Source: Emiliania huxleyi CCMP1516 (taxonomy: Eukaryota). From it: a DNA stretch of 64,000 bases. The translations under genes were made by a program, and so were the position numbers. The notes under the pieces are model-generated. The model did no database searches. It worked only from the letters and a program-made list of their open reading frames with translations, and was not told the DNA's origin. The stretch lies in assembly GCF_000372725.1 (NCBI RefSeq), contig NW_005202368.1, forward strand, positions 418,293 through 482,292, in the 5' to 3' direction. How positions within the stretch are numbered: the first letter of the stretch is position 1; each line of letters begins with the position of its first letter. This document shows positions 1-64,000 of the stretch, in pieces.

Positions 1-2487
1 GCCGCCTCCGCCTCCTCCGCCGCCCGCGCCGCCGCAGCCTCTGCTACCACCCGCTCCGCTTCCTCCGCCACTCGCGCCTCCTCAGCCGCCCGCGCCTCCT
101 CCGCCTGCTCCGCCGCCCGCTCCGCCGCCCGCGCTGCCGCTGCCGCCGCCTTCTCCTCCTTCTGCCGCTGCCGCTTCAGCGCCCTGGCCTCGCGGGTCTT
201 TCGCTCCGCCAGCTCGTCGCGCAGCCGCCGCGCCGCCCGCAGCGCCTCCGAGCCGTCGGCGGCCTCGGTGTTCGCGTTGATCGCCGCCCTGAGCGCCTCG
301 AGATCGGCGTCGCCTCGCTCGCACGCCTCAACCGCCTCGCGCAGCGCAGCCTCGGCAGCATCGCGCGCCTCCGCCGCCTCCGCAGCAGCTGCCGCCTCGC
401 GTGCGGCCGCCTCGGCCTGCTCGGCTGATTCTGCGGCCGCCGTCTCCCCCCCAGCCTGTGCTGCGGTCGACGAGTGCTCCTCGAAGGCGCGCACGCACTC
501 GGCGTGGCCTTTCTCCTTGGCCCACTGAAGCGCCGTCGTGCCGCTCGCAGTGCGCGCCGCAGCGTGTGCGCCCGCCCGCAGCAAGCGCCGCACGACCGCG
601 GGGTGGTTGAAGAGAGCGGCGGCCATCAGCGCGGTGCCGCCGACGCTGTCCTGCAGGTTGACCTCCGCGCCGTGCTGCAGCAACAGCTCGACCACCCGCT
701 CGTGGCCTTGGAAGGCGGCCATCATCAGCGCAGTCCAGCCGCTGCTGTTCTGCAGGTTGACCTCTGCCCCGCCCCGCAGCACCATCTCGACCACTCGCTC
801 GTGGCCGTTGTTGGCGGCGCCCATCAGCAGCGTGAGGCCGCTAATGCCGTCTCTCTCGCACGTCGCGTCGGCCCGCCCGCCACTGTCGAGCCACGCCAGC
901 ACCGCCTCCTCCTCGCCTCGCTCAGCCGCTGCCACGACCTCATCGGGGGCTGCCGCGACACCGCTCGACGCCTGCTCCGCCGCCGCCGCTGGAGATGGCG
1001 TCTTCGCGACTCTCGATCCAGCCGAGGAAGCGCCGCCGGAGGAAGCGCCGCCTGCGCCTTCGCCGCCGGCTGCCGCCGCCATGAGCCGTCCCGCCACCAC
1101 CTCCTGGACGTGCTTCTTGAAGGCCTCGACGCACTCGGCATGGCCCTGCTCCTTGACCAGCTGCAGCGCCGTCATGCCGATCGCATTGCGCGCCGCCGTG
1201 TCTGCGCCCGCCCGCAGCAAGCGCCGCACGACGGCGGGGTGGTTGAGGTAAGCGGCGAACATCAGCGCGGTTTCGCCGACGCTGTTCTGCAGGTTGATCT
1301 CCGCGCCGTGCTGCATGAGCAGGTCGACCACCTGCTCGTGGCCTTGGCCGGCGGCGGTTATCAGCAGCGTGAGGCCGCTCAAGCCGCCTCTCTCGTACGT
1401 CGCGTCGGCCCGCCCGCCGCCCTCGAGCCACGCCAGCACCGCTGCCTCGTCGCCTCGCCCAGCCGCTGCCACGACCTCGTCGGAGACTGCCACGCCACCG
1501 CTCGGCGCCCACTCCGCCGCAGCCGGCGACAGATTACCCGGCCGCACCCGCACGCTCTCGCCGCCGCCCTCGAGCGCCACAGCGTACCGCCCGCCCTCGA
1601 AGCTCCGCGCCACGCCCCGCTGCCCGTTCAGCTCGGGGCGGGCAGAGAGGCCGCCGAGCACGACGCGCTGGCCGAGCAGCGGCGCGTCCACAGCTGCCGC
1701 TGCCGCGCCCGAGGAGGCCCGGCCGTCTGCAGCCGCCGCCGCCTCAGCTAAGACCTTGACGCACTCGGCGTGGCCGTTCTCCTTGGCCAGCTGCAGCGCC
1801 GTCTTGCCGTTGACAGTGGGCGCCGCGTCTGCGCCCGCCTGCAGCAATCGCCGCACGACGGCGGGGTGGTTGAGGAGGGCGGCGCCCATCAGCGCGGTGA
1901 GGCCATTGCTGCTCTGCAGGTTAACCTCAGCGCCGCGTCGTATCAGCGAGTCGACCACCCGCTCGTGGCCGTTGCCGGCGGCGTGCATCAGCGCGGTGCT
2001 GTCGTCGCTGTCCTGCAGGTTGACCTCAGCGCCGCGCCGAATCAGCAAGTCGACCCCCCGCTCGTGGCCTCCGATTGCGGCCCACATCAGCGCGGTGCGG
2101 CCGTCGCTGGCCTGCAGGTTGACCTCAGCGCCGCGCCGAATCAGCAAGTCGACCACCCGCTCGTGGCTGGTTGATCTTCGCCCTGTGCCGCAGCAGCAGC
2201 GCGACCACCCGCTCGTGGCCGTACACGGCGGCGCCCATCAGCGCGGTGTCGCCGACGCTGCTCTGCAGGTTGACGTCAGCCCCGCGCCGAATCAGCAGCT
2301 CGACCACCTGCTCGTGGCCGTAGCGGGCGGCGCCCATCAGCAGCGTGATGCCGCTCACGTCGTCTCTCTCGCACGTCGCGTCGGCCCGCCCGCCGCCCTC
2401 GAGCCACGCCAGCACCGCCGCCTCCTCGCCACGCTCAGCCGCTAGCACGGCCGCGTCGGAGCAGCTGAGGGAATCTCTCACCGCCAT
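1..2487 (-). pseudogene. Ankyrin-repeat protein (ANK blocks + SH3-like module + Ala/Glu-rich coil), frameshifted near 2168; runs off the window's left edge
   Basis: ORF 2125..2589 encodes ANK repeats (GITLLMGAARYGHEQVVELLIRRGADVN). From about 2167 a different minus frame stays open to position 1, with many GxTALMxAAxxGHERVVxLL repeats and the GQRVVLGGLSARPELNGQRG...RYAV...VRPGNL module. Paralogue of 9048..12194. Confidence 0.8.
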
Positions 2488-2749
2488 ATCGTTCTTGTGG
2501 TTTGGGTTCCGGCTCTTTGGGTGGGTAGGGACCCTGTGGCATAAACACTTCTCATCAACCACAAGAACGCAACTATCGCCAATCCTCACGCGTCACGGCG
2601 TTTGTACACACATATGATGACGCCCTCCGGCACTAATACGCGCTTCAACCCATGCCGACCCATGACGGCGACCACGGGACCGTCGCCTTGAGGTCGTCCC
2701 CACTAGTTTGCCTGTGCGTACAGCTACGGTGGCATCGGGCCACCGACTA

Positions 2750-3428
2750 GTTGTCGCCGCCCCCCGCGCCGGGCGGCAGCGGCACGACGGACGCCACCTG
2801 CAGGAGTCTCCTCCGTTGAGCGAGAGCGGCTCCGTTAGCACGGGCTCTGCAAAAAGGTTGTCGTCGGTCGGCGCGTCGATGCTCGCGACCTGCAGCGGCT
2901 CGCCGCCAAACGAGAGCGGCGCAGTGGTCGCAGCCACGACGCCCCCCCCGCTCAGCGGCCCGCCCATCGCGGGTGAGGAGGCGGGGAGCGGCGCGGCGAT
3001 GAGCGGCGCGACGGCGCCGTCGCCGCCAGCCTCCGCCGGCTCGGGCGGGGCAAAAGTGGCCGCCGCGCCGCCGCCGCCCGCGAGCACGCGCACGCCGCCG
3101 CCCTCGTGCGGCTCGGCGAGCGCGGGCAGCGCGCCGTCGGTCAGGCTCCCCATGTGGGCGGCCGACGAGGCGAGCGGGGCGGTCATCGACTCGGACACGC
3201 GCGCGCGCGAGCTGCCGCCGGTGGCACGCGTGGTGCGGCGGGGCGGCGACGCGCCGCCGCCGCCGGCCAGCTCTCTCGCCTTTTCATACGCGGCCCTCGC
3301 GGCGGCGTGCAGCTGGCGCGCGGCGATGCCTCCGTAGCGGAGCGCGTACTCCTTTGCGATGGCCGCGTGGTCAGAGACGTCAGCGAGGAAGGCGTTCCAC
3401 GTCTCCTTGTCGGCGGCGAAGTGGCGGC
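2750..3428 (-). other. Probable orphan exon or gene remnant of unknown function
   Basis: A pyrimidine tract plus CAG acceptor near 3429 precedes protein-like RHFAADKETWNAFLADVSDHAAIAKEYALRYGG. Upstream lies a retrotransposon remnant on the opposite strand. Confidence 0.3.
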
Positions 3429-3479
3429 CTGGGGGAGAGGGGCGGCGGGCGGGCGGTGAGCTCTCTTCTCTCCCGTGCC

Positions 3480-3920
3480 GAGGCGCTGCTCTTCGAGGAG
3501 TTCGGCGCAATGAGCGCGGGGGTGGAGGAGCTGCTGAGGCGGGTGGCTGAGGTGGCGGGCCGGAAGCTCACATGGTGGCAGTACGACCAGACGTCGTGGC
3601 CGGCGCGCGAATGGATGCCGTTTGCGCTGCAGCGACTGTCGGTGCAGCTCTGGATGGCGCTCGCGGACGAGGCACAGCGCGCCATTGGTGCGGCTTCGCG
3701 GCCGCGAGGGACCGCGGGGGGATGCTAGAGTTAGTGGATGGGGCGCCGCTCTGAGGGGAAGGGAGCGGGGGGCGCCCAGTAGGGCGCCGGCAAAAACCCG
3801 CGTAGAGGGCGCCGTGCTATCTTCTTTTTTTATTCTGCAACAAGCACGCGCCAGTTCGCACCTGTGTCGAGCCTGTCTGCTGTGAATTGAAATTATTTTT
3901 AAAACTGGTGGATGTTCCTG
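3480..3920 (+). mobile_element. 3' remnant of a CRE/R2-type (RLE) non-LTR retrotransposon
   Basis: LLFEEFGAMSAGVEELLRRVA...WMPFALQRLSVQLWMALA matches the RLE C-terminal E-x-x-G...QRISxxL pattern and resembles 12645..12911. It is followed by sequence shared with 21529-21570. Confidence 0.6.
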
Positions 3921-4630
3921 TTGCAAGGAGGTAAGCCGGCAGGCAGGTGGGCGGCGGGGGTGTGCAGGGTGTAATACATGTTTGTTATGTGAACATAGAC
4001 CAGCGCAAAGCGCCATAGGACGTATTTTCTTGTCAATAACAAGGTCTGTGAAGAGAACCAAGGTTAAAAAAATGATTTTTTTTCTCGAGATCGCGTGGAG
4101 ATGTGATGTCATCAAGCGCAACACTGTGGTTTCTTATCTACATCGATGTAGGTCACGAGGCCCCGCCGTGCAGGGCGCTACGGGCTCCGGCCGGACGAGT
4201 CGCTTAGGCGGCTCCGGTGGTGTGCCTGTGATTGTGCTAGCACGGCGGTGAGGGCGACGGCGGTGAGGGAGGAGGCGGTGGGCTGGGTGGTGGTGGCAAG
4301 GGCGGCGATGGCGTGGGCGGTGGCGGCGAGGGTGGCGGCGTCGAGGGCGGCGGTGGCGAGGGCGGCGACGGCGAGGCGGTGGTGGTGAGGGCGGCGGCAG
4401 CGACAGTGGCGGCGGGGAGGGTGATGACGGGCCGGGCGGCGGCGAGGGCGGCGGCGGGCGGTGGCGAGTCGGCTATTGGGAGGCGGCGGGCTGGGCGGCG
4501 CATTGGCGTTATCTCTCCTCGCAGTCCTTCGCCTAGTGTCGGCGGGAGATCGCGTCGAGCTCTGATGTCATCAACGCACTCGAAGCTAAACACACTCGAA
4601 TATTCGACCGACAATGGCGAAGAAGGGAAA

Positions 4631-5545
4631 ATGAGCGACGCGTCGCTGCCTAACCAGCCGCCGCAGCCGGAGGGCGGGCCGTCCGCGACGGTCGAGGAGA
4701 GCCGCGCCGCGCTGCTGGCTCACCTCATCTCGGAGGTGCGCCAGATCAACCAAATCGGCAGGGTGCAGTCCGAGGCGCTCCAGCGGACCGCCGGCCGGAT
4801 CAACAGGATGGAGGAGAGACTGAACCTGCTCGAGCAGTCCAACAGGGTGGGCCTCGTAGAGACCACGGTGCAGTTCAACACCCTCTCCAACTCGATGGGC
4901 CTCCTGCAAACGGCGCAACAGTTCAACGAACTCGACTCGCTCCGTGAGGCCTGCGGTGCTGCTCCCATTGCTACCGCCGCCACGCCGGGAGGCGAGTCGG
5001 CGGCGAGCGGCGGCGTGGGCAGCATGCTTCCGCCGCCGGTGCCTCCGACGGCGCGTGCCTCGGGCGGCGATTGCGCCGGCCCCTCCTCCCTCTCGCCAGA
5101 GGCGGAGCCTGACGCCGCGGCCGCCCTCCACCAGGGCATCTTGCACATGGTGTGCACGCACCCCGGACCGACGCCCCTCCCGGCGGGTTGGGCTGGGCGA
5201 CCCCCCCCCCCCCCCACACACACACACACCCCACACCCCTCCCTCCTCTCTCCTCTCCCCCTCCCGCCCGAGTCAAACCTCCCCTCCCCTCCTTCCTCCG
5301 CCCCCCTGCAGGGCGAGGCCTCGCAGGGAATCTCCCTGCCGCTCTCGGAGATCCTCCAGACCATCCACCCGGCCGAAGGGAGCCCCTCATCGAAGCGGCC
5401 GCGGCAGACCGACGGAGCGCCCGAAGCCGAGCCCGCGCGCTGCCGCATCGTCGACATGGCCTCCACGCCGCTGCAGCCGCCGCCCTCGTCCGCCGCAGAG
5501 CCGGGAGAGGAGGGGGAGGGGGGGGGAGTCGACCGCGGCCGGTGA
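4631..5545 (+). CDS. Hypothetical protein with N-terminal coiled coil; probable in-frame intron at about 5150-5311
   Basis: ATG at 4631 opens a non-repetitive helical segment (LLAHLISEVRQINQIGRVQSEALQRTAGRINRMEERLNLLEQ). A GT...C-rich...CAG segment looks intronic. Confidence 0.55.
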   Translation: MSDASLPNQPPQPEGGPSATVEESRAALLAHLISEVRQINQIGRVQSEALQRTAGRINRMEERLNLLEQSNRVGLVETTVQFNTLSNSMGLLQTAQQFNELDSLREACGAAPIATAATPGGESAASGGVGSMLPPPVPPTARASGGDCAGPSSLSPEAEPDAAAALHQGILHMVCTHPGPTPLPAGWAGRPPPPPTHTHTPHPSLLSPLPLPPESNLPSPPSSAPLQGEASQGISLPLSEILQTIHPAEGSPSSKRPRQTDGAPEAEPARCRIVDMASTPLQPPPSSAAEPGEEGEGGGVDRGR

Positions 5546-6104
5546 GCGATGAGCATGAGCTCAATCATGCCCCTTACCCACGCACCTGACGCGCTGCTCA
5601 GCGCGCGGCGCGAGTACGTTCCCAACGTACGCTTTCGCTATCGCGGTCTAGCTAGTCGCGAGCCTGGGGACTGGGGAGCTCGGGCCTTCCCTCGTCTCAC
5701 ACGCCTCACTGTGACCTCCCACCCTCCGGAGTGCGCGCGGGGTTGTGCTTTCGCGCCCTGAGTACAATACGATAAACCCACAAAATCAAATGCGAGTAAC
5801 GACTCGCAGAGCGCAAAAACTGAAAACAGAGGTGAGAGGAGAACCGGGGAGAACGCTCACACCCCACTGGCACCGTGGCACTGTACAGTGTGCAGACCGA
5901 CATACAGCACGCACAATGTAGCACTTACTTTCAAGCGCGCGCATCCACCGCGCTCGCCCTCCACGGCCGTTGAGCGGCGCAACGCACATGCCCCCCTCGC
6001 GCGCGCTGGCGGCTCGACGAGGTCGGCCGGCGCGCGAGCACAACCCCAAGACGATGCCGTGAAGCGGGTTGCTGCGCGACCGAGCCGCCGATGCGCCGTC
6101 GGGG

Positions 6105-6990
6105 CGAAGGCGGCGGCGACGGCGGCAGCGGGCCGGGCAGCGGCGGTCGCGGTGGCGGTGGTAACGGCGGCGGCGTCGAGGGCGGCGGCAGCGAGGGCGG
6201 CGGCGGCGACGGCGGAGGCGGGCTCGGTGGGGGCGGCGACGGTGGAGGCGGCGAGGGAGGCGGCGGGGGCTCGGAGGCGGCGGCGAGGGCTGCGGCGGCG
6301 AGGGCTGCGGCGGCGAGGGCTGCGGCGGCGAGGGCTGCGGCGGCGGCGAGGGGGGAGGCGGCGACGGCGGCGGCGGGCTGGGCGGCGGCGGGCTGGGCGG
6401 CGGCGGCGACGGCAGCGGCGGGCTCGGTGGGGGCGGCGACGGTAGAGGCGGCGAGGGAGGCGGCAGGCTCGGAGGCGGCGATGAGGGCGGCGTGGCGAGG
6501 GCGAAGGCGGCGAGGGCGGCGGCGGCGACGGCGGATGCGGCGGCGGCGGACTGGGCGGCGGAGAGGACTGGGCGGCGTGCGGCGACGGCTGCGGCGGCGA
6601 GGGCAGCGGCGGCGACGGTGGCGGAAGTGAGGGCGGCGGCGGCAACGGCGGCGGCGGCGACGGCGGCGGCGGGCTCAGTGGGGGCAGTGACGGTGGAGGC
6701 GGCGAGGGAGGCGGCGGGCTACGCGGCGGCGGCGAGGGCGGCGGCGGCGAGGGCGGCGGCGGCGAGGGCGGCGGCGGCGAGGGGGGAGGCGGCGACGGCG
6801 GCGGTGGGCTGGGCGGCGGCGGACTGGGCGGCGGCAACGACGGCGGCGGCGGCGGTGAGGGCGGTGGGGGGCTCAGAGGCGGCGGCGACGGCGGCGGCGG
6901 CGACGGCGGCGGCGGGCTCGGTGGGGGCGGTGACGGCGGCGGCGGTGAGGGCGGCGGCGGCGACGGCGGCGGCGGCGGCGGCGGCGGTCT
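6105..6990. repeat. GC-rich low-complexity tandem tract that reads (SPPPP)n on the minus strand
   Basis: Degenerate 15-nt units such as GGCGGCGGCGAGGGC; a similar tract lies at 4245-4500. Confidence 0.85.
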
Positions 6991-9047
6991 GAGGCTTCGG
7001 CTGGGACACCCCTGCCTCTTGCAGGGGGACGAGCACGAGTTTGACTGGGGGGCGCGGTGGGGCGCCACCCCGGCGCGCCACACACGTGCGCGCGTGGCGT
7101 CTTCGTTGACAGCAGGGCGGTGAGCGTGCAGCAGCAGCGGCACACAGAGCGTCGCACCGCCACCCACAGAGCGACGCACCGCCACCACAGATTCAGGTCG
7201 ACGACTGCTACGCTGTCGAGCGGTGCGGCCGGCTGTCCCGCCCCTTCCTCGGCCGCTGCTACTACACGGCGCTGCAGCTCGGCCTCGCGCGGCCCGCCGG
7301 CATACTTTCCTCGTTACCCCGTCCGCCGATCCACTCGGCCGCGCGCCCCTCTGCCACGACGCGATCCCGCCGTGGGCGGCCCTCGCCGCGGTCGCAACGA
7401 CCGCCGGGCGGGCGACGCTGCGGACGGCGTCTTCGGCTCACGCGCGTGCCGTTTCGAACAGGTGGCCGTCGCGTGGGTGGGCGGCTGCGTCGGGAGTTGG
7501 CTCTGCTGCCGCCGGCTCGCGGGCCCGCCGGCGGAGAAGCCGGCAGCGGCGCGCAGTCGGCGGGGAGGGCGGTCGGGGTACGCGCCGGTGGAGGCGAGGG
7601 AGGCGAGCCCGGACCCGCTTGCGGGAGTCGGCCGTGTAGGGCGGCTCTCTCCGTCGTCGTCGCGTCGTCGTGTGAACACAGCGTTGCTGTCTTTCCCCCT
7701 TCTCGACTGTCTGTGCTTGTGCGTCTTGGGTCCGGAGTTGTGCGTTTATGTGAACACAGCCGTTGTGATCGGCGGTCGGCAGGTGCATGCCTGCCGACTC
7801 TGCTCGCCCACCTGGTGGCGGCGGCGCCGCCGCCGCTGACGACGGTACTGCGACCGGCGGTAACAGCGGCGCTGCCAGCGTCGTCAACGGCGTCGGCGCA
7901 GCCGGCCGGCAGCGACTGCCGACGGACGAGCAGTCGGTCCAGCACGCTTACGCTTCACTGCATGAAGCCAACACTGTCGCTCTCGACGCAGAGCATCTCG
8001 GTGGTGGTGTCGATGCGGTGGTGGAGGTGGTGGAGGAGGCGGAGGGCGCTGCGGCGGCGCTCCGTGAGGACGCGCAGCGGGCTCTCGCCAGTGCCGCAGA
8101 CGCAGCGGCTTCAGGTGGCGGCTGCTACGGCAAAAGCCATGCTGAGGCTTGGGCGGAGAGTGCGGCGCTGGAGCAGTGGGCAGACGAGCTCGAAGAGCTC
8201 GCCGAGCTCGCGGCAGCGGCGGAAGACGCGGATGGATCAGATCAAGACGAACCGAAGAGCGCCAGGACATCGACAGCGAGCTGTGAGCTACCACTTTCTT
8301 CCCGCTACGCTCGTGTTATTGGAGATGTTCAAGATGCAGTTTATCGGGCCGACGATCGGCAGCGAGGAGATATTCCTCGCCTCGCTGCTCATCGTGGGCA
8401 TTCGTTCAAGATGCTGAGCGACCGCGCGACGGCGACGGCGGCTGCTGCTGCTGCTGCCGCTGCTTCTGCCGCTGCTGCTGCCTCTGTTGCGGTTGCTGCC
8501 ATAGCTGCTGCGGCCGCACCACCCGGCGAGGCCATCCTCGCGCGCACGGACGCTACAGGCGCGGGCGCGGGGGTGGAGGGTGCGTATGAGGCGGAGATGA
8601 TGGAGGCGCTCGCCGCGTGCGGCAATTGAGCGCCTCCCTCTCTCTCCGGCTGCGCGCCTGACCGGTGCGGCCTCCGAGTCGGCGTCTAGCGCGCGCGATA
8701 AGGTTTTTGCTCGCCTTCCCTGGGACCCCGTGTTGCGTGACTCTGTGCAATTTCGGGCCCGGGGTTGTGCGTTTACGTGAACACAGCGCCATAGGAGGTA
8801 TTTTCTTCTCAATAACAAGGCTGTGAATGTGTTGTGGTCAAAAAAGCTGTTCGGTTTTTCAAAGCAAGGAGCACGCAACACTCTTGGGGACAAACAGAGC
8901 GGCTCGAATGTGCAGTTACTCGAGTCTCTACGGCCGCTATACGCCCCCGACCCCTCACGCGCGCCTCGCACATGGCCTCACACAACACACCGACGACGGT
9001 CTATACCTGTACCATACGACCTCGAGGAACACTCGTACACACAAATG

Positions 9048-12000
9048 TTACCCCTCGAGCGCCCCGATCGCCTCCGTCACCTCGGCAACTAGCCGCGACG
9101 CCTCCCCCTCGCTGCGCGGCCCGTCCCTCCTCCACCTCGCCGCGTCGTGGTGCCTCGCCGCGTTCGCCCAGATGCGCAGCGAGTGCAGCTGGCTCCGCAG
9201 CTCGGTCGGCAGGCCGCACTCGCGGTGCCAAAAGTTGATGCGCTCCTCGAAGCTGTCGGGCGCCGCCGCAGAGCGCGAGGCGTAGACGGCGTCGAGGCGC
9301 GGCATCAGCGTCTTGAATGCGAGCATCATGTTGTCCTGGATGCGCGCCTGCGCGTCGCCGCCCGTGCGCATGCCGCGCACCTGCACCGAGAGCGGCGAAG
9401 GCTCGTACCCGGTGGTGCGGGCGGCTGTCGCAGCGGCCTCGTCTCCAAAGGCCGGCGCAGCTTCTTCCACCCCCGCCCCGCCCCGCGCGCCAGACAGCAG
9501 CGCCCGGAGCGTCAGCAGCGCCTCGGGCAGTGTGGGCCGCTTGCGCAAGCTATGGTGGCAGAGGCTCTTCTGCCCGTCCCCCGCCTGCGCGAGGTCCTTT
9601 ACTGCGCGCGCCGCGTCGACTGGCCAGCCCGCAGCCACATCGGCGAGCTTCACTGCGTCGATGTCGGTCCAGTCCTCCTCGAACTCGTCCTCGCACCGGT
9701 CGGTGAGCTGCACCTCGGAGCGGCTGGTGAGGCAGACGAGGAGGGTGATGCCGATGGCGTAGCCGTCCGTCTTGCTCGAGTACTCGCCCCCCTTGGTGAT
9801 GGAGGGGCAGAGGTAGCCCGTGGACATGTAGAGGGCAGTCGAGCGGCAGCGAACAGACGCGTCCGGCCGCTGGTCCTTTGCGAAGCCCGTGTCGGCGAGG
9901 ACGGCGGTCAGCTTCTCGTCGAGCAGGATGTTGTCTGGCTTGACGTCGCGGTGCACGATGCCCTTCGAGTGGAGGTAGACGAGCGCCTCGGTCGCCTCGC
10001 ACGCGACACGAACGCGCTGCTGCCACGTCAGCGGCCTCGGCGGCTCCACCATCCCCAGCCGCCGGAGCTGCGCCGCTCGGTCGGGATCCGAGATACGCAG
10101 CCGCGCCTCGAGCGAACCGCCGCGCATCAGCGGCGAGAGGAGGCAGACGCCGTCGGGCGAGAGGCAGTAGCCGAGCAGCGGCAGCAAATGCGGGTGGCTC
10201 ACCGCCTTGAGCAGCTTCACCTCGAGCTCCGCCCGAGACAGGCCGCCCGACTGGCCCGACTTTGCCCGCTTGACGACGAGCGGCAAGTGGCGCAGCTGCG
10301 GCGGCGCGGCGAGGGAGAGGTGGAGGTCGGCCGACGCCTCGTAGACGCGGCTGAAGCCGCCGCTGCCAATCAGCTTGCCCTCTGCAAACCCGTCGGTAGC
10401 CGCGGTGAGGTCCGACAAGGCTAGCTCGACTGGCCGAGCAACAGCCGCCTCCGCCGCGGCTGGCGCGGCGGCGACAGACAGCTCTCCCAGCTTCGACTCT
10501 GCCGCGCTCACCTCCTCGGCCAAGGCAGGCAGCGCGCCCACGTGCGGCCTGGCGGCAGCGATGCCCGCTCGGAGCGCGGAGGGGCTGTCTGCGGTGTCGA
10601 GCGACTTGAGCGCGCCCATCGCCGCGCCATGCGCCTTGCGCAACCGCTGGCTGTCCCGCCTCCGCGCCTCCTTGAGCTTGTCGCGAACGCGCCTCGCCTC
10701 CGCCAGCACAGCCGGGCTCGCGAGGCTGCTGCACGCCTCCAGCGCGCTCGCCACGCCCTCGTACGAGCCAGCGGCCACGGCCTTCTGCAGCGCCTCGTCC
10801 GCCGCAGCGATGGCGGCTGCGTTGGCGGGCGGAGGAGATGGGGCTGGCGGTGGGGTTGGCGGCTGCAAATCGGCGGTAGCGCTGGGGCCAGGCGCCGCGT
10901 TGTCTGCCTCGCCGCCGCCGCTCTTCTTCTTCTTCTTCTTGCCCTTCTTGCTCTCCTTGGCGCGCTCCTCCTTCTCCGCCTCCTCCTCCGCCAGCAGCGC
11001 CTCGGCATGCCGCGCCGCAGTCGCCTCTGCCGCCGCTCTCACCGCCTCCCTCGCCGCTGCCTCCGCCTCCGCCTCCGCCGCCGCCGCATGCTCCTCGATG
11101 ACGTGCACGCACTCGGCGCAGCCCTCCTCCTTGGCCAGCTGCAGCGCCGTCTTGCCGTTCTCAGCGCGCGCCGCCGTGTCTGCGCCCGCCGCCGCCGTGT
11201 CTCCTCGAGGCCGTGTCCGCGCCGCCGTGTTTGCGCCCGCCCGCAGCAAGCGCCGCACGACGGCGGTGTGGTTGAAGTAGGCGGCGAGCATCAGCGCGGT
11301 GCAGCCGTCGCTGTTCTGCAGGTTGAGCTCCGCGCGGAGCTTCAGCAGCAGCTCGACCTCCCGCTCGTTGCCGAAGCTGGCGGCGTGCATCAGCGCGGTG
11401 AAGCCGTTGCCGTTCTGCGTGTTGATCTCCGCGCCGCGCCGTATCAGCAAGTCGACCACCCGCTTTTGGCCGCTGCGGGCGGCGGTCATCAGCGCGGTCC
11501 AGCCTTTGCTGTCCTGCTGGTTGATCTCCGCGCCGTGCTTCAGCAGCAAGTCGACCACCCGCTCGTGGCCTTCCTGGGCGACGATCATCAGCGCGGTGAA
11601 GCCTTCGTTGCTCTGCAGGTTGATCTCCGCGCCGTGCTGCAGCAGCAGCTCGACCACCCGCTCGTGGCCGAAGCTGGCGGCGCTCATCAGCGCGGCGAAG
11701 CCTTCGTTGCTCTGCAGGTTGATCTCCGCGCCGTGCTGCAGCAGCAGCTCGGCCAACCGCTCGTGGCCGTTGCCGGCGGCGCCCATCAGCAGCGTGAGGC
11801 CGCTAGTCTCGCCTCTCTCGTACGTCGCGTCGGCCCGCCCGCCGCCGTTAAGCCACGCCAGCACCGCCGCCTCCTCGCCTCGCTCAGCCGCTGTCACGAC
11901 ATCATCGAAGACTGCCGCAGCACCGCTCGACGCCCGCTCCGCAGCCAGCGACAGATTGTCCGGCCGCACTCGCACGCTCTCGCCGCCGCCCTCTAGCGCC

Positions 12001-12194
12001 ACCGCGTACCGCCCGCCCTCGAAGCTCCGCGCCTCGCCCCGCTGCCCGTTCAGCTCGGGGCGGGAGGAGAGCCCGCCGAGCACAATGCGCTGGCCAAGGA
12101 GCGGCGCGTCCACAGCTGCTGCTGCTGCGCCCAACGAAGCGCCGTCCGCCCCTGCCCGGCCCTCCGCAGCCACGGCTGTCCAAGGCGCCTCCAT
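9048..12194 (-). CDS. SH3-like + ankyrin repeats + coiled coil + IRAK/RLK-type protein kinase + C-terminal HEPN (DUF4145-like) domain protein, 1048 aa, no introns
   Basis: About 7-8 ANK repeats. Kinase motifs IGSGGFSRVY, LVVKR, HRDVKPDNILL, DTG, STGYLCP and DGYAIG, plus RLK-like LSDLTAATDGF and LTWQQRVRVA. C-terminus FEERINFW...LRSQLHSLRIWANAARH. Confidence 0.9.
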   Translation of the reverse strand: MEAPWTAVAAEGRAGADGASLGAAAAAVDAPLLGQRIVLGGLSSRPELNGQRGEARSFEGGRYAVALEGGGESVRVRPDNLSLAAERASSGAAAVFDDVVTAAERGEEAAVLAWLNGGGRADATYERGETSGLTLLMGAAGNGHERLAELLLQHGAEINLQSNEGFAALMSAASFGHERVVELLLQHGAEINLQSNEGFTALMIVAQEGHERVVDLLLKHGAEINQQDSKGWTALMTAARSGQKRVVDLLIRRGAEINTQNGNGFTALMHAASFGNEREVELLLKLRAELNLQNSDGCTALMLAAYFNHTAVVRRLLRAGANTAARTRPRGDTAAAGADTAARAENGKTALQLAKEEGCAECVHVIEEHAAAAEAEAEAAAREAVRAAAEATAARHAEALLAEEEAEKEERAKESKKGKKKKKKSGGGEADNAAPGPSATADLQPPTPPPAPSPPPANAAAIAAADEALQKAVAAGSYEGVASALEACSSLASPAVLAEARRVRDKLKEARRRDSQRLRKAHGAAMGALKSLDTADSPSALRAGIAAARPHVGALPALAEEVSAAESKLGELSVAAAPAAAEAAVARPVELALSDLTAATDGFAEGKLIGSGGFSRVYEASADLHLSLAAPPQLRHLPLVVKRAKSGQSGGLSRAELEVKLLKAVSHPHLLPLLGYCLSPDGVCLLSPLMRGGSLEARLRISDPDRAAQLRRLGMVEPPRPLTWQQRVRVACEATEALVYLHSKGIVHRDVKPDNILLDEKLTAVLADTGFAKDQRPDASVRCRSTALYMSTGYLCPSITKGGEYSSKTDGYAIGITLLVCLTSRSEVQLTDRCEDEFEEDWTDIDAVKLADVAAGWPVDAARAVKDLAQAGDGQKSLCHHSLRKRPTLPEALLTLRALLSGARGGAGVEEAAPAFGDEAAATAARTTGYEPSPLSVQVRGMRTGGDAQARIQDNMMLAFKTLMPRLDAVYASRSAAAPDSFEERINFWHRECGLPTELRSQLHSLRIWANAARHHDAARWRRDGPRSEGEASRLVAEVTEAIGALEG

Positions 12195-12574
12195 GGGAGA
12201 AGGCTCAGGTTAAACAAACTCTGCCTCGCCGGGCAGAGCAGACGGCAGAACAGACAGACGGCGTCGACCGACTCCCAACTCGAGAAGCTGTGAGCCGCTG
12301 TTTTCACATAAACGCACAACTCCGGACCCAAGACGCACAAGCACAGACAGTCGAGAAGGGGGAGAGACAGCAACGACAGTCAGAAGTCAGCGCTGGGTCC
12401 CAGGAAGGCGAATGCGATGACGGCCTCTAGTGTGAGCTCTAGCTGTTTTCACGGTGCTCAGACTGCCGGCAAAGTGTGTGTGTGTGTGACTGGTGTGTGT
12501 CGTCGTGGTTTTAGGTATATTGTTGGCACAAAAGTCGTGGTTTCGTATCAAGAATACTCACTCACTCACACTGC

Positions 12575-12944
12575 CGGCAAACCCCGGAAAGTGCGGCAAA
12601 AATAAGCGCCTGGGGGAGGACAAGGACGTCGACGTACAGCTGTTTTGTTCGAGTCGTTCGGTGGGTTCGGGAAGGGGGTCGGCGCGATCCTCTGGAAGGC
12701 GGCGAACGCGCTGCAGAACAAGCTGACGCGGGCCCAGTACCTCGATGAGGTGACTTGGACCACCAAGAGCTGGCTGGGGCTGCAGAAGCAGCGCATCTCA
12801 GTCGTTCTTCACACGGCCATCGCAGAGCAGATTGTGAATGAGCTTGCCTGTGGCGAGGGCGGTCGAGTGCACGGAGCTAAGTGCCTCGCCGTCCTCGCGG
12901 GAGTCGCTTAGGCGGCTCCCGTGGTGTACCTGTGTTAGTGCCAG
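12575..12944 (+). mobile_element. 3' remnant of a CRE/R2-type RLE retrotransposon; its 3' UTR resumes at 14620-14700
   Basis: DVQLF/LFESFGGFGKG...WLGLQKQRISVVLHTAIAEQI with a 1-nt frameshift near 12645. The UTR matches the uninterrupted reverse copy at about 21650-21745. Confidence 0.65.
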
Positions 12945-14619
12945 CACTGTGTGCTCTATCCGGCGGTATATTTTTGGGCTATCTCTCCTCAAAAACGATG
13001 TCAAGCGCCCGCTCGCAGCCAGCACGCGCCGCGCCCCTGGGCGCTCCCCGCTGCGGCGCGCCGCCCGCGCGCGGGCTGCCCGGGCGAGCGACCGCCACCG
13101 CTCGCCCCTCCGCGCCCTCTGCCCGCGCACGGCCGACGCGCAAGCCCGCGGTCGCGCGCGAGCCGTCGCTTTGCGGACGCCACCGTCTACCCGCGCTCGC
13201 TCGCGATCGAGTCAGACGACCCTATCTTCCGAGTAGCGGAGGTGTGCTTGCACCCCCTTCCCAAGGCACATGCACTTTGGAGGGAGAAAGTAACCGCGGC
13301 GGGGCCCGCAATCTCACATTAGGCACCTCACCCCCAGCAGGCGCGTTCTCGGCGTGCTGCTCCTGCACAGGTTTTGCGGCCGCCCCGAGAGGGGGAGCGG
13401 CCGCTCCTCCGCACCATCGGCCCACGGCATCCTGGGCGGCGTCGGCGCCGCCCCAACGGCCGGCTCGGGCGCTTCCCGCCCCGCCTCGGCTACACTTTGT
13501 CGCGGCGATCCAGCGGTGCGCCGCCGCACCGCGCGCCTCCCCCGAGCCTCTGTACAGCGCGATGAGCCGCCTCGGCTGCCGCCGTGGTTGCGCCGGCGCC
13601 CCTCCCGCACGGCGCGACGCGACCGCAGCCGCGTGCGTGGTCTCACTGACCTCTTCCGCCCGCGCGTCCGCCTCTCAGACCCGCGCCTCCCCTTTACCAG
13701 GCGCCACCACCGGCACGGCCGCCGCCGCCCGCGCGGCACCTCCCGCCCCCCCTGGCGATGCTGGCCGCTACCCCGCCGCCGTAGCTACCCTCCCCACCGC
13801 TGGTGCACCGCCTCCGCCGCCCCCCTCGGCGCTTCGCCCGCGATTTTGCCGCCTCCTCCTCCACCACCACCCGTCTAAGCTTCCGCCCGCCTTCTCGCCA
13901 CCGCCGTCCGCGCCACCTCAGCCGCCCTCCCCGGCGCTGCACCGGCGCAGCAGTGCCGTCGGCGCCGCCGCCCGTGCCGCCTCGGCCTCTGCGCCTCCAA
14001 CCTCGCCGCTTCCGCAGCGGTTCCGCCCTCGGCGCCTCCACCTCTCACCCGCCAGGTCGAACTTCCGCCGACGATGGTGCCACCGCTGCCGCCCCCCCCG
14101 CTCGAGCCTCGGCCGCCGCACCCCGCCGTCCGCGCCCCGCCGCCACCCCCTCCGTCACGGCACACGCCGGCACCACCGCGACTACCGCTGGCTCCGCCCT
14201 AGACGCCGCCGACCGCTCGCAAGAGCGGCGAGCCCGGGGCCGACACCCCTCTGTTAGGTGACGGTCGACGGCTCCTTTCGAGGCTTTGTGGCCCTTTAAG
14301 AGGGCACCAGCAGCTTGGGGGGTGCGCGCTGGATGGCCGGCGCGGTGGAGCAGCGGCGCGGAGCCGGGGGCTCGACGTGCGGCCGTCGGTGGCGCGACAC
14401 GCGGCCTCCGGTAGCGATTCGCCGCGGCTCCGGCGGTGTGATTTTTGTGCGTTTTCGAAGGCTGTGGGCGGGATAAGGCCGGCTAGACCGGCCCTGGTGT
14501 GCCCTAGTGTGTTCCCTTACACCCCTGGCCCGGGCGCAGTAGCGCGGTGCGCGTCCCGAGGGCGTAGGGGCTCAGAAAACAATTGATTGTTTTTTCAGCC
14601 CCACTTAGAGCACACAGTG
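12945..14619. mobile_element. Non-autonomous TIR element with CACTGTG...CACAGTG termini
   Basis: 14-bp perfect TIR: CACTGTGTGCTCTA (12945-12958) and TAGAGCACACAGTG (14606-14619). It splits a repeat whose intact form is present near 21680-21715 and 42068-42088. Confidence 0.75.
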
Positions 14620-14779
14620 GTGCGCGCCAGTCCCGTGCCCAGTGTCGTGCGAGGGAGTTTTGTTGTAAATTTCTTAGTTGTTTAAATTCTTAGTTGGAAT
14701 TCACGTGATGCGATGAGTGGCAAGGCCTTGCGTATATGACGCGGCCGCAATCGAAGCCGCCGACGCGGTGCTGTTACTG

Positions 14780-15245
14780 CGAGTGAGTGAGTGAGTATTC
14801 TTGATACGAAACCACGACGACACACACCAGTCGACTCGCATCGCTTCGGTTGCCTCCATGAACGGCGGAGCTATTCTCGCGCCCACACCACACCTGGCTC
14901 CAACGTGGACACGCCCATAGCTCTAGGTCTTGCATGGCATCAGAAGCTTTATCTCTGGGCCCCGAAAGGCATCTCTAGTAGCATCGTTACGCATGCCCCC
15001 TCCCCCCAGGGCGCATGCGCCTCACGTCTCGCCAGAGCATACGCCCTTGGTGTGCGACGAGACGAGTTTTTCGCCATGCAGCGAGCAGCAAGCCGCCCGC
15101 CGCAAACAGCCGGAGGCATCGCCACAGCGCTGTCTGCGCCGCGGTCCCGCACCCGTCGACGAAGCTCCCCCCGCGGAAGGCCGCGCGTGGCCACGCCTTG
15201 TCGATCGAGATGAGCGCGCCTGAAGCTCGCCCACCTACTGCCCCC
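14780..15245 (-). repeat. Dispersed repeat family A (diverged copy, (ACTC)n tail)
   Basis: Reverse complement of 37285-37757, 42780-43124 and part of 31082-31403; all full copies end ...GTCGTGGTTTCGTATCAAGAAT plus a simple repeat. Confidence 0.85.
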
Positions 15246-15261
15246 CCCCCACACACACACA

Positions 15262-15680
15262 CTGTGAGAAGCACCTCTCCGTCGTCGTCCTTGGCCACCC
15301 CCAACGGGGTGACCCGGACACGGAGGAGCAACTGGACCGCGTCAGCGGTGACGGCTGGGTGGCAGCGAAGGACGGCGATTACGCTGACGCCCTCGCCAAG
15401 GGTCACACGGTCATCCTCCTCGTGACCGAGTCGACCGGAGCATTCTCCGCCGACCTCGATCGCGTCCTCCGCCCGCTTGCGAGGACCGCACGCGCCAGTG
15501 GGTCCATTGACCACACGCCGTATGGCACCTCTCGCGCGTCCACCCGCTCGCACTACACCTTTCACTCCGCCGCCATCTCCGCCGCCATCGTCACCGCCGA
15601 CGCCCTCACCATTCAGAACTCGGCCGCCGCCCTCGGCTTCGAGCTCACCCTCGACCCTCGCGATCTCGCCCGGCGCTCGT
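15262..15680 (+). mobile_element. RLE C-terminal remnant of a CRE/R2-type retrotransposon
   Basis: CEKHLSVVVLGHPQRGD...GDGWVAAKDGDYADALAKGHTVILLVTESTGAF...ISAAIV. It starts roughly where the 31440 remnant (NTERALLDLVLG) ends. Confidence 0.65.
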
Positions 15681-17004
15681 CGGGTCGGCCGCCATCGCGG
15701 TCGGCGCCACCACCTCCTCCCGCCCCCCCCGCAGCCACTGCCGCGCGGCCGCCAATGCGACCGACCCCCCCCCCCCCGCTTCCCCGACCCCTCCCTAAAC
15801 GCCCCCGACAGCGAAGCCCACGCCGCGCGCGGCACCACCGACTCTACCTCCGACCCCAGGGCCTAGGCGGCCCGCCATGAGATCTAGCCGTGTGTGCTGG
15901 CGTCCGGGTCCCAGCGGGTTTTCACGTATGTGTGTCTCGCGCCTTGCGGGGGGGAGCGGAAAGGAGGAACCTCTTCCCAAGAGCACCACTCTTGGAGCGC
16001 CGCCACTACCACCCAGAGCGCTGCAAGCAGCGCCGGGCAATGGCGGCTTACCGCCCACCCAGCCCCCCCTTCGGCACACCCCGGCAGCCAATGTGTGACG
16101 GCTCGAACCCGCTAAGCCATCCCGCAAGCGGATGTATGTATGTAGACGGAATGGACAAGTCATGCCGCGGTCGGCTGAGCGCTGCATACACATGCAAGAG
16201 TGCCCCTGGATGGAGCAGTACCTCACCTCGCCGCTGCCCGAGGATCGTCACGCCCGAGATGTGGCCATCGCCAACGCCGCCGCCGCCCTCACCGCCGCCG
16301 AGCATACCCTCAAAACCACCGTCGACCGCGTCCGGGCCGGAGGCGGCACCGACAGCGACATCACAGCGGCCAGAGACGCCCTCGACGCCGCCTACCGAGC
16401 CGACGCGGCTGCTCGGCAACCAGTCAACTTCCCAGTCAACTATGGTATTCGAAGAATGGAACCCATCTCGTGTGCCACACAGTCACTTCGTGGCACACCC
16501 TGCGACCTGGGAAAATGCGTCAATCAAGTCGGACAAGCGTAACTTCTTCAACCTCACGGGACAGCCCCTGGACGGCTCGTACGCCTCCAGCGTGGGCATC
16601 CTCGTGCACGCCGCGTGGCCGGATCGGCACGCCTCCACGCGATCTCGACGTCAATGGGCGGGGCTACTGCGGCTGCGGCGCCTCTTTTTGACAAAGCTCG
16701 AGCGGAGCGGCGCGCCACGCGAGAGCCGCGACGGTCGATGCGCAACATGGTCGAGGCCTTCCGAGCCAGGCAACAACATCAACGGACAACGCGCGATCTA
16801 GCCCGGCCCTCACACTTACGGGGCTCTTTTAGCTCTTTCACGACCCTGACCGGCCCGTCGATCTACGATCTCTCTCGGCACCTGTGGCTGACCAGTGCGA
16901 GTTATTTCCCCTGTTCTCTATGTCGCTTGTCGGTTTTGTCTTACATCTCTCGAAGGAGCACGAAAGGGTACAGGGTTCTATCCCGTCACACGCACACTGT
17001 AGAT

Positions 17005-19466
17005 CTACACGAGCCACGGCGTGCACGTCCCGTTGTGCAGGGCCGGGGACTGCTGCGGCTCGTGCGGCGCGCACACGCCGCGGCTGTCCACGGCGCTCGC
17101 GTTGATCGCCTGCACGAGGGCGGTCAGCCGGCGCACGAGGCCGGGCTGGGAGGACGCGAGGTTGGTACTCTCCGTGGGGTCGCTCTCCAGGTCGAAGAGC
17201 ATCACCTGTGCGCAGACCATGGGAGGGCTCCTCGGTCCGACGGAGGCCGCGGCTGCACCCGCGTCCGAGGCGCGCACGGAGTCGACTGTCCACGGCCCTG
17301 CCGCCGTCGCGCTGTTGTTGTGGTCCGCGGGGCACGGCGGGCCTAGAACCATGCCTCCAGCGTATAGCGTGGGTTCATTCCCGTGGGTGGTGTGGTAGCG
17401 GTCGGCGGGGCACATCCTGTTCATGTGTTGAATTCACAATCATGAGGGCGGGAGGACGGTCTTTATGGGGAGATGCGGGGAGATATGGTGAGATGTTCCG
17501 CTTCTAGGATGGCCGGCCTGCGCACCAGATACGGGGAGATACGGGGAGATACGGGGCGATACGGGGCGATACGGGGAGATACGGGGAGAGATACGGGGAG
17601 GTATGGGGAGATATGAGGAGATGTGCTGCTTCTAGGACGGCCGGCCCGTGCACCAGAAGCCGTTGCCGATGCTGCGGTGCCGGTTGTCGTCCGCGCCTAG
17701 GGTTCGGGTACCGTGGTGGTAGGGGGATGGGTTCGGTACCGTGGTGCTGCGGTGGCGGTTGTCGTCCGCGCCCGGGTCGCCAAGGAGGAGCTTCCACCTC
17801 CCCTGCCGCAGGGCGTAGTACGGAGTCGCGTGCTGGTCGCCTAGGGTTCGGGTACCGTGGGGGTAGGGGGATGGGTTCGGTACCGTGGGTGTGGGGGGGG
17901 CGAGTCGCGTGCTGGTCGCCGGAGCAGACGAAGCCCGGCGGCCGGTTGCTGTACGGGCTAGCGAGCGGGTCCGCCTGTGGAGATGGTAGTCATACCCATA
18001 CTTCAAAGAGCCATCCACTCCTTTTGCTACGGGGAGATACGGGGAGATATCGCGCAGCACAGTCTGCCGTGCTCGAGATACGGGGAGATGTGGGGAGATA
18101 CGGGGAGATACCGGGAGATATCGCGCAGCACAGTCTGCCGTGCTCGAGATACGGGGAGATGTGGGGAGATACGGGGAGATACCGGGAGATATCGCGCAGC
18201 ACAGTCTGCCGTGCTCGAGATACGGGGAGATGTGGGGAGATACGGGGAGATACCGGGAGATATCGCGCAGCACAGTCTGCCGTGCTCGAGATACGGGGAG
18301 ATGTGGGGAGATACGGGGAGATACCGGGAGATATCGCGCAGCACAGTCTGCCGTGCTCGAGACACGGGGAGATGTGCGGAGATACGGGGAGATGTGGGGA
18401 GGTGTGGGGAGATGTGGGGCCTCGAGCAGCACAGTCTGCCGTGCGCCCGCCCCTCCGCGGGAGAGCATTGGCCACTGCGAGACGCCATCGAGCGCGGAGC
18501 CGGCCTGTTCACAGCAGGTGCGGTGTGAAGAGGCGCCGTGGTGTGAGGAGACGCCGCCGAGCGCGGAGCCGGCCGCAGCGAGCTCCCCCGCATCTCCTCC
18601 CATCGCGGCGATCAGCGTCGGCAGCACATCGACGGTGTGCACGATCCTAGAAGGTTCCTAGAAGGTTCCTAGAAGGCTCCTAGAAGGTTCCTAGCACATC
18701 AACGGTGTGCACGATCCCCGCCGCCGTCGCGCCGCGCTGGCTGCGCGCGATGCCAGCGCCTACCCGCGGCGCGAGAGAGCGGATGGCGCAGGGGGCCTGC
18801 CCGCCCACGTGCTCGGAGCGATGGCGGCGCCGGAGACGAAAGCGACGCCCCGCAGTCCCCCCTCCCACGCCGTGCACTTTCCGCCTCGCAGCGGCCAGTT
18901 CTGCCCCCCGGTCCACCCGCCGCACGCCGGCGTGGCGGCGCCGTTGTCCTACGTGCTGAATACGCCAACCTCAGGGCGTGAATACGGTATTGTGCAGTGT
19001 CTTCAGAGCACCGCGTGAAGACGAGGGAAGCGAATGCAGTGAATACAGCGGAATACGGCCGAGTACAGCTGAATACGTGCCTTCTCGAGCGCTGGTTGGG
19101 AGACATGAACACGTATGCTGGTTGGGGAGACATGCACGTGTTCCGCTTCTAGGGCCGTTGTCCGTCTGGAACCAGAGGAGCGTATCGTCGAGGATGCCTG
19201 GGGGAAGGTTCCGAGAAGGTTCCGAGAAGGTTCCGAGAAGGTTCGAGACGCTTCGTGGAGGATGCCTAGAAGGTTCCGTAGGTTCCTAGAAGGTTCCTAG
19301 AAGGTTCCTAGAGGGTTCCTGCGGTGAGGGAGAGGGAGAGGGAGGGAGGGAGGGAGGGAGAAGGAGGGAGGGAGGGGGGGGGGGGGGAGGGAGGGAGGGG
19401 TTTAGGGAGGGAGGGAGGGAGGGAGGGAGGGAGGGAGGGAGAGGGAGAGGGAGAGGGAGAGAGAGA

Positions 19467-19518
<52 letters not shown>

Positions 19519-21362
19519 TCGGCAAGGATGCCCTTGCGCCGCAGCGCGCGCGTCACGTTGCCAACGCCCTCGTCCAAGCAAGAGAGCATGCCCGCGAAGA
19601 GGTTCCGCGCCTATATTTCTTTTCCGCGCGCGATTTCTTTTTTCCAAGCAAGAGAGCATGCCCGCGAAGAGGTTCCGCGCCTATATTTCTTTTCCGCGCG
19701 CGATTTCTTTTTTCCAAGCAAGAGAGCATGCCCGCGAAGAGGTTCCGCGCGTTCGTCCCCTCCACCCTGGCAAACTTGTACGGTGCGACGTACTGCGCCG
19801 GCACCTAATTAATAATTAATTAATAATTAATTAAACTTGTACGGCGCGACGTACTGGGCCGGCACCTGCTCCACGTGCGGGGGAGCTCGCCCGAGCGACA
19901 GCCGAGAGGAGCCGAGAGGCAGCCGAGAGATGGCCGAGAGATGGCCGAGAGACAGCCGAGAGGCAGCCGAGAGGCAGCCGAGAGGCAGCCGAGAGGAGCC
20001 GAGAGGCAGCCGAGAGATGGCCGAGAGATGGCCGAGAGACAGCCGAGAGGGAGCCGAGAGGCAGCCGAGAGGCAGCCGAGAGGCAGCCGAGAGGCAGCCG
20101 AGAGGGAGCCGAGAGGAGCGGAGAGGAGCCGAGAGGCAGCCGAGAGGCAGCCGAGAGGAGCCGAGAGGCAGCCGAGAGGCAGCCGAGAGACAGCCGAGAG
20201 GCAGCCGAGAGGCAGCCGAGAGGCAGCCGAGAGGCAGCCGAGAGGAGCCGAGAGACAGCCGAGAGGGAGCCGAGAGGAGCCGAGAGACAGCCGAGAGGGA
20301 GCCGAGAGGCAGCCGAGAGGCAGCCGAGAGGCAGCCGAGAGGCAGCCGAGAGGCAGCCGAGAGGCAGCCGAGAGGCAGCCGAGAGGCAGCCGAGAGGCAG
20401 CCGAGAGGAGCGGAGAGGAGCGGAGAGGAGCCGAGAGCAGCCGAGAGGCAGCCGAGAGGAGCCGAGAGGAGCCGAGAGGAGCCGAGAGGAGCCGAGAGGA
20501 GCCGAGAGGAGCCGAGAGGCAGCCGAGAGGAGCCGAGAGGAGCCGAGAGGCAGCCGAGAGGCAGCCGAGAGGCAGCCGAGAGGCAGCCGAGAGGAGCCGA
20601 GAGGAGCCGAGAGGAGCGGAGAGGAGCGGAGAGGAGCCGAGAGGAGCCGAGGGGAGCCGGGGTGAGCCGAGGTGAGGTGAGGTGAGGTGAGTTCGGCGCC
20701 TGGTCGGGCACATGCACTGCTTGGTACGGGAGGTAGAGGAAGAGCGGCGCGGCCGCGTCGTGCTCGCGGATGATCGACACCGCGCGCCGAGTGAAGAGGT
20801 GCGTCGAGTACTCGCCGACCGCCTCCCAAGCGTGTCGCGAGCAGCCGGCGCCGCAGTCTGGTCGCGAATCATCGTGCAAGTCAAACCCTCCGCAGTCGCC
20901 CTGATGGGTGTAGTAGTCTTCGTCGCCAGAGTAGTAGCCGAGGTACGAGTCGAAGCCGCGGAACGTGGGCGTGTGCTCCCAGCGGTGGTACCCGAGGTGC
21001 CACTTCCCGACCGCGTGGCACTTGCTCCGCGCGTCGACTCGCTTGACAAACTGCGGCAGCAGCGTCTCATCCAGCGGGAGCGACCAGTTGTTTTGACTCG
21101 TGAGGACTCCCGACTGGAAGCCATAGCGGATGTTGTAGCGGCCGGTCAGCAGGGCGCCCCGCGTCGGGCTGCATGCGCGCTGCACGTAAAAGTGAGCCAG
21201 CTTGACGCCGGCTGACGCGAGCTTGTCAATGTTCGGAGTCGCGATCTGGCTTCCGGCGTAGCCAAGGTCCGCGTAGCCGAGGTCGTCTGCCACCACGAGG
21301 ACCAGGTGCTTCGCCGGCGGAGACGCGGCGGAGAGGGCGGGAGCGGCCGCAGTGATGAGCAT
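17005..21362 (-). CDS. Arylsulfatase B/I/J-like sulfatase (S1 family), about 12-13 introns
   Basis: [27 protein letters not shown] (formylglycine motif), [70 protein letters not shown]. Exons traced by hand: 21362-20700, 19804-19751, 19610-19532, 19197-19163, 18948-18831, 18759-18717, 18646-18574 and onward. Confidence 0.92.
18030..18420. repeat. Intronic tandem array of about 71-nt units, each an exon fragment (ARQTVL) plus GGGGAGATAC repeats
   Basis: About five near-identical units, each containing GCAGCACAGTCTGCCGTGC, which also occurs in the exon at about 18426-18445. Confidence 0.9.
19895..20690. repeat. Intronic 10-11 nt minisatellite (AGCCGAGAGGC/AGCCGAGAGG)n
   Basis: About 800 bp array inside the first sulfatase intron. 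Confidence 0.95.
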
Positions 21363-22042
21363 GAAAAAAGAAGAATTTTAACGCGCGAGAGGTAAGAGGC
21401 GGACGCCCAAGGGTGGGCGACGGCTAGCGCACCACACCCCTCTCCTCAAAATCCCTGTGTGGTGGCGGCGTGCCGTTCCATCCCTCCCTTGGGTTGTCTG
21501 TTTTCTTTCTTTCTTTCTTTAGGTGGATGCACGCGCCAGTTCGCACCTGTGTCGAGCCTGTCTGCTGTGAGAGAGAGTTCTTTTGTTTAAATTCTTTAGG
21601 TGGATATCCTTTGGCCGCGTTTTAGGTATATTGTTGGCAACGCGTTGGGTTTACAACAAAGCTCCCTCGCACAACACTGGGCACGGGACTGGCTCGCACT
21701 GGCACTAACACAGGTACACCACGGGAGCCGCCTAAGCGACTCCTGCGAGAGTGGCGAAAAAGAAGAAGTACGCTAGCTAAAAAAATGTATGCTTTTTGCC
21801 ATCCGGCTTTCAATCCCAAACTGTCACTCCCCTCTCTAAGGTAAGGTCAGGTAAGGTAAACGTCTCGCCTGCTCGCCAGTCGCCACGGGTGACGAACCGG
21901 CTTGATGGATGAGAGTGGGAGACCGGCCCTATAGTGCCTGTGTTTGGATGTGCGCCCGCGCGCTGTCGCTCTTCATTAACTTTGGTGCACGAGAAAATGC
22001 GATGTGGCAATCGTGGAGCTGGCCTGCGGTTTTATTCGTTAT

Positions 22043-22798
22043 GGCTAGTGCCATTTCACTCTGACACGCTAATCTTGAAAACGTCTCCAACGGAGCTCCG
22101 TGTTGCTTCCAGCGCCCTCCCCCGCGCTCCCTGCGGCCATGGCCGATGCTCCTAGAAAGAGAGGTCATCTGGCTACCGCGAGAGCGACCCAACTCGTCGA
22201 CATCGTCCGATGATGGTGCCGCAAAGTCAGCCTTCGGAGGCTATCGTGGGGTCGAGCCGGCAGTAGCCGTGACATGTGGTTCCACCACCCCTCGTAGGCT
22301 TTGCCTCTGACCGCCACCGTTCCCAGGCTGCCTAATGGGATGGAAAGGAAGGCTCGGCGAGCGTATAGAAGCGTGCTCGACCTCGTCGTGGCAACCTGTA
22401 CGGCAGCGCTGGTAGGCGCGATGAGCGTCGTGCCACCTGACCCGAGACGGGTCGCAGGCGTCGTACCGAGCGCGTCGAGACCGTGTCCTGATGTGATCTG
22501 CACGGGTGAGTCACGTCGGCGTCAAAGGAGCGACGTGCGACCTGTCAGAGCTTGATCTCCAATCTCAGCGGCGTCGAGTCGTCTCCGGCGGCGACAATTT
22601 TGTCCCTCCCCAGGACGCACAGAGGCAGCTGTGACCCCGCCGAGTGGACGGGGGCACTCCGCGCCACCTGCCGAGTGCCCCCGTCCACTTGGCGGGGTCG
22701 CAGCTGCCTCTGGAAGGCACCGAGAGGGACAAAATGGCGCAAATGGTCAAATCAAGGTTTTGTAACGCGAGCTGTGCCACAGTGAAATGGCACTAGCC
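22043..22798. mobile_element. MITE-like element with 25-bp TIR and 3-bp TSD (TAT), PIF/Harbinger-like
   Basis: GGCTAGTGCCATTTCACTCTGACAC at 22043 versus GTGCCACAGTGAAATGGCACTAGCC ending at 22798; TAT at 22040-22042 and 22799-22801. Confidence 0.8.
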
Positions 22799-22817
22799 TA
22801 TGACACAGCTGTCGTTT

Positions 22818-23315
22818 TCATCGAAATAATATCGACTCTTCCGCCTCCGTCGCCTCCGCCTCGAGCTCGTAGTAGAAGTACGAGTACGTCGAGTTGTGCC
22901 CAGGTACGCCGTCGGTCATCGATTCAACAAACGACTCTTCCTTCGCAAGCACGTTCTCAAGAAACCACGAGCCGGCCGCCTCGGCGCCCCACACCTCGTT
23001 CTCAACCACAAAGGCGGCCGAATGCGCCAGCCCGCTCATGATGCTCCGTGCGACTGTGAAGTGAAAGCCGCGCCCTCCTTGGAAGCGGCCTCGGCGGTGG
23101 TGGCGATGGTGGTGGTGGCGCCTCGGGAGCCACTCGGCGGTGGAGGTGGCGAAGGAAGTGTGGCCGTGCAGTTTCTCTGAAGCTAGTGGCGCGCCGGCCG
23201 CACAAGCGAAGGCGACAAGCGTGAGGCAGAGCCCTCCCAGGATGAGGGCAGAACTTCTGCACAGCCGGGCGCGCGTGCCAGACCTCGCAACCGGCCCGGA
23301 GGGCGTCGCGATCAT
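22818..23315 (-). CDS. Hypothetical membrane-anchored or secreted protein, possibly truncated next to the MITE
   Basis: 165-aa ORF with a hydrophobic segment (ALILGGLCLTLVAFACAAG), a His-rich patch and an acidic tail. Confidence 0.45.
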   Translation of the reverse strand: MIATPSGPVARSGTRARLCRSSALILGGLCLTLVAFACAAGAPLASEKLHGHTSFATSTAEWLPRRHHHHRHHRRGRFQGGRGFHFTVARSIMSGLAHSAAFVVENEVWGAEAAGSWFLENVLAKEESFVESMTDGVPGHNSTYSYFYYELEAEATEAEESILFR

Positions 23316-23529
23316 GCCGGGCCGGAACGGCTTCCTTAGAAAAGAATTCTTAAAAGTGAAGCCTCTCCCCTTATGGTTTTATTTCGTGGCCAGGACCCCG
23401 AAGGCAGCGCTGTCAGCCCACGTCTCTGCCATTGTTGAACGACAACGAGATGAGAGCTGTGATCCGTGCGTCTTGTCTTGATTTTTTGAGAGGGGAGAGA
23501 CATGCAAATTGCGGCGTACACTAAAAACA

Positions 23530-23720
23530 AAGACGTTCGGCGGCGGCTTCTCGCCCACCGCCGTTCTCAAGCTGCGCCGCCTCGCGCGCAAAGTCGCGCG
23601 CGGCAGCGTCGACCGCACGGCCTACTCGCCCAAGTACTCGCTCTCTTTTATGTCCCACCATGCAGAGCGCATCTCTCTCTCTGTTGTGCGAGGCGTACGC
23701 GAAGCGCACCAGGCACGATA
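23530..23720 (+). mobile_element. RLE C-terminal remnant of a CRE/R2-type retrotransposon
   Basis: TFGGGFSPTAVLKLRRLAR...DRTAY...SFMSHHAERISLSVVRG parallels the 15262 remnant (DHTPY...FHSAAISAAIV). Confidence 0.55.
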
Positions 23721-23890
23721 TCGACAGGCAGGAGAAGATCATCACAGGAGAAGTCATCGACGAGAACAAGCAGAGGATCGTCGGGTCTTCCCCCAAGATT
23801 TCCCCTGCGCCGGAATAGCGAGGCGTGATGTCTGATGAAGCGGCGGAGGCATGCGTTGCGGGATTGGAGAGGGGAGGGCTGGGGTGCATG

Positions 23891-24012
<122 letters not shown>

Positions 24013-24321
24013 CGAGCCAGGGCCGACGAGAGAGTAGAGAGAGAGCGAGAGAGACACGCAGAGAGAGAGAGAGCGATGTGGTCCACCGAGAGCACCCTGA
24101 TCGAGCTTTGTGAGACTCTGTCGACGCACAGACTCCACACGAGTGCCTTTTTGGAGGGGGCCTGGAGTGATTGCTACATGATTGGGCCAGAGCGCGATGT
24201 TGCACGACACGCGGCGGTCCGGTTGAGGAGGTGTTCATCCTTCATGCGTGGGGTGCGTGTTGCTACCGCCGTAGTACCCTTTCGGGATGAGGGCTCTGGT
24301 GTCGGTCGGAACACGGCTACT

Positions 24322-25459
24322 ATGGCAGAGCACGTCGACGATGCGGCTGCCTGCGGCGGCGGCACCTTCGCGGTTCGCGCCCATAGCCTGCACTTCGAAA
24401 CGGCCGCCACGCAGCTCAATTATCCTTCACCACAGCGTGTCTTCAATTCTCCTTCGCTGCGTCAAATACTGGCTGGCCGTTGGGTTTACGTGTTCGGCGA
24501 CTCCTCGTCGCGTGGGCTGTTTCTGTCGCTGTACCAGCAGCTCACGCGAGGTGACGGCTTCGATCCATCGGATTGGCTGGGCGTCGAGCGAAACATTGCG
24601 CTGCTTGGCTTCGCCGACGCCATCGTCTCCAATGCAGGCGATCTGGTCAACGTCCGCAGCGCCCGGAAGCACAAGGTTGCAGTAAGCTCCGACCTGTCCG
24701 GGCAGCTGAAATTGGTCAATGGAGCGGCGCGCTGCGTCGATGCGTATCACGTGGCGCATGTTCACCACCGCTCGAAGGCTGCAGAGCGATCCGTTCGTCG
24801 AGCTGCGCGCCAGCGTCGACAGTGCAGCTCCGGACTGCCACGTCGTCCAGCTCGGCGCGTGGGATGACATGCGGCACACCGCGCTCGAGGTGTACGCGAG
24901 GGACCTCTTCGATGGGCTCGCAGGGTGGCGACGAGCTGCGAGAGTCGCGATGATGGGGGCGGCGCCAGCGCTGGTCTTCAGCACCGCCCCGGTGCCACTC
25001 CGCGCTGCTCACGGCGGGGACGCGTGCGGTGCATGGCATGAGGCGATGTGGGCGCGGCAGAATTGGACGGTTGTTACCGCGGGCATCCATCTGCTCAATC
25101 GCGCGCGATCTGCGGCCCTGCTCCAGCGTGACCTCGCGAACGAGACGTGCCCCTGCCTCTCCCCGATCGCACGGATGCGTGCACGCGGAGGCAGGTTTGA
25201 GTCCATGTACTACCATCCGCCGCACCTGCACAACCTCTGGGACGTGCAGCAGCTCGCCGGCCATCTGCGCGAGCAGTGGGCCGTCCATGTCCATCTAGCG
25301 AGCGCTGTGCGCGAGGCACCACGCCGGCGCGGCGCGTCTGTCACGGTCGGGCTGGCACAGGACGTCCGTGCTGGCTGCTGCTGCGAATTGCCGAGCAACC
25401 TGAGCGTCGAGGCCGGGCAGATTGGAATGTGGGCAAACCTCTGCAGAGTCAGTCTTTGA
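24322..25459 (+). CDS. SGNH/PC-esterase-like protein with a frameshift or unrecognised intron near 24680-24720
   Basis: LAGRWVYVFGDSSSRGLF (GDS motif) in one frame; HVVQLGAWD, LVFST, IHLLNRA and YHPP in the next frame. Confidence 0.55.
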
Positions 25460-26035
25460 GGTATGTGCTGCGTGGTAGTGTGGCACAGCACGCGTTGTGT
25501 TGCCGCGTGGTTGGGTTGTTGGTTGGTGGTGGTGATGTAGGGCTGGTGGGACCCTTGATTGATGGCTGCAGTTTCCAAGATAAGGTAAGGTAAGGTAAAT
25601 TTCTCCACACACACAAAGTGGTGGGGCAAGGGGGTGCGACCCTCGCATCTCCACACCCGGACACGGGCAGGAGCCCCACGGCATTCAAAGTGCAAGCACT
25701 GGCCCGGTGCACGTGGGTGAGCAGCCTGCCCCTCCCTCCCGACAAACCACGAACTCCCGCACACACACAATCGCACTCTGGCCATCGAATGACTCCGAAT
25801 GACTCACTGTGTGTGCTAAGACAGAATCTCCGCAGACAGCCAAAACGGGCCGTGCCGCGTTTGTGGTGTCCTCTCAAGCACTAGCATCTGGGCGCCGCAC
25901 TCGAGTGGGCGGGTCACATCTATGTGGGCCCAGTGCGCACTAGGCGCATATGCTAGTGCTATCCTGCCCTATGGGAGGCAGAGGGATGGGGGGCGGGGGG
26001 GGCAGAGGTAAGGTGGGGTGAGACTGGGGAGGACC

Positions 26036-26940
26036 TCAGAGATCCTCCATGGGGGTGGGGTCCGGCTCGAAAAGGTCAAAGTGCTCGATGCCGGTCCCGC
26101 CATCGCCGCCGACGCCGTCGCCCTCGTCCGCCTCGGAGGCGGAGGTCGTCGGGCGGGGCGCCTCGCCCGTCGCGAACCTGCCGCCGAACACGGCGTCGGC
26201 CGGCGCCGAGGCGCCGGCAGCCGTGATCAGGTCGGCGACCTTTCGGTCCCTGCAGGCCGCATCAATTTTGCCGCTCCGGGACGGCTCGTAGAGCTCGTTG
26301 GCGAGCCAGTCCCGGGCGACCTTCGTCGCCACGGAGCCCAGAGGGACCATGGCGTACACCAGGTCGCCGAACCCGCTGCCCCCCTCGGGAGGCAGCGAGT
26401 AGGCGACCTGAATATTGGACCCGCTGGGGTTGCGCGCCGCCTGCGCCGCAGCCTCCAAGCCCTCCATCACGAACTCGACGTTCTCGCGCAGCTGCGCGTG
26501 CGGGTAGTCCGCACGCTCGGCCTCGCTCGCGGCCGCCGCCGCAGCCTTCCTCTCCGCCTTGTTCGCCTTCTGCCGGGCCTTTTTGGCCCTGCGAGCCGCG
26601 GCCCGAGCATCCTTCTGCTCCTCCGTCGGCTCCTGCTTCCGCGACGCGGTGCGCTCGACGATCGAGCGCTCCGCCGCCTGCACCGGCTCGCGGTCGCCCG
26701 CGGCCTTCTCGGACTTCAGCTCGAAGGTCGCCGTCCCGTAGCCAGGGCACTCATACCTGAGCTGCGACACACCTGCGAGCCTTGCGGCAATGAGGCAGTC
26801 TTCCATGTGCGCGCGATCGCAGCGATTCCAGGGTCGTCCGCGGCGCGTTCCCGGCGGCCCGACGGTGGCCGGCGCTTGCGCGCCAGCCCCGTCCGCCGCC
26901 GGCTCCGCGGCCGCGGTCCCTGTCATAGCTACGCGCACCA
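26036..26940 (-). CDS. Hypothetical protein (charged coil plus globular segment), possibly element-associated
   Basis: The 3' part of ORF 26036..27763 is protein-like (DYPHAQLRENVEFVMEGLE, GFGDLVYAMVPLGSVATKVARDWLANELY); no family recognised. Confidence 0.45.
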
Positions 26941-27865
26941 TGGGGCGAAGTGCCCGCCGTGTGTGAACGTCCAAGAAGTTCGACTGCGGCGAGTACGACT
27001 CGGACGACGACGGACGCGGGCCCTGCGCACGCAACAATTCCACTACAACCCCAAACATTTCGAGTAGACTGAATCCGAACCCGGTGTTTCTAAACACCAC
27101 CCTATATTCTAAAATCGGCGGTCGGCTACTCGCACGCCTTTGGACACCACAAGGCGAGGTACTTCGAGCGAGTTTCTTTTTCTGGTGCCGTGTTTCTTTT
27201 TCGTGAAGGCACCCGCAGCCGTAAAACCGAGAATGCCTTCCTGAACTTGCAGCTCTGGCCGGGGCGGGTGTGTGGCGCGTGTTGGGCGCGCGAGTGTGTG
27301 AGCTGCCCGATGCGGCGGAGTGATCGACGATGTGCGTGACGCGCCCGCGCGCGGTGCGCGCGGGCGCCTGGTATGCGCGGCGTGCCACGCGGGCGCTGCC
27401 GTTGCCGGCGCTGTGGGTGCTGCGTGAGGTGTGGACGTGGCTTGCGGCTGAGGCCCTTGCGACTCTGTAACGAACGTGTGTCGGGTGGTGGGGCCCCGGG
27501 GGGGGTTTGGGAGTTGTTACTTCTCCTTTCTCTCGAAAGCGCGCGAAGCGTCGGCGGGGCAGTCGCCGTGCCCAGTGGGCGGGTCCCTCTACTACCCCAC
27601 GCCGCGGGGGTCCCACAGGGTGTTGGGAGGCGCGGTGCGCGCCTGGGGGGGGGGGGAGGGGAGGGGGGGTGGGGGGGTGGCCCCTGGACGCCTCGTACCG
27701 CTGCTTCCGCAGCCATGTTGCAGCGGTCCGGTCAGCGCTCAGCGGTGTGTCGTGTGCGGGCAAGAATCCAGAAACGAACCGCGCGTGCGTAGACGTGTAA
27801 GGTACTCAGTAGTCAAATAGAGCCGCACGTGAGTAATTTCACTAGCACACACACTAAACCGCGGG

Positions 27866-28056
27866 TCACCCTTTCGAGGCGGATGCGGCGCCCATCCCCG
27901 TGGGGTCTGCTAAATAGGCGACCCGCGCGTCCGGCGGCAGGTGCGGCGCCACCGCCTCGGCCGACGTCGCCCAGAAGCGGTTCACAGAGAGCACGTGGTG
28001 AGGGTCGCCGTTGGAACCGCCACCGCCGCCACCGCCGCCCCCTCCCCTGCCGCTGC

Positions 28057-28090
<34 letters not shown>

Positions 28091-29015
28091 GCCACCGCCA
28101 CCGCCGCCACCGCCACCGCCGCCACCGCCGCCACCGCCGCCACCGCCGCCGCCACCGCCACCGCCGCCGGAGGGGCCAAGGCCGCGTATCTCGTGCGCGG
28201 CACAAGCGGGGAGGAAGAGCAGCTCGCCTGCGCGAGATTCAGCCGAGAGATGGAGATATGGCCGTGATGCGGCCGAGGTACAGCCGAGAGGCAGCCGAGA
28301 GGTAGCCGAGAGGTAGCCGAGAGACATAGACATAGCCGAGAGGCATTCAAGACATACCACCCTCGTCCCAGGCGAACCAACTATGAGCAGCTCGCCTTGA
28401 CCGAGGTGCAGCCGAGATGTGGCCGAGGTGCAGCCGAGGCAAGCCTCTCTGATCAAATCCCTCATCACACACACACATCACAAATGGGCAGGAGATCAGA
28501 ATCTCATCGATACCAGCCCCTTGCGCTCTCTTCACACCGGCGCTCTCACAACAGACCGTGGGTCACACGAGATATGGGGAGATATGGGGAGATATGGGGA
28601 GATATGGCGCTCTCACGGCAGATTGTGGGTCACACGGGGCCGACTACAGTGTGCAGCGGGGAGGCGGAGGGCTACTCGTACCGGGAGATATGGGCAGATA
28701 TGGGCAGATATGGGGAGATATGGGGAGTACCTGGACCGAGTGTGACCTCGTACCGGGAGATATGGGCAGATATGGGCAGATATGGGCAGATATGGGGAGA
28801 TATGGGGAGTACCTGGACGGAGTGTGACCTCGTACCGGGAGATATGGGCAGATATGGGCAGATATGGGGAGATATGGGGAGTACCTGGACGGAGTGTCAC
28901 CTCGTACCTTGCCGCCAGCGCCTCCCGCAGAGCGGGATCGAGCTCACCGCCGCTCCCATCGCCGCCGCTCCCCTCGCCGCCGCCACTGCCGCCGCCCCCG
29001 CCCCTGCCGCTGCCA

Positions 29016-29066
<51 letters not shown>

Positions 29067-30622
29067 GAGTCTGCCGCCGCCTCGAGGGCGCGGCGAAGGG
29101 CGAGGCGCGAAAAGGCCCACGACATGCCTGAGAAGAAGAAGAAGAAGAATGAGAACCGTACGAAGACCACGCGCAGCAACAGCAATCGCCTTGTGGGTCG
29201 ACGGCGTGTGGCCGGAGCGCGCGCCAGTGGCTCGGCGGGAAGACTAGCACCTCCTTCTCCCCGGAGAGCTGCAGCTTAATTAATTAATTAATTAATTAAC
29301 TAAGTAATTAATTAACACACTCCTTCTCCCCGGAGAGCTGCAGCAGCGTCCCATCGGTGACGTCGATATGGAGGGGCTCAGTGTGGCCCGCCTACGACGT
29401 GTCTGGGAGGTGTCTAGGAAGTGTCTAGGAGGTGTCTAGGAGGTGTCTAGGAGGTGTCTAGGAGATGTCTAGGAGGTGTCTAGGAAGTGTCTAGGAGGTG
29501 TCTAGGAGGTGTCTAGGAAGTGTCTAGGAGGTGTCTAGGAAGTGTCTAGGAGGTGTCTAGGAGGTGTCTAGGAGGTGTCTAGGAGGTGTCTAGGAAGTGT
29601 CTAGGAGGTGTCTAGGAGGTGTCTAGGAAGTGTCTAGGAGGTGTCTAGGAAGTGTCTAGGAGGTGTCTAGGAGGTGTCTAGGAGGTGTCTAGGAAGTGTC
29701 TAGGAGGTGTCTAGGAAGTGTCTACGAAGTGTCTAGGAAGTGTCGTAGGAAGTAGTGGGCCCGCCGGCCCCCACCACGCGTTGACCAGCGGGCCGTACAG
29801 CGCGTGCCTGATTAACTAAGTCATCCGTGGTGAATGAATGACCGAATTAGTCGATGAGGCGGCCGTACAGCGCGCGCCTAATACCGCACCACGGAGCCTG
29901 AGCCCACACCGGAGTCGATGCTCTGGAGGTATCGTACTAGGCCGTAGCAGCGCGTGCATGCGCAAGCCGCATGCTTCGCCGACGGCGTCGAAGAGCGGCG
30001 CGAGGACGGCACCGGCGCGCGACGAGGCGACATCGCTTTGGACGTAGCAGTCGTTGGAGGCGGCGATGCCGGACCTGTTCACAGCGGGAAGAGCTGCGAA
30101 GAGACGCTGTTTGCAGAAGGCTCCCCGCCGACAACGACGCCGAACCTGTTCACAGCAGTAGAAGTGGTGAAGGAGACGTTCGCCGCAGCCGTTGGCGGCG
30201 GCGATGCCGGACCGGATCGAGTCAGCGAAGAGCGGCGCTGTCGTCGTCACCGTGCTCCGCATGTGCTTCCGGCCCGTCCACCGATCGGGACTCGTCGCGT
30301 ACCCGTCTCCACCGTGGATGCGGCACGTCAGCGGCAGGTGAGCGCCGACCGCCGCGGCAAAGCCGCTCAGCCCCCAGTCCTCTCGGGCGAGCGCGCCGAG
30401 CGTGCCCTCGACGAGCAGCGGTGTGCCCTCGCGCTGGTGCCGGGCAAACACGCGCGGCGAAAGCTGCGTGGCGTGGATCCGCTCCACAGCCCGGCCGGTG
30501 CGAGGCACGAGGCAGAGCGGCCGCAGCGGCGGGCGCGGGAGCGTGGATCGCCTGTCGATGGCGTGACGCCGGCTCGCCCACGAACTGCGCACTGTGAAGG
30601 CGGCAGTAGTGCACTCTGGCAT
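27866..30622 (-). CDS. JmjC/cupin-8 family 2-oxoglutarate Fe(II) hydroxylase, multi-intron, with poly-Gly tracts
   Basis: Spliced reading gives NAWWGPAGHTEPLHIDVTDGTLLQLSGRRSVLVFPP...VTLRPGELLFLPACAAHEI...SVNRFW (HxD...H triad), plus N-terminal GTPLLVEG. Confidence 0.8.
29405..29750. repeat. Intronic 11-nt minisatellite (GGTGTCTAGGA/AGTGTCTAGGA)n
   Basis: Seen directly inside a JmjC intron. Confidence 0.95.
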
Positions 30623-30904
30623 GAGGTGGAACGAGGCTGCTCTGAGGAGCGGGCCGCGAGCAAAGCAAACCACACGGGCGTCTTCGCTGTTTATTCACAG
30701 CACGCCTACCCTGGGGTCGCCTCGTGAATAAACGAGTTCTGGCTCGCTGCTCTTACTGCAGCCGCCTCCGAGGCCGGCGCTGGCTGGCTCACCTCGCCAG
30801 TGCTGTCCAAGCCTGCGAGAGGCGTGTCGGCTCGCCGCCTGCGTCGCCCGCGGCGGGCGCGCGTGGCGTGCCGCTGGTCGGGAGTGCCCAGCAGGCTGTG
30901 AGTA

Positions 30905-31403
30905 TGTGTGTGTGGGCTGCTCCGAGGGGGCCCTCTGTGCGATCCGACGGGTAGGGGGGCTGTGCCCGGGCGGTGTCCGGTGTGGAGTCCCCTTCTGATC
31001 CCGCCTGGGATGTTGGGTGTGAGGTTGTGGCGGCTTCGATCCCAAGGGGGGGAGCTGATCCCACTCAATAACCAACTCTCAGGGGCAGTAGGTGGGCGAG
31101 CTTCAGGCACGCTCATCTCGATCGTCAAGACGTCGCTACGCGCGGTCTTCCGCGGGGGGAGCTGCGTCGACGGGTGCGGGACCGCGGCGCGGCCAGTGCC
31201 GCGGCGAGGCCTCCGGCTGTTTGCGGCGGGCGGCTTGCTGCTCGCGGCGATGGCGAAAAACTCGTCTCGCCACACGCCAAGGGCTTATGCTCTGGCGAGA
31301 CGTGAGGCGCATGCGCCCAGGAGGGGAGGGGGCATGTGTAACGACACTGCTAGAGATGCCTTTCGGGGCCCAGAGATAAAACTTCTGTGATGCCATGCGT
31401 GAC
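30905..31403 (+). repeat. Dispersed repeat family A (3'-truncated copy)
   Basis: Near-identical to 37108-37606. Confidence 0.9.
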
Positions 31404-33036
31404 CTCCCCCCCTCCCCCCCCCCTCCGGCCGCGGCCATGCAGCATGCCCTAACACTAAGTCGAGCAGCGCCCGCTCGGTGTTGCCGAAGGCGACAAAAGC
31501 CCCCTTCCAGCCGAGCCGGTCGCCACCCTTGCACGCAAGCGAGCTCGTGAGTTTCAAGTCGCCAACGAGGCGCACATGCCCTTTGCCGATGTTCGCCGCC
31601 GCCACGTCAGGTTGTTTTGGGTTACTGTAACTGAGGTGTGCAGTCGGCTCCATCTCGATGAGCATGCCCCACGCCGAGCGAAGGGTCTTGACGAGTCGTT
31701 TGAGCAGGTATTTGTGTCGTGTCGCGTGCTTCGCACGCGGGTTGACCATTGCGGCATCGCCGAGTTCTTCGTGCGGCTTGCCGTTTGGCGCCTTCTTGCC
31801 CGCCTCCACCGCCTGGCAGGCAACATCGAGCGGGAGGCCGAGGCGGCGCTGAACTGTAATGCGCATCGCCCACGTCTCCATCTTCATATCATCCCGCATG
31901 GGGATCGCATTCAGGAAGGCGCCAGCCGACGGTGTACCGCCGCTGCGCCTGCTGTAAGAACTCGCTGGTAGACGAGAACTCCGGAAGAGGCAGCAGCTCC
32001 GCCGCCGGCGTAAGCTTGGGCGGGTGGTAGCGGCGCCGTCGCACCGCCTTGGTCTCCTGGAAGGGCCCGACGACGTCTTGGTATAGCGTGCGCCCGTCCC
32101 ACTCGCGCCACGTCTTGCCGACCTCGTCGCGAAGGGCGCGGAGGTGTTTGTGAGCCTCCCGAAGCTCGTCGAAGCGCTCTCCCGGCGCGAGGGCCAATGG
32201 CTCGTGCAGCTCGCGTATCGGCCGCGTGACGAGGGCCCACGTGCCGACCCACGCCGCCTCACGGATGTCCATGGCACTGGTCAGGCCCATACCGCCCTGA
32301 GGGGTGGCCCGTCTACCGTCTACCGGTAGACCGGGTAGACGGTAGACCATTTGGTAGACGAGTCTACCGGCAGTCTACCGGTAGACCGTAATGAACCTAC
32401 GACCCCAGTCTACCGGTAGACTTGGTAGACCGCGGTAGACTGGTCTACCCCTTTTTCAGCCGCCGAACGGTAGACCGCCCGCCGGACGGTCGGTAGACCG
32501 CCTCGGCCGTTTGAATATGCAGCCTCCAGTTCTCCACTCTGGCGCCACTTTGGCAGACGAGCGCCGGCAGATGCCCTCGCGGCCTGCCGGCGAACGTCCG
32601 TCCGGCGAGAACGCGCGATGAAAGTGCGGTCTGCCGCGCGGGCGAAATCTGCCGGTGAGAGAGGCTGTTGAGCGCGGTCGCTGTGAGCTTCACCTCATGC
32701 CATTTCCGTGCGAGGCAGCTCCGTGTCTTTTATGAGATCAAATGAACGTCTTTACACACTCATCGGGCGGAACCGCTCACTGCAGAGCGCCGCCCTCTCG
32801 CGGCTCTCGAGAGCGAGTTTTCGCCAGACAGCCACACGTCCATTATGGCGCGCGTTCTCGCCGGACGGACGTTCGCCGGCAGGCCGCGAGGGCATCTGCC
32901 GGCGCTCGTCTGCCAAAGTGGCGCCAGAGTGGAGAACTGGAGGCTGCATATTCAAACGGCCGAGGCGGTCTACCGTCCGGCGGCGGCGGTCTACCGTTCG
33001 GCGGCTGAAAAAGGGATACTCGAGTCTACCGCGGTC

Positions 33037-33075
<39 letters not shown>

Positions 33076-33297
33076 CCGCCACTAGCTGGCTCAAGTGCGC
33101 GGGCGTGGCGACCGCAGTAAGGCTTCTCTTTTTGCACATCGACTCTTCCCTGCTGTCTAAGGTCTGTGAAAAGAACTAGTCAGAGGAGTTGCACACACGT
33201 GTCCGTGTCGGTTGTCTGAACGTCAAGGTCTCGAAAAAGCGCTAGTGAGAGGAGTTGCACACACGTGTCGGTTATTAACCGATCACGCTTGCACAGA

Positions 33298-33475
33298 TCA
33301 CAGCTCCAAGGACTCGACCTTCTTGGGAAGCAGAGCGTTCGCAATGCCATCCCCGTGGCCGAGGCAGCCGTACATGCCGCTGCCCCAGGTGAAGACGGCG
33401 CCGTTGGCGGTGACAGTGAGGCTGTGTTCGGATCCCGCCGAAACGGCGACGACGCGCTGCCCTGCCAACGCTGCT
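33298..33475 (-). pseudogene. Captured RCC1-repeat fragment
   Basis: Hand translation ALAGQRVVAVSAGSEHSLTVTANGAVFTWGSGMYGCLGHGDGIANALLPKKVESLEL* is a canonical RCC1 repeat; no start context. Confidence 0.85.
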
Positions 33476-33637
33476 CAGCAAGCAAGTTTTCTCCGACGAA
33501 AAGGCGAGCCGAAGCGAGATAGGCGGATGAATGAATAAGGGGAAAGATGGACAGACACTTCACGGGCACCACGATGAGGACACCTCTGTGGAACTTTGCC
33601 TCAAACCTGTGCCTGCCCGAGTCTGGGTTGTCGCTCC

Positions 33638-33907
33638 ATGAGAGCGTCTCTCGCGACGCTGCTGTTCGGCCTCGCGCTCCACCTTTCCTCCTCTGTCGTG
33701 CTCGCGGCACCGAAGAAGAAGAAGCGCGGGCCTGGGGGGGGGAACGAGCAGACCAAGATGTTCAACGGTGCCCCGGCCGGTTTCGAGGATGGAGGGCTAA
33801 CCGCACAGGAGTGCTATGAGTTCGCGCGGTCAACTTGGAAGGAGCTCGCACCCAGGTGGGCAGATGAGATCAAGCCTCTCCTTGAGCAGGCCGTCAAGGA
33901 GTGGTAG
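33638..33907 (+). CDS. Small signal-peptide ORF or captured 5' gene fragment
   Basis: MRASLATLLFGLALHLSSSVVLAAPKKKKRG...ECYEFARSTWKELAPRW. Confidence 0.4.
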   Translation: MRASLATLLFGLALHLSSSVVLAAPKKKKRGPGGGNEQTKMFNGAPAGFEDGGLTAQECYEFARSTWKELAPRWADEIKPLLEQAVKEW

Positions 33908-34659
33908 GTAGTAGCGAAGAGTGGAGAGTACTCTGGTTTACCTCTTGTTTAGCAGAATGCTCTCACGTAAAAAGACATGCAAAAGGGGGGAGGAGGACGG
34001 TGGCACGGCTCGGCTTTTCTTGCCCTCATGCAGTGCGGGTCGCGAGTCGGCTCACTGAGGGATACACTCTGTCCGGATGACCGCCGCGCCGGACCACGGC
34101 GGCGACGCGAGGGTGACGACAGGACAAGACGCCGACCAGTACTGCCGAGCCGGGGAGACTCCGCAGCGTGCCACTGCAGGCAACAGGAAGGCAGCGACGG
34201 GAGTGCGGTGGCTGCGATTGCAAGCAGCCGAAGCGTCGAAGCCACAGCGCTGCCGCTGTCACAGTGTCGAAACGCCAGCGGAGGATGACGGGAGGAGACA
34301 CAAACCTCAGCGCCTGTTCCGACACACAAAGATCCACGAAGGCGCGCTTCTGATTCCTTCGATGTGCGGCGAATCCTCAGAGCACAGTGTCGTTCTTGGC
34401 AGCGGCACGTCGTGACACTTGCTGGCGCTGTGGGCGTCGGTGAAAGAGCGGCGAAGACGTGTCGATCGACTCGCGTGATCAACCGCATCACTGGCGTGAA
34501 GATGAGGTCTGATTCTGGCACCATCGCTTGAGACTTGCCCCAAATGGTACTGGGAACGCATTCACATCTACATGCTGTGAACAAATTCCACTTTCGTCCA
34601 TAACTAGTGCCCACGTGCTCCTTCGGCCATTTTTCGACGCCGAAATCGACTCCTAAGTA

Positions 34660-35360
34660 TAACCCTTAGATATTCCCCAAGGGGTATTCCTCAGGGTAAT
34701 CTCTACGGATATTTCCTAAGGAGAATTCTAAGGAAAATTTCTAAGGATATTTCTAAGGATATTTTCTAAGGATATTTCTAGGATAATTTCTAAGGCGACT
34801 CTCCAAGATCAATCGCTAAGGATATTTGTCTGAGAATATTGTCTTAGATATTTGGCTAAGAATATTTTCTTAGGATATTGTCTTAGATATTTGGCTAAGA
34901 ATATTGTCTCAGGATATTGTCTTAGAATATTGTCTTAGATATTTGGCTAAGAATATTGTCTCAGGATATTGTCTTAGATATTTGGCTAAGAATATTGTCT
35001 CAGGATATTGTCTTAGAATATTGTCTTAGATATTTGGCTAAGAATATTGTCTCAGGATATTGTCTTAGAATATTGTCTTAGATATTTGGCTAAGAATATT
35101 GTCTCAGGAGGATATTGTCTTAGGATATTTGGCTTACGAAATTGTCTCAGGATATTTGGCTTAGGAAATTGTCTCAGGATATTTGGCGTTGGATATTCCC
35201 TCAGATATTTGACTTAGGATATGGTCTCAGGATATTTGGCTTAGGATATGGTCTCAGGATATTTGGCTCAGGAAAATGGCTTAGGAAATTTTCTCAGGAT
35301 GTTTTCTCAGGATTGGTCTCAGGACATAATCTCAGGATATTTGGCTTAGGATATTTGGCT
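34660..35360. repeat. AT-rich tandem repeat island built from 12-13 nt subunits (e.g. AATATTGTCTTAG, ATATTTGGCTAAG)
   Basis: Seen directly; strongly AT-rich compared with the flanks. Confidence 0.9.
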
Positions 35361-35776
35361 GACGGTCCAGGCCACCCTCAGGGATGCCTAGATCTGAGGG
35401 CAGAAGAGAGAAGATTGAGTGCACACAAAAAGCAGACTAAGCCCTCGCACAACATGCCATAAACAAATGACGGACACCCTTCTCTACTGTGAGCTTTGAA
35501 GATGGCTGATGGAACACGGAGGGGTCCCCCCGCCCCGGTTTTTTGCGATCTTTGTCCTTTTTGAAACAATCGCGCAAAGCCTTTGTGGATTGTGCCCGCC
35601 AGCCGCCAGGGCGTCGCTTTGGTCTTTCATCTTTGTCGGGCGCGGGCGCTCATCGTGGAATTTGAATAACAGGCTATACTTCTTCGACTACACATGCAGG
35701 CAATACACCATATGGGTCTCAAACACACAGAGCAAACGGCGAACCAGGCGCCGTCCAGCACTGCCAGAGCCGCGGC

Positions 35777-36220
35777 ATGACATGCGCGGGCTGTGGAGTT
35801 GTGTTTGGGCTGGGCGCCAAGATCGAGCCGCGTGGCGCCGGCTTCGTACACGCCGGCCGTGACGAATGCGGCCGAGCCGCCGACGAGAAGGCTCCGGCTG
35901 TCGTCGAGTCGGTGAGCCGGAGGGAGGCGTCCCTCGAGACGGTCCTGGGCGCCGGACGTGTCGAGACGGCGCTCAAGTGCCTCCAAGGGGGGTGCAGTGC
36001 CACAGGCGACAAGTACATCTGTGGACGCTGCGGCTCCTACGGGCTCCACCGCGAGTGCGCGGGCTTGTCGAAATACCAGGTCGAGCCGGGACAGCTCGTC
36101 TGTGCCGTGTGCAGGGCCGAAGCCATGACGCCGGACGGCCACTCACCCACCGACCTCGTCCTCCGACGCGCCGCTCGGACGATGCTCGCCGAGCTGGAAT
36201 CTATGGCCGTTATCCGTTAG
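35777..36220 (+). pseudogene. Zinc-finger (PHD-like) protein fragment
   Basis: CAGC...H...C followed by C...C...ICGRCG...LHRECAGL...LVCAVCR, a C4-H-C3-like spacing. Confidence 0.5.
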
Positions 36221-37107
36221 TGCGGACGTCGCCGCGGCTCGCCTCTGCCGCGGCGGCTGCTGCGCGCACGCGGCGGCGCCGCTCTCTCGCGAGACGGCTG
36301 GCGACGCGGCTCGCCGCCGACGTACGGTGCGCTCGTCCGACGGTCCGCAGCGTGGCGTGCGCGGCGCTGAGCGCCGCTCTGCGAGCGCCTCTGCGCCTGC
36401 ACTGCCTGTCTCTGTTGCTGTTGGTGGTGGTGGTACTGCTGCTGCTGGTGCCGATGCTGCTGCTGGCGCGGCGCGGCTGTGCGACTGGGCTCGACGCGCG
36501 CGTCGCGAGCGTCTGACGCGGCGGGCGGCGTCGGGCAGGTGCGCTTCTCTCTCGGGTGGTGGTGGTGGTGCTGCTGCTGCTGCTGGTGGTGCAGATGCTG
36601 CTGCTGGTGCGGCGCGGCTCTCCGACGCGACTCGATGCGCGCGTCGCGGCTATCTGACGCGGCGGGCGGCGTCGCGGGCGGCAGCGGTGGCGGCTCGCGG
36701 GTGGAGGTGGAGGCTGGTGGCTGTGGTGGACTTTGAGTTTATTTCATGGTCGTGTACGGGGACCGGGGGGTCAACCGGGAGGCAGGGGGTTCAACCAGGC
36801 GACGGAGGACCGTGGGCCATCGCGGGGACCAGCCCGTCCGGAGGGCGAACCCGGCAGATCCGGATGGTCTCACGCCGGTGGGTGGCACCGAGGCGTCTTG
36901 GACGCTCAGCTCTACCTTAAGCTCCTGAGGGGCGCGTGGTTGTAACCACGTAGTATGACTACAACCCACCACAGACACCCTCCCCCACTCCTCACGTGTG
37001 TTCACACCCTCACCCTCTCCTCTCTCCTCTCTCTCTCTCTCTCTCTCCTCTCTCTCCTCTTGTCTGTGCTGTCTGCCTGACTCAGGCACTCAATCTGCCG
37101 ATGCGTG

Positions 37108-37757
37108 ATTGTGTGTGGGCTGCTCCGAGGGGGCCCTCTGTGCGATCCGACGGGTAGGGGGGCTGTGCCCGGGCGGTGTCCGGTGTGGAGTCCCCTTCTG
37201 ATCCCGCCTGGGATGTTGGGTGTGAGGTTGTGGCGGCTTCGATCCCAAGGGGGGGAGCTGATCCCACTCAATAACCAACTCTCAGGGGCAGTAGGTGGGC
37301 GAGCTTCAGGCACGCTCATCTCGATCGTCAAGACGTTGCTACGCGCGGTCTTCCGCGGGGGGAGCTGCGTCGACGGGTGCGGGACCGCGGCGCAGCCAGT
37401 GCCGTGGCGATGCCTCCGGCTGTTTGCGGCGGGCGGCTTGCTGCTCGCTGCGATGGCGAAAAACTCGTCTCGCCACACGCCAAGGGCTTATGCTCTGGCG
37501 AGACGTGAGGCGCATGCGCCCAGGAGGGGAGGGGGCATGTGTAACGACACTGCTAGAGATGCCTTTCGGGGCCCAGAGATAAAACTTCTGTGATGCCATG
37601 CGTGACCTAGTAGTGTCCCCAGCTATGGGCGTGTCCACGTTGGAGCCAGGTGTGGTGTGGGCGCGAGAATAGCTCCGCCGTTCATGGAGGCAACCGATGC
37701 GAGTCGACTGGTGTGTGTCGTCGTGGTTTCGTATCAAGAATTCTCTCTCTCTCTCTC
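37108..37757 (+). repeat. Dispersed repeat family A (longest copy, (TC)n tail)
   Basis: Matches 30905-31403, 42780-43124 and the reverse complement of 14780-15245. Confidence 0.9.
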
Positions 37758-38230
37758 CGCGGTCTACCAAGTCTACCGGTAGACTGGGGTCGTAGGTTCA
37801 TTACGGTCTACCGGTAGACTGCGGTAGACTCGTGGTAGACTCGTCTACCAAATGGTCTACCGTCTACCCCAGTCTACCCCAGTCTACCGGTAGACGGTAG
37901 ACGGGCCACCCCTCAGATACCGCCCATCCTGACCGGAAGTCGGGCCTGCTGAACAGCGACCCGCCACCGTGGGCTGTTGCGTCCGACCCGCGCGCCACCC
38001 ACGAGGGTGTAGAGCGCCTCCTCCATCAGGCGGTCGTGCTCGCGCGCGGCGTCCTGGGTCACCGACGCGGGCGGCAAAAGAATAGTTAGAGGCTGCGCAG
38101 GCCGTCCCGTTTGCTGTTTGCATAAAAAACGCCTGTCTGTTGCGCTCAGCGGTCTCTGAAATCCCTCAGTACCATCGATACCTCTGCCAAACGGTGGCGG
38201 CCGCGCGGCCACTAGACGTGGCACGTGTAG

Positions 38231-41200
38231 TCAGGCCGAAGCAGACTGCTGCGCGGTGACGTCAACTGCAGCAGCAGCGGAGTGGCTCCGCCTGGCCGCG
38301 CTGCTCACCAGCGGCTCCGAGTCGCGATGCCGCGCGACGGCGCCACCGCCGTACAGCAGGGTGGCGAGGCACGCGCCGCCGACGGCGACGACGGCGACGC
38401 AGATGGCGCAAGCGGTGCGCGCGCTCACCTGCAGCACCGACAGAGACGGAGTGGCGGGCCTGCCCCGGCAGCATCTAATCTCTCTCCTCCGATAGCCCCC
38501 CTCCGAACCCCCCCCCCCCCCCCCCCCCCCTTCACCTGTGGTAGCACCGAGAAGCCGACAAACGACGACAGCGCCGAAGTGAGCTTGAGGTGTGCGAATG
38601 GTCCAACCGCACCCGCGCCCGCATCCGGCCCGCCCCTCGAAGCTGCAGGCGCGGGCGCCGCCCTCGCCGCCCCAACCATGCTGCGCCCACGCCCGCCGCG
38701 CGTGCCGCGCGTGCCTCCCGGGAGGGAGAGCGCGGGCGAGGTGCGGCGGGAAGCGCGCGGCGCGTGGCGCGGTGTCGCCATCTCGCCAACTAGCGCCTGC
38801 TCCGGGAAGGTTCCGAGACGGTTCCGAGACGGTTCCGAGACGGTTCCGAGACGGTTCCGAGACGGTTCCGAGAAGGGCCTCGGCTAGCCTCTCGGCTAGC
38901 CTCTCGGCTAGCCTCTCGGCTGCCTCTGGCGACATCTCGGCTCTCTCGGCGAGATCTCGGCTGCATCTCGGCGAGATCTCGGCTGCATCTCGAGCGCCAT
39001 CACGGAGGTTTGCCACACAGCAACGCCGACGCCGTACAAGAGAAAAATGCCCACCCACGCGCCACCGCCGGGCGAAGTGCACGAAAGCGGCAGCGCCGAC
39101 GGCGCCAGCGGTGGCTCCGCCGCCAGCGGCAACGGTGGCGAAGGCGGGAGGCCGCGTTCGCCGCCGTCGCTCGCAGCGGGTGGCGGTGTCGGCGGCAGCG
39201 GAGGAGGAGGCAGCGCGGCGCAGGCAGAGCCTGCGTGCGGAATACGCAAACATGAGGGGCGGGACCACGGCATAGCGCAGAGCCTTCAGAGCACCGCGTG
39301 AAGACGAGGGGGCACGAGGGCAGTGAGTACCGCTGGAAGACAGCCGAGTGCAGCGGAGTGCGTGTCCTCTCGAGCGCTGGTTGGGGTACAAGGATTGCGT
39401 GTTCCGCTTCTAGGGCCCGCTGCTCCTGCTCACGAGATACGGGGAGATACGGGGGGAGATACGGGGAGATATTCCGCGTCTAGGGCCCGCTGCTCCTGCT
39501 CACGAGATACGGGGAGATACGGGGGGAGATATGGGGAGATATTCCGCGTCTAGAGTCGCCGAGCCCGCCATCGCCGCAGCCGCTGCGAACGCGACAGCCC
39601 CGGCGGCGAGGGCGAGGGCGCGACCAGAGGGGTGGGCGCGCGCCATGTAGGTGACTGCGACGGCCACGCAGCCGGCGAACAAGCCGGAGAGAGCGAAGTA
39701 CCTGCGCGCAGGTGCAGCCGTGAAGAGACGCCGTTCACGGCGGGCCTGCGGGCACCGGTGAGAGCAAAGGACCACCCCGCCCGACAGGAGGGCGGGGAGG
39801 ACGGTCTTGTGCAGCGTATTCAGAGCACCGCGTGAATGCGAGGACTACGACTACAGCGGAGAGCGTGTCCTCTCGACCGCTCGTTGGAGTACAAGAGTTG
39901 CGTACTCCGCTTCTGGGCAAAAGGGCCATCCAACCCACGGGGAGATACGGGGAGATACGGGGGAGATACGGGGAGATACGGGGAGATGTTCCGCTTCTAG
40001 GCAAAAGGGCCATCCGACCCACGGGTTGGCCTGGCCGGGCGGGTTCGGGCTGGGCGCGAGGGAGGCGACCACCTAATCGGGGCACAAAGGGGATCTGATG
40101 AGGGGAATAAAGGGGGTATACGGGGCATGAGGGGGTAACGCGGGTTCGGGCTGTGCGCGGGGTACAAGGGAGGCGTCCGCCGCCGGATGAGAGGGCCATC
40201 ATGGAATAGGGGGTACAAGGGGGTACAAGGGGTACAAGGGGGTACAAGGGGGTACAAGGGGCGACCACCGGGAAGAGAGCCGTCATGGAATAGGGGGCAC
40301 AAGGGGGTACAAGGGGGTACAAGGGGGTACAAGGGGGCGACCACCGCCGGGAAGAGGGCCGTCATGGAATAGGGGGTACAAGGGGTACAAGGGGGTACAC
40401 GGGGGTACAAGGGGGTACAAGGGAGGCGACCACCGCCGGGAACAGGGCCGTCATAAGCCCGAACGCGACGTTCGTCGGAGTGAGGAGGACGAAGCGGTGG
40501 TCGCAGAGCGTGGCCAACAGGCTCCCCTCCCCGCCGCTGCCTTGCGGCTGGCCGGGACCCGTGTCGCTCTGCCGCTCGCCCGGCCGCGCGGACAGGTCGA
40601 TCACGCTGGACATGGCGACGGTGCAGCCGAGGGCGAGGGCGGTGTAGGCGCCAAAGAGGAGCTGCGGGGCCTGCGGGAAAGAAGGGGGCGCGCTGTGAGC
40701 GGCGTCTCTCCGCCGGTGGTGCGACTCTGAAGAGCCGAGGAGCTGCAATGCCTGCGGGAAGAGGGAGAGGGAGAGACCGGCCAGCTGCTTACCAAAGGTG
40801 AGGGAGAGCTGGAAGAAGAGCGCGAAGAGACCCGCCTGTTCACAGCCGGCGGTGTGAAGAGACGCCGTTCACGGCTGGAAGAAGAGAGCGGGGCGGCCCG
40901 CCATCAAGTCGAGCGAGTCTCGCTCGCCCTCCGCCGCTGCCTTCTCCGACGCAGCGCCCGCCTGTGCCCACAGCCCGGCAGCTGGAAAAGGAGGGGTAGG
41001 AGGCGGGCCCCTCCCGGCTGCGGAACAGCCACGTGTAACGTGTGGGATCGGGGTCGTGGCATCAGGGGTGTCGCATCAGGGGTGCAGGGTCGAGAGTACG
41101 AGTATGCAGTGGGATCGAACGCCCATGTGAGACATGGGAACTCGCCGACGCGCCGCCCGCGAAAGTGCCGTGAAGACGCGTCTCTGACTGCAGAATCCTC

Positions 41201-41977
41201 GGATAGAGGCCGCCGCCCGCCGCCGCAACGCCCTCCACTGAAGGAGAGCCGGGAGGAAGAGGAGGAGGCGCCCCCGTCGCCTCCGCCGCCCTCGCCTCTG
41301 TCGCCCTCGCCGCCGCCTCCGCCTCCGCGCCTCCTCCCTCCCCTCCTCCTCCGCCGCCCGCCCCTCCTCCTCCTCCTCCACCCCCTCCTCCTCCACCACC
41401 ACCAACCCCACCCCCACCACCACCTCCTCCTCCTCCTCCTCCTCCTCCTCCTCCCACGGACGCGCGGCCCTTTGCCTTGCTGTACTCGACCGCGCTTGTC
41501 GTGTAGTATGCCCCCTGCGCCGTCCAGAGCAGAGCGCCTACGCGACGGTTCCGAGAAGGTTCACGGAAGGCGCCGCGGCATGCGCGCTGCCCCGCGCAGA
41601 GCACCGGCGAGGCCACCGAGCGCTCCGGCGGGGTAGAGGACGGTTGGGCTCGGCGCCATGTACGCGGCCGTGTACACCGCGTACATCAGCATCGACGCGA
41701 CCAGCGAGCGCTTCACTCCGGCGCGCCGCACGAGCGCCGGCGCCACGAGCGTGCCGAGAGCGAAGAAGAGGTAGAGCACGGCGCTGACAGACGAGGCGAG
41801 GTGGTGCTCGACCACCTCGTGTGAGATGATGATCGTCGCGGAGATGCAGCCCTCCAGGATCGCGAACGAAGCAGAGAAGACCAGCGCGTTGCGCATGAGG
41901 TCGCGTGGAGAGTAAGCAGGCCGCGGAGGCCGCACGCCGCCGAAGCCGTCGTCGTCGCTGAAGTCGGTTGAGGCCAT
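38231..41977 (-). CDS. UNC-93-like MFS membrane protein, multi-intron
   Basis: RNALVFSASFAILEG, AVLYLFFALGTLVAPALVRRAGVKRSL, GALLWTAQGAYYT (UNC-93 signature), DHRFVLLTPTNVAFG and further hydrophobic exons. Confidence 0.8.
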
Positions 41978-42779
41978 GTTTGGCGCCTTGAAAAATGGCG
42001 AGTCCATGTGTTGCCGCCGAAAGCCGGCCGACCGAGAGCACCGTCACAAAGAAGAATTTTACCTTCGCGCGCACTGGCACTAACACAGGCCTTGGGTTGT
42101 CCGTTTTCTTTCTTTCTTTCTTTTTAACACAGGCACAAAAATAATTTTATAATATCCGCTTGGGGGAAAAAGTTTTCGTGAAATCGCACACGCATGAATC
42201 ACACGACAGACGGCGTCCTCGCCACAAAAGCCGCCGTCCGAAATCCCCTCTCCCGACACCCGCCCCATCCCTCCCCGGTCCCCGCCCCGCCCTGCCCCAC
42301 CCGACCCTCCCCGGACCCTCCCCAAACCCCCCCCCCCCCACACACACACACACCCTCCCCGACGCCGGGGAGCTAAGAAGCGCACCCAGCGGGCCGGACG
42401 ATTGGTATCACACTGTGTCGGCTTACGGACTAGAGAGCCCTCTATCTATCTAGCCCTGTGGGGGGTGCGCAATCCTTGGGATAGTCCGCGCTTTGGGTTT
42501 CCCCTAGCTGCGAAACGCAACAAAAAAATCTCTCTCTCGAAACGCCCCCTCTACTCGGAGCTAGAGATACGAGAATACGCACCGCGCCTTCTAGGGAGTT
42601 TTGTTGTAAAATTCTTTTCATGTTTGTCGCACAACTATTAAATAACCGTCGCCAAAAATCGCACGCCGGGAATCTGTGGATACCAAGTAACCCCCGCCCC
42701 CGCCCGCTCCCATTGCCGCCTCGCTCCACTAAGCCCCGCCTGCTCTCGGCGCAGCCATGTTCTCCTGCAAGGCCGGCTT

Positions 42780-43124
42780 TGGCGATGCCTCCGGCTGTTT
42801 GCGGCGGGCGGCTTGCTGCTCGCTGCGATGGCGAAAAACTCGTCTCGCCACACGCCAAGGGCTTATGCTCTGGCGAGACGTGAGGCGCATGCGCCCAGGA
42901 GGGGAGGGGGCATGTGTAACGACACTGCTAGAGATGCCTTTCGGGGCCCAGAGATAAAACTTCTGTGATGCCATGCGTGACCTAGTAGTGTCCCCAGCTA
43001 TGGGCGTGTCCACGTTGGAGCCAGGTGTGGTGTGGGCGCGAGAATAGCTCCGCCGTTCATGGAGGCAACCGATGCGAGTCGACTGGTGTGTGTCGTCGTG
43101 GTTTCGTATCAAGAATTCTCTCTC
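42780..43124 (+). repeat. Dispersed repeat family A (5'-truncated copy)
   Basis: Near-identical to 37405-37750. Confidence 0.9.
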
Positions 43125-43125
43125 G

Positions 43126-43405
43126 CGACACACAGACACAAACAAGCTCACAAGACACAAGGGGTAGGTAGGTAGGTAGAAAGGTGAAGAACAGCCAGGC
43201 TCGGACTGGACACCAACGCGGTATGGGTGGACGCGAGACAGATGATAGGTAGGTAGATGATGAAGGGGTATGTATGTATGTATGTAGTAAGGTGAAGAAC
43301 AGTCAGGCTCGGACTGGACACCAACGCGGTATGGGTGGACGCTAGACAGATGATGACGACACGCACGAGCGACACACAGACACAAACAGGCTCACAAGAC
43401 ACACA
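43126..43405 (-). repeat. Dispersed repeat family B, stacked partial copies with (ACCT)n/(ACAT)n tails
   Basis: Reverse complement of 51365-51465; related pieces at 52332-52370. 51213-51337 matches 63855-63980. Confidence 0.8.
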
Positions 43406-43476
43406 GGGGTCCCCCGTGTGCGAAAGAAATTCGCACGCCCTGGCTCGACTCGCTCCACCTCTCCGCTCTCCGGGCC

Positions 43477-44350
43477 ATGCCCAAGTCGCAGAAGGCCAGG
43501 AAGCAGGCCCGCTTCAACCCGCTCGCAGCCGCCCGTCGCGCCGCCGAGGGCCAGGAGGAGCCCGGCACGTCGGCAGCGGCCGCCGAGGAGGCGCCAAAGC
43601 TCAGCGCGCACCAGCTCCGTCACATCGAGCGAAAGCGGCTGCAGGTGTGCAGGCCGCGGCGCGACCCCGCACGGCACCACGAGCGCTCCACCCGCGCGCG
43701 TCCCGCCCACAGGCCGAGACGGCGGCGCTGCGCAGCTCCAAGCTCAAGGTGAGCAAGGCGGACAAGGTGCAGCACAAGCGCGACAAGAAGGCGCTTGCGC
43801 GGGAGCTCAAGCAGGCGTGAGCGGCGGTTGGGAGGAGGGCTCGCGGGCGCACGCCCTCTATCGCCGCCGCCGTCTTTCCCACCGCCCGCGTGTACGCCTC
43901 TCCCGCCGCCTTTCTCAACCGCCGCCACCGCTGGCGTCGTCGCAGGTGCGGCAGCAGGCAAAGACGCTGCGGAGAGCGCCAAAGGGCGGCGGCGGTGGAG
44001 GCGGAGGGGCGGGCGAGGCGGTGGAGGCCGTCGGGGAGGGCGCCGCCGACGACGCCTCCATGATCGACGCGCCGCTGGAAGCGGACGAGCCGTTGCGGGG
44101 CTTCAGGTGCGTTATCGCAGCCGCTCTCTATGTCCCTCCGCAGCCCCTTCCGGGACCTTTCCGAGAGCTTTCCGTCCGAGAGCACGCTGTAGCAGCGCCG
44201 CTCAGAGGCGCCTCACAGACGCGCGCGAGACGGCCCTCCCGCTCCGTTTGCGCCGCCGCCACTCTCTTCGCCGCCGTTTCTGACGCCGGTCCGCCCGCGT
44301 GCCGCCCTGCAGCTTCAACCTGCCGCCGGCGCTGCCGCTGCCTCGAGGTG
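43477..44350 (+). CDS. Small basic hypothetical protein, about 3 introns
   Basis: MPKSQKARKQARFNPL...RKRLQ | AETAALRSSKLKVSKADKVQHKRDKKALARELKQ | VRQQAKTL..., joined in frame by GT-AG and GC-AG introns. Confidence 0.6.
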
Positions 44351-44959
44351 ACAGACCCGGGAGATGACAACCTGGACGGGGGGGGCGGCGGATCGCCCGT
44401 CGACGGGTGGTCCTCCGCCTGTCCGTGCCGTGTCCTGCCCTGACAGCCGCCCGCCTCCAGTGCCGCTCTGTCCGCCCTCCTCCCGCTCGGCCCCAGTGGC
44501 ATGCGGCCATGTTCCTTGCTTCCCCCGTGGGCGCCTGGCCGCGGGCCTAGCCGGTGGGGAGCGAGCGCTGTGGTGTTGGTGGTGCTGGGCCGTGTGAGCA
44601 CGTGGTGGGCCCGCGCCGGGGCAGGTGTCGGGGAAACTGTGCGACCGGGGTCGCGCCGATCGACTGACGTGTCTGTCCGTGCGCGAACCGTGTCCCGTAA
44701 TACCCGTCAGACTCCCGCGGGTCCGGATCTCGAGCGGGCCCGGGAGGAGGCGCGCTCGAGGCCGAGTGGTGTCGCAGCGCCGTCTTGGGCTGTGGAGCCG
44801 CGCCGCGTGAGCTTTACTTACTCATTAGTAGCAGCAAGAGTGACGTACGATCCGCAAAACGTCTAAAGCGCGCGTCTCTGAGAATCTAGCTGAGAATGCG
44901 AGCCGGCCACCACAGCTGAAGCGTCTGAACACTCCTGCGAGGCACACATCTGACGAGGC

Positions 44960-45367
44960 TCACGCAGCGGCGGCTCCTCTCGGAAGCGACGGCCACGCAG
45001 CGAACGCGTGTTGCCGCTGCACCAGCGGCGGTAGGGGACCGGCTAGCCCGATCGCCCGTCCCGCACCAGAGCCGGCGCCCCCCTCGTTCTGCTGCGGCAC
45101 GAGGCCGCCGAGGGACCTGTACACGGGCTCTTCGTCCAGATCCACCTCCAGGTCCGCCATGCCCAACGACAGCGAGCGGTAGACTGGCTCATCCTCCTCG
45201 TCGGAAGAAAAGTCGTCAAGGAAGGCCGCGGAGGAGTGGTACCGCATGTCGTCGTCGCTGTCATCGGGCGCGACGTCGAGGGAGCCAGGGCTCTCGCCCG
45301 CCGCCCGGACCTGCGCGAGCCAGCTGCAGTGCTCCTGGAAGGCCGCGGCAGACTGCGAGAGAGCCAT
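44960..45367 (-). CDS. Small acidic hypothetical protein with a twice-repeated EPVYRSL motif
   Basis: MALSQSAAAFQEHCSW...DEPVYRSLSL...EEPVYRSLGG. Confidence 0.6.
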   Translation of the reverse strand: MALSQSAAAFQEHCSWLAQVRAAGESPGSLDVAPDDSDDDMRYHSSAAFLDDFSSDEEDEPVYRSLSLGMADLEVDLDEEPVYRSLGGLVPQQNEGGAGSGAGRAIGLAGPLPPLVQRQHAFAAWPSLPRGAAAA

Positions 45368-46027
45368 TGAAGAGACGGAAGACAAGGCCGGACAGACGGG
45401 ACGGGACCACCTTGGGCCGCGTCTGCCAAAAAAAAAAGCGAGCGCGATATGCCATGTCCGCCTTGCGTTTGTTTTCATAACATCGAAGGCTAAGCTCAAA
45501 AAAAAAGTGAAAACGGGCACGTTGTTTACTTTAAGGCCCTTGCCCTGCGAACGCGCACCCCCGGGGCTAGGGCTTTCTTGCCCGCAACCCGATCCCGATC
45601 ATCCGGCCCGCTGGGTGCGCTTCTGAGCTCCCCGGCCCTGGATGTGAGGCTAATGACTGCACTCCAAGTGCTCCAAGTGCGCTGCCCGGCCCTGGATGTG
45701 AGGCTACCAACTGCACTCCAAGTGCTCCAAGAACGGGGCGGTCCTGGGCGTGAGGTTAATGACCGCACTCCAAGTGCTCCAAGTTCGCTCATCACACCTT
45801 TGTTGTTTTCTCTTACGGTGTCGACGATGCCAAACCTGAGAACAGATTCTTTGTTGATCATCGTCGCTGCTGGATTCTTCAACAAACAAGGGCACAACAA
45901 ACAACAGACAACAGGGGCGAACGCGTGAGGCTAGAGCAGGCTTCTTCAATTCGCAACCCCGTCTGAAGGGCAGAATGGTCCCTGCACCATTACCCGACAT
46001 CAACTTGATTCCGGATGCATATTCTAT

Positions 46028-46118
<91 letters not shown>

Positions 46119-47158
46119 CTCACTCACACACACACAGAGTGTGTGTGTATCGGGGCGCGGAAAAGAGGAACCTCTTAGCGCCATCGCCACGGTGCTGCAA
46201 GCAGCGCCGGGCGACGACGACTTACCGCCTCCCGGTCCCCCTCGGCACACCTCCGCTGCTTAATGTTTGACGACTCGAACCCGTGAAGCTTCCCCGTGCG
46301 CGGGTTACCCCGCACACGGGTCAGCCTGCCGGCCACGTATCCACGCAAGCGTGGTCCGCGTGCATGGCATACAGGCGTCCGCCAGACAGCGCAGAGGCTA
46401 GGCGACCGGGGAAGGACTAGCTCAAGGGCAACACAGCGTCACCAGCCGTTGGCGCGCAGAACGAGTCTGCGGCCCCCGGTTGGATCGAGTGCGCGACGCG
46501 GACGAACCGCTCAATGTGGCCGGCAGCTCGCGCTGCCGGCGGGGTTGGTTGGGGAGAACCGGCACGGGGGAAGCCGGCCTCCCCGGAGGGGTCGCCCCCT
46601 GGAGGGGCCCCAAAGGGCCCCCCGGGGGGGCGGGGCCCGCCCCGAGGGGCGGGGGCAGGTTCGTCGCTTAGCGCGATGGAGTCAACCCTTGTTGCCAAGT
46701 CGGCGAGCGTGTTGTGTATCGAGAGAGAGGACCATAGCAGATGCGAGAGCGGCGTCGTCCAGAGACATCGGCGGACGGGGGAGCACACGGGACACGTCGG
46801 CATAGGGATAGGAGCCAGGGGTGTGGGCTGGGCCTGCATCATGAATGGGCCTGATAGCGACGGCGGCGACGTAGGCGAGACGGCGGCGAGGGTGGCGACG
46901 GTCACGATGAAAAGCTGGCTTGACGAAATGGATGACGCCATCGCGCAACAATGGACATCCTCGATGTCGTCGTCCTTGCCGGAAGGGGCAGCGCACGCGC
47001 CTCTGAAGATCGAGGCGCGTGGCTCAAAGCCGGCGCTGCGCGGGTTTTCGTGCCCATCCGACTATGGTCTACTTTTCCATTTTTTGGATGCCGTGGTCGT
47101 GGGGGTCACTGCGTCACTCACGACCCGCACGAGGTAGGCGGCGCGCAGCGCCGCTCTC

Positions 47159-59784: not shown

Positions 59785-61590
59785 TCACCCGCCACTGCAC
59801 CCCGCGCCCCTGTTAGCGCACGTGGCGGCCGGGCAAGAAGCATTCCGATCCACCCGCCGGCAGAGCGCCCAGCGACAAGCACGGCCCTTGTCCACACCGA
59901 CGACCGCGCACTCCTTGAGCGCCGGCCTCGCCGCCGTCACCGCCACCCACTGGTGTGTGTGCTGGCGCAGCTCACGTCCGCTGCACGTCGCGGGGGCGGG
60001 TGCCGCCGCCGCCGCCGAAGGGCCGAGCCACCGTTCACGGTACCTCGCGTACAGCATTGCGTCGTGCGGCGCGGCGTCGCGGACGGCAGCGCGGAAAGCC
60101 GTGTCGCCCTCCGCCGTCCACGTCTTGCCGTCGCTGAAGCCGCTGCGGTTCCGCTTCGCCGCAAACTCGGGGCGGAACCACGCTGACTTGTGCGTGTGGC
60201 CCGGATCGACGCAGTGCGGCGGCATGGCCCCACTTTTTTTATTTGGACCACGCGGGCAGCCGAGGCGCATCCTGCCGCAGAGCTCGCGCATGAAGGCGGG
60301 GAGGGCCTCGGTCACGCCCACCACGTCCACCCTCCGCAGAAGCTCCTCTGCCTTTTCGAGGTCGGTCTTGTTTGAGCCAGGAAGCACCCCCTTGGCCAAC
60401 AGCCACGTCTGCAGGTTTGGGTTCCGCGTCGCAAACTCCGCCGCCGAGGCGCACTCGCGAGTGTACTTGCCCGGGTTGGGGGCGCGAAAGTCGTGGCAGA
60501 TTCCGGGGCCGTAGTAGAGCCACCAGCTCGCGTAGAGTGCGACCGGCTCCCGCAAAGTGAGGGCCAGCAAGACGGAGGCGCGGAAGCGCGCGTCCGCTTC
60601 GATCAAGTCGATTGTCTGCTGCCAAGCCTTCAAGTGCGGCCCGATGTGGAACTCGACGAACGCGCCTAAGGTGAGGTGAGGTAGACCTCCCCCCCCCCCC
60701 CCCCCCCAGCGGTGGTTAGCGAGGGCCAGGCAACCCTCGCAACTCCACGTGTTAAAGGACAGGAGCGCCACGGCATTAACGGCCCAGTGCGCGTGTGTGA
60801 GCGCGCCTCCGAAGGGAGGCGGAGGCCACGAGCGCAGGTCCGCGACCACGCGCCACGGCTCGCCTGTGGCCGAGTGAAGGCCGGGTCTTGGCCGTATTAG
60901 GCCACATCTCGGCTCCATCGCGGCCACATCGCGGGCAAATCTCGGCTATAGCTTGCTTCGCCACCAGCCGCCCGACAGGCCTCGCTTGGCGGTGCACCCT
61001 TCGCGGCGCCAGCTGGGCAGGCACTTGATGTCTGCGCGGCCCGTGTAGCCGTAGAACCCGAAGGCCGGCTGCACCTTCTCGTGCGCCTCGAAGGCGAGCC
61101 GCAGCGTCGTCCCTCCCGTCTTCTCCAGGTGGCGAAACACCAGCACGCTCGGCCGACTGCCGACCAGCTCTCCCGCCGCCGACTCGCCTCCCCACGCAGA
61201 CCGCTTCGCCGCGCCGCCCGCGAGTAGCTCCGACCGCCGGTCCGCCCGAGCCCGCATCCGAGCCGCTGCGGTGGACGGAGGCAGCAGCTTGCTGCGAAGG
61301 CGGCCTCGTCTCAGCGTGCCCCGCCTCGTCTCGGCCACCTCGGCCCGACGTGGAAACGGCGGCGCGGAGCAGCCGCAGCGCTGCTCGGGGCTCGTTCGTG
61401 TGACGAAGCCGCACGAGACCAGCACGCCGTCGCATAGAAAGTCGCCGCGGCAGCCGCCAGAGACCCAGACAGTGGACGTAGATCCGTTGCGCTCGCAGCC
61501 AAAGCTGCGTGAGTCGCAGCGCGCCAGGAAGCTGCGCTGCCGTGCGAGGGAGACTGCGCACGGTTCACCCATCGTTGGAGGTTTTGGCAA
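59785..61590 (-). CDS. DUF3011-like Cys-rich domain + sulfotransferase-like protein, about 2 introns
   Basis: CAVSLARQRS...C...FGC...VWVSGGCRGDFLC at the N-terminus; HLEKTGGTTLR (5'-PSB), TLREPVALYASWW (3'-PB), VVGVTE and DAMLY. Confidence 0.7.
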
Positions 61591-61719
61591 GTTGGGTTCA
61601 CCATTGTCTGGGTTCAGGGTGAAGGGCGGGCATGCCGGGTCAAGCTGAGACTAATGATCGAGGCACCAGGGGTCGTTCTTCGCCCACAGCAGCAACTGGC
61701 AGAGCAGGCGCAACGACGC

Positions 61720-62085
61720 CCGCCCGACTGGGTGGCATACACAGACGGGTCGGAAGACCTAGGGAAAGCAGGGTGGGCCTATACAGTACTCATCGGGGGC
61801 GACGCAATCGGCGATAGGGGCGCGTCGCTGGCGAGCGAGGGCTACGGGCCAGTTGTCACTTCGGCGGCGCACCCAGCATACCTCGGCGCGCGCAGGCATA
61901 CCAACAACACGGCGGAACTAACCGCCCTAGCCGAGCTCCTCCGGGCTCTCCTGTCCTCGTCACCGCAACGAGCGGGCTCACGCGGAGTAGTGCGGACCGA
62001 CAGCGAGTACGCGGCGGCGTGCATGATGGGGAGGGTGACCCCCAAAACGAACAGACAGCTAGCGGAGCGCCTTCGTTCCCTCTAG
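61720..62085 (+). mobile_element. Truncated RNase HI domain, probably retroelement-derived
   Basis: YTDGS...AGW...TNNTAELTAL...VRTDSEYA...NRQL; it stops before the final H/D motif. Confidence 0.8.
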
Positions 62086-62447
62086 AGTGTGGAGATGTTT
62101 TGTGCGGGATCACACAGGCCCGAGTCCCTAGTGTCGCCGGAGCAGGTAGCTCCCTTTTTGAAAACTGAACAGTTTTCTTTTGGACACAACCAGCACCCAA
62201 AACATACAAGCCCCTCTCACAGAAAAAGAGACCATGAAAATCAAACAGCGCCGCACCGGCTAGTGACTAAATCTAAAAGCAACACACCGCAACTAATGGA
62301 CAACGGACGTCGCGGGGAAATCTTGAGGGGAGTGAGGCAGCGTATGAACAGGAATGTTGACGGTTTTGGACCGCCAAAAGTAGTGGACAAAGGTGCGGGG
62401 CGGATGTGCGCCCGGCTCTTGGTTGTGCTCGCATCGCACAGGTCTTC

Positions 62448-63646
62448 TCAGGAGTGCAACGGGGGCCCCTGCCCGCTAACCTCGCATCCAGGCATCCGGT
62501 TGCCGTCTTTCGTCGACACAGGCGCGGCGAATGGGTGTTTGCTTTCGTCGCAGATCTCAGGAGTGCCCTTCTTCGTGTAAATGCGAAGGCATGTGTCATT
62601 CCGCCTCCCGGACCCTGACTTCCTGTGGTACAGATGGCATGCGAGAAAACGGCCGGTCCACGCTGCAAACTGGTGGCGCACGTGTGGCTCGTTATGGTCT
62701 CCAATTTTCATGTTGGCAAAGACCTTGTTCTTCGCGTTCATACCCTTGTACAAGTCGTACGAGCATTTCGGAGATGTGCAGTGGTTGTGCTTTTTTCCGG
62801 GGCTGTCGTCGCCATTCGCGGTAAGGAATAAGGACGGTTTACGTGCCCATGAAGTGTTGTACATGCCCATGGAGTGGTTGGATAGGTTGATGTACAAGTC
62901 GTCACCGCCGTGAGAGAAGACCGTGGCCTTGATGTTGACACCTTGATAAGTCTCACCATCTTCAACATAAGATTGATTAGCGTCTTCAACAAATTTTGGC
63001 AGGTGGTGCGCTCCTGCGGAGTGCCCCATTGCGCCGACACTACCCCAGTCAGCCTTCAACGAGCGAGGTAAGCCAAGGTGCGTAGTAAGGCCCATTCTGG
63101 CCCACTTCATGGCGATGAGCAGGTCATTGTCCCTCTTGCATTCTTTGGACGTGTTTTCTATCCACGGCGAACCGTCGGTTTTGGGCGCAATGACGATCAG
63201 GCACTGATTCGCAACGCTCTCTAGCCACGCATCGTACCCCGTCCCATTCATATCTGCGTACTTCGATTCGTAACCAGAGGAGCCCCGGTGAAACATGACA
63301 ACTGGGTACCCTTCATGAGGTGGCGGACCCTTTGTTGGCTCCGTTGGGTAGAATATCTTCGTCTTGGTCGAGCCATCGCCACACGTGTACCGAAGGTTGA
63401 CGTCTCCCGTATTGAGGATGAAAGTTTCGTGTTTGTTGGCGCTGCATGGTGCCTGCTGGGAAACTGGCGGCGGCGGCGGTGGCGGCGGCGAAAAGCAATC
63501 GAGGATGCAGTCGGGGCGGAGTGCGATCGTCGCGCGAAAGAGGCAGCCAATCCCAGGGCTGTATGTGCAGGTCTTGCGCGAGTCTGCGTCCTCAGACTCG
63601 CCGTGGGTCGTCGCGAGCGTGAGAAAGAGGAGGAGATCTGCTTCAT
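62448..63646 (-). CDS. Secreted alpha/beta hydrolase (chlorophyllase/cutinase-like) with an apparent 1-nt frameshift after MKQI
   Basis: IFYP...YPVVMFHRG...GAMGHSAGA...PSLFLTANGD...GDHNEP. The frame is open upstream to LLLFLTLATTHG; the ATG at 63646 is one base out of frame. Confidence 0.75.
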
Positions 63647-64000
63647 CGTCTGCGACGAGGGAGACACGGCGACGCCTTTACGGCCTTTGCCGGCCTTGAA
63701 GGATCAGAACAGTGGTTTTTCTTTTTTGAGAGTTGGATAGGGCTAGCGGCTGGCCGCTAGCCTCTGAGGAGGGCGCCCATAGACACCTCACATGACCCCA
63801 CACACGGTCTTGTCCGGCCTCGCGGTCGGCGAGATTGCTAGAGGCGGAGCAAGCCTGCTCTAGTCTCACATGTTGCTTCCTGTCGTCTGTTGTGTTGTTG
63901 TGACCTTGTTTGTTCCTTTGGCACCTTGGAGTGCTGGGGGAGGCGACAGGGAGGATGTGGCCCTGAGTGATGTGTACGCCATCGCACCCCGCCCCGGCCC

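What the first reader, a model, noticed from the sequence alone, without database searches (positions are those of the whole stretch)
9048..12194. RNase L-like architecture in an alga: ankyrin + kinase + HEPN-like domain
Seen: ANK repeats, a coiled-coil linker, a kinase with catalytic Lys and HRD (DFG replaced by DTG), and a helical C-terminal domain of about 100 aa containing FEERI...LHSLRIWANAARH (motif at about 9150-9179). Established: DUF4145-type HEPN domains carry R-x-x-[G/R]-N-x-A-x-H, and animal RNase L is ANK + kinase-like + HEPN-related KEN RNase. Inference: since this kinase is IRAK/plant RLK-like rather than Ire1-like, the protein could be an independently assembled, ligand-gated RNase or cell-death effector, plausibly antiviral. 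The position just before the Asn is Ala, so nuclease activity is uncertain.
Basis: partly seen in the sequence, partly recalled or inferred. Interest (0 to 1): 0.85.

Follow-up and report, generated by a model that had tools for sequence, protein, structure and literature searches.

The report
Algal look-alike of RNase L
This intact algal gene joins ankyrin repeats, a plant/IRAK-type kinase and a predicted HEPN (RNA-cutting) domain, and belongs to a large family seen so far only in haptophyte algae, which likely arrived at the layout of the animal antiviral enzyme RNase L independently; no activity has been shown.

Summary
Window 9048-12194 (-) is one intronless 1048-aa ORF: six ankyrin repeats, a basic helical linker, a BIK1/BAK1/IRAK4-like kinase and a conserved ~110-aa C-terminal domain.

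That domain is very likely a DUF4145-type HEPN. The top fold matches are HEPN proteins (best Z 9.2, modest for a helical bundle). 26 of 75 relatives hit Pfam DUF4145, one above the curated cut-off, and the motif is in register with EcoKI HsdR.

It is not an RNase L orthologue: the kinase class differs and the helix order is canonical, unlike KEN. The family is large (132 clusters at 50% identity), named only from haptophytes, with interchangeable N-terminal repeats.

New result: the 'missing' Arg is compensated. All 297 motif-bearing proteins carry an Arg either just before the Asn or just before the His, never both or neither. The state switched at least four times. This, with near-invariant R1007/N1011/H1015 and dN/dS below 1, favours a working site.

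Best reading: a sensor-gated, dimerising kinase-RNase defence or cell-death effector (0.55). RNase activity, dimerisation, trigger and antiviral role are untested.

The parts
9048..12194 (-). Whole gene, intronless ORF, 1048 aa
   Evidence: stop-free frames of 1068-1321 codons holding the same kinase and C-terminal domain in independent contigs
11952..12107 (-). Small N-terminal module (aa 30-81), no Pfam or PDB match; a 92% identical copy lies at window 1530-1685 in a neighbouring ankyrin gene
11217..11804 (-). Six ankyrin repeats (about aa 131-326), inferred sensor; replaced by Sel1/TPR, Arm or cold-shock domains in some relatives
10923..10949 (-). Lys-rich patch (aa 416-424) after a long predicted helix
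10629..10802 (-). Family-conserved basic helical linker block (aa 465-522); function unknown, possibly oligomerisation or nucleic-acid binding
   Evidence: (pattern found in 22 of 32 long members)
9495..10427 (-). IRAK/plant RLK-like Ser/Thr kinase (aa 590-900): K642, E658, HRD 748-750, DTG 768-770; no APE Glu
9051..9401 (-). Predicted HEPN (DUF4145-type) domain, aa 932-1048
9150..9179 (-). Predicted active-site motif L1006-R1007-x-W1009-A1010-N1011-A-A-R1014-H1015 (the 'Arg before His' form)

Best explanation
The gene encodes ankyrin repeats, an IRAK/RLK-like kinase and a predicted HEPN domain, and likely works as a trigger-gated RNase of defence or cell death, assembled independently of RNase L. 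Shown: the architecture, the family, the conservation and the arginine swap. Strongly predicted: the C-terminal domain is a DUF4145-type HEPN. Inferred by analogy with Ire1, RNase L, RAZR and HepS: the interchangeable N-terminal repeats bind a trigger (most plausibly a viral protein or infection signal); two or more copies then associate through the linker and kinase, probably with trans-phosphorylation; and two HEPN motifs form one composite site that cuts single-stranded RNA such as tRNA, rRNA or mRNA, halting translation. In this copy the site would be built from R1007, N1011, H1015 and R1014, the last standing in for the usual Arg at 1010 one helical turn away.
For: Fold: 13 of the first 14 VIA rows are HEPN-superfamily proteins by entry title or cited paper (YggD by recall; 3mfn not checked); best 1wwp Z 9.2, rmsd 3.5 over 108, then 5yep 8.5 and 2hsb 8.3. 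Foldseek's high-probability rows are HEPN too. Pfam DUF4145 hits 26 of 75 members at E <= 1; P0080 passes the curated cut-off, 26 vs 23.1 bits. The EcoKI HsdR DUF4145 motif aligns in register. The motif ends a long helix (H75-92, His 93 in the model), where PMC3710099 section 7 places it. Conservation in 75 hand-picked rows: L 75, R 74, W 73, N 75, H 73. Arginine exclusivity: 164 Arg-before-Asn only, 133 Arg-before-His only, 0 both, 0 neither; at least 4 changes in all 1000 bootstraps of the HEPN tree; 6 changes on the kinase tree, 5 forced by starred branches; opposite states in domains differing at only 4 of 116 sites. R1014 is kept through four synonymous codons. HEPN dN/dS 0.17-0.52 against 30 loci. 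Kinase HRD 75 of 76, DTG 76 of 76; 80 of 82 long members have the kinase upstream. RAZR's DUF4145 is a proven RNase needing R146 and H154, eight apart like R1007/H1015 (PMC13017515). Lineage-specific expansion with variable sensors is the pattern PMC3710099 section 9 links to defence.
Against: No activity, trigger or phenotype data. Z 9.2 is below the ~13 the tool asks for helical bundles, and no Foldseek hit reaches E 0.001. The window's own domain has no Pfam, PADLOC or PDB-sequence hit, and the hhalign match to HsdR is not significant (probability 0.4). Its motif does not fit Rx4-6H (R1007 to H1015 is Rx7H), and the RAZR equivalence rests on spacing only. The upstream Ex3[KR] acid is poorly conserved. 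Independent-pair tests do not reach significance (2 pairs, p 0.5; 5 pairs, p 0.06), the counts include many near-copies, and recombination between paralogues can inflate the number of switches. The APE Glu is absent throughout the family. Neighbours of relatives are mostly ordinary enzymes and repeat proteins, with no defence cluster.
Confidence: 0.55

Rival explanations
1. The domain is HEPN, but the Arg-before-His form in this copy is catalytically dead or damped. It would bind RNA, scaffold a dimer, or act as a brake or decoy for active Arg-before-Asn paralogues.
For: The canonical Arg before Asn is absent. Both forms coexist in E. huxleyi CCMP1516, as an active/regulator pair would. PMC3710099 notes inactive HEPNs in some expansions.
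Against: R1007, W, N, H and D1017 are as conserved in this form as in the other. A dead form would be expected to lose the Arg without always gaining one four residues on: 0 of 297 have neither. HsdR's DUF4145 has Gly at that position, so an Arg there is not universal in DUF4145 (HsdR's domain is not itself a tested RNase).
Confidence: 0.2
2. It is an active kinase-gated RNase, but serves stress or life-cycle control (regulated tRNA or mRNA decay, Ire1-like) rather than defence.
For: Ire1 uses the same kinase-HEPN logic for stress. None of the five CCMP1516 identifiers searched occurs in the infection supplement of PMC12489294 (weak, because rows are labelled by best hit). No defence-like gene neighbourhood.
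Against: Many diverged paralogues, sensor swapping and kinase/HEPN module exchange (L004; P0018) fit an arms race better than housekeeping. Sensor-gated effectors need not be transcriptionally induced (general knowledge).
Confidence: 0.18
3. The C-terminal domain is a generic helical bundle (interaction or dimerisation module), and the HEPN likeness is superficial.
For: Z below 13, E above 0.3, no direct Pfam hit.
Against: HEPN proteins outrank all other bundles among 48,161 chains. One relative passes the DUF4145 cut-off. The best-conserved residues are polar R/N/H at the HEPN motif position.
Confidence: 0.05
4. It is a true, divergent RNase L/Ire1 homologue.
For: Same domain order. RNase L appears among PDB hits.
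Against: The best-scoring stretch of each RNase L hit is ankyrin (aa 130-260). The kinase's 60 best PDB matches are plant RLK/RLCK, IRAK, TRK and GRK kinases, with no Ire1 or RNase L. The domain aligns end to end with canonical HEPNs, whereas KEN is circularly permuted.
Confidence: 0.02

Closest known systems
RNase L (ankyrin + pseudokinase + KEN)
   Same: Domain order repeat sensor - kinase - HEPN-superfamily domain; soluble; inferred gating by dimerisation.
   Different: IRAK/RLK-class kinase with catalytic residues kept; DUF4145-type, non-permuted HEPN rather than KEN; about 230-aa basic linker; sensors interchangeable; multi-copy. 2-5A binding not tested.
Ire1 (luminal sensor, TM, kinase, KEN)
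   Same: Active kinase followed by a HEPN-superfamily domain.
   Different: No luminal-domain Pfam hit; different kinase class and HEPN family; lineage-specific expansion rather than a conserved pan-eukaryotic gene.
DUF4145 HEPN proteins: RAZR/PD-T7-4 (PMC13017515) and EcoKI HsdR N-terminus
   Same: L-R-x-x-[G/R/A/S]-N-x-A-x-H register (HsdR); R-to-H spacing of eight as in RAZR; sensor-plus-HEPN logic.
   Different: Eukaryotic and fused behind a kinase; extra family signature W-x-N...H-x-D...W...GP; no significant sequence match to bacterial proteins found; RAZR sequence not obtained for alignment.
HepT/YutE/TT-type HEPN toxins and HepS (PDB 1wwp, 5yep, 2hsb, 1ylm, 9oik)
   Same: Best structural matches, covering the whole domain.
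   Different: 6-14% identity; no MNT antitoxin; covalently tied to a kinase.
Plant RLCK/RLK (BIK1, BAK1, PBL2) and IRAK4
   Same: Closest kinase sequences (E 8e-26 to 7e-20); immune signalling kinases.
   Different: DTG for DFG, no APE Glu, and a built-in effector domain.

Membership tests
HEPN superfamily | All-helical ~100-120 aa up-down bundle matching solved HEPNs | tested here: met
   Model pLDDT 89.8; top matches HEPN, Z 9.2, rmsd 3.5 over 108; Z is modest for a helical bundle
HEPN superfamily | Rx4-6H motif at the end of helix 3 with a polar residue after R | tested here: inconclusive
   Met in 164 of 297 relatives (R-N-x3-H). The window copy and 132 others have A/S/G-N-x-x-R-H with an upstream Arg at Rx7H. 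Position in the fold fits
HEPN superfamily | Upstream acidic Ex3[KR] motif (present in many families) | tested here: inconclusive
   E/D at 984 in 49 of 75 rows; D1017 in 68 of 75 instead
HEPN superfamily | Dimer with a composite active site | not tested
HEPN superfamily | Metal-independent RNase activity | not testable with these tools
   Needs an assay
DUF4145 (PF13643) | Score above the Pfam gathering cut-off | tested here: inconclusive
   Window domain: no hit. Family: 26 of 75 weak hits; 1 of the 26 proteins rescanned passes the cut-off
DUF4145 (PF13643) | R-x-x-[G/R]-N-x-A-x-H signature | tested here: met
   In register with HsdR, with Ala at the G/R position
RNase L / Ire1 | Ire1-class kinase or pseudokinase | tested here: not met
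   Best 60 of 72 PDB matches are RLK/IRAK/TRK/GRK; none is Ire1 or RNase L
RNase L / Ire1 | KEN domain (circularly permuted HEPN, PF06479) | tested here: inconclusive
   No KEN family hit shown (25 of 31 families displayed) or 74; the model aligns end to end with canonical HEPNs. An unlisted family is not excluded, but nothing points to KEN
RNase L / Ire1 | Ankyrin repeats N-terminal to the kinase (RNase L) | tested here: met
RNase L / Ire1 | 2-5A-binding residues in the ankyrin repeats | not tested
   RNase L sequence was not on hand for a residue-level comparison
IRAK/Pelle/RLK kinases | Closest sequence affinity and intact K, E, HRD, DxG | tested here: met
   no phylogeny with reference kinases; APE Glu absent

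The most novel reading that the evidence does not exclude
Haptophyte algae, including the bloom-forming Emiliania/Gephyrocapsa, independently built an RNase L-like antiviral suicide system: an expanded receptor family in which swappable repeat sensors gate an IRAK/RLK-type kinase and a bacterial-type DUF4145 HEPN RNase. Its active site toggles between two arginine positions one helical turn apart, perhaps to change RNA specificity or escape viral inhibitors.
Probability: 0.4. Interest if true: 0.9.

Novelty: new variant of a known kind. Interest (0 to 1): 0.76.

Why it matters
Giant viruses end coccolithophore blooms, and intracellular antiviral effectors of these algae are barely known. PMC12489294 (passages read) calls their defence underexplored, highlights TIR, LRR and NACHT genes, and never mentions HEPN or RNase in its main text. 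A multi-copy sensor-kinase-RNase family gives concrete, testable candidates for infection-triggered RNA decay or cell death. It would also be a second, independent eukaryotic origin of the kinase-HEPN design beside Ire1/RNase L. The strictly compensated arginine swap is a natural experiment on HEPN catalysis, and suggests that other HEPNs scored as inactive for lacking R-before-N may be active.

Tried and rejected
Dimer modelling of the HEPN domain was not available, so the composite site is untested.

Direct searches with the window's C-terminal domain gave nothing in Pfam, PDB sequences or PADLOC (only kinase hits and one weak RmrA hit). The ESM Atlas gave only sub-0.9 leads, one with DUF4145 in 13% of members. 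The viral fold library gave nothing significant. No KEN, Ire1 or RNase L chain is listed in the 50 rows; this does not exclude them.

No relatives were found in viral contigs (0 of 8 candidates) or prokaryote genomes (0 of 64). These patterns were specific to close kin, so the absence is weak. tblastn of one relative against plasmids gave one E 0.9 hit. No bacterial donor was identified.

The RAZR sequence could not be obtained: the supplement gives only an accession, and primer searches hit rRNA or nothing.

The full-length single-sequence model was too poor to use (pLDDT 48.5).

Expression: no holder is on record as RNA. Contigs of four probable-RNA runs cover the gene, including the HEPN region (e.g. 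9132-9425 with 3 differences in 294), but the run type is a guess and paralogues are near-identical, so it is not counted as evidence.

Infection tables: CCMP1516 identifiers of the family were absent from supplements of PMC12489294 (I saw 9 of 21 Pkinase_Tyr and 9 of 15 Ank_2 hits) and PMC8531018; inconclusive.

No whole genome is held for the window, so its own copy number is unknown. The HEPN review PMC7856873 is not held. The N-terminal 52-aa module stayed unidentified. Earlier-finding look-ups by sequence and place returned nothing.

Rows dropped: P0122 (low-complexity false hit) and truncated or frameshifted hits were left out of alignment A2; 30 of 327 stored proteins lack a readable motif and are not in the 297; P0106 (long branch) was left out of the tree.
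Full report
OBSERVATION. Window 9048-12194 on the minus strand is a single 1048-codon ORF with no intron needed. Pfam finds six ankyrin repeats and a kinase at aa 604-892. The kinase keeps K642, E658 and HRD, has DTG for DFG and lacks the APE glutamate; the motif LRIWANAARH lies at 9150-9179. The organism is not given. The C-terminal domain is 88-98% identical to Emiliania huxleyi CCMP1516 proteins, so the window is inferred to be Emiliania/Gephyrocapsa or close kin.

THE FAMILY. The last 114 residues find 132 representatives at 50% clustering, and a profile finds 163 short and 24 long proteins among about 8,000 candidates scored in each search. Every species name that came up is a haptophyte: E. 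huxleyi, Chrysochromulina tobinii, Calcidiscus leptoporus. Most hits are unnamed metagenomic proteins, so the range is not settled. CCMP1516 has at least six models (97349, 468558, 433934, 360870, 230091 and the kinase-less 248625). The domain is almost always C-terminal, and 80 of 82 proteins with 330 or more residues upstream have the kinase there. The N-terminus varies among the 31 long members scanned: ankyrin arrays of different length in most, Sel1 repeats in one cluster, single Arm and cold-shock cases. A basic helical block between sensor and kinase recurs (22 of 32 by a strict pattern). Kinase and HEPN modules have been exchanged: L004 has a HEPN at dS 0.10 from the window but a kinase at dS 0.98, and P0018 groups differently in the two trees. 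Neighbouring genes of relatives are mostly ordinary enzymes and repeat proteins.

IS IT HEPN? The alignment-based model is confident (pLDDT 89.8). Against 48,161 solved chains the best matches are 1wwp (Z 9.2, rmsd 3.5, 108 aligned), HepT 5yep (8.5) and 2hsb (8.3), then DrrA, YutE, HepS, HI0074, other HepT toxins, YggD and Csm6. Foldseek gives the same families at probability 0.7-0.96 but E above 0.3, and the second look agrees. The Z-scores are under the level the tool asks for helical bundles, so the fold alone is not proof. Two other lines agree with it. Pfam DUF4145 is the commonest hit across the alignment (26 of 75 at E <= 1), and one member passes the curated cut-off, though the window's own domain has no hit. 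EcoKI HsdR, which passes DUF4145, reads LRRIGNQAVH in register with LRIWANAARH (the hhalign score itself is not significant). The motif ends a long helix, where PMC3710099 section 7 puts the HEPN motif. I put the HEPN assignment at about 0.9.

IS IT RNase L? No. The kinase's best solved relatives are BIK1, BAK1, PBL2, BRI1, FERONIA and IRAK4, and no Ire1 or RNase L is among the 60 rows shown of 72. RNase L's best-scoring match to the protein is through ankyrins. The domain aligns end to end with canonical HEPNs, whereas KEN is circularly permuted. The resemblance is therefore inferred to be convergent; I did not run a tree with reference kinases.

THE ARGININE SWAP. Across 297 motif-bearing proteins (of 327 stored, many near-copies), 164 have R-N-x-x-nonR-H and 133 have (A/S/G)-N-x-x-R-H; none has both arginines and none has neither (earlier counts). 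The two positions are i and i+4 on the same predicted helix. The state is not a single event. On a HEPN tree built without the motif columns (80 rows after 80% filtering, P0106 left out) it needs 4-6 changes in all 1000 bootstraps, and one clade is rejected (p-AU 0.013). On a kinase tree of 32 rows it needs 6 changes, 5 forced by starred branches. Domains differing at only 4 of 116 residues carry opposite states, and the nested RNAASH and RNAAGH forms keep the other diagnostic residues of the Arg-before-His clade, so the switch is local. Against this: independent pairs are too few for significance (p 0.5 and 0.06), and gene conversion can copy a state between paralogues. R1007, W1009, N1011, H1015, D1017, W1021 and GP are equally conserved in both classes (the conservation counts come from 75 rows I picked for coverage and intact frame). 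R1014 persists through AGG, CGC, CGG and CGT codons (these loci were partly found by a pattern that contains it). HEPN dN/dS is 0.17-0.52 (dS is probably compressed by high GC). In RAZR, a DUF4145 protein shown to cut RNA, the essential residues R146 and H154 are eight apart (PMC13017515, passages), as R1007 and H1015 are. I could not get the RAZR sequence, so that equivalence is inferred from spacing. Together these make an active site more likely than a dead one (about 0.65-0.7 given HEPN).

MECHANISM. HEPN RNases act as dimers with a composite site and are switched on by trigger binding in RAZR and HepS (passages of PMC13017515 and PMC13043305). The simplest reading is that the repeats sense a trigger, the linker and kinase bring copies together, and the paired HEPN domains cut single-stranded RNA and stop translation. 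Sensor, trigger, dimer, phosphorylation step and substrate are all inferred. The defence role rests on the expansion, the sensor swapping, the module exchange and the immune associations of both the kinase class and DUF4145, the pattern argued in PMC3710099 section 9. No infection data support it: family identifiers were absent from the two supplements searched, a weak test.

WHAT IS IN PRINT. Ten full-text searches, including HEPN with haptophyte, huxleyi, ankyrin-kinase-RNase L, and DUF4145, showed no listing that describes this family. I read PMC3710099 (outline, sections 6, 7, 9, 16 and passages; no mention of Emiliania or haptophytes; only a 4-kb supplement is held as text, so its alignment file may hold more), passages of PMC13017515 (one supplement is a scan and unread), PMC13043305, PMC9519451 (plus supplement rows) and PMC12489294 (plus supplement rows), and supplements only of PMC8531018. 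All other papers were seen as listings. Most subscription papers and bioRxiv supplements are not covered. Earlier AI notes report other, differently built kinase-HEPN fusions in bacteria and another eukaryote; I did not test them.

VERDICT. A real, intact, conserved gene of an apparently undescribed haptophyte family that very likely ends in a DUF4145-type HEPN domain. It is predicted to work like RNase L but is not a member of that family. New variant of a known kind; interest 0.76.

Noticed in passing
window 3-2457 (-): A second ankyrin gene with very similar repeats and a 92% identical copy of the N-terminal module (1530-1685). It appears frameshifted or spliced near 2170-2240 and runs off the window start, so whether it also ends in kinase-HEPN is unknown.
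   Followed up: partly
window 11952-12107 (-): 52-aa module with no Pfam or PDB match; from recall it resembles an SH3-like module common in algal repeat proteins.
   Followed up: partly
window 12297-12375 and 7682-7760: A 79-bp stretch upstream of the gene is 97% identical to an inverted copy upstream of the neighbouring plus-strand ORF at 7787; possibly a shared promoter/UTR element or small mobile element.
   Followed up: no
kinase subdomains VII-VIII, whole family: DTG replaces DFG in 76 of 76 members, and the APE glutamate is absent in nearly all: an unusual activation segment that may matter for regulation.
   Followed up: partly
P0011 / P0027 (EMIHUDRAFT_248625 and relative): Gene models with the last three quarters of the HEPN domain fused to an unrelated protein and no kinase; a mis-joined model or a degenerate copy.
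   Followed up: no
L007:6206-8518 (-): A Sel1-repeat plus U-box gene lies directly downstream of a family member, tail to tail.
   Followed up: no
window 19845-20664, 29304-29820, 34774-35161, 17957-18472: Tandem arrays with 10-11, 11, 13 and 71-bp units, and dispersed 11-bp micro-repeats.
   Followed up: no
window 15078-15244, 31082-31248, 37285-37451; 32487-32979: A 167-bp dispersed repeat in three copies (92-94%) and a 164-bp inverted repeat pair 165 bp apart, MITE-like.
   Followed up: no

Follow-up and report, generated by a model that had tools for sequence, protein, structure and literature searches.

Why do the introns of a single sulfatase gene in Emiliania huxleyi begin with what looks like the start of the exon that follows them? 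Examining the window (the whole stretch of 64,000 nucleotides analyzed here), an earlier note had proposed that a duplication of variable length supplies the donor and an insert supplies the acceptor, so that splicing restores the protein exactly, and it had cited the same anatomy in unrelated genes. Twenty-one introns, 12 from the sulfatase gene and 9 from other genes, were checked. Seventeen junctions, as the note had asked, could be checked against and are supported by transcript-like contigs, whose RNA nature is presumed rather than on record and which were compared over four runs; the other four are supported by gap-free protein alignment. Among the contig joints listed, and with repeat artefacts set aside, five genes have joints that coincide with G..AG ends. 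For the sulfatase gene, the joint comparison covered positions 16900 to 19320, and all eight introns lying fully within that stretch were seen as joints, in at least two and up to all four runs; for the introns starting at 20699, 19750, 19531 and 19162, the basis is protein alignment only. Against haptophyte-like homologues (62 to 76% identity), the sulfatase has no junction-sized gap at any of its 12 sites, as expected if splicing does restore the protein. Intron-free homologue open reading frames (ORFs) on contigs of 5 to 17 kb could be DNA or RNA and were left out as evidence of intron gain.

The copies themselves proved to be real. Aligned with the start of the next exon, as the note had suggested, 13 of the 21 introns scored above the 95th percentile of cross pairs and 11 above the 99th, so that the majority of the introns checked open with an exon-start copy of 9 to 38 nt. 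Positions 2 to 9 match at 5.67 of 8 (2.64 in cross pairs) and positions 10 to 20 at 6.24 of 11 (3.13 in cross pairs), with 0 of 200,000 permutations reaching either value; for the nine nonsulfatase introns alone, 7 and 38 of 200,000 permutations, respectively, reach the observed match. The mirror test was not significant (1.86 versus 2.04). Copies of 18 to 38 nt occur in 8 of the 21 introns, the two bases of the donor are those that open the next exon in 17 (both GA donors included), and exon position -1 is a G in 17. An exon-start copy also directly follows 7 of 28 internal AG|G sites (25 introns). The pattern is nevertheless not universal, as had been implied, since 8 of the 21 introns have no exon copy above chance in the cross-pair test and some introns take both splice sites from the repeat. 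No copy above chance was found at the outer donor of intron 1 (20699) or at intron 12 (17277), nor was the next-exon copy of intron 8 (18420) above chance.

Several details of the individual introns (Table 1) could be adjusted. The copy at 19750, previously given as 37 nt, is 38 nt long and exact, and the length of about 27 nt assigned to both 17919 and 17771 holds for the latter, with one mismatch, but comes down to 18 exact nucleotides for the former. The two B1 fillers in these neighboring introns, 9 and 10, are 98% alike over 48 nt, and the CCMP1516 gene model P0001 retains the copies at both. At intron 6, the GA donor at 18716 is the sole AG-ending register. With regard to the other genes that had been cited, the introns at 53448 (discussed here with its neighbor at 53655, for which an alternative GC-AG register, 53679 to 53826, fits too) and 55256 are supported by joints, as is 53655 itself, whereas the copies at 49841 (5 nt), 55380 (5 nt) and 58980 (8 nt with 2 mismatches) are weak or at chance level and that at 60806 (8 nt with 1 mismatch) is borderline. 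The copy reported at 29318 in the JmjC-like gene is a genuine 25-nt repeat, yet just one G..AG register is exact there, GA..AG at 29322 to 29254, with both splice sites inside the repeat. This intron and others like it do not fit the proposal that the filler supplies the AG, which otherwise mostly holds.

Table 1. Introns, exon-start copies and fillers in the window (joint, contig joint, with the number of supporting runs)
Feature	Position	Strand	Composition	Basis of junction
Arylsulfatase B-like gene	17005..21362	-	13 exons, 12 introns, 529 aa	
Intron 1, GC-AG	19805..20699	-	long 11-nt-period array, then stacked layer	protein alignment only
Internal exon 2-start copy in intron 1	19833..19865	-	33 nt, 2 mismatches, directly after internal AG	
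TAAT filler after internal copy	19832-19805	-		
Intron 2	19611..19750	-	two identical 70-nt units, each the exact exon copy + 32-nt filler E	protein alignment only
Intron 3	19198..19531	-	copy 7 nt exact, 13 nt with 2 mismatches, then CT-rich filler	protein alignment only
Second stacked layer of intron 3	from 19265	-	13-nt copy + 55-nt filler	
Intron 4, GA-AG	18949..19162	-	9-nt exact copy (19162-19154) + family A introner (19153-18949)	protein alignment only
Intron 5, 71 nt	18760..18830	-	degenerate 20-nt copy, 5 mismatches	joint, at least 2 of 4
Intron 6, GA-AG, 70 nt	18647..18716	-	24-nt copy, 1 mismatch + 11-nt-period filler	joint, at least 2 of 4
Intron 7, 69 nt	18505..18573	-	26-nt copy, 2 mismatches + family C filler (18547-18505)	joint, 4 of 4
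Intron 8, 446 nt	17975..18420	-	internal 71-nt array with copies of upstream exon	joint, at least 2 of 4
Intron 9, 79 nt	17841..17919	-	exact copy + family B1 filler	joint, 4 of 4
Intron 10, 75 nt	17697..17771	-	copy + family B1 filler	joint, 4 of 4
Intron 11, 303 nt	17343..17645	-	9-nt copy, 1 mismatch + A-type 5' end, repeated from 17517; B2 filler (17398-17343)	joint, at least 3 of 4
Intron 12, GT-AG, 72 nt	17206..17277	-		joint, at least 3 of 4
JmjC-like intron	29254..29322	-	25-nt repeat, TAAT filler	predicted
B2 filler antisense to JmjC-like gene	29878..29940	+	AG end on gene strand, behind 16-17-nt exon copy starting at 29957	predicted
UNC-93-like unit, 66 nt	40836..40901	-	28-nt degenerate copy + family C filler	predicted
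UNC-93-like intron, 67 nt	41538..41604	-	21-nt degenerate copy, 5 mismatches	predicted
Intron, 76 nt	53448..53523	+	29-nt degenerate copy, 6 mismatches + 47-nt filler F with inverted ends	joint, at least 3 of 4
Intron, 148 nt	53655..53802	+	two identical 74-nt units, each a 25-nt exact copy + filler D	joint, at least 3 of 4
Cyclophilin intron, 68 nt	55256..55323	+	degenerate 34-nt copy, 8 mismatches	joint, 4 of 4
Carrier intron	57554..57894	+	donor and acceptor both in repeated CAG|GC exon sequence, 38-nt repeat	modelled from open reading frame
Carrier intron	57951..58159	+	degenerate 9-nt copy + diverged family A element, 71% identity	modelled
Carrier intron, 69 nt	58980..59048	+	weak copy + family B2 filler	joint, at least 3 of 4

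The same intron anatomy was found in metagenome contigs. Among 22 long repeats in these loci, the splice register lies at the start of the repeat in 12, inside it in 3 and at both ends in 1, with none at its end alone and 6 having no fitting register; shuffled controls yielded 0 to 5 repeats. This polarity, together with its recurrence across loci, agrees with the proposal that the duplicated exon start provides the donor and that the pattern is pervasive, although in 5 of the 12 start-register repeats the AG, too, could derive from the repeat itself.

One filler, family A, is a textbook introner of about 178 nt, with 17-bp imperfect inverted ends and a fixed 9-nt repeat (or, just as plausibly, an 8-nt repeat with a G contributed by the inverted end), and has four further matches at 71 to 79% elsewhere in the window. 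The metagenome set comprised 27 loci, of which one duplicate was dropped to leave 26 distinct loci, 23 of them with both ends present. Over these 23, repeat identity is 0.82 at length 9 but 0.19 to 0.41 at all other lengths from 5 to 15. At least seven of the nine repeat positions match in 18 loci, and two of the five misses show a 9/9 match to the final exon beyond a stacked layer. The inverted ends match at 11.4 of 17 positions, compared with 4.3 for internal windows, and the donors are GC (16), GT (3), GA (3) and TC (1, from one mis-set offset). Judging from the gap-free protein at 19162, such an element would carry one splice site, co-opt the other and leave the mRNA restored; among the contig joints listed, none was observed for a family A intron. 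Similar introns at many unrelated loci, a fixed short duplication and terminal inverted repeats are all features of MITE-type introners, and family A was presumably moved, like these, by a cut-and-paste transposase. In viral contigs, the 16-nt start of family A gave six unrelated chance matches and its end gave none. Because its repeat is fixed and its ends are inverted, the single variable-length process put forward in the earlier note is unsupported; more than one mechanism is at work, with the family A introner accompanied by short-filler classes that have longer repeats.

Nor are the remaining fillers the arbitrary mixture of DNA that had been supposed, since they fall into repeated, dispersed families, and many of the checked introns terminate in such a short repeated element. 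The short fillers (C, B1, B2, TAAT and others) lie between repeats of about 10 to 38 nt, giving units of 61 to 90 nt. Family C measures 42 to 43 nt and B2 about 62 nt; the others are B1, D, E, F, TAAT and fillers with a 10- to 11-nt period. C, B2 and B1 are multicopy with fixed ends; D, E and F occur at one locus each, with no second locus within about 128 kb, and a number of fillers are unique or consist of simple repeats. In family C (12 hits), the distance from core to AG is exactly 37 nt in all eight copies with an intact core and that from donor to core is 29 to 35 nt (29 to 31 in seven of the eight), with each locus having its own exon copy. A direct repeat of 10 to 11 nt, located 4 to 6 nt in from the left end, is a feature of C that is not general among fillers. 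C also exists in a longer, palindromic form of 58 nt (metagenome locus L028, 3527 to 3584), the left arm of which is absent from the short copies; an attempt to read 68 nt as long C plus 9 nt failed on inspection. In family B2 (six copies, one antisense yet AG ending), the donor-to-core distance ranges from 8 to 23 nt. Over 26 units, the ends of short fillers match as inverted repeats at 6.4 of 12 positions (5.0 in cross-family pairs and 5.4 in shuffles), clearly so only in F, B2 and some C and TAAT fillers, and the folding of six fillers was not better than that of shuffles (z of -2.0 to +0.3), leaving hairpins unsupported. The family C pattern had no matches in viral contigs or in genome contigs, and the P0003 query was without a match in the latter.

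How do these structures relate to known systems? According to published work (Roy et al., bioRxiv 10.1101/2020.10.14.339549; Gozashti 2022, PMC9860276), the TIR introners of Polarella glacialis (classes 4 to 6, 8 and 10), Symbiodinium and Aureococcus carry the 3' AG and recruit a GH donor where the duplication begins on its 5' side, use GA and GC donors, function in some cases in either orientation and have duplications of 3 to 9 bp that are fixed per class. The principle that the note had offered as possibly new is thus already published for these lineages, and family A fits it fully. By contrast, the short E. huxleyi families have, instead of a fixed 3- to 9-bp duplication, copies of about 10 to 38 nt that make up as much as over half of the intron. 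For E. huxleyi, published introner lists give 653 elements in five families (Gozashti 2022) and three families of 6, 5 and 45 (Gozashti 2025, PMC12130899, Dataset file 8), with average lengths of 37 to 70 nt, duplications given as "?," "N," 2 nt or 4 nt and the mechanism given as unknown. One of these, Fam24 (about 68 nt, 10-bp terminal direct repeats, 5' site co-opted and 3' site carried), may, by its description only, be our family C; the 178-nt family A is absent from the E. huxleyi rows examined, and prevalence is not described there. In the literature searched, we found no haptophyte introns described as opening with long copies of the next exon's start, and "intron" had no match in PMC13508280; within that scope, the long duplications (about 10 to 38 nt) and their prevalence appear to be new.

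Long variable duplications made by mobile elements do have precedents in the reports on Replitron-1 (Craig 2023, PMC10288648) and IS1549/IS1634 (PMC2266710), as well as in non-LTR elements. Replitron-1 and -N1 of Chlamydomonas have in common with our short families one precise end, one fuzzy end (the parental origin of the fuzzy bases being presumed) and variable duplications, and their short direct terminal repeats may have a counterpart in C. However, Replitrons target RG, measure 0.9 to 3.6 kb and are not reported to make introns; here, the precise end adjoins G[C/T/A] on the gene strand rather than RG. The haptophyte hits named there are only in Phaeocystis antarctica and Chrysochromulina tobinii, and no Rep HUH (HUQ, Y1) transposase was found in the window ORFs scanned. 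IS1549/IS1634 are DDE elements with long variable direct repeats of 8 to 514 bp, the mechanism of which is reported as unexplained, but they are bacterial, autonomous and without splicing and serve as an analogy only.

We consider the exon-copy introns likely to be the footprint of small mobile elements that make new introns, and somewhat favor the more specific reading that they are insertions of small, nonautonomous elements that duplicate target exon sequence. Applied to the observed junctions, copies, polarity, filler families and family A repeat and inverted ends, this account would run as follows. The short families would insert with one precise end, the second break in the target being distant and variable (roughly 15 to 17 nt for most B2, 22 to 31 nt for C and 38 nt for E); the left copy of the duplication would then provide a GC, GT or GA donor and the fixed end of the element the AG, so that splicing would restore the mRNA exactly. 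Selection would retain insertions in which the duplication starts with G[C/T/A] and the total is at least about 63 nt. Recombination between the two copies could later multiply whole units into the 70- to 74-nt arrays, and repeated insertion at one junction could produce the stacked layers. A Pfam search of 28 ORF stretches in the window detected no transposase, only an RNase H fragment, and no empty orthologous site was seen. More speculatively, an undescribed eukaryotic insertion system might make long, family-specific duplications (about 16 nt for the 62-nt B2, 25 nt for the 42-nt C and 38 nt for the 32-nt E), such that mini-elements too short to splice borrow enough exon to yield an intron of 65 to 80 nt. 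Together with family A, it might have built most E. huxleyi introns, accounting for the majority GC and rare GA donors and leaving introns whose paired copies could recombine, either removing the intron exactly or multiplying it.

The rival closest to the Daphnia literature, which we think unlikely, is that staggered double-strand breaks were filled in with capture or templated synthesis of abundant repeat DNA (a polymerase-theta-like process), with no dedicated element for the long-copy class and with splicing filtering the products. Variable repeat lengths, simple-repeat fillers, stacked events, the near-identical fillers of introns 9 and 10 and repeats with filler inside introns or across an acceptor (metagenome loci L022, 1877, and L019, 1158) would all be expected, and the long repeats lacking a splice register suit a general repair process. 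The same categories appear in Li et al. 2014 (PMC4202315), in which the neointrons of Daphnia pulex show, as here, a repeat of the exon end on the far side of the insert, together with secondary insertions and repeated gains at one site. The exon-start match statistics reproduce one mark of such breaks, but the exon-intron repeats in D. pulex are just 4 to 12 bp (33 cases), and those of E. huxleyi are longer, strictly polar and joined to family fillers; moreover, the end of family C is constant and its length near constant at unrelated loci, and the duplication made by family A is clearly of fixed length. Already disfavored, and very improbable, are assembly error, a resemblance to proto-splice sites arising by chance, and a tandem duplication of exon sequence spanning an AG|GY proto-splice site. 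A minority of introns do draw both sites from the repeat (29322, 57554 and L022, 1244), and perfect 70- to 74-nt arrays could be misassembled; yet a filler foreign to the exon is always present (a tandem genomic [AGGT] duplication would take both sites from the duplicate without one), the cross-pair permutation controls for consensus while the signal persists at positions 10 to 20, and the same structures recur in separate assemblies and in P0001.

Two further explanations deserve mention. It is rather improbable, in our estimation, that sequence of exon 2 overwrote the 5' part of an existing introner intron with a 9-nt duplication, either because the two copies slipped against each other or because a cDNA-templated loss of the intron was aborted, so that the copy became longer and the filler shorter. 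Such overwriting predicts 5'-only polarity and would explain the left arm missing from short C copies, the tight donor-to-core distance in C and the inverse relation between copy and filler lengths (r of -0.81 over 30 hand-picked units, 2 of them, 40899 and 30212, mis-registered and 1, 49841, without a real copy). That relation is, however, partly arithmetic and, coming from hand-picked units, was not taken as proof; a clear duplication is missing from long C (best match 7/11), and intact-ended B2 copies still have repeats of about 16 nt at a varying donor-to-core distance. About as improbable is target-primed reverse transcription by a non-LTR enzyme, which would take spliced intron RNAs as template and insert their AG-ending 3' portions, truncated on the 5' side and with duplications of varying length. 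It, too, yields this polarity, with a precise 3' end followed by the duplication; non-LTR elements typically make duplications that vary, and the G at position -1 could be priming microhomology, but this G is also expected from donor strength. The 5' truncation typical of such insertion should vary, whereas that of C is constant, the other families being too few to judge; the antisense B2 copy is clean at both ends and without parental flank, and family A again has its fixed repeat and inverted ends.

For E. huxleyi, the reading as small mobile elements would have several consequences. Copies ranging from exact to degenerate may form an age series with recent gain. A cause can be offered for the published donor use (56 to 65% GC and about 4% GA), in that a GC-rich exon simply lends its opening two bases to the donor, and the exon-start copies account for gene models that fail, among them P0001, in which copies are read through and exons are missed. 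Surveys geared to introners with short duplications may have undercounted long-copy families. Finally, in the majority of genomes few introns retain a mark of how they arose, whereas more than half of those checked in E. huxleyi do; as many strains have been sequenced, models of transposition, break repair, retrotransposition and overwriting would be testable on polymorphic sites.

Exon-start copies, in which an intron opens with a duplicate of the beginning of the next exon, are real and pervasive in the DNA examined, the basis for prevalence being 21 introns from five genes together with 26 loci chosen for one filler family (family A, below). The 21 introns were picked on junction evidence, ignoring repeats, and each intron start was compared with its own next exon and with the exons of other introns (cross pairs). 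At positions 2 to 9, 5.67 of 8 bases matched, versus 2.64 in cross pairs, and at positions 10 to 20, 6.24 of 11 matched, versus 3.13; none of 200,000 permutations attained the observed value in either range, and significance was kept both for the 17 RNA-supported introns alone and for the nine nonsulfatase introns alone. A mirror comparison was null. Since introns were compared in cross pairs, the proto-splice-site confound raised for the mite (bioRxiv 10.1101/051292) is removed. The claim of the earlier note that intron starts duplicate the following exon, and its expectation that this similarity would exceed controls, were thus borne out, with 13 of 21 introns lying above the 95th percentile of cross pairs (the other eight did not). 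The two donor bases are identical to the first two of the exon in 17 of the 21 introns, among them both that use GA. Not all of the note's examples survived: at 49841, 55380, and 58980 the copy is no better than chance, and at JmjC 29318 the sole exact register places donor and acceptor inside the repeat, as it also does in the modelled carrier intron 57554-57894.

The arylsulfatase B-like gene (21362..17005, minus strand), modelled with 12 introns, yields an open 529-aa arylsulfatase; a junction-sized gap was present in none of ten close homologues (62 to 76% identity), in agreement with the proposal that splicing restores the protein. EMIHUDRAFT_457393 of E. huxleyi CCMP1516 is 100% identical to the first exon and 97% identical to the full model over 437 aligned residues, which points to E. 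huxleyi or something very near it, with the window representing a different allele or strain. Within the span from 18830 to 17206, every one of the eight introns was reproduced as a joint in transcript-like contigs, from four runs that we guess to be RNA, and always in a single G..AG register; the four upstream introns are based on protein alignment. One of the eight uses GA-AG, a junction type verified earlier in E. huxleyi (11 of 241 junctions; PMC4028052). Additional joints came from seven introns of a second stretch and two read off contig pieces. Three exons are missing from the public gene model, which retains the exon-start copies belonging to introns 9 and 10 and reads through them. 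Contigs from all four runs retain part of intron 11 and share five differences from the window at 17345-17368, its family B2 end, where the window holds a distinct allele. No empty site, with the intron missing, was encountered.

A blind scan of the 64 kb of metagenome loci chosen for family A (below) found 22 repeats scoring at least 12 at 45- to 110-nt spacing (0 to 5 in ten shuffles). The splice register lay at the repeat start in 12, at the end only in none, inside in three, at both in one, and nowhere in six; all 12 start cases derive from DNA alone, and in five the AG is possibly part of the repeat itself. Thirty hand-picked units spanned 61 to 90 nt (mean, 71), two being misregistered (40899 and 30212) and one lacking a real copy (49841). 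The fillers, described earlier as mixed, proved instead to fall largely into repeated families: by BLAST within the window, the family A filler at 19153-18949 recurs at four further sites, and B1 occurs twice, B2 three times (once antisense), and C twice. In family C the distance from core to AG is 37 nt in all eight intact copies, and the exon copy, specific to each locus, measures 22 to 34 nt at seven simple sites; B2 copies are mostly about 15 to 17 nt, some shorter, and that of family E is 38 nt. Inverted ends are no general feature of this long-copy class, and folding of its fillers did not support hairpins. A palindromic long form of family C (L028, 3527-3584; 58 nt) has inverted ends and no clear duplication.

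Searching three metagenome assemblies with a 20-nt pattern from the family A end yielded 27 loci, or 26 after removal of one duplicate (GC, 61 to 73%), with copies 80 to 89% like those of the window. Both ends were present in 23 of 26, two loci being truncated at contig ends and one starting with a variant sequence. Only a repeat length of 9 nt fits the flanks (which may equally be 8 nt and a G belonging to the inverted end), the element terminates in imperfect inverted repeats of 17 bp, and the donors are GC (16), GT (3), and GA (3), the pattern described for Polarella and Aureococcus introners in bioRxiv 10.1101/2020.10.14.339549 and PMC9860276. Family A is a new introner of the established type and, of all the families, the only one to pass the feasible tests of introner membership. 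The system functions in introner fashion throughout; the short families do not show the fixed short duplication of introners.

The 25 introns scanned hold 28 internal AG|G sites, and directly after seven of these comes an exon-start copy, two representing whole-unit duplications and five layers with different filler, from which we infer that insertion recurred at the same junction; such repeat insertion at one E. huxleyi junction can be likened to the parallel gains in Daphnia (PMC4202315). In metagenome locus L022 (1877-1945), a 16-nt duplication with TAAT filler lies across the splice acceptor of a copy of family A; it is therefore later than that copy and needed no AG of its own. Arrays with a period of 68 to 82 nt, near the common intron length, occur at 19573-19750, 28675-28908, 39402-39553, and 53655-53827 and in L028 (3913-4116), and likely reflect unit amplification between two copies. 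Intron 8 carries a 71-nt array (18028-18393; 5.2 copies, 98%) whose unit includes 18 nt of the upstream exon; it is distant from any splice site and has a different template-switch geometry. In the cyclophilin 3' region, a 33-nt tandem duplication (55580-55612) is missing from contigs of three of four runs; it ends TG..GC and hence is no intron, probably being a length polymorphism. Other features are listed below; the RNase H fragment is probably a retroelement remnant, and the intron-poor ankyrin genes adjoin intron-dense genes.

Additional features of the window
Feature	Position	Basis or detail
RNase H fragment	61513-62082	Pfam E 1.6e-6
Inverted repeat pair around short core, MITE-like	about 32480-32990	about 150 bp; by eye
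Intergenic repeat, several copies	about 14790-15260, 30890-31400, 37100-37740, 42720-43120	by eye
Ankyrin-repeat kinase ORF	9051-12209	1053 aa; without introns
Related ankyrin gene	1-2450	

The reading that we favor, by a modest margin over even chances, is that nonautonomous mini-elements would insert with one precise end, that the second target break would be distant and variable in position, and that splicing would retain only insertions that start with G[C/T/A] and reach a minimum length. Repair of breaks that captures repeats is an unlikely competitor; overwriting of the 5' part of an older introner by exon sequence is less probable still, slightly ahead of target-primed insertion of intron RNA ends, and we give very little credence to plain duplication or artefact. 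With respect to the favored mini-elements, a Pfam search of 28 ORF stretches in the window found no transposase. Replitron-1 insertions (PMC10288648) have a signature similar to that of the short families but a dissimilar target; this likeness may serve as a lead.

Published descriptions cover part of this. The PMC9860276 supplement, in its E. huxleyi entries, has 653 introner copies in five families, with duplications given as "?" or "N," and PMC12130899 names three families; one of these, possibly our family C, measures about 68 nt and has terminal direct repeats of 10 bp, a "co-opt 5' carry 3'" label, and a 2-nt duplication call. Published repeat lengths are 3 to 9 bp for introner duplications (PMC9860276), 4 to 12 bp for Daphnia exon-intron repeats (PMC4202315), and 4 to 30 bp near splice sites in a cross-kingdom survey (PMC11782384). 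The literature covered, which excluded Huff 2016, the 2013 genome paper, and some supplements, did not describe long, polar copies of the exon start in introns of haptophytes. Part of the phenomenon is thus a known introner, and the other part is a variant with long duplications for which no description was found in the literature, and the duplications themselves suggest that the introns may have been gained recently.
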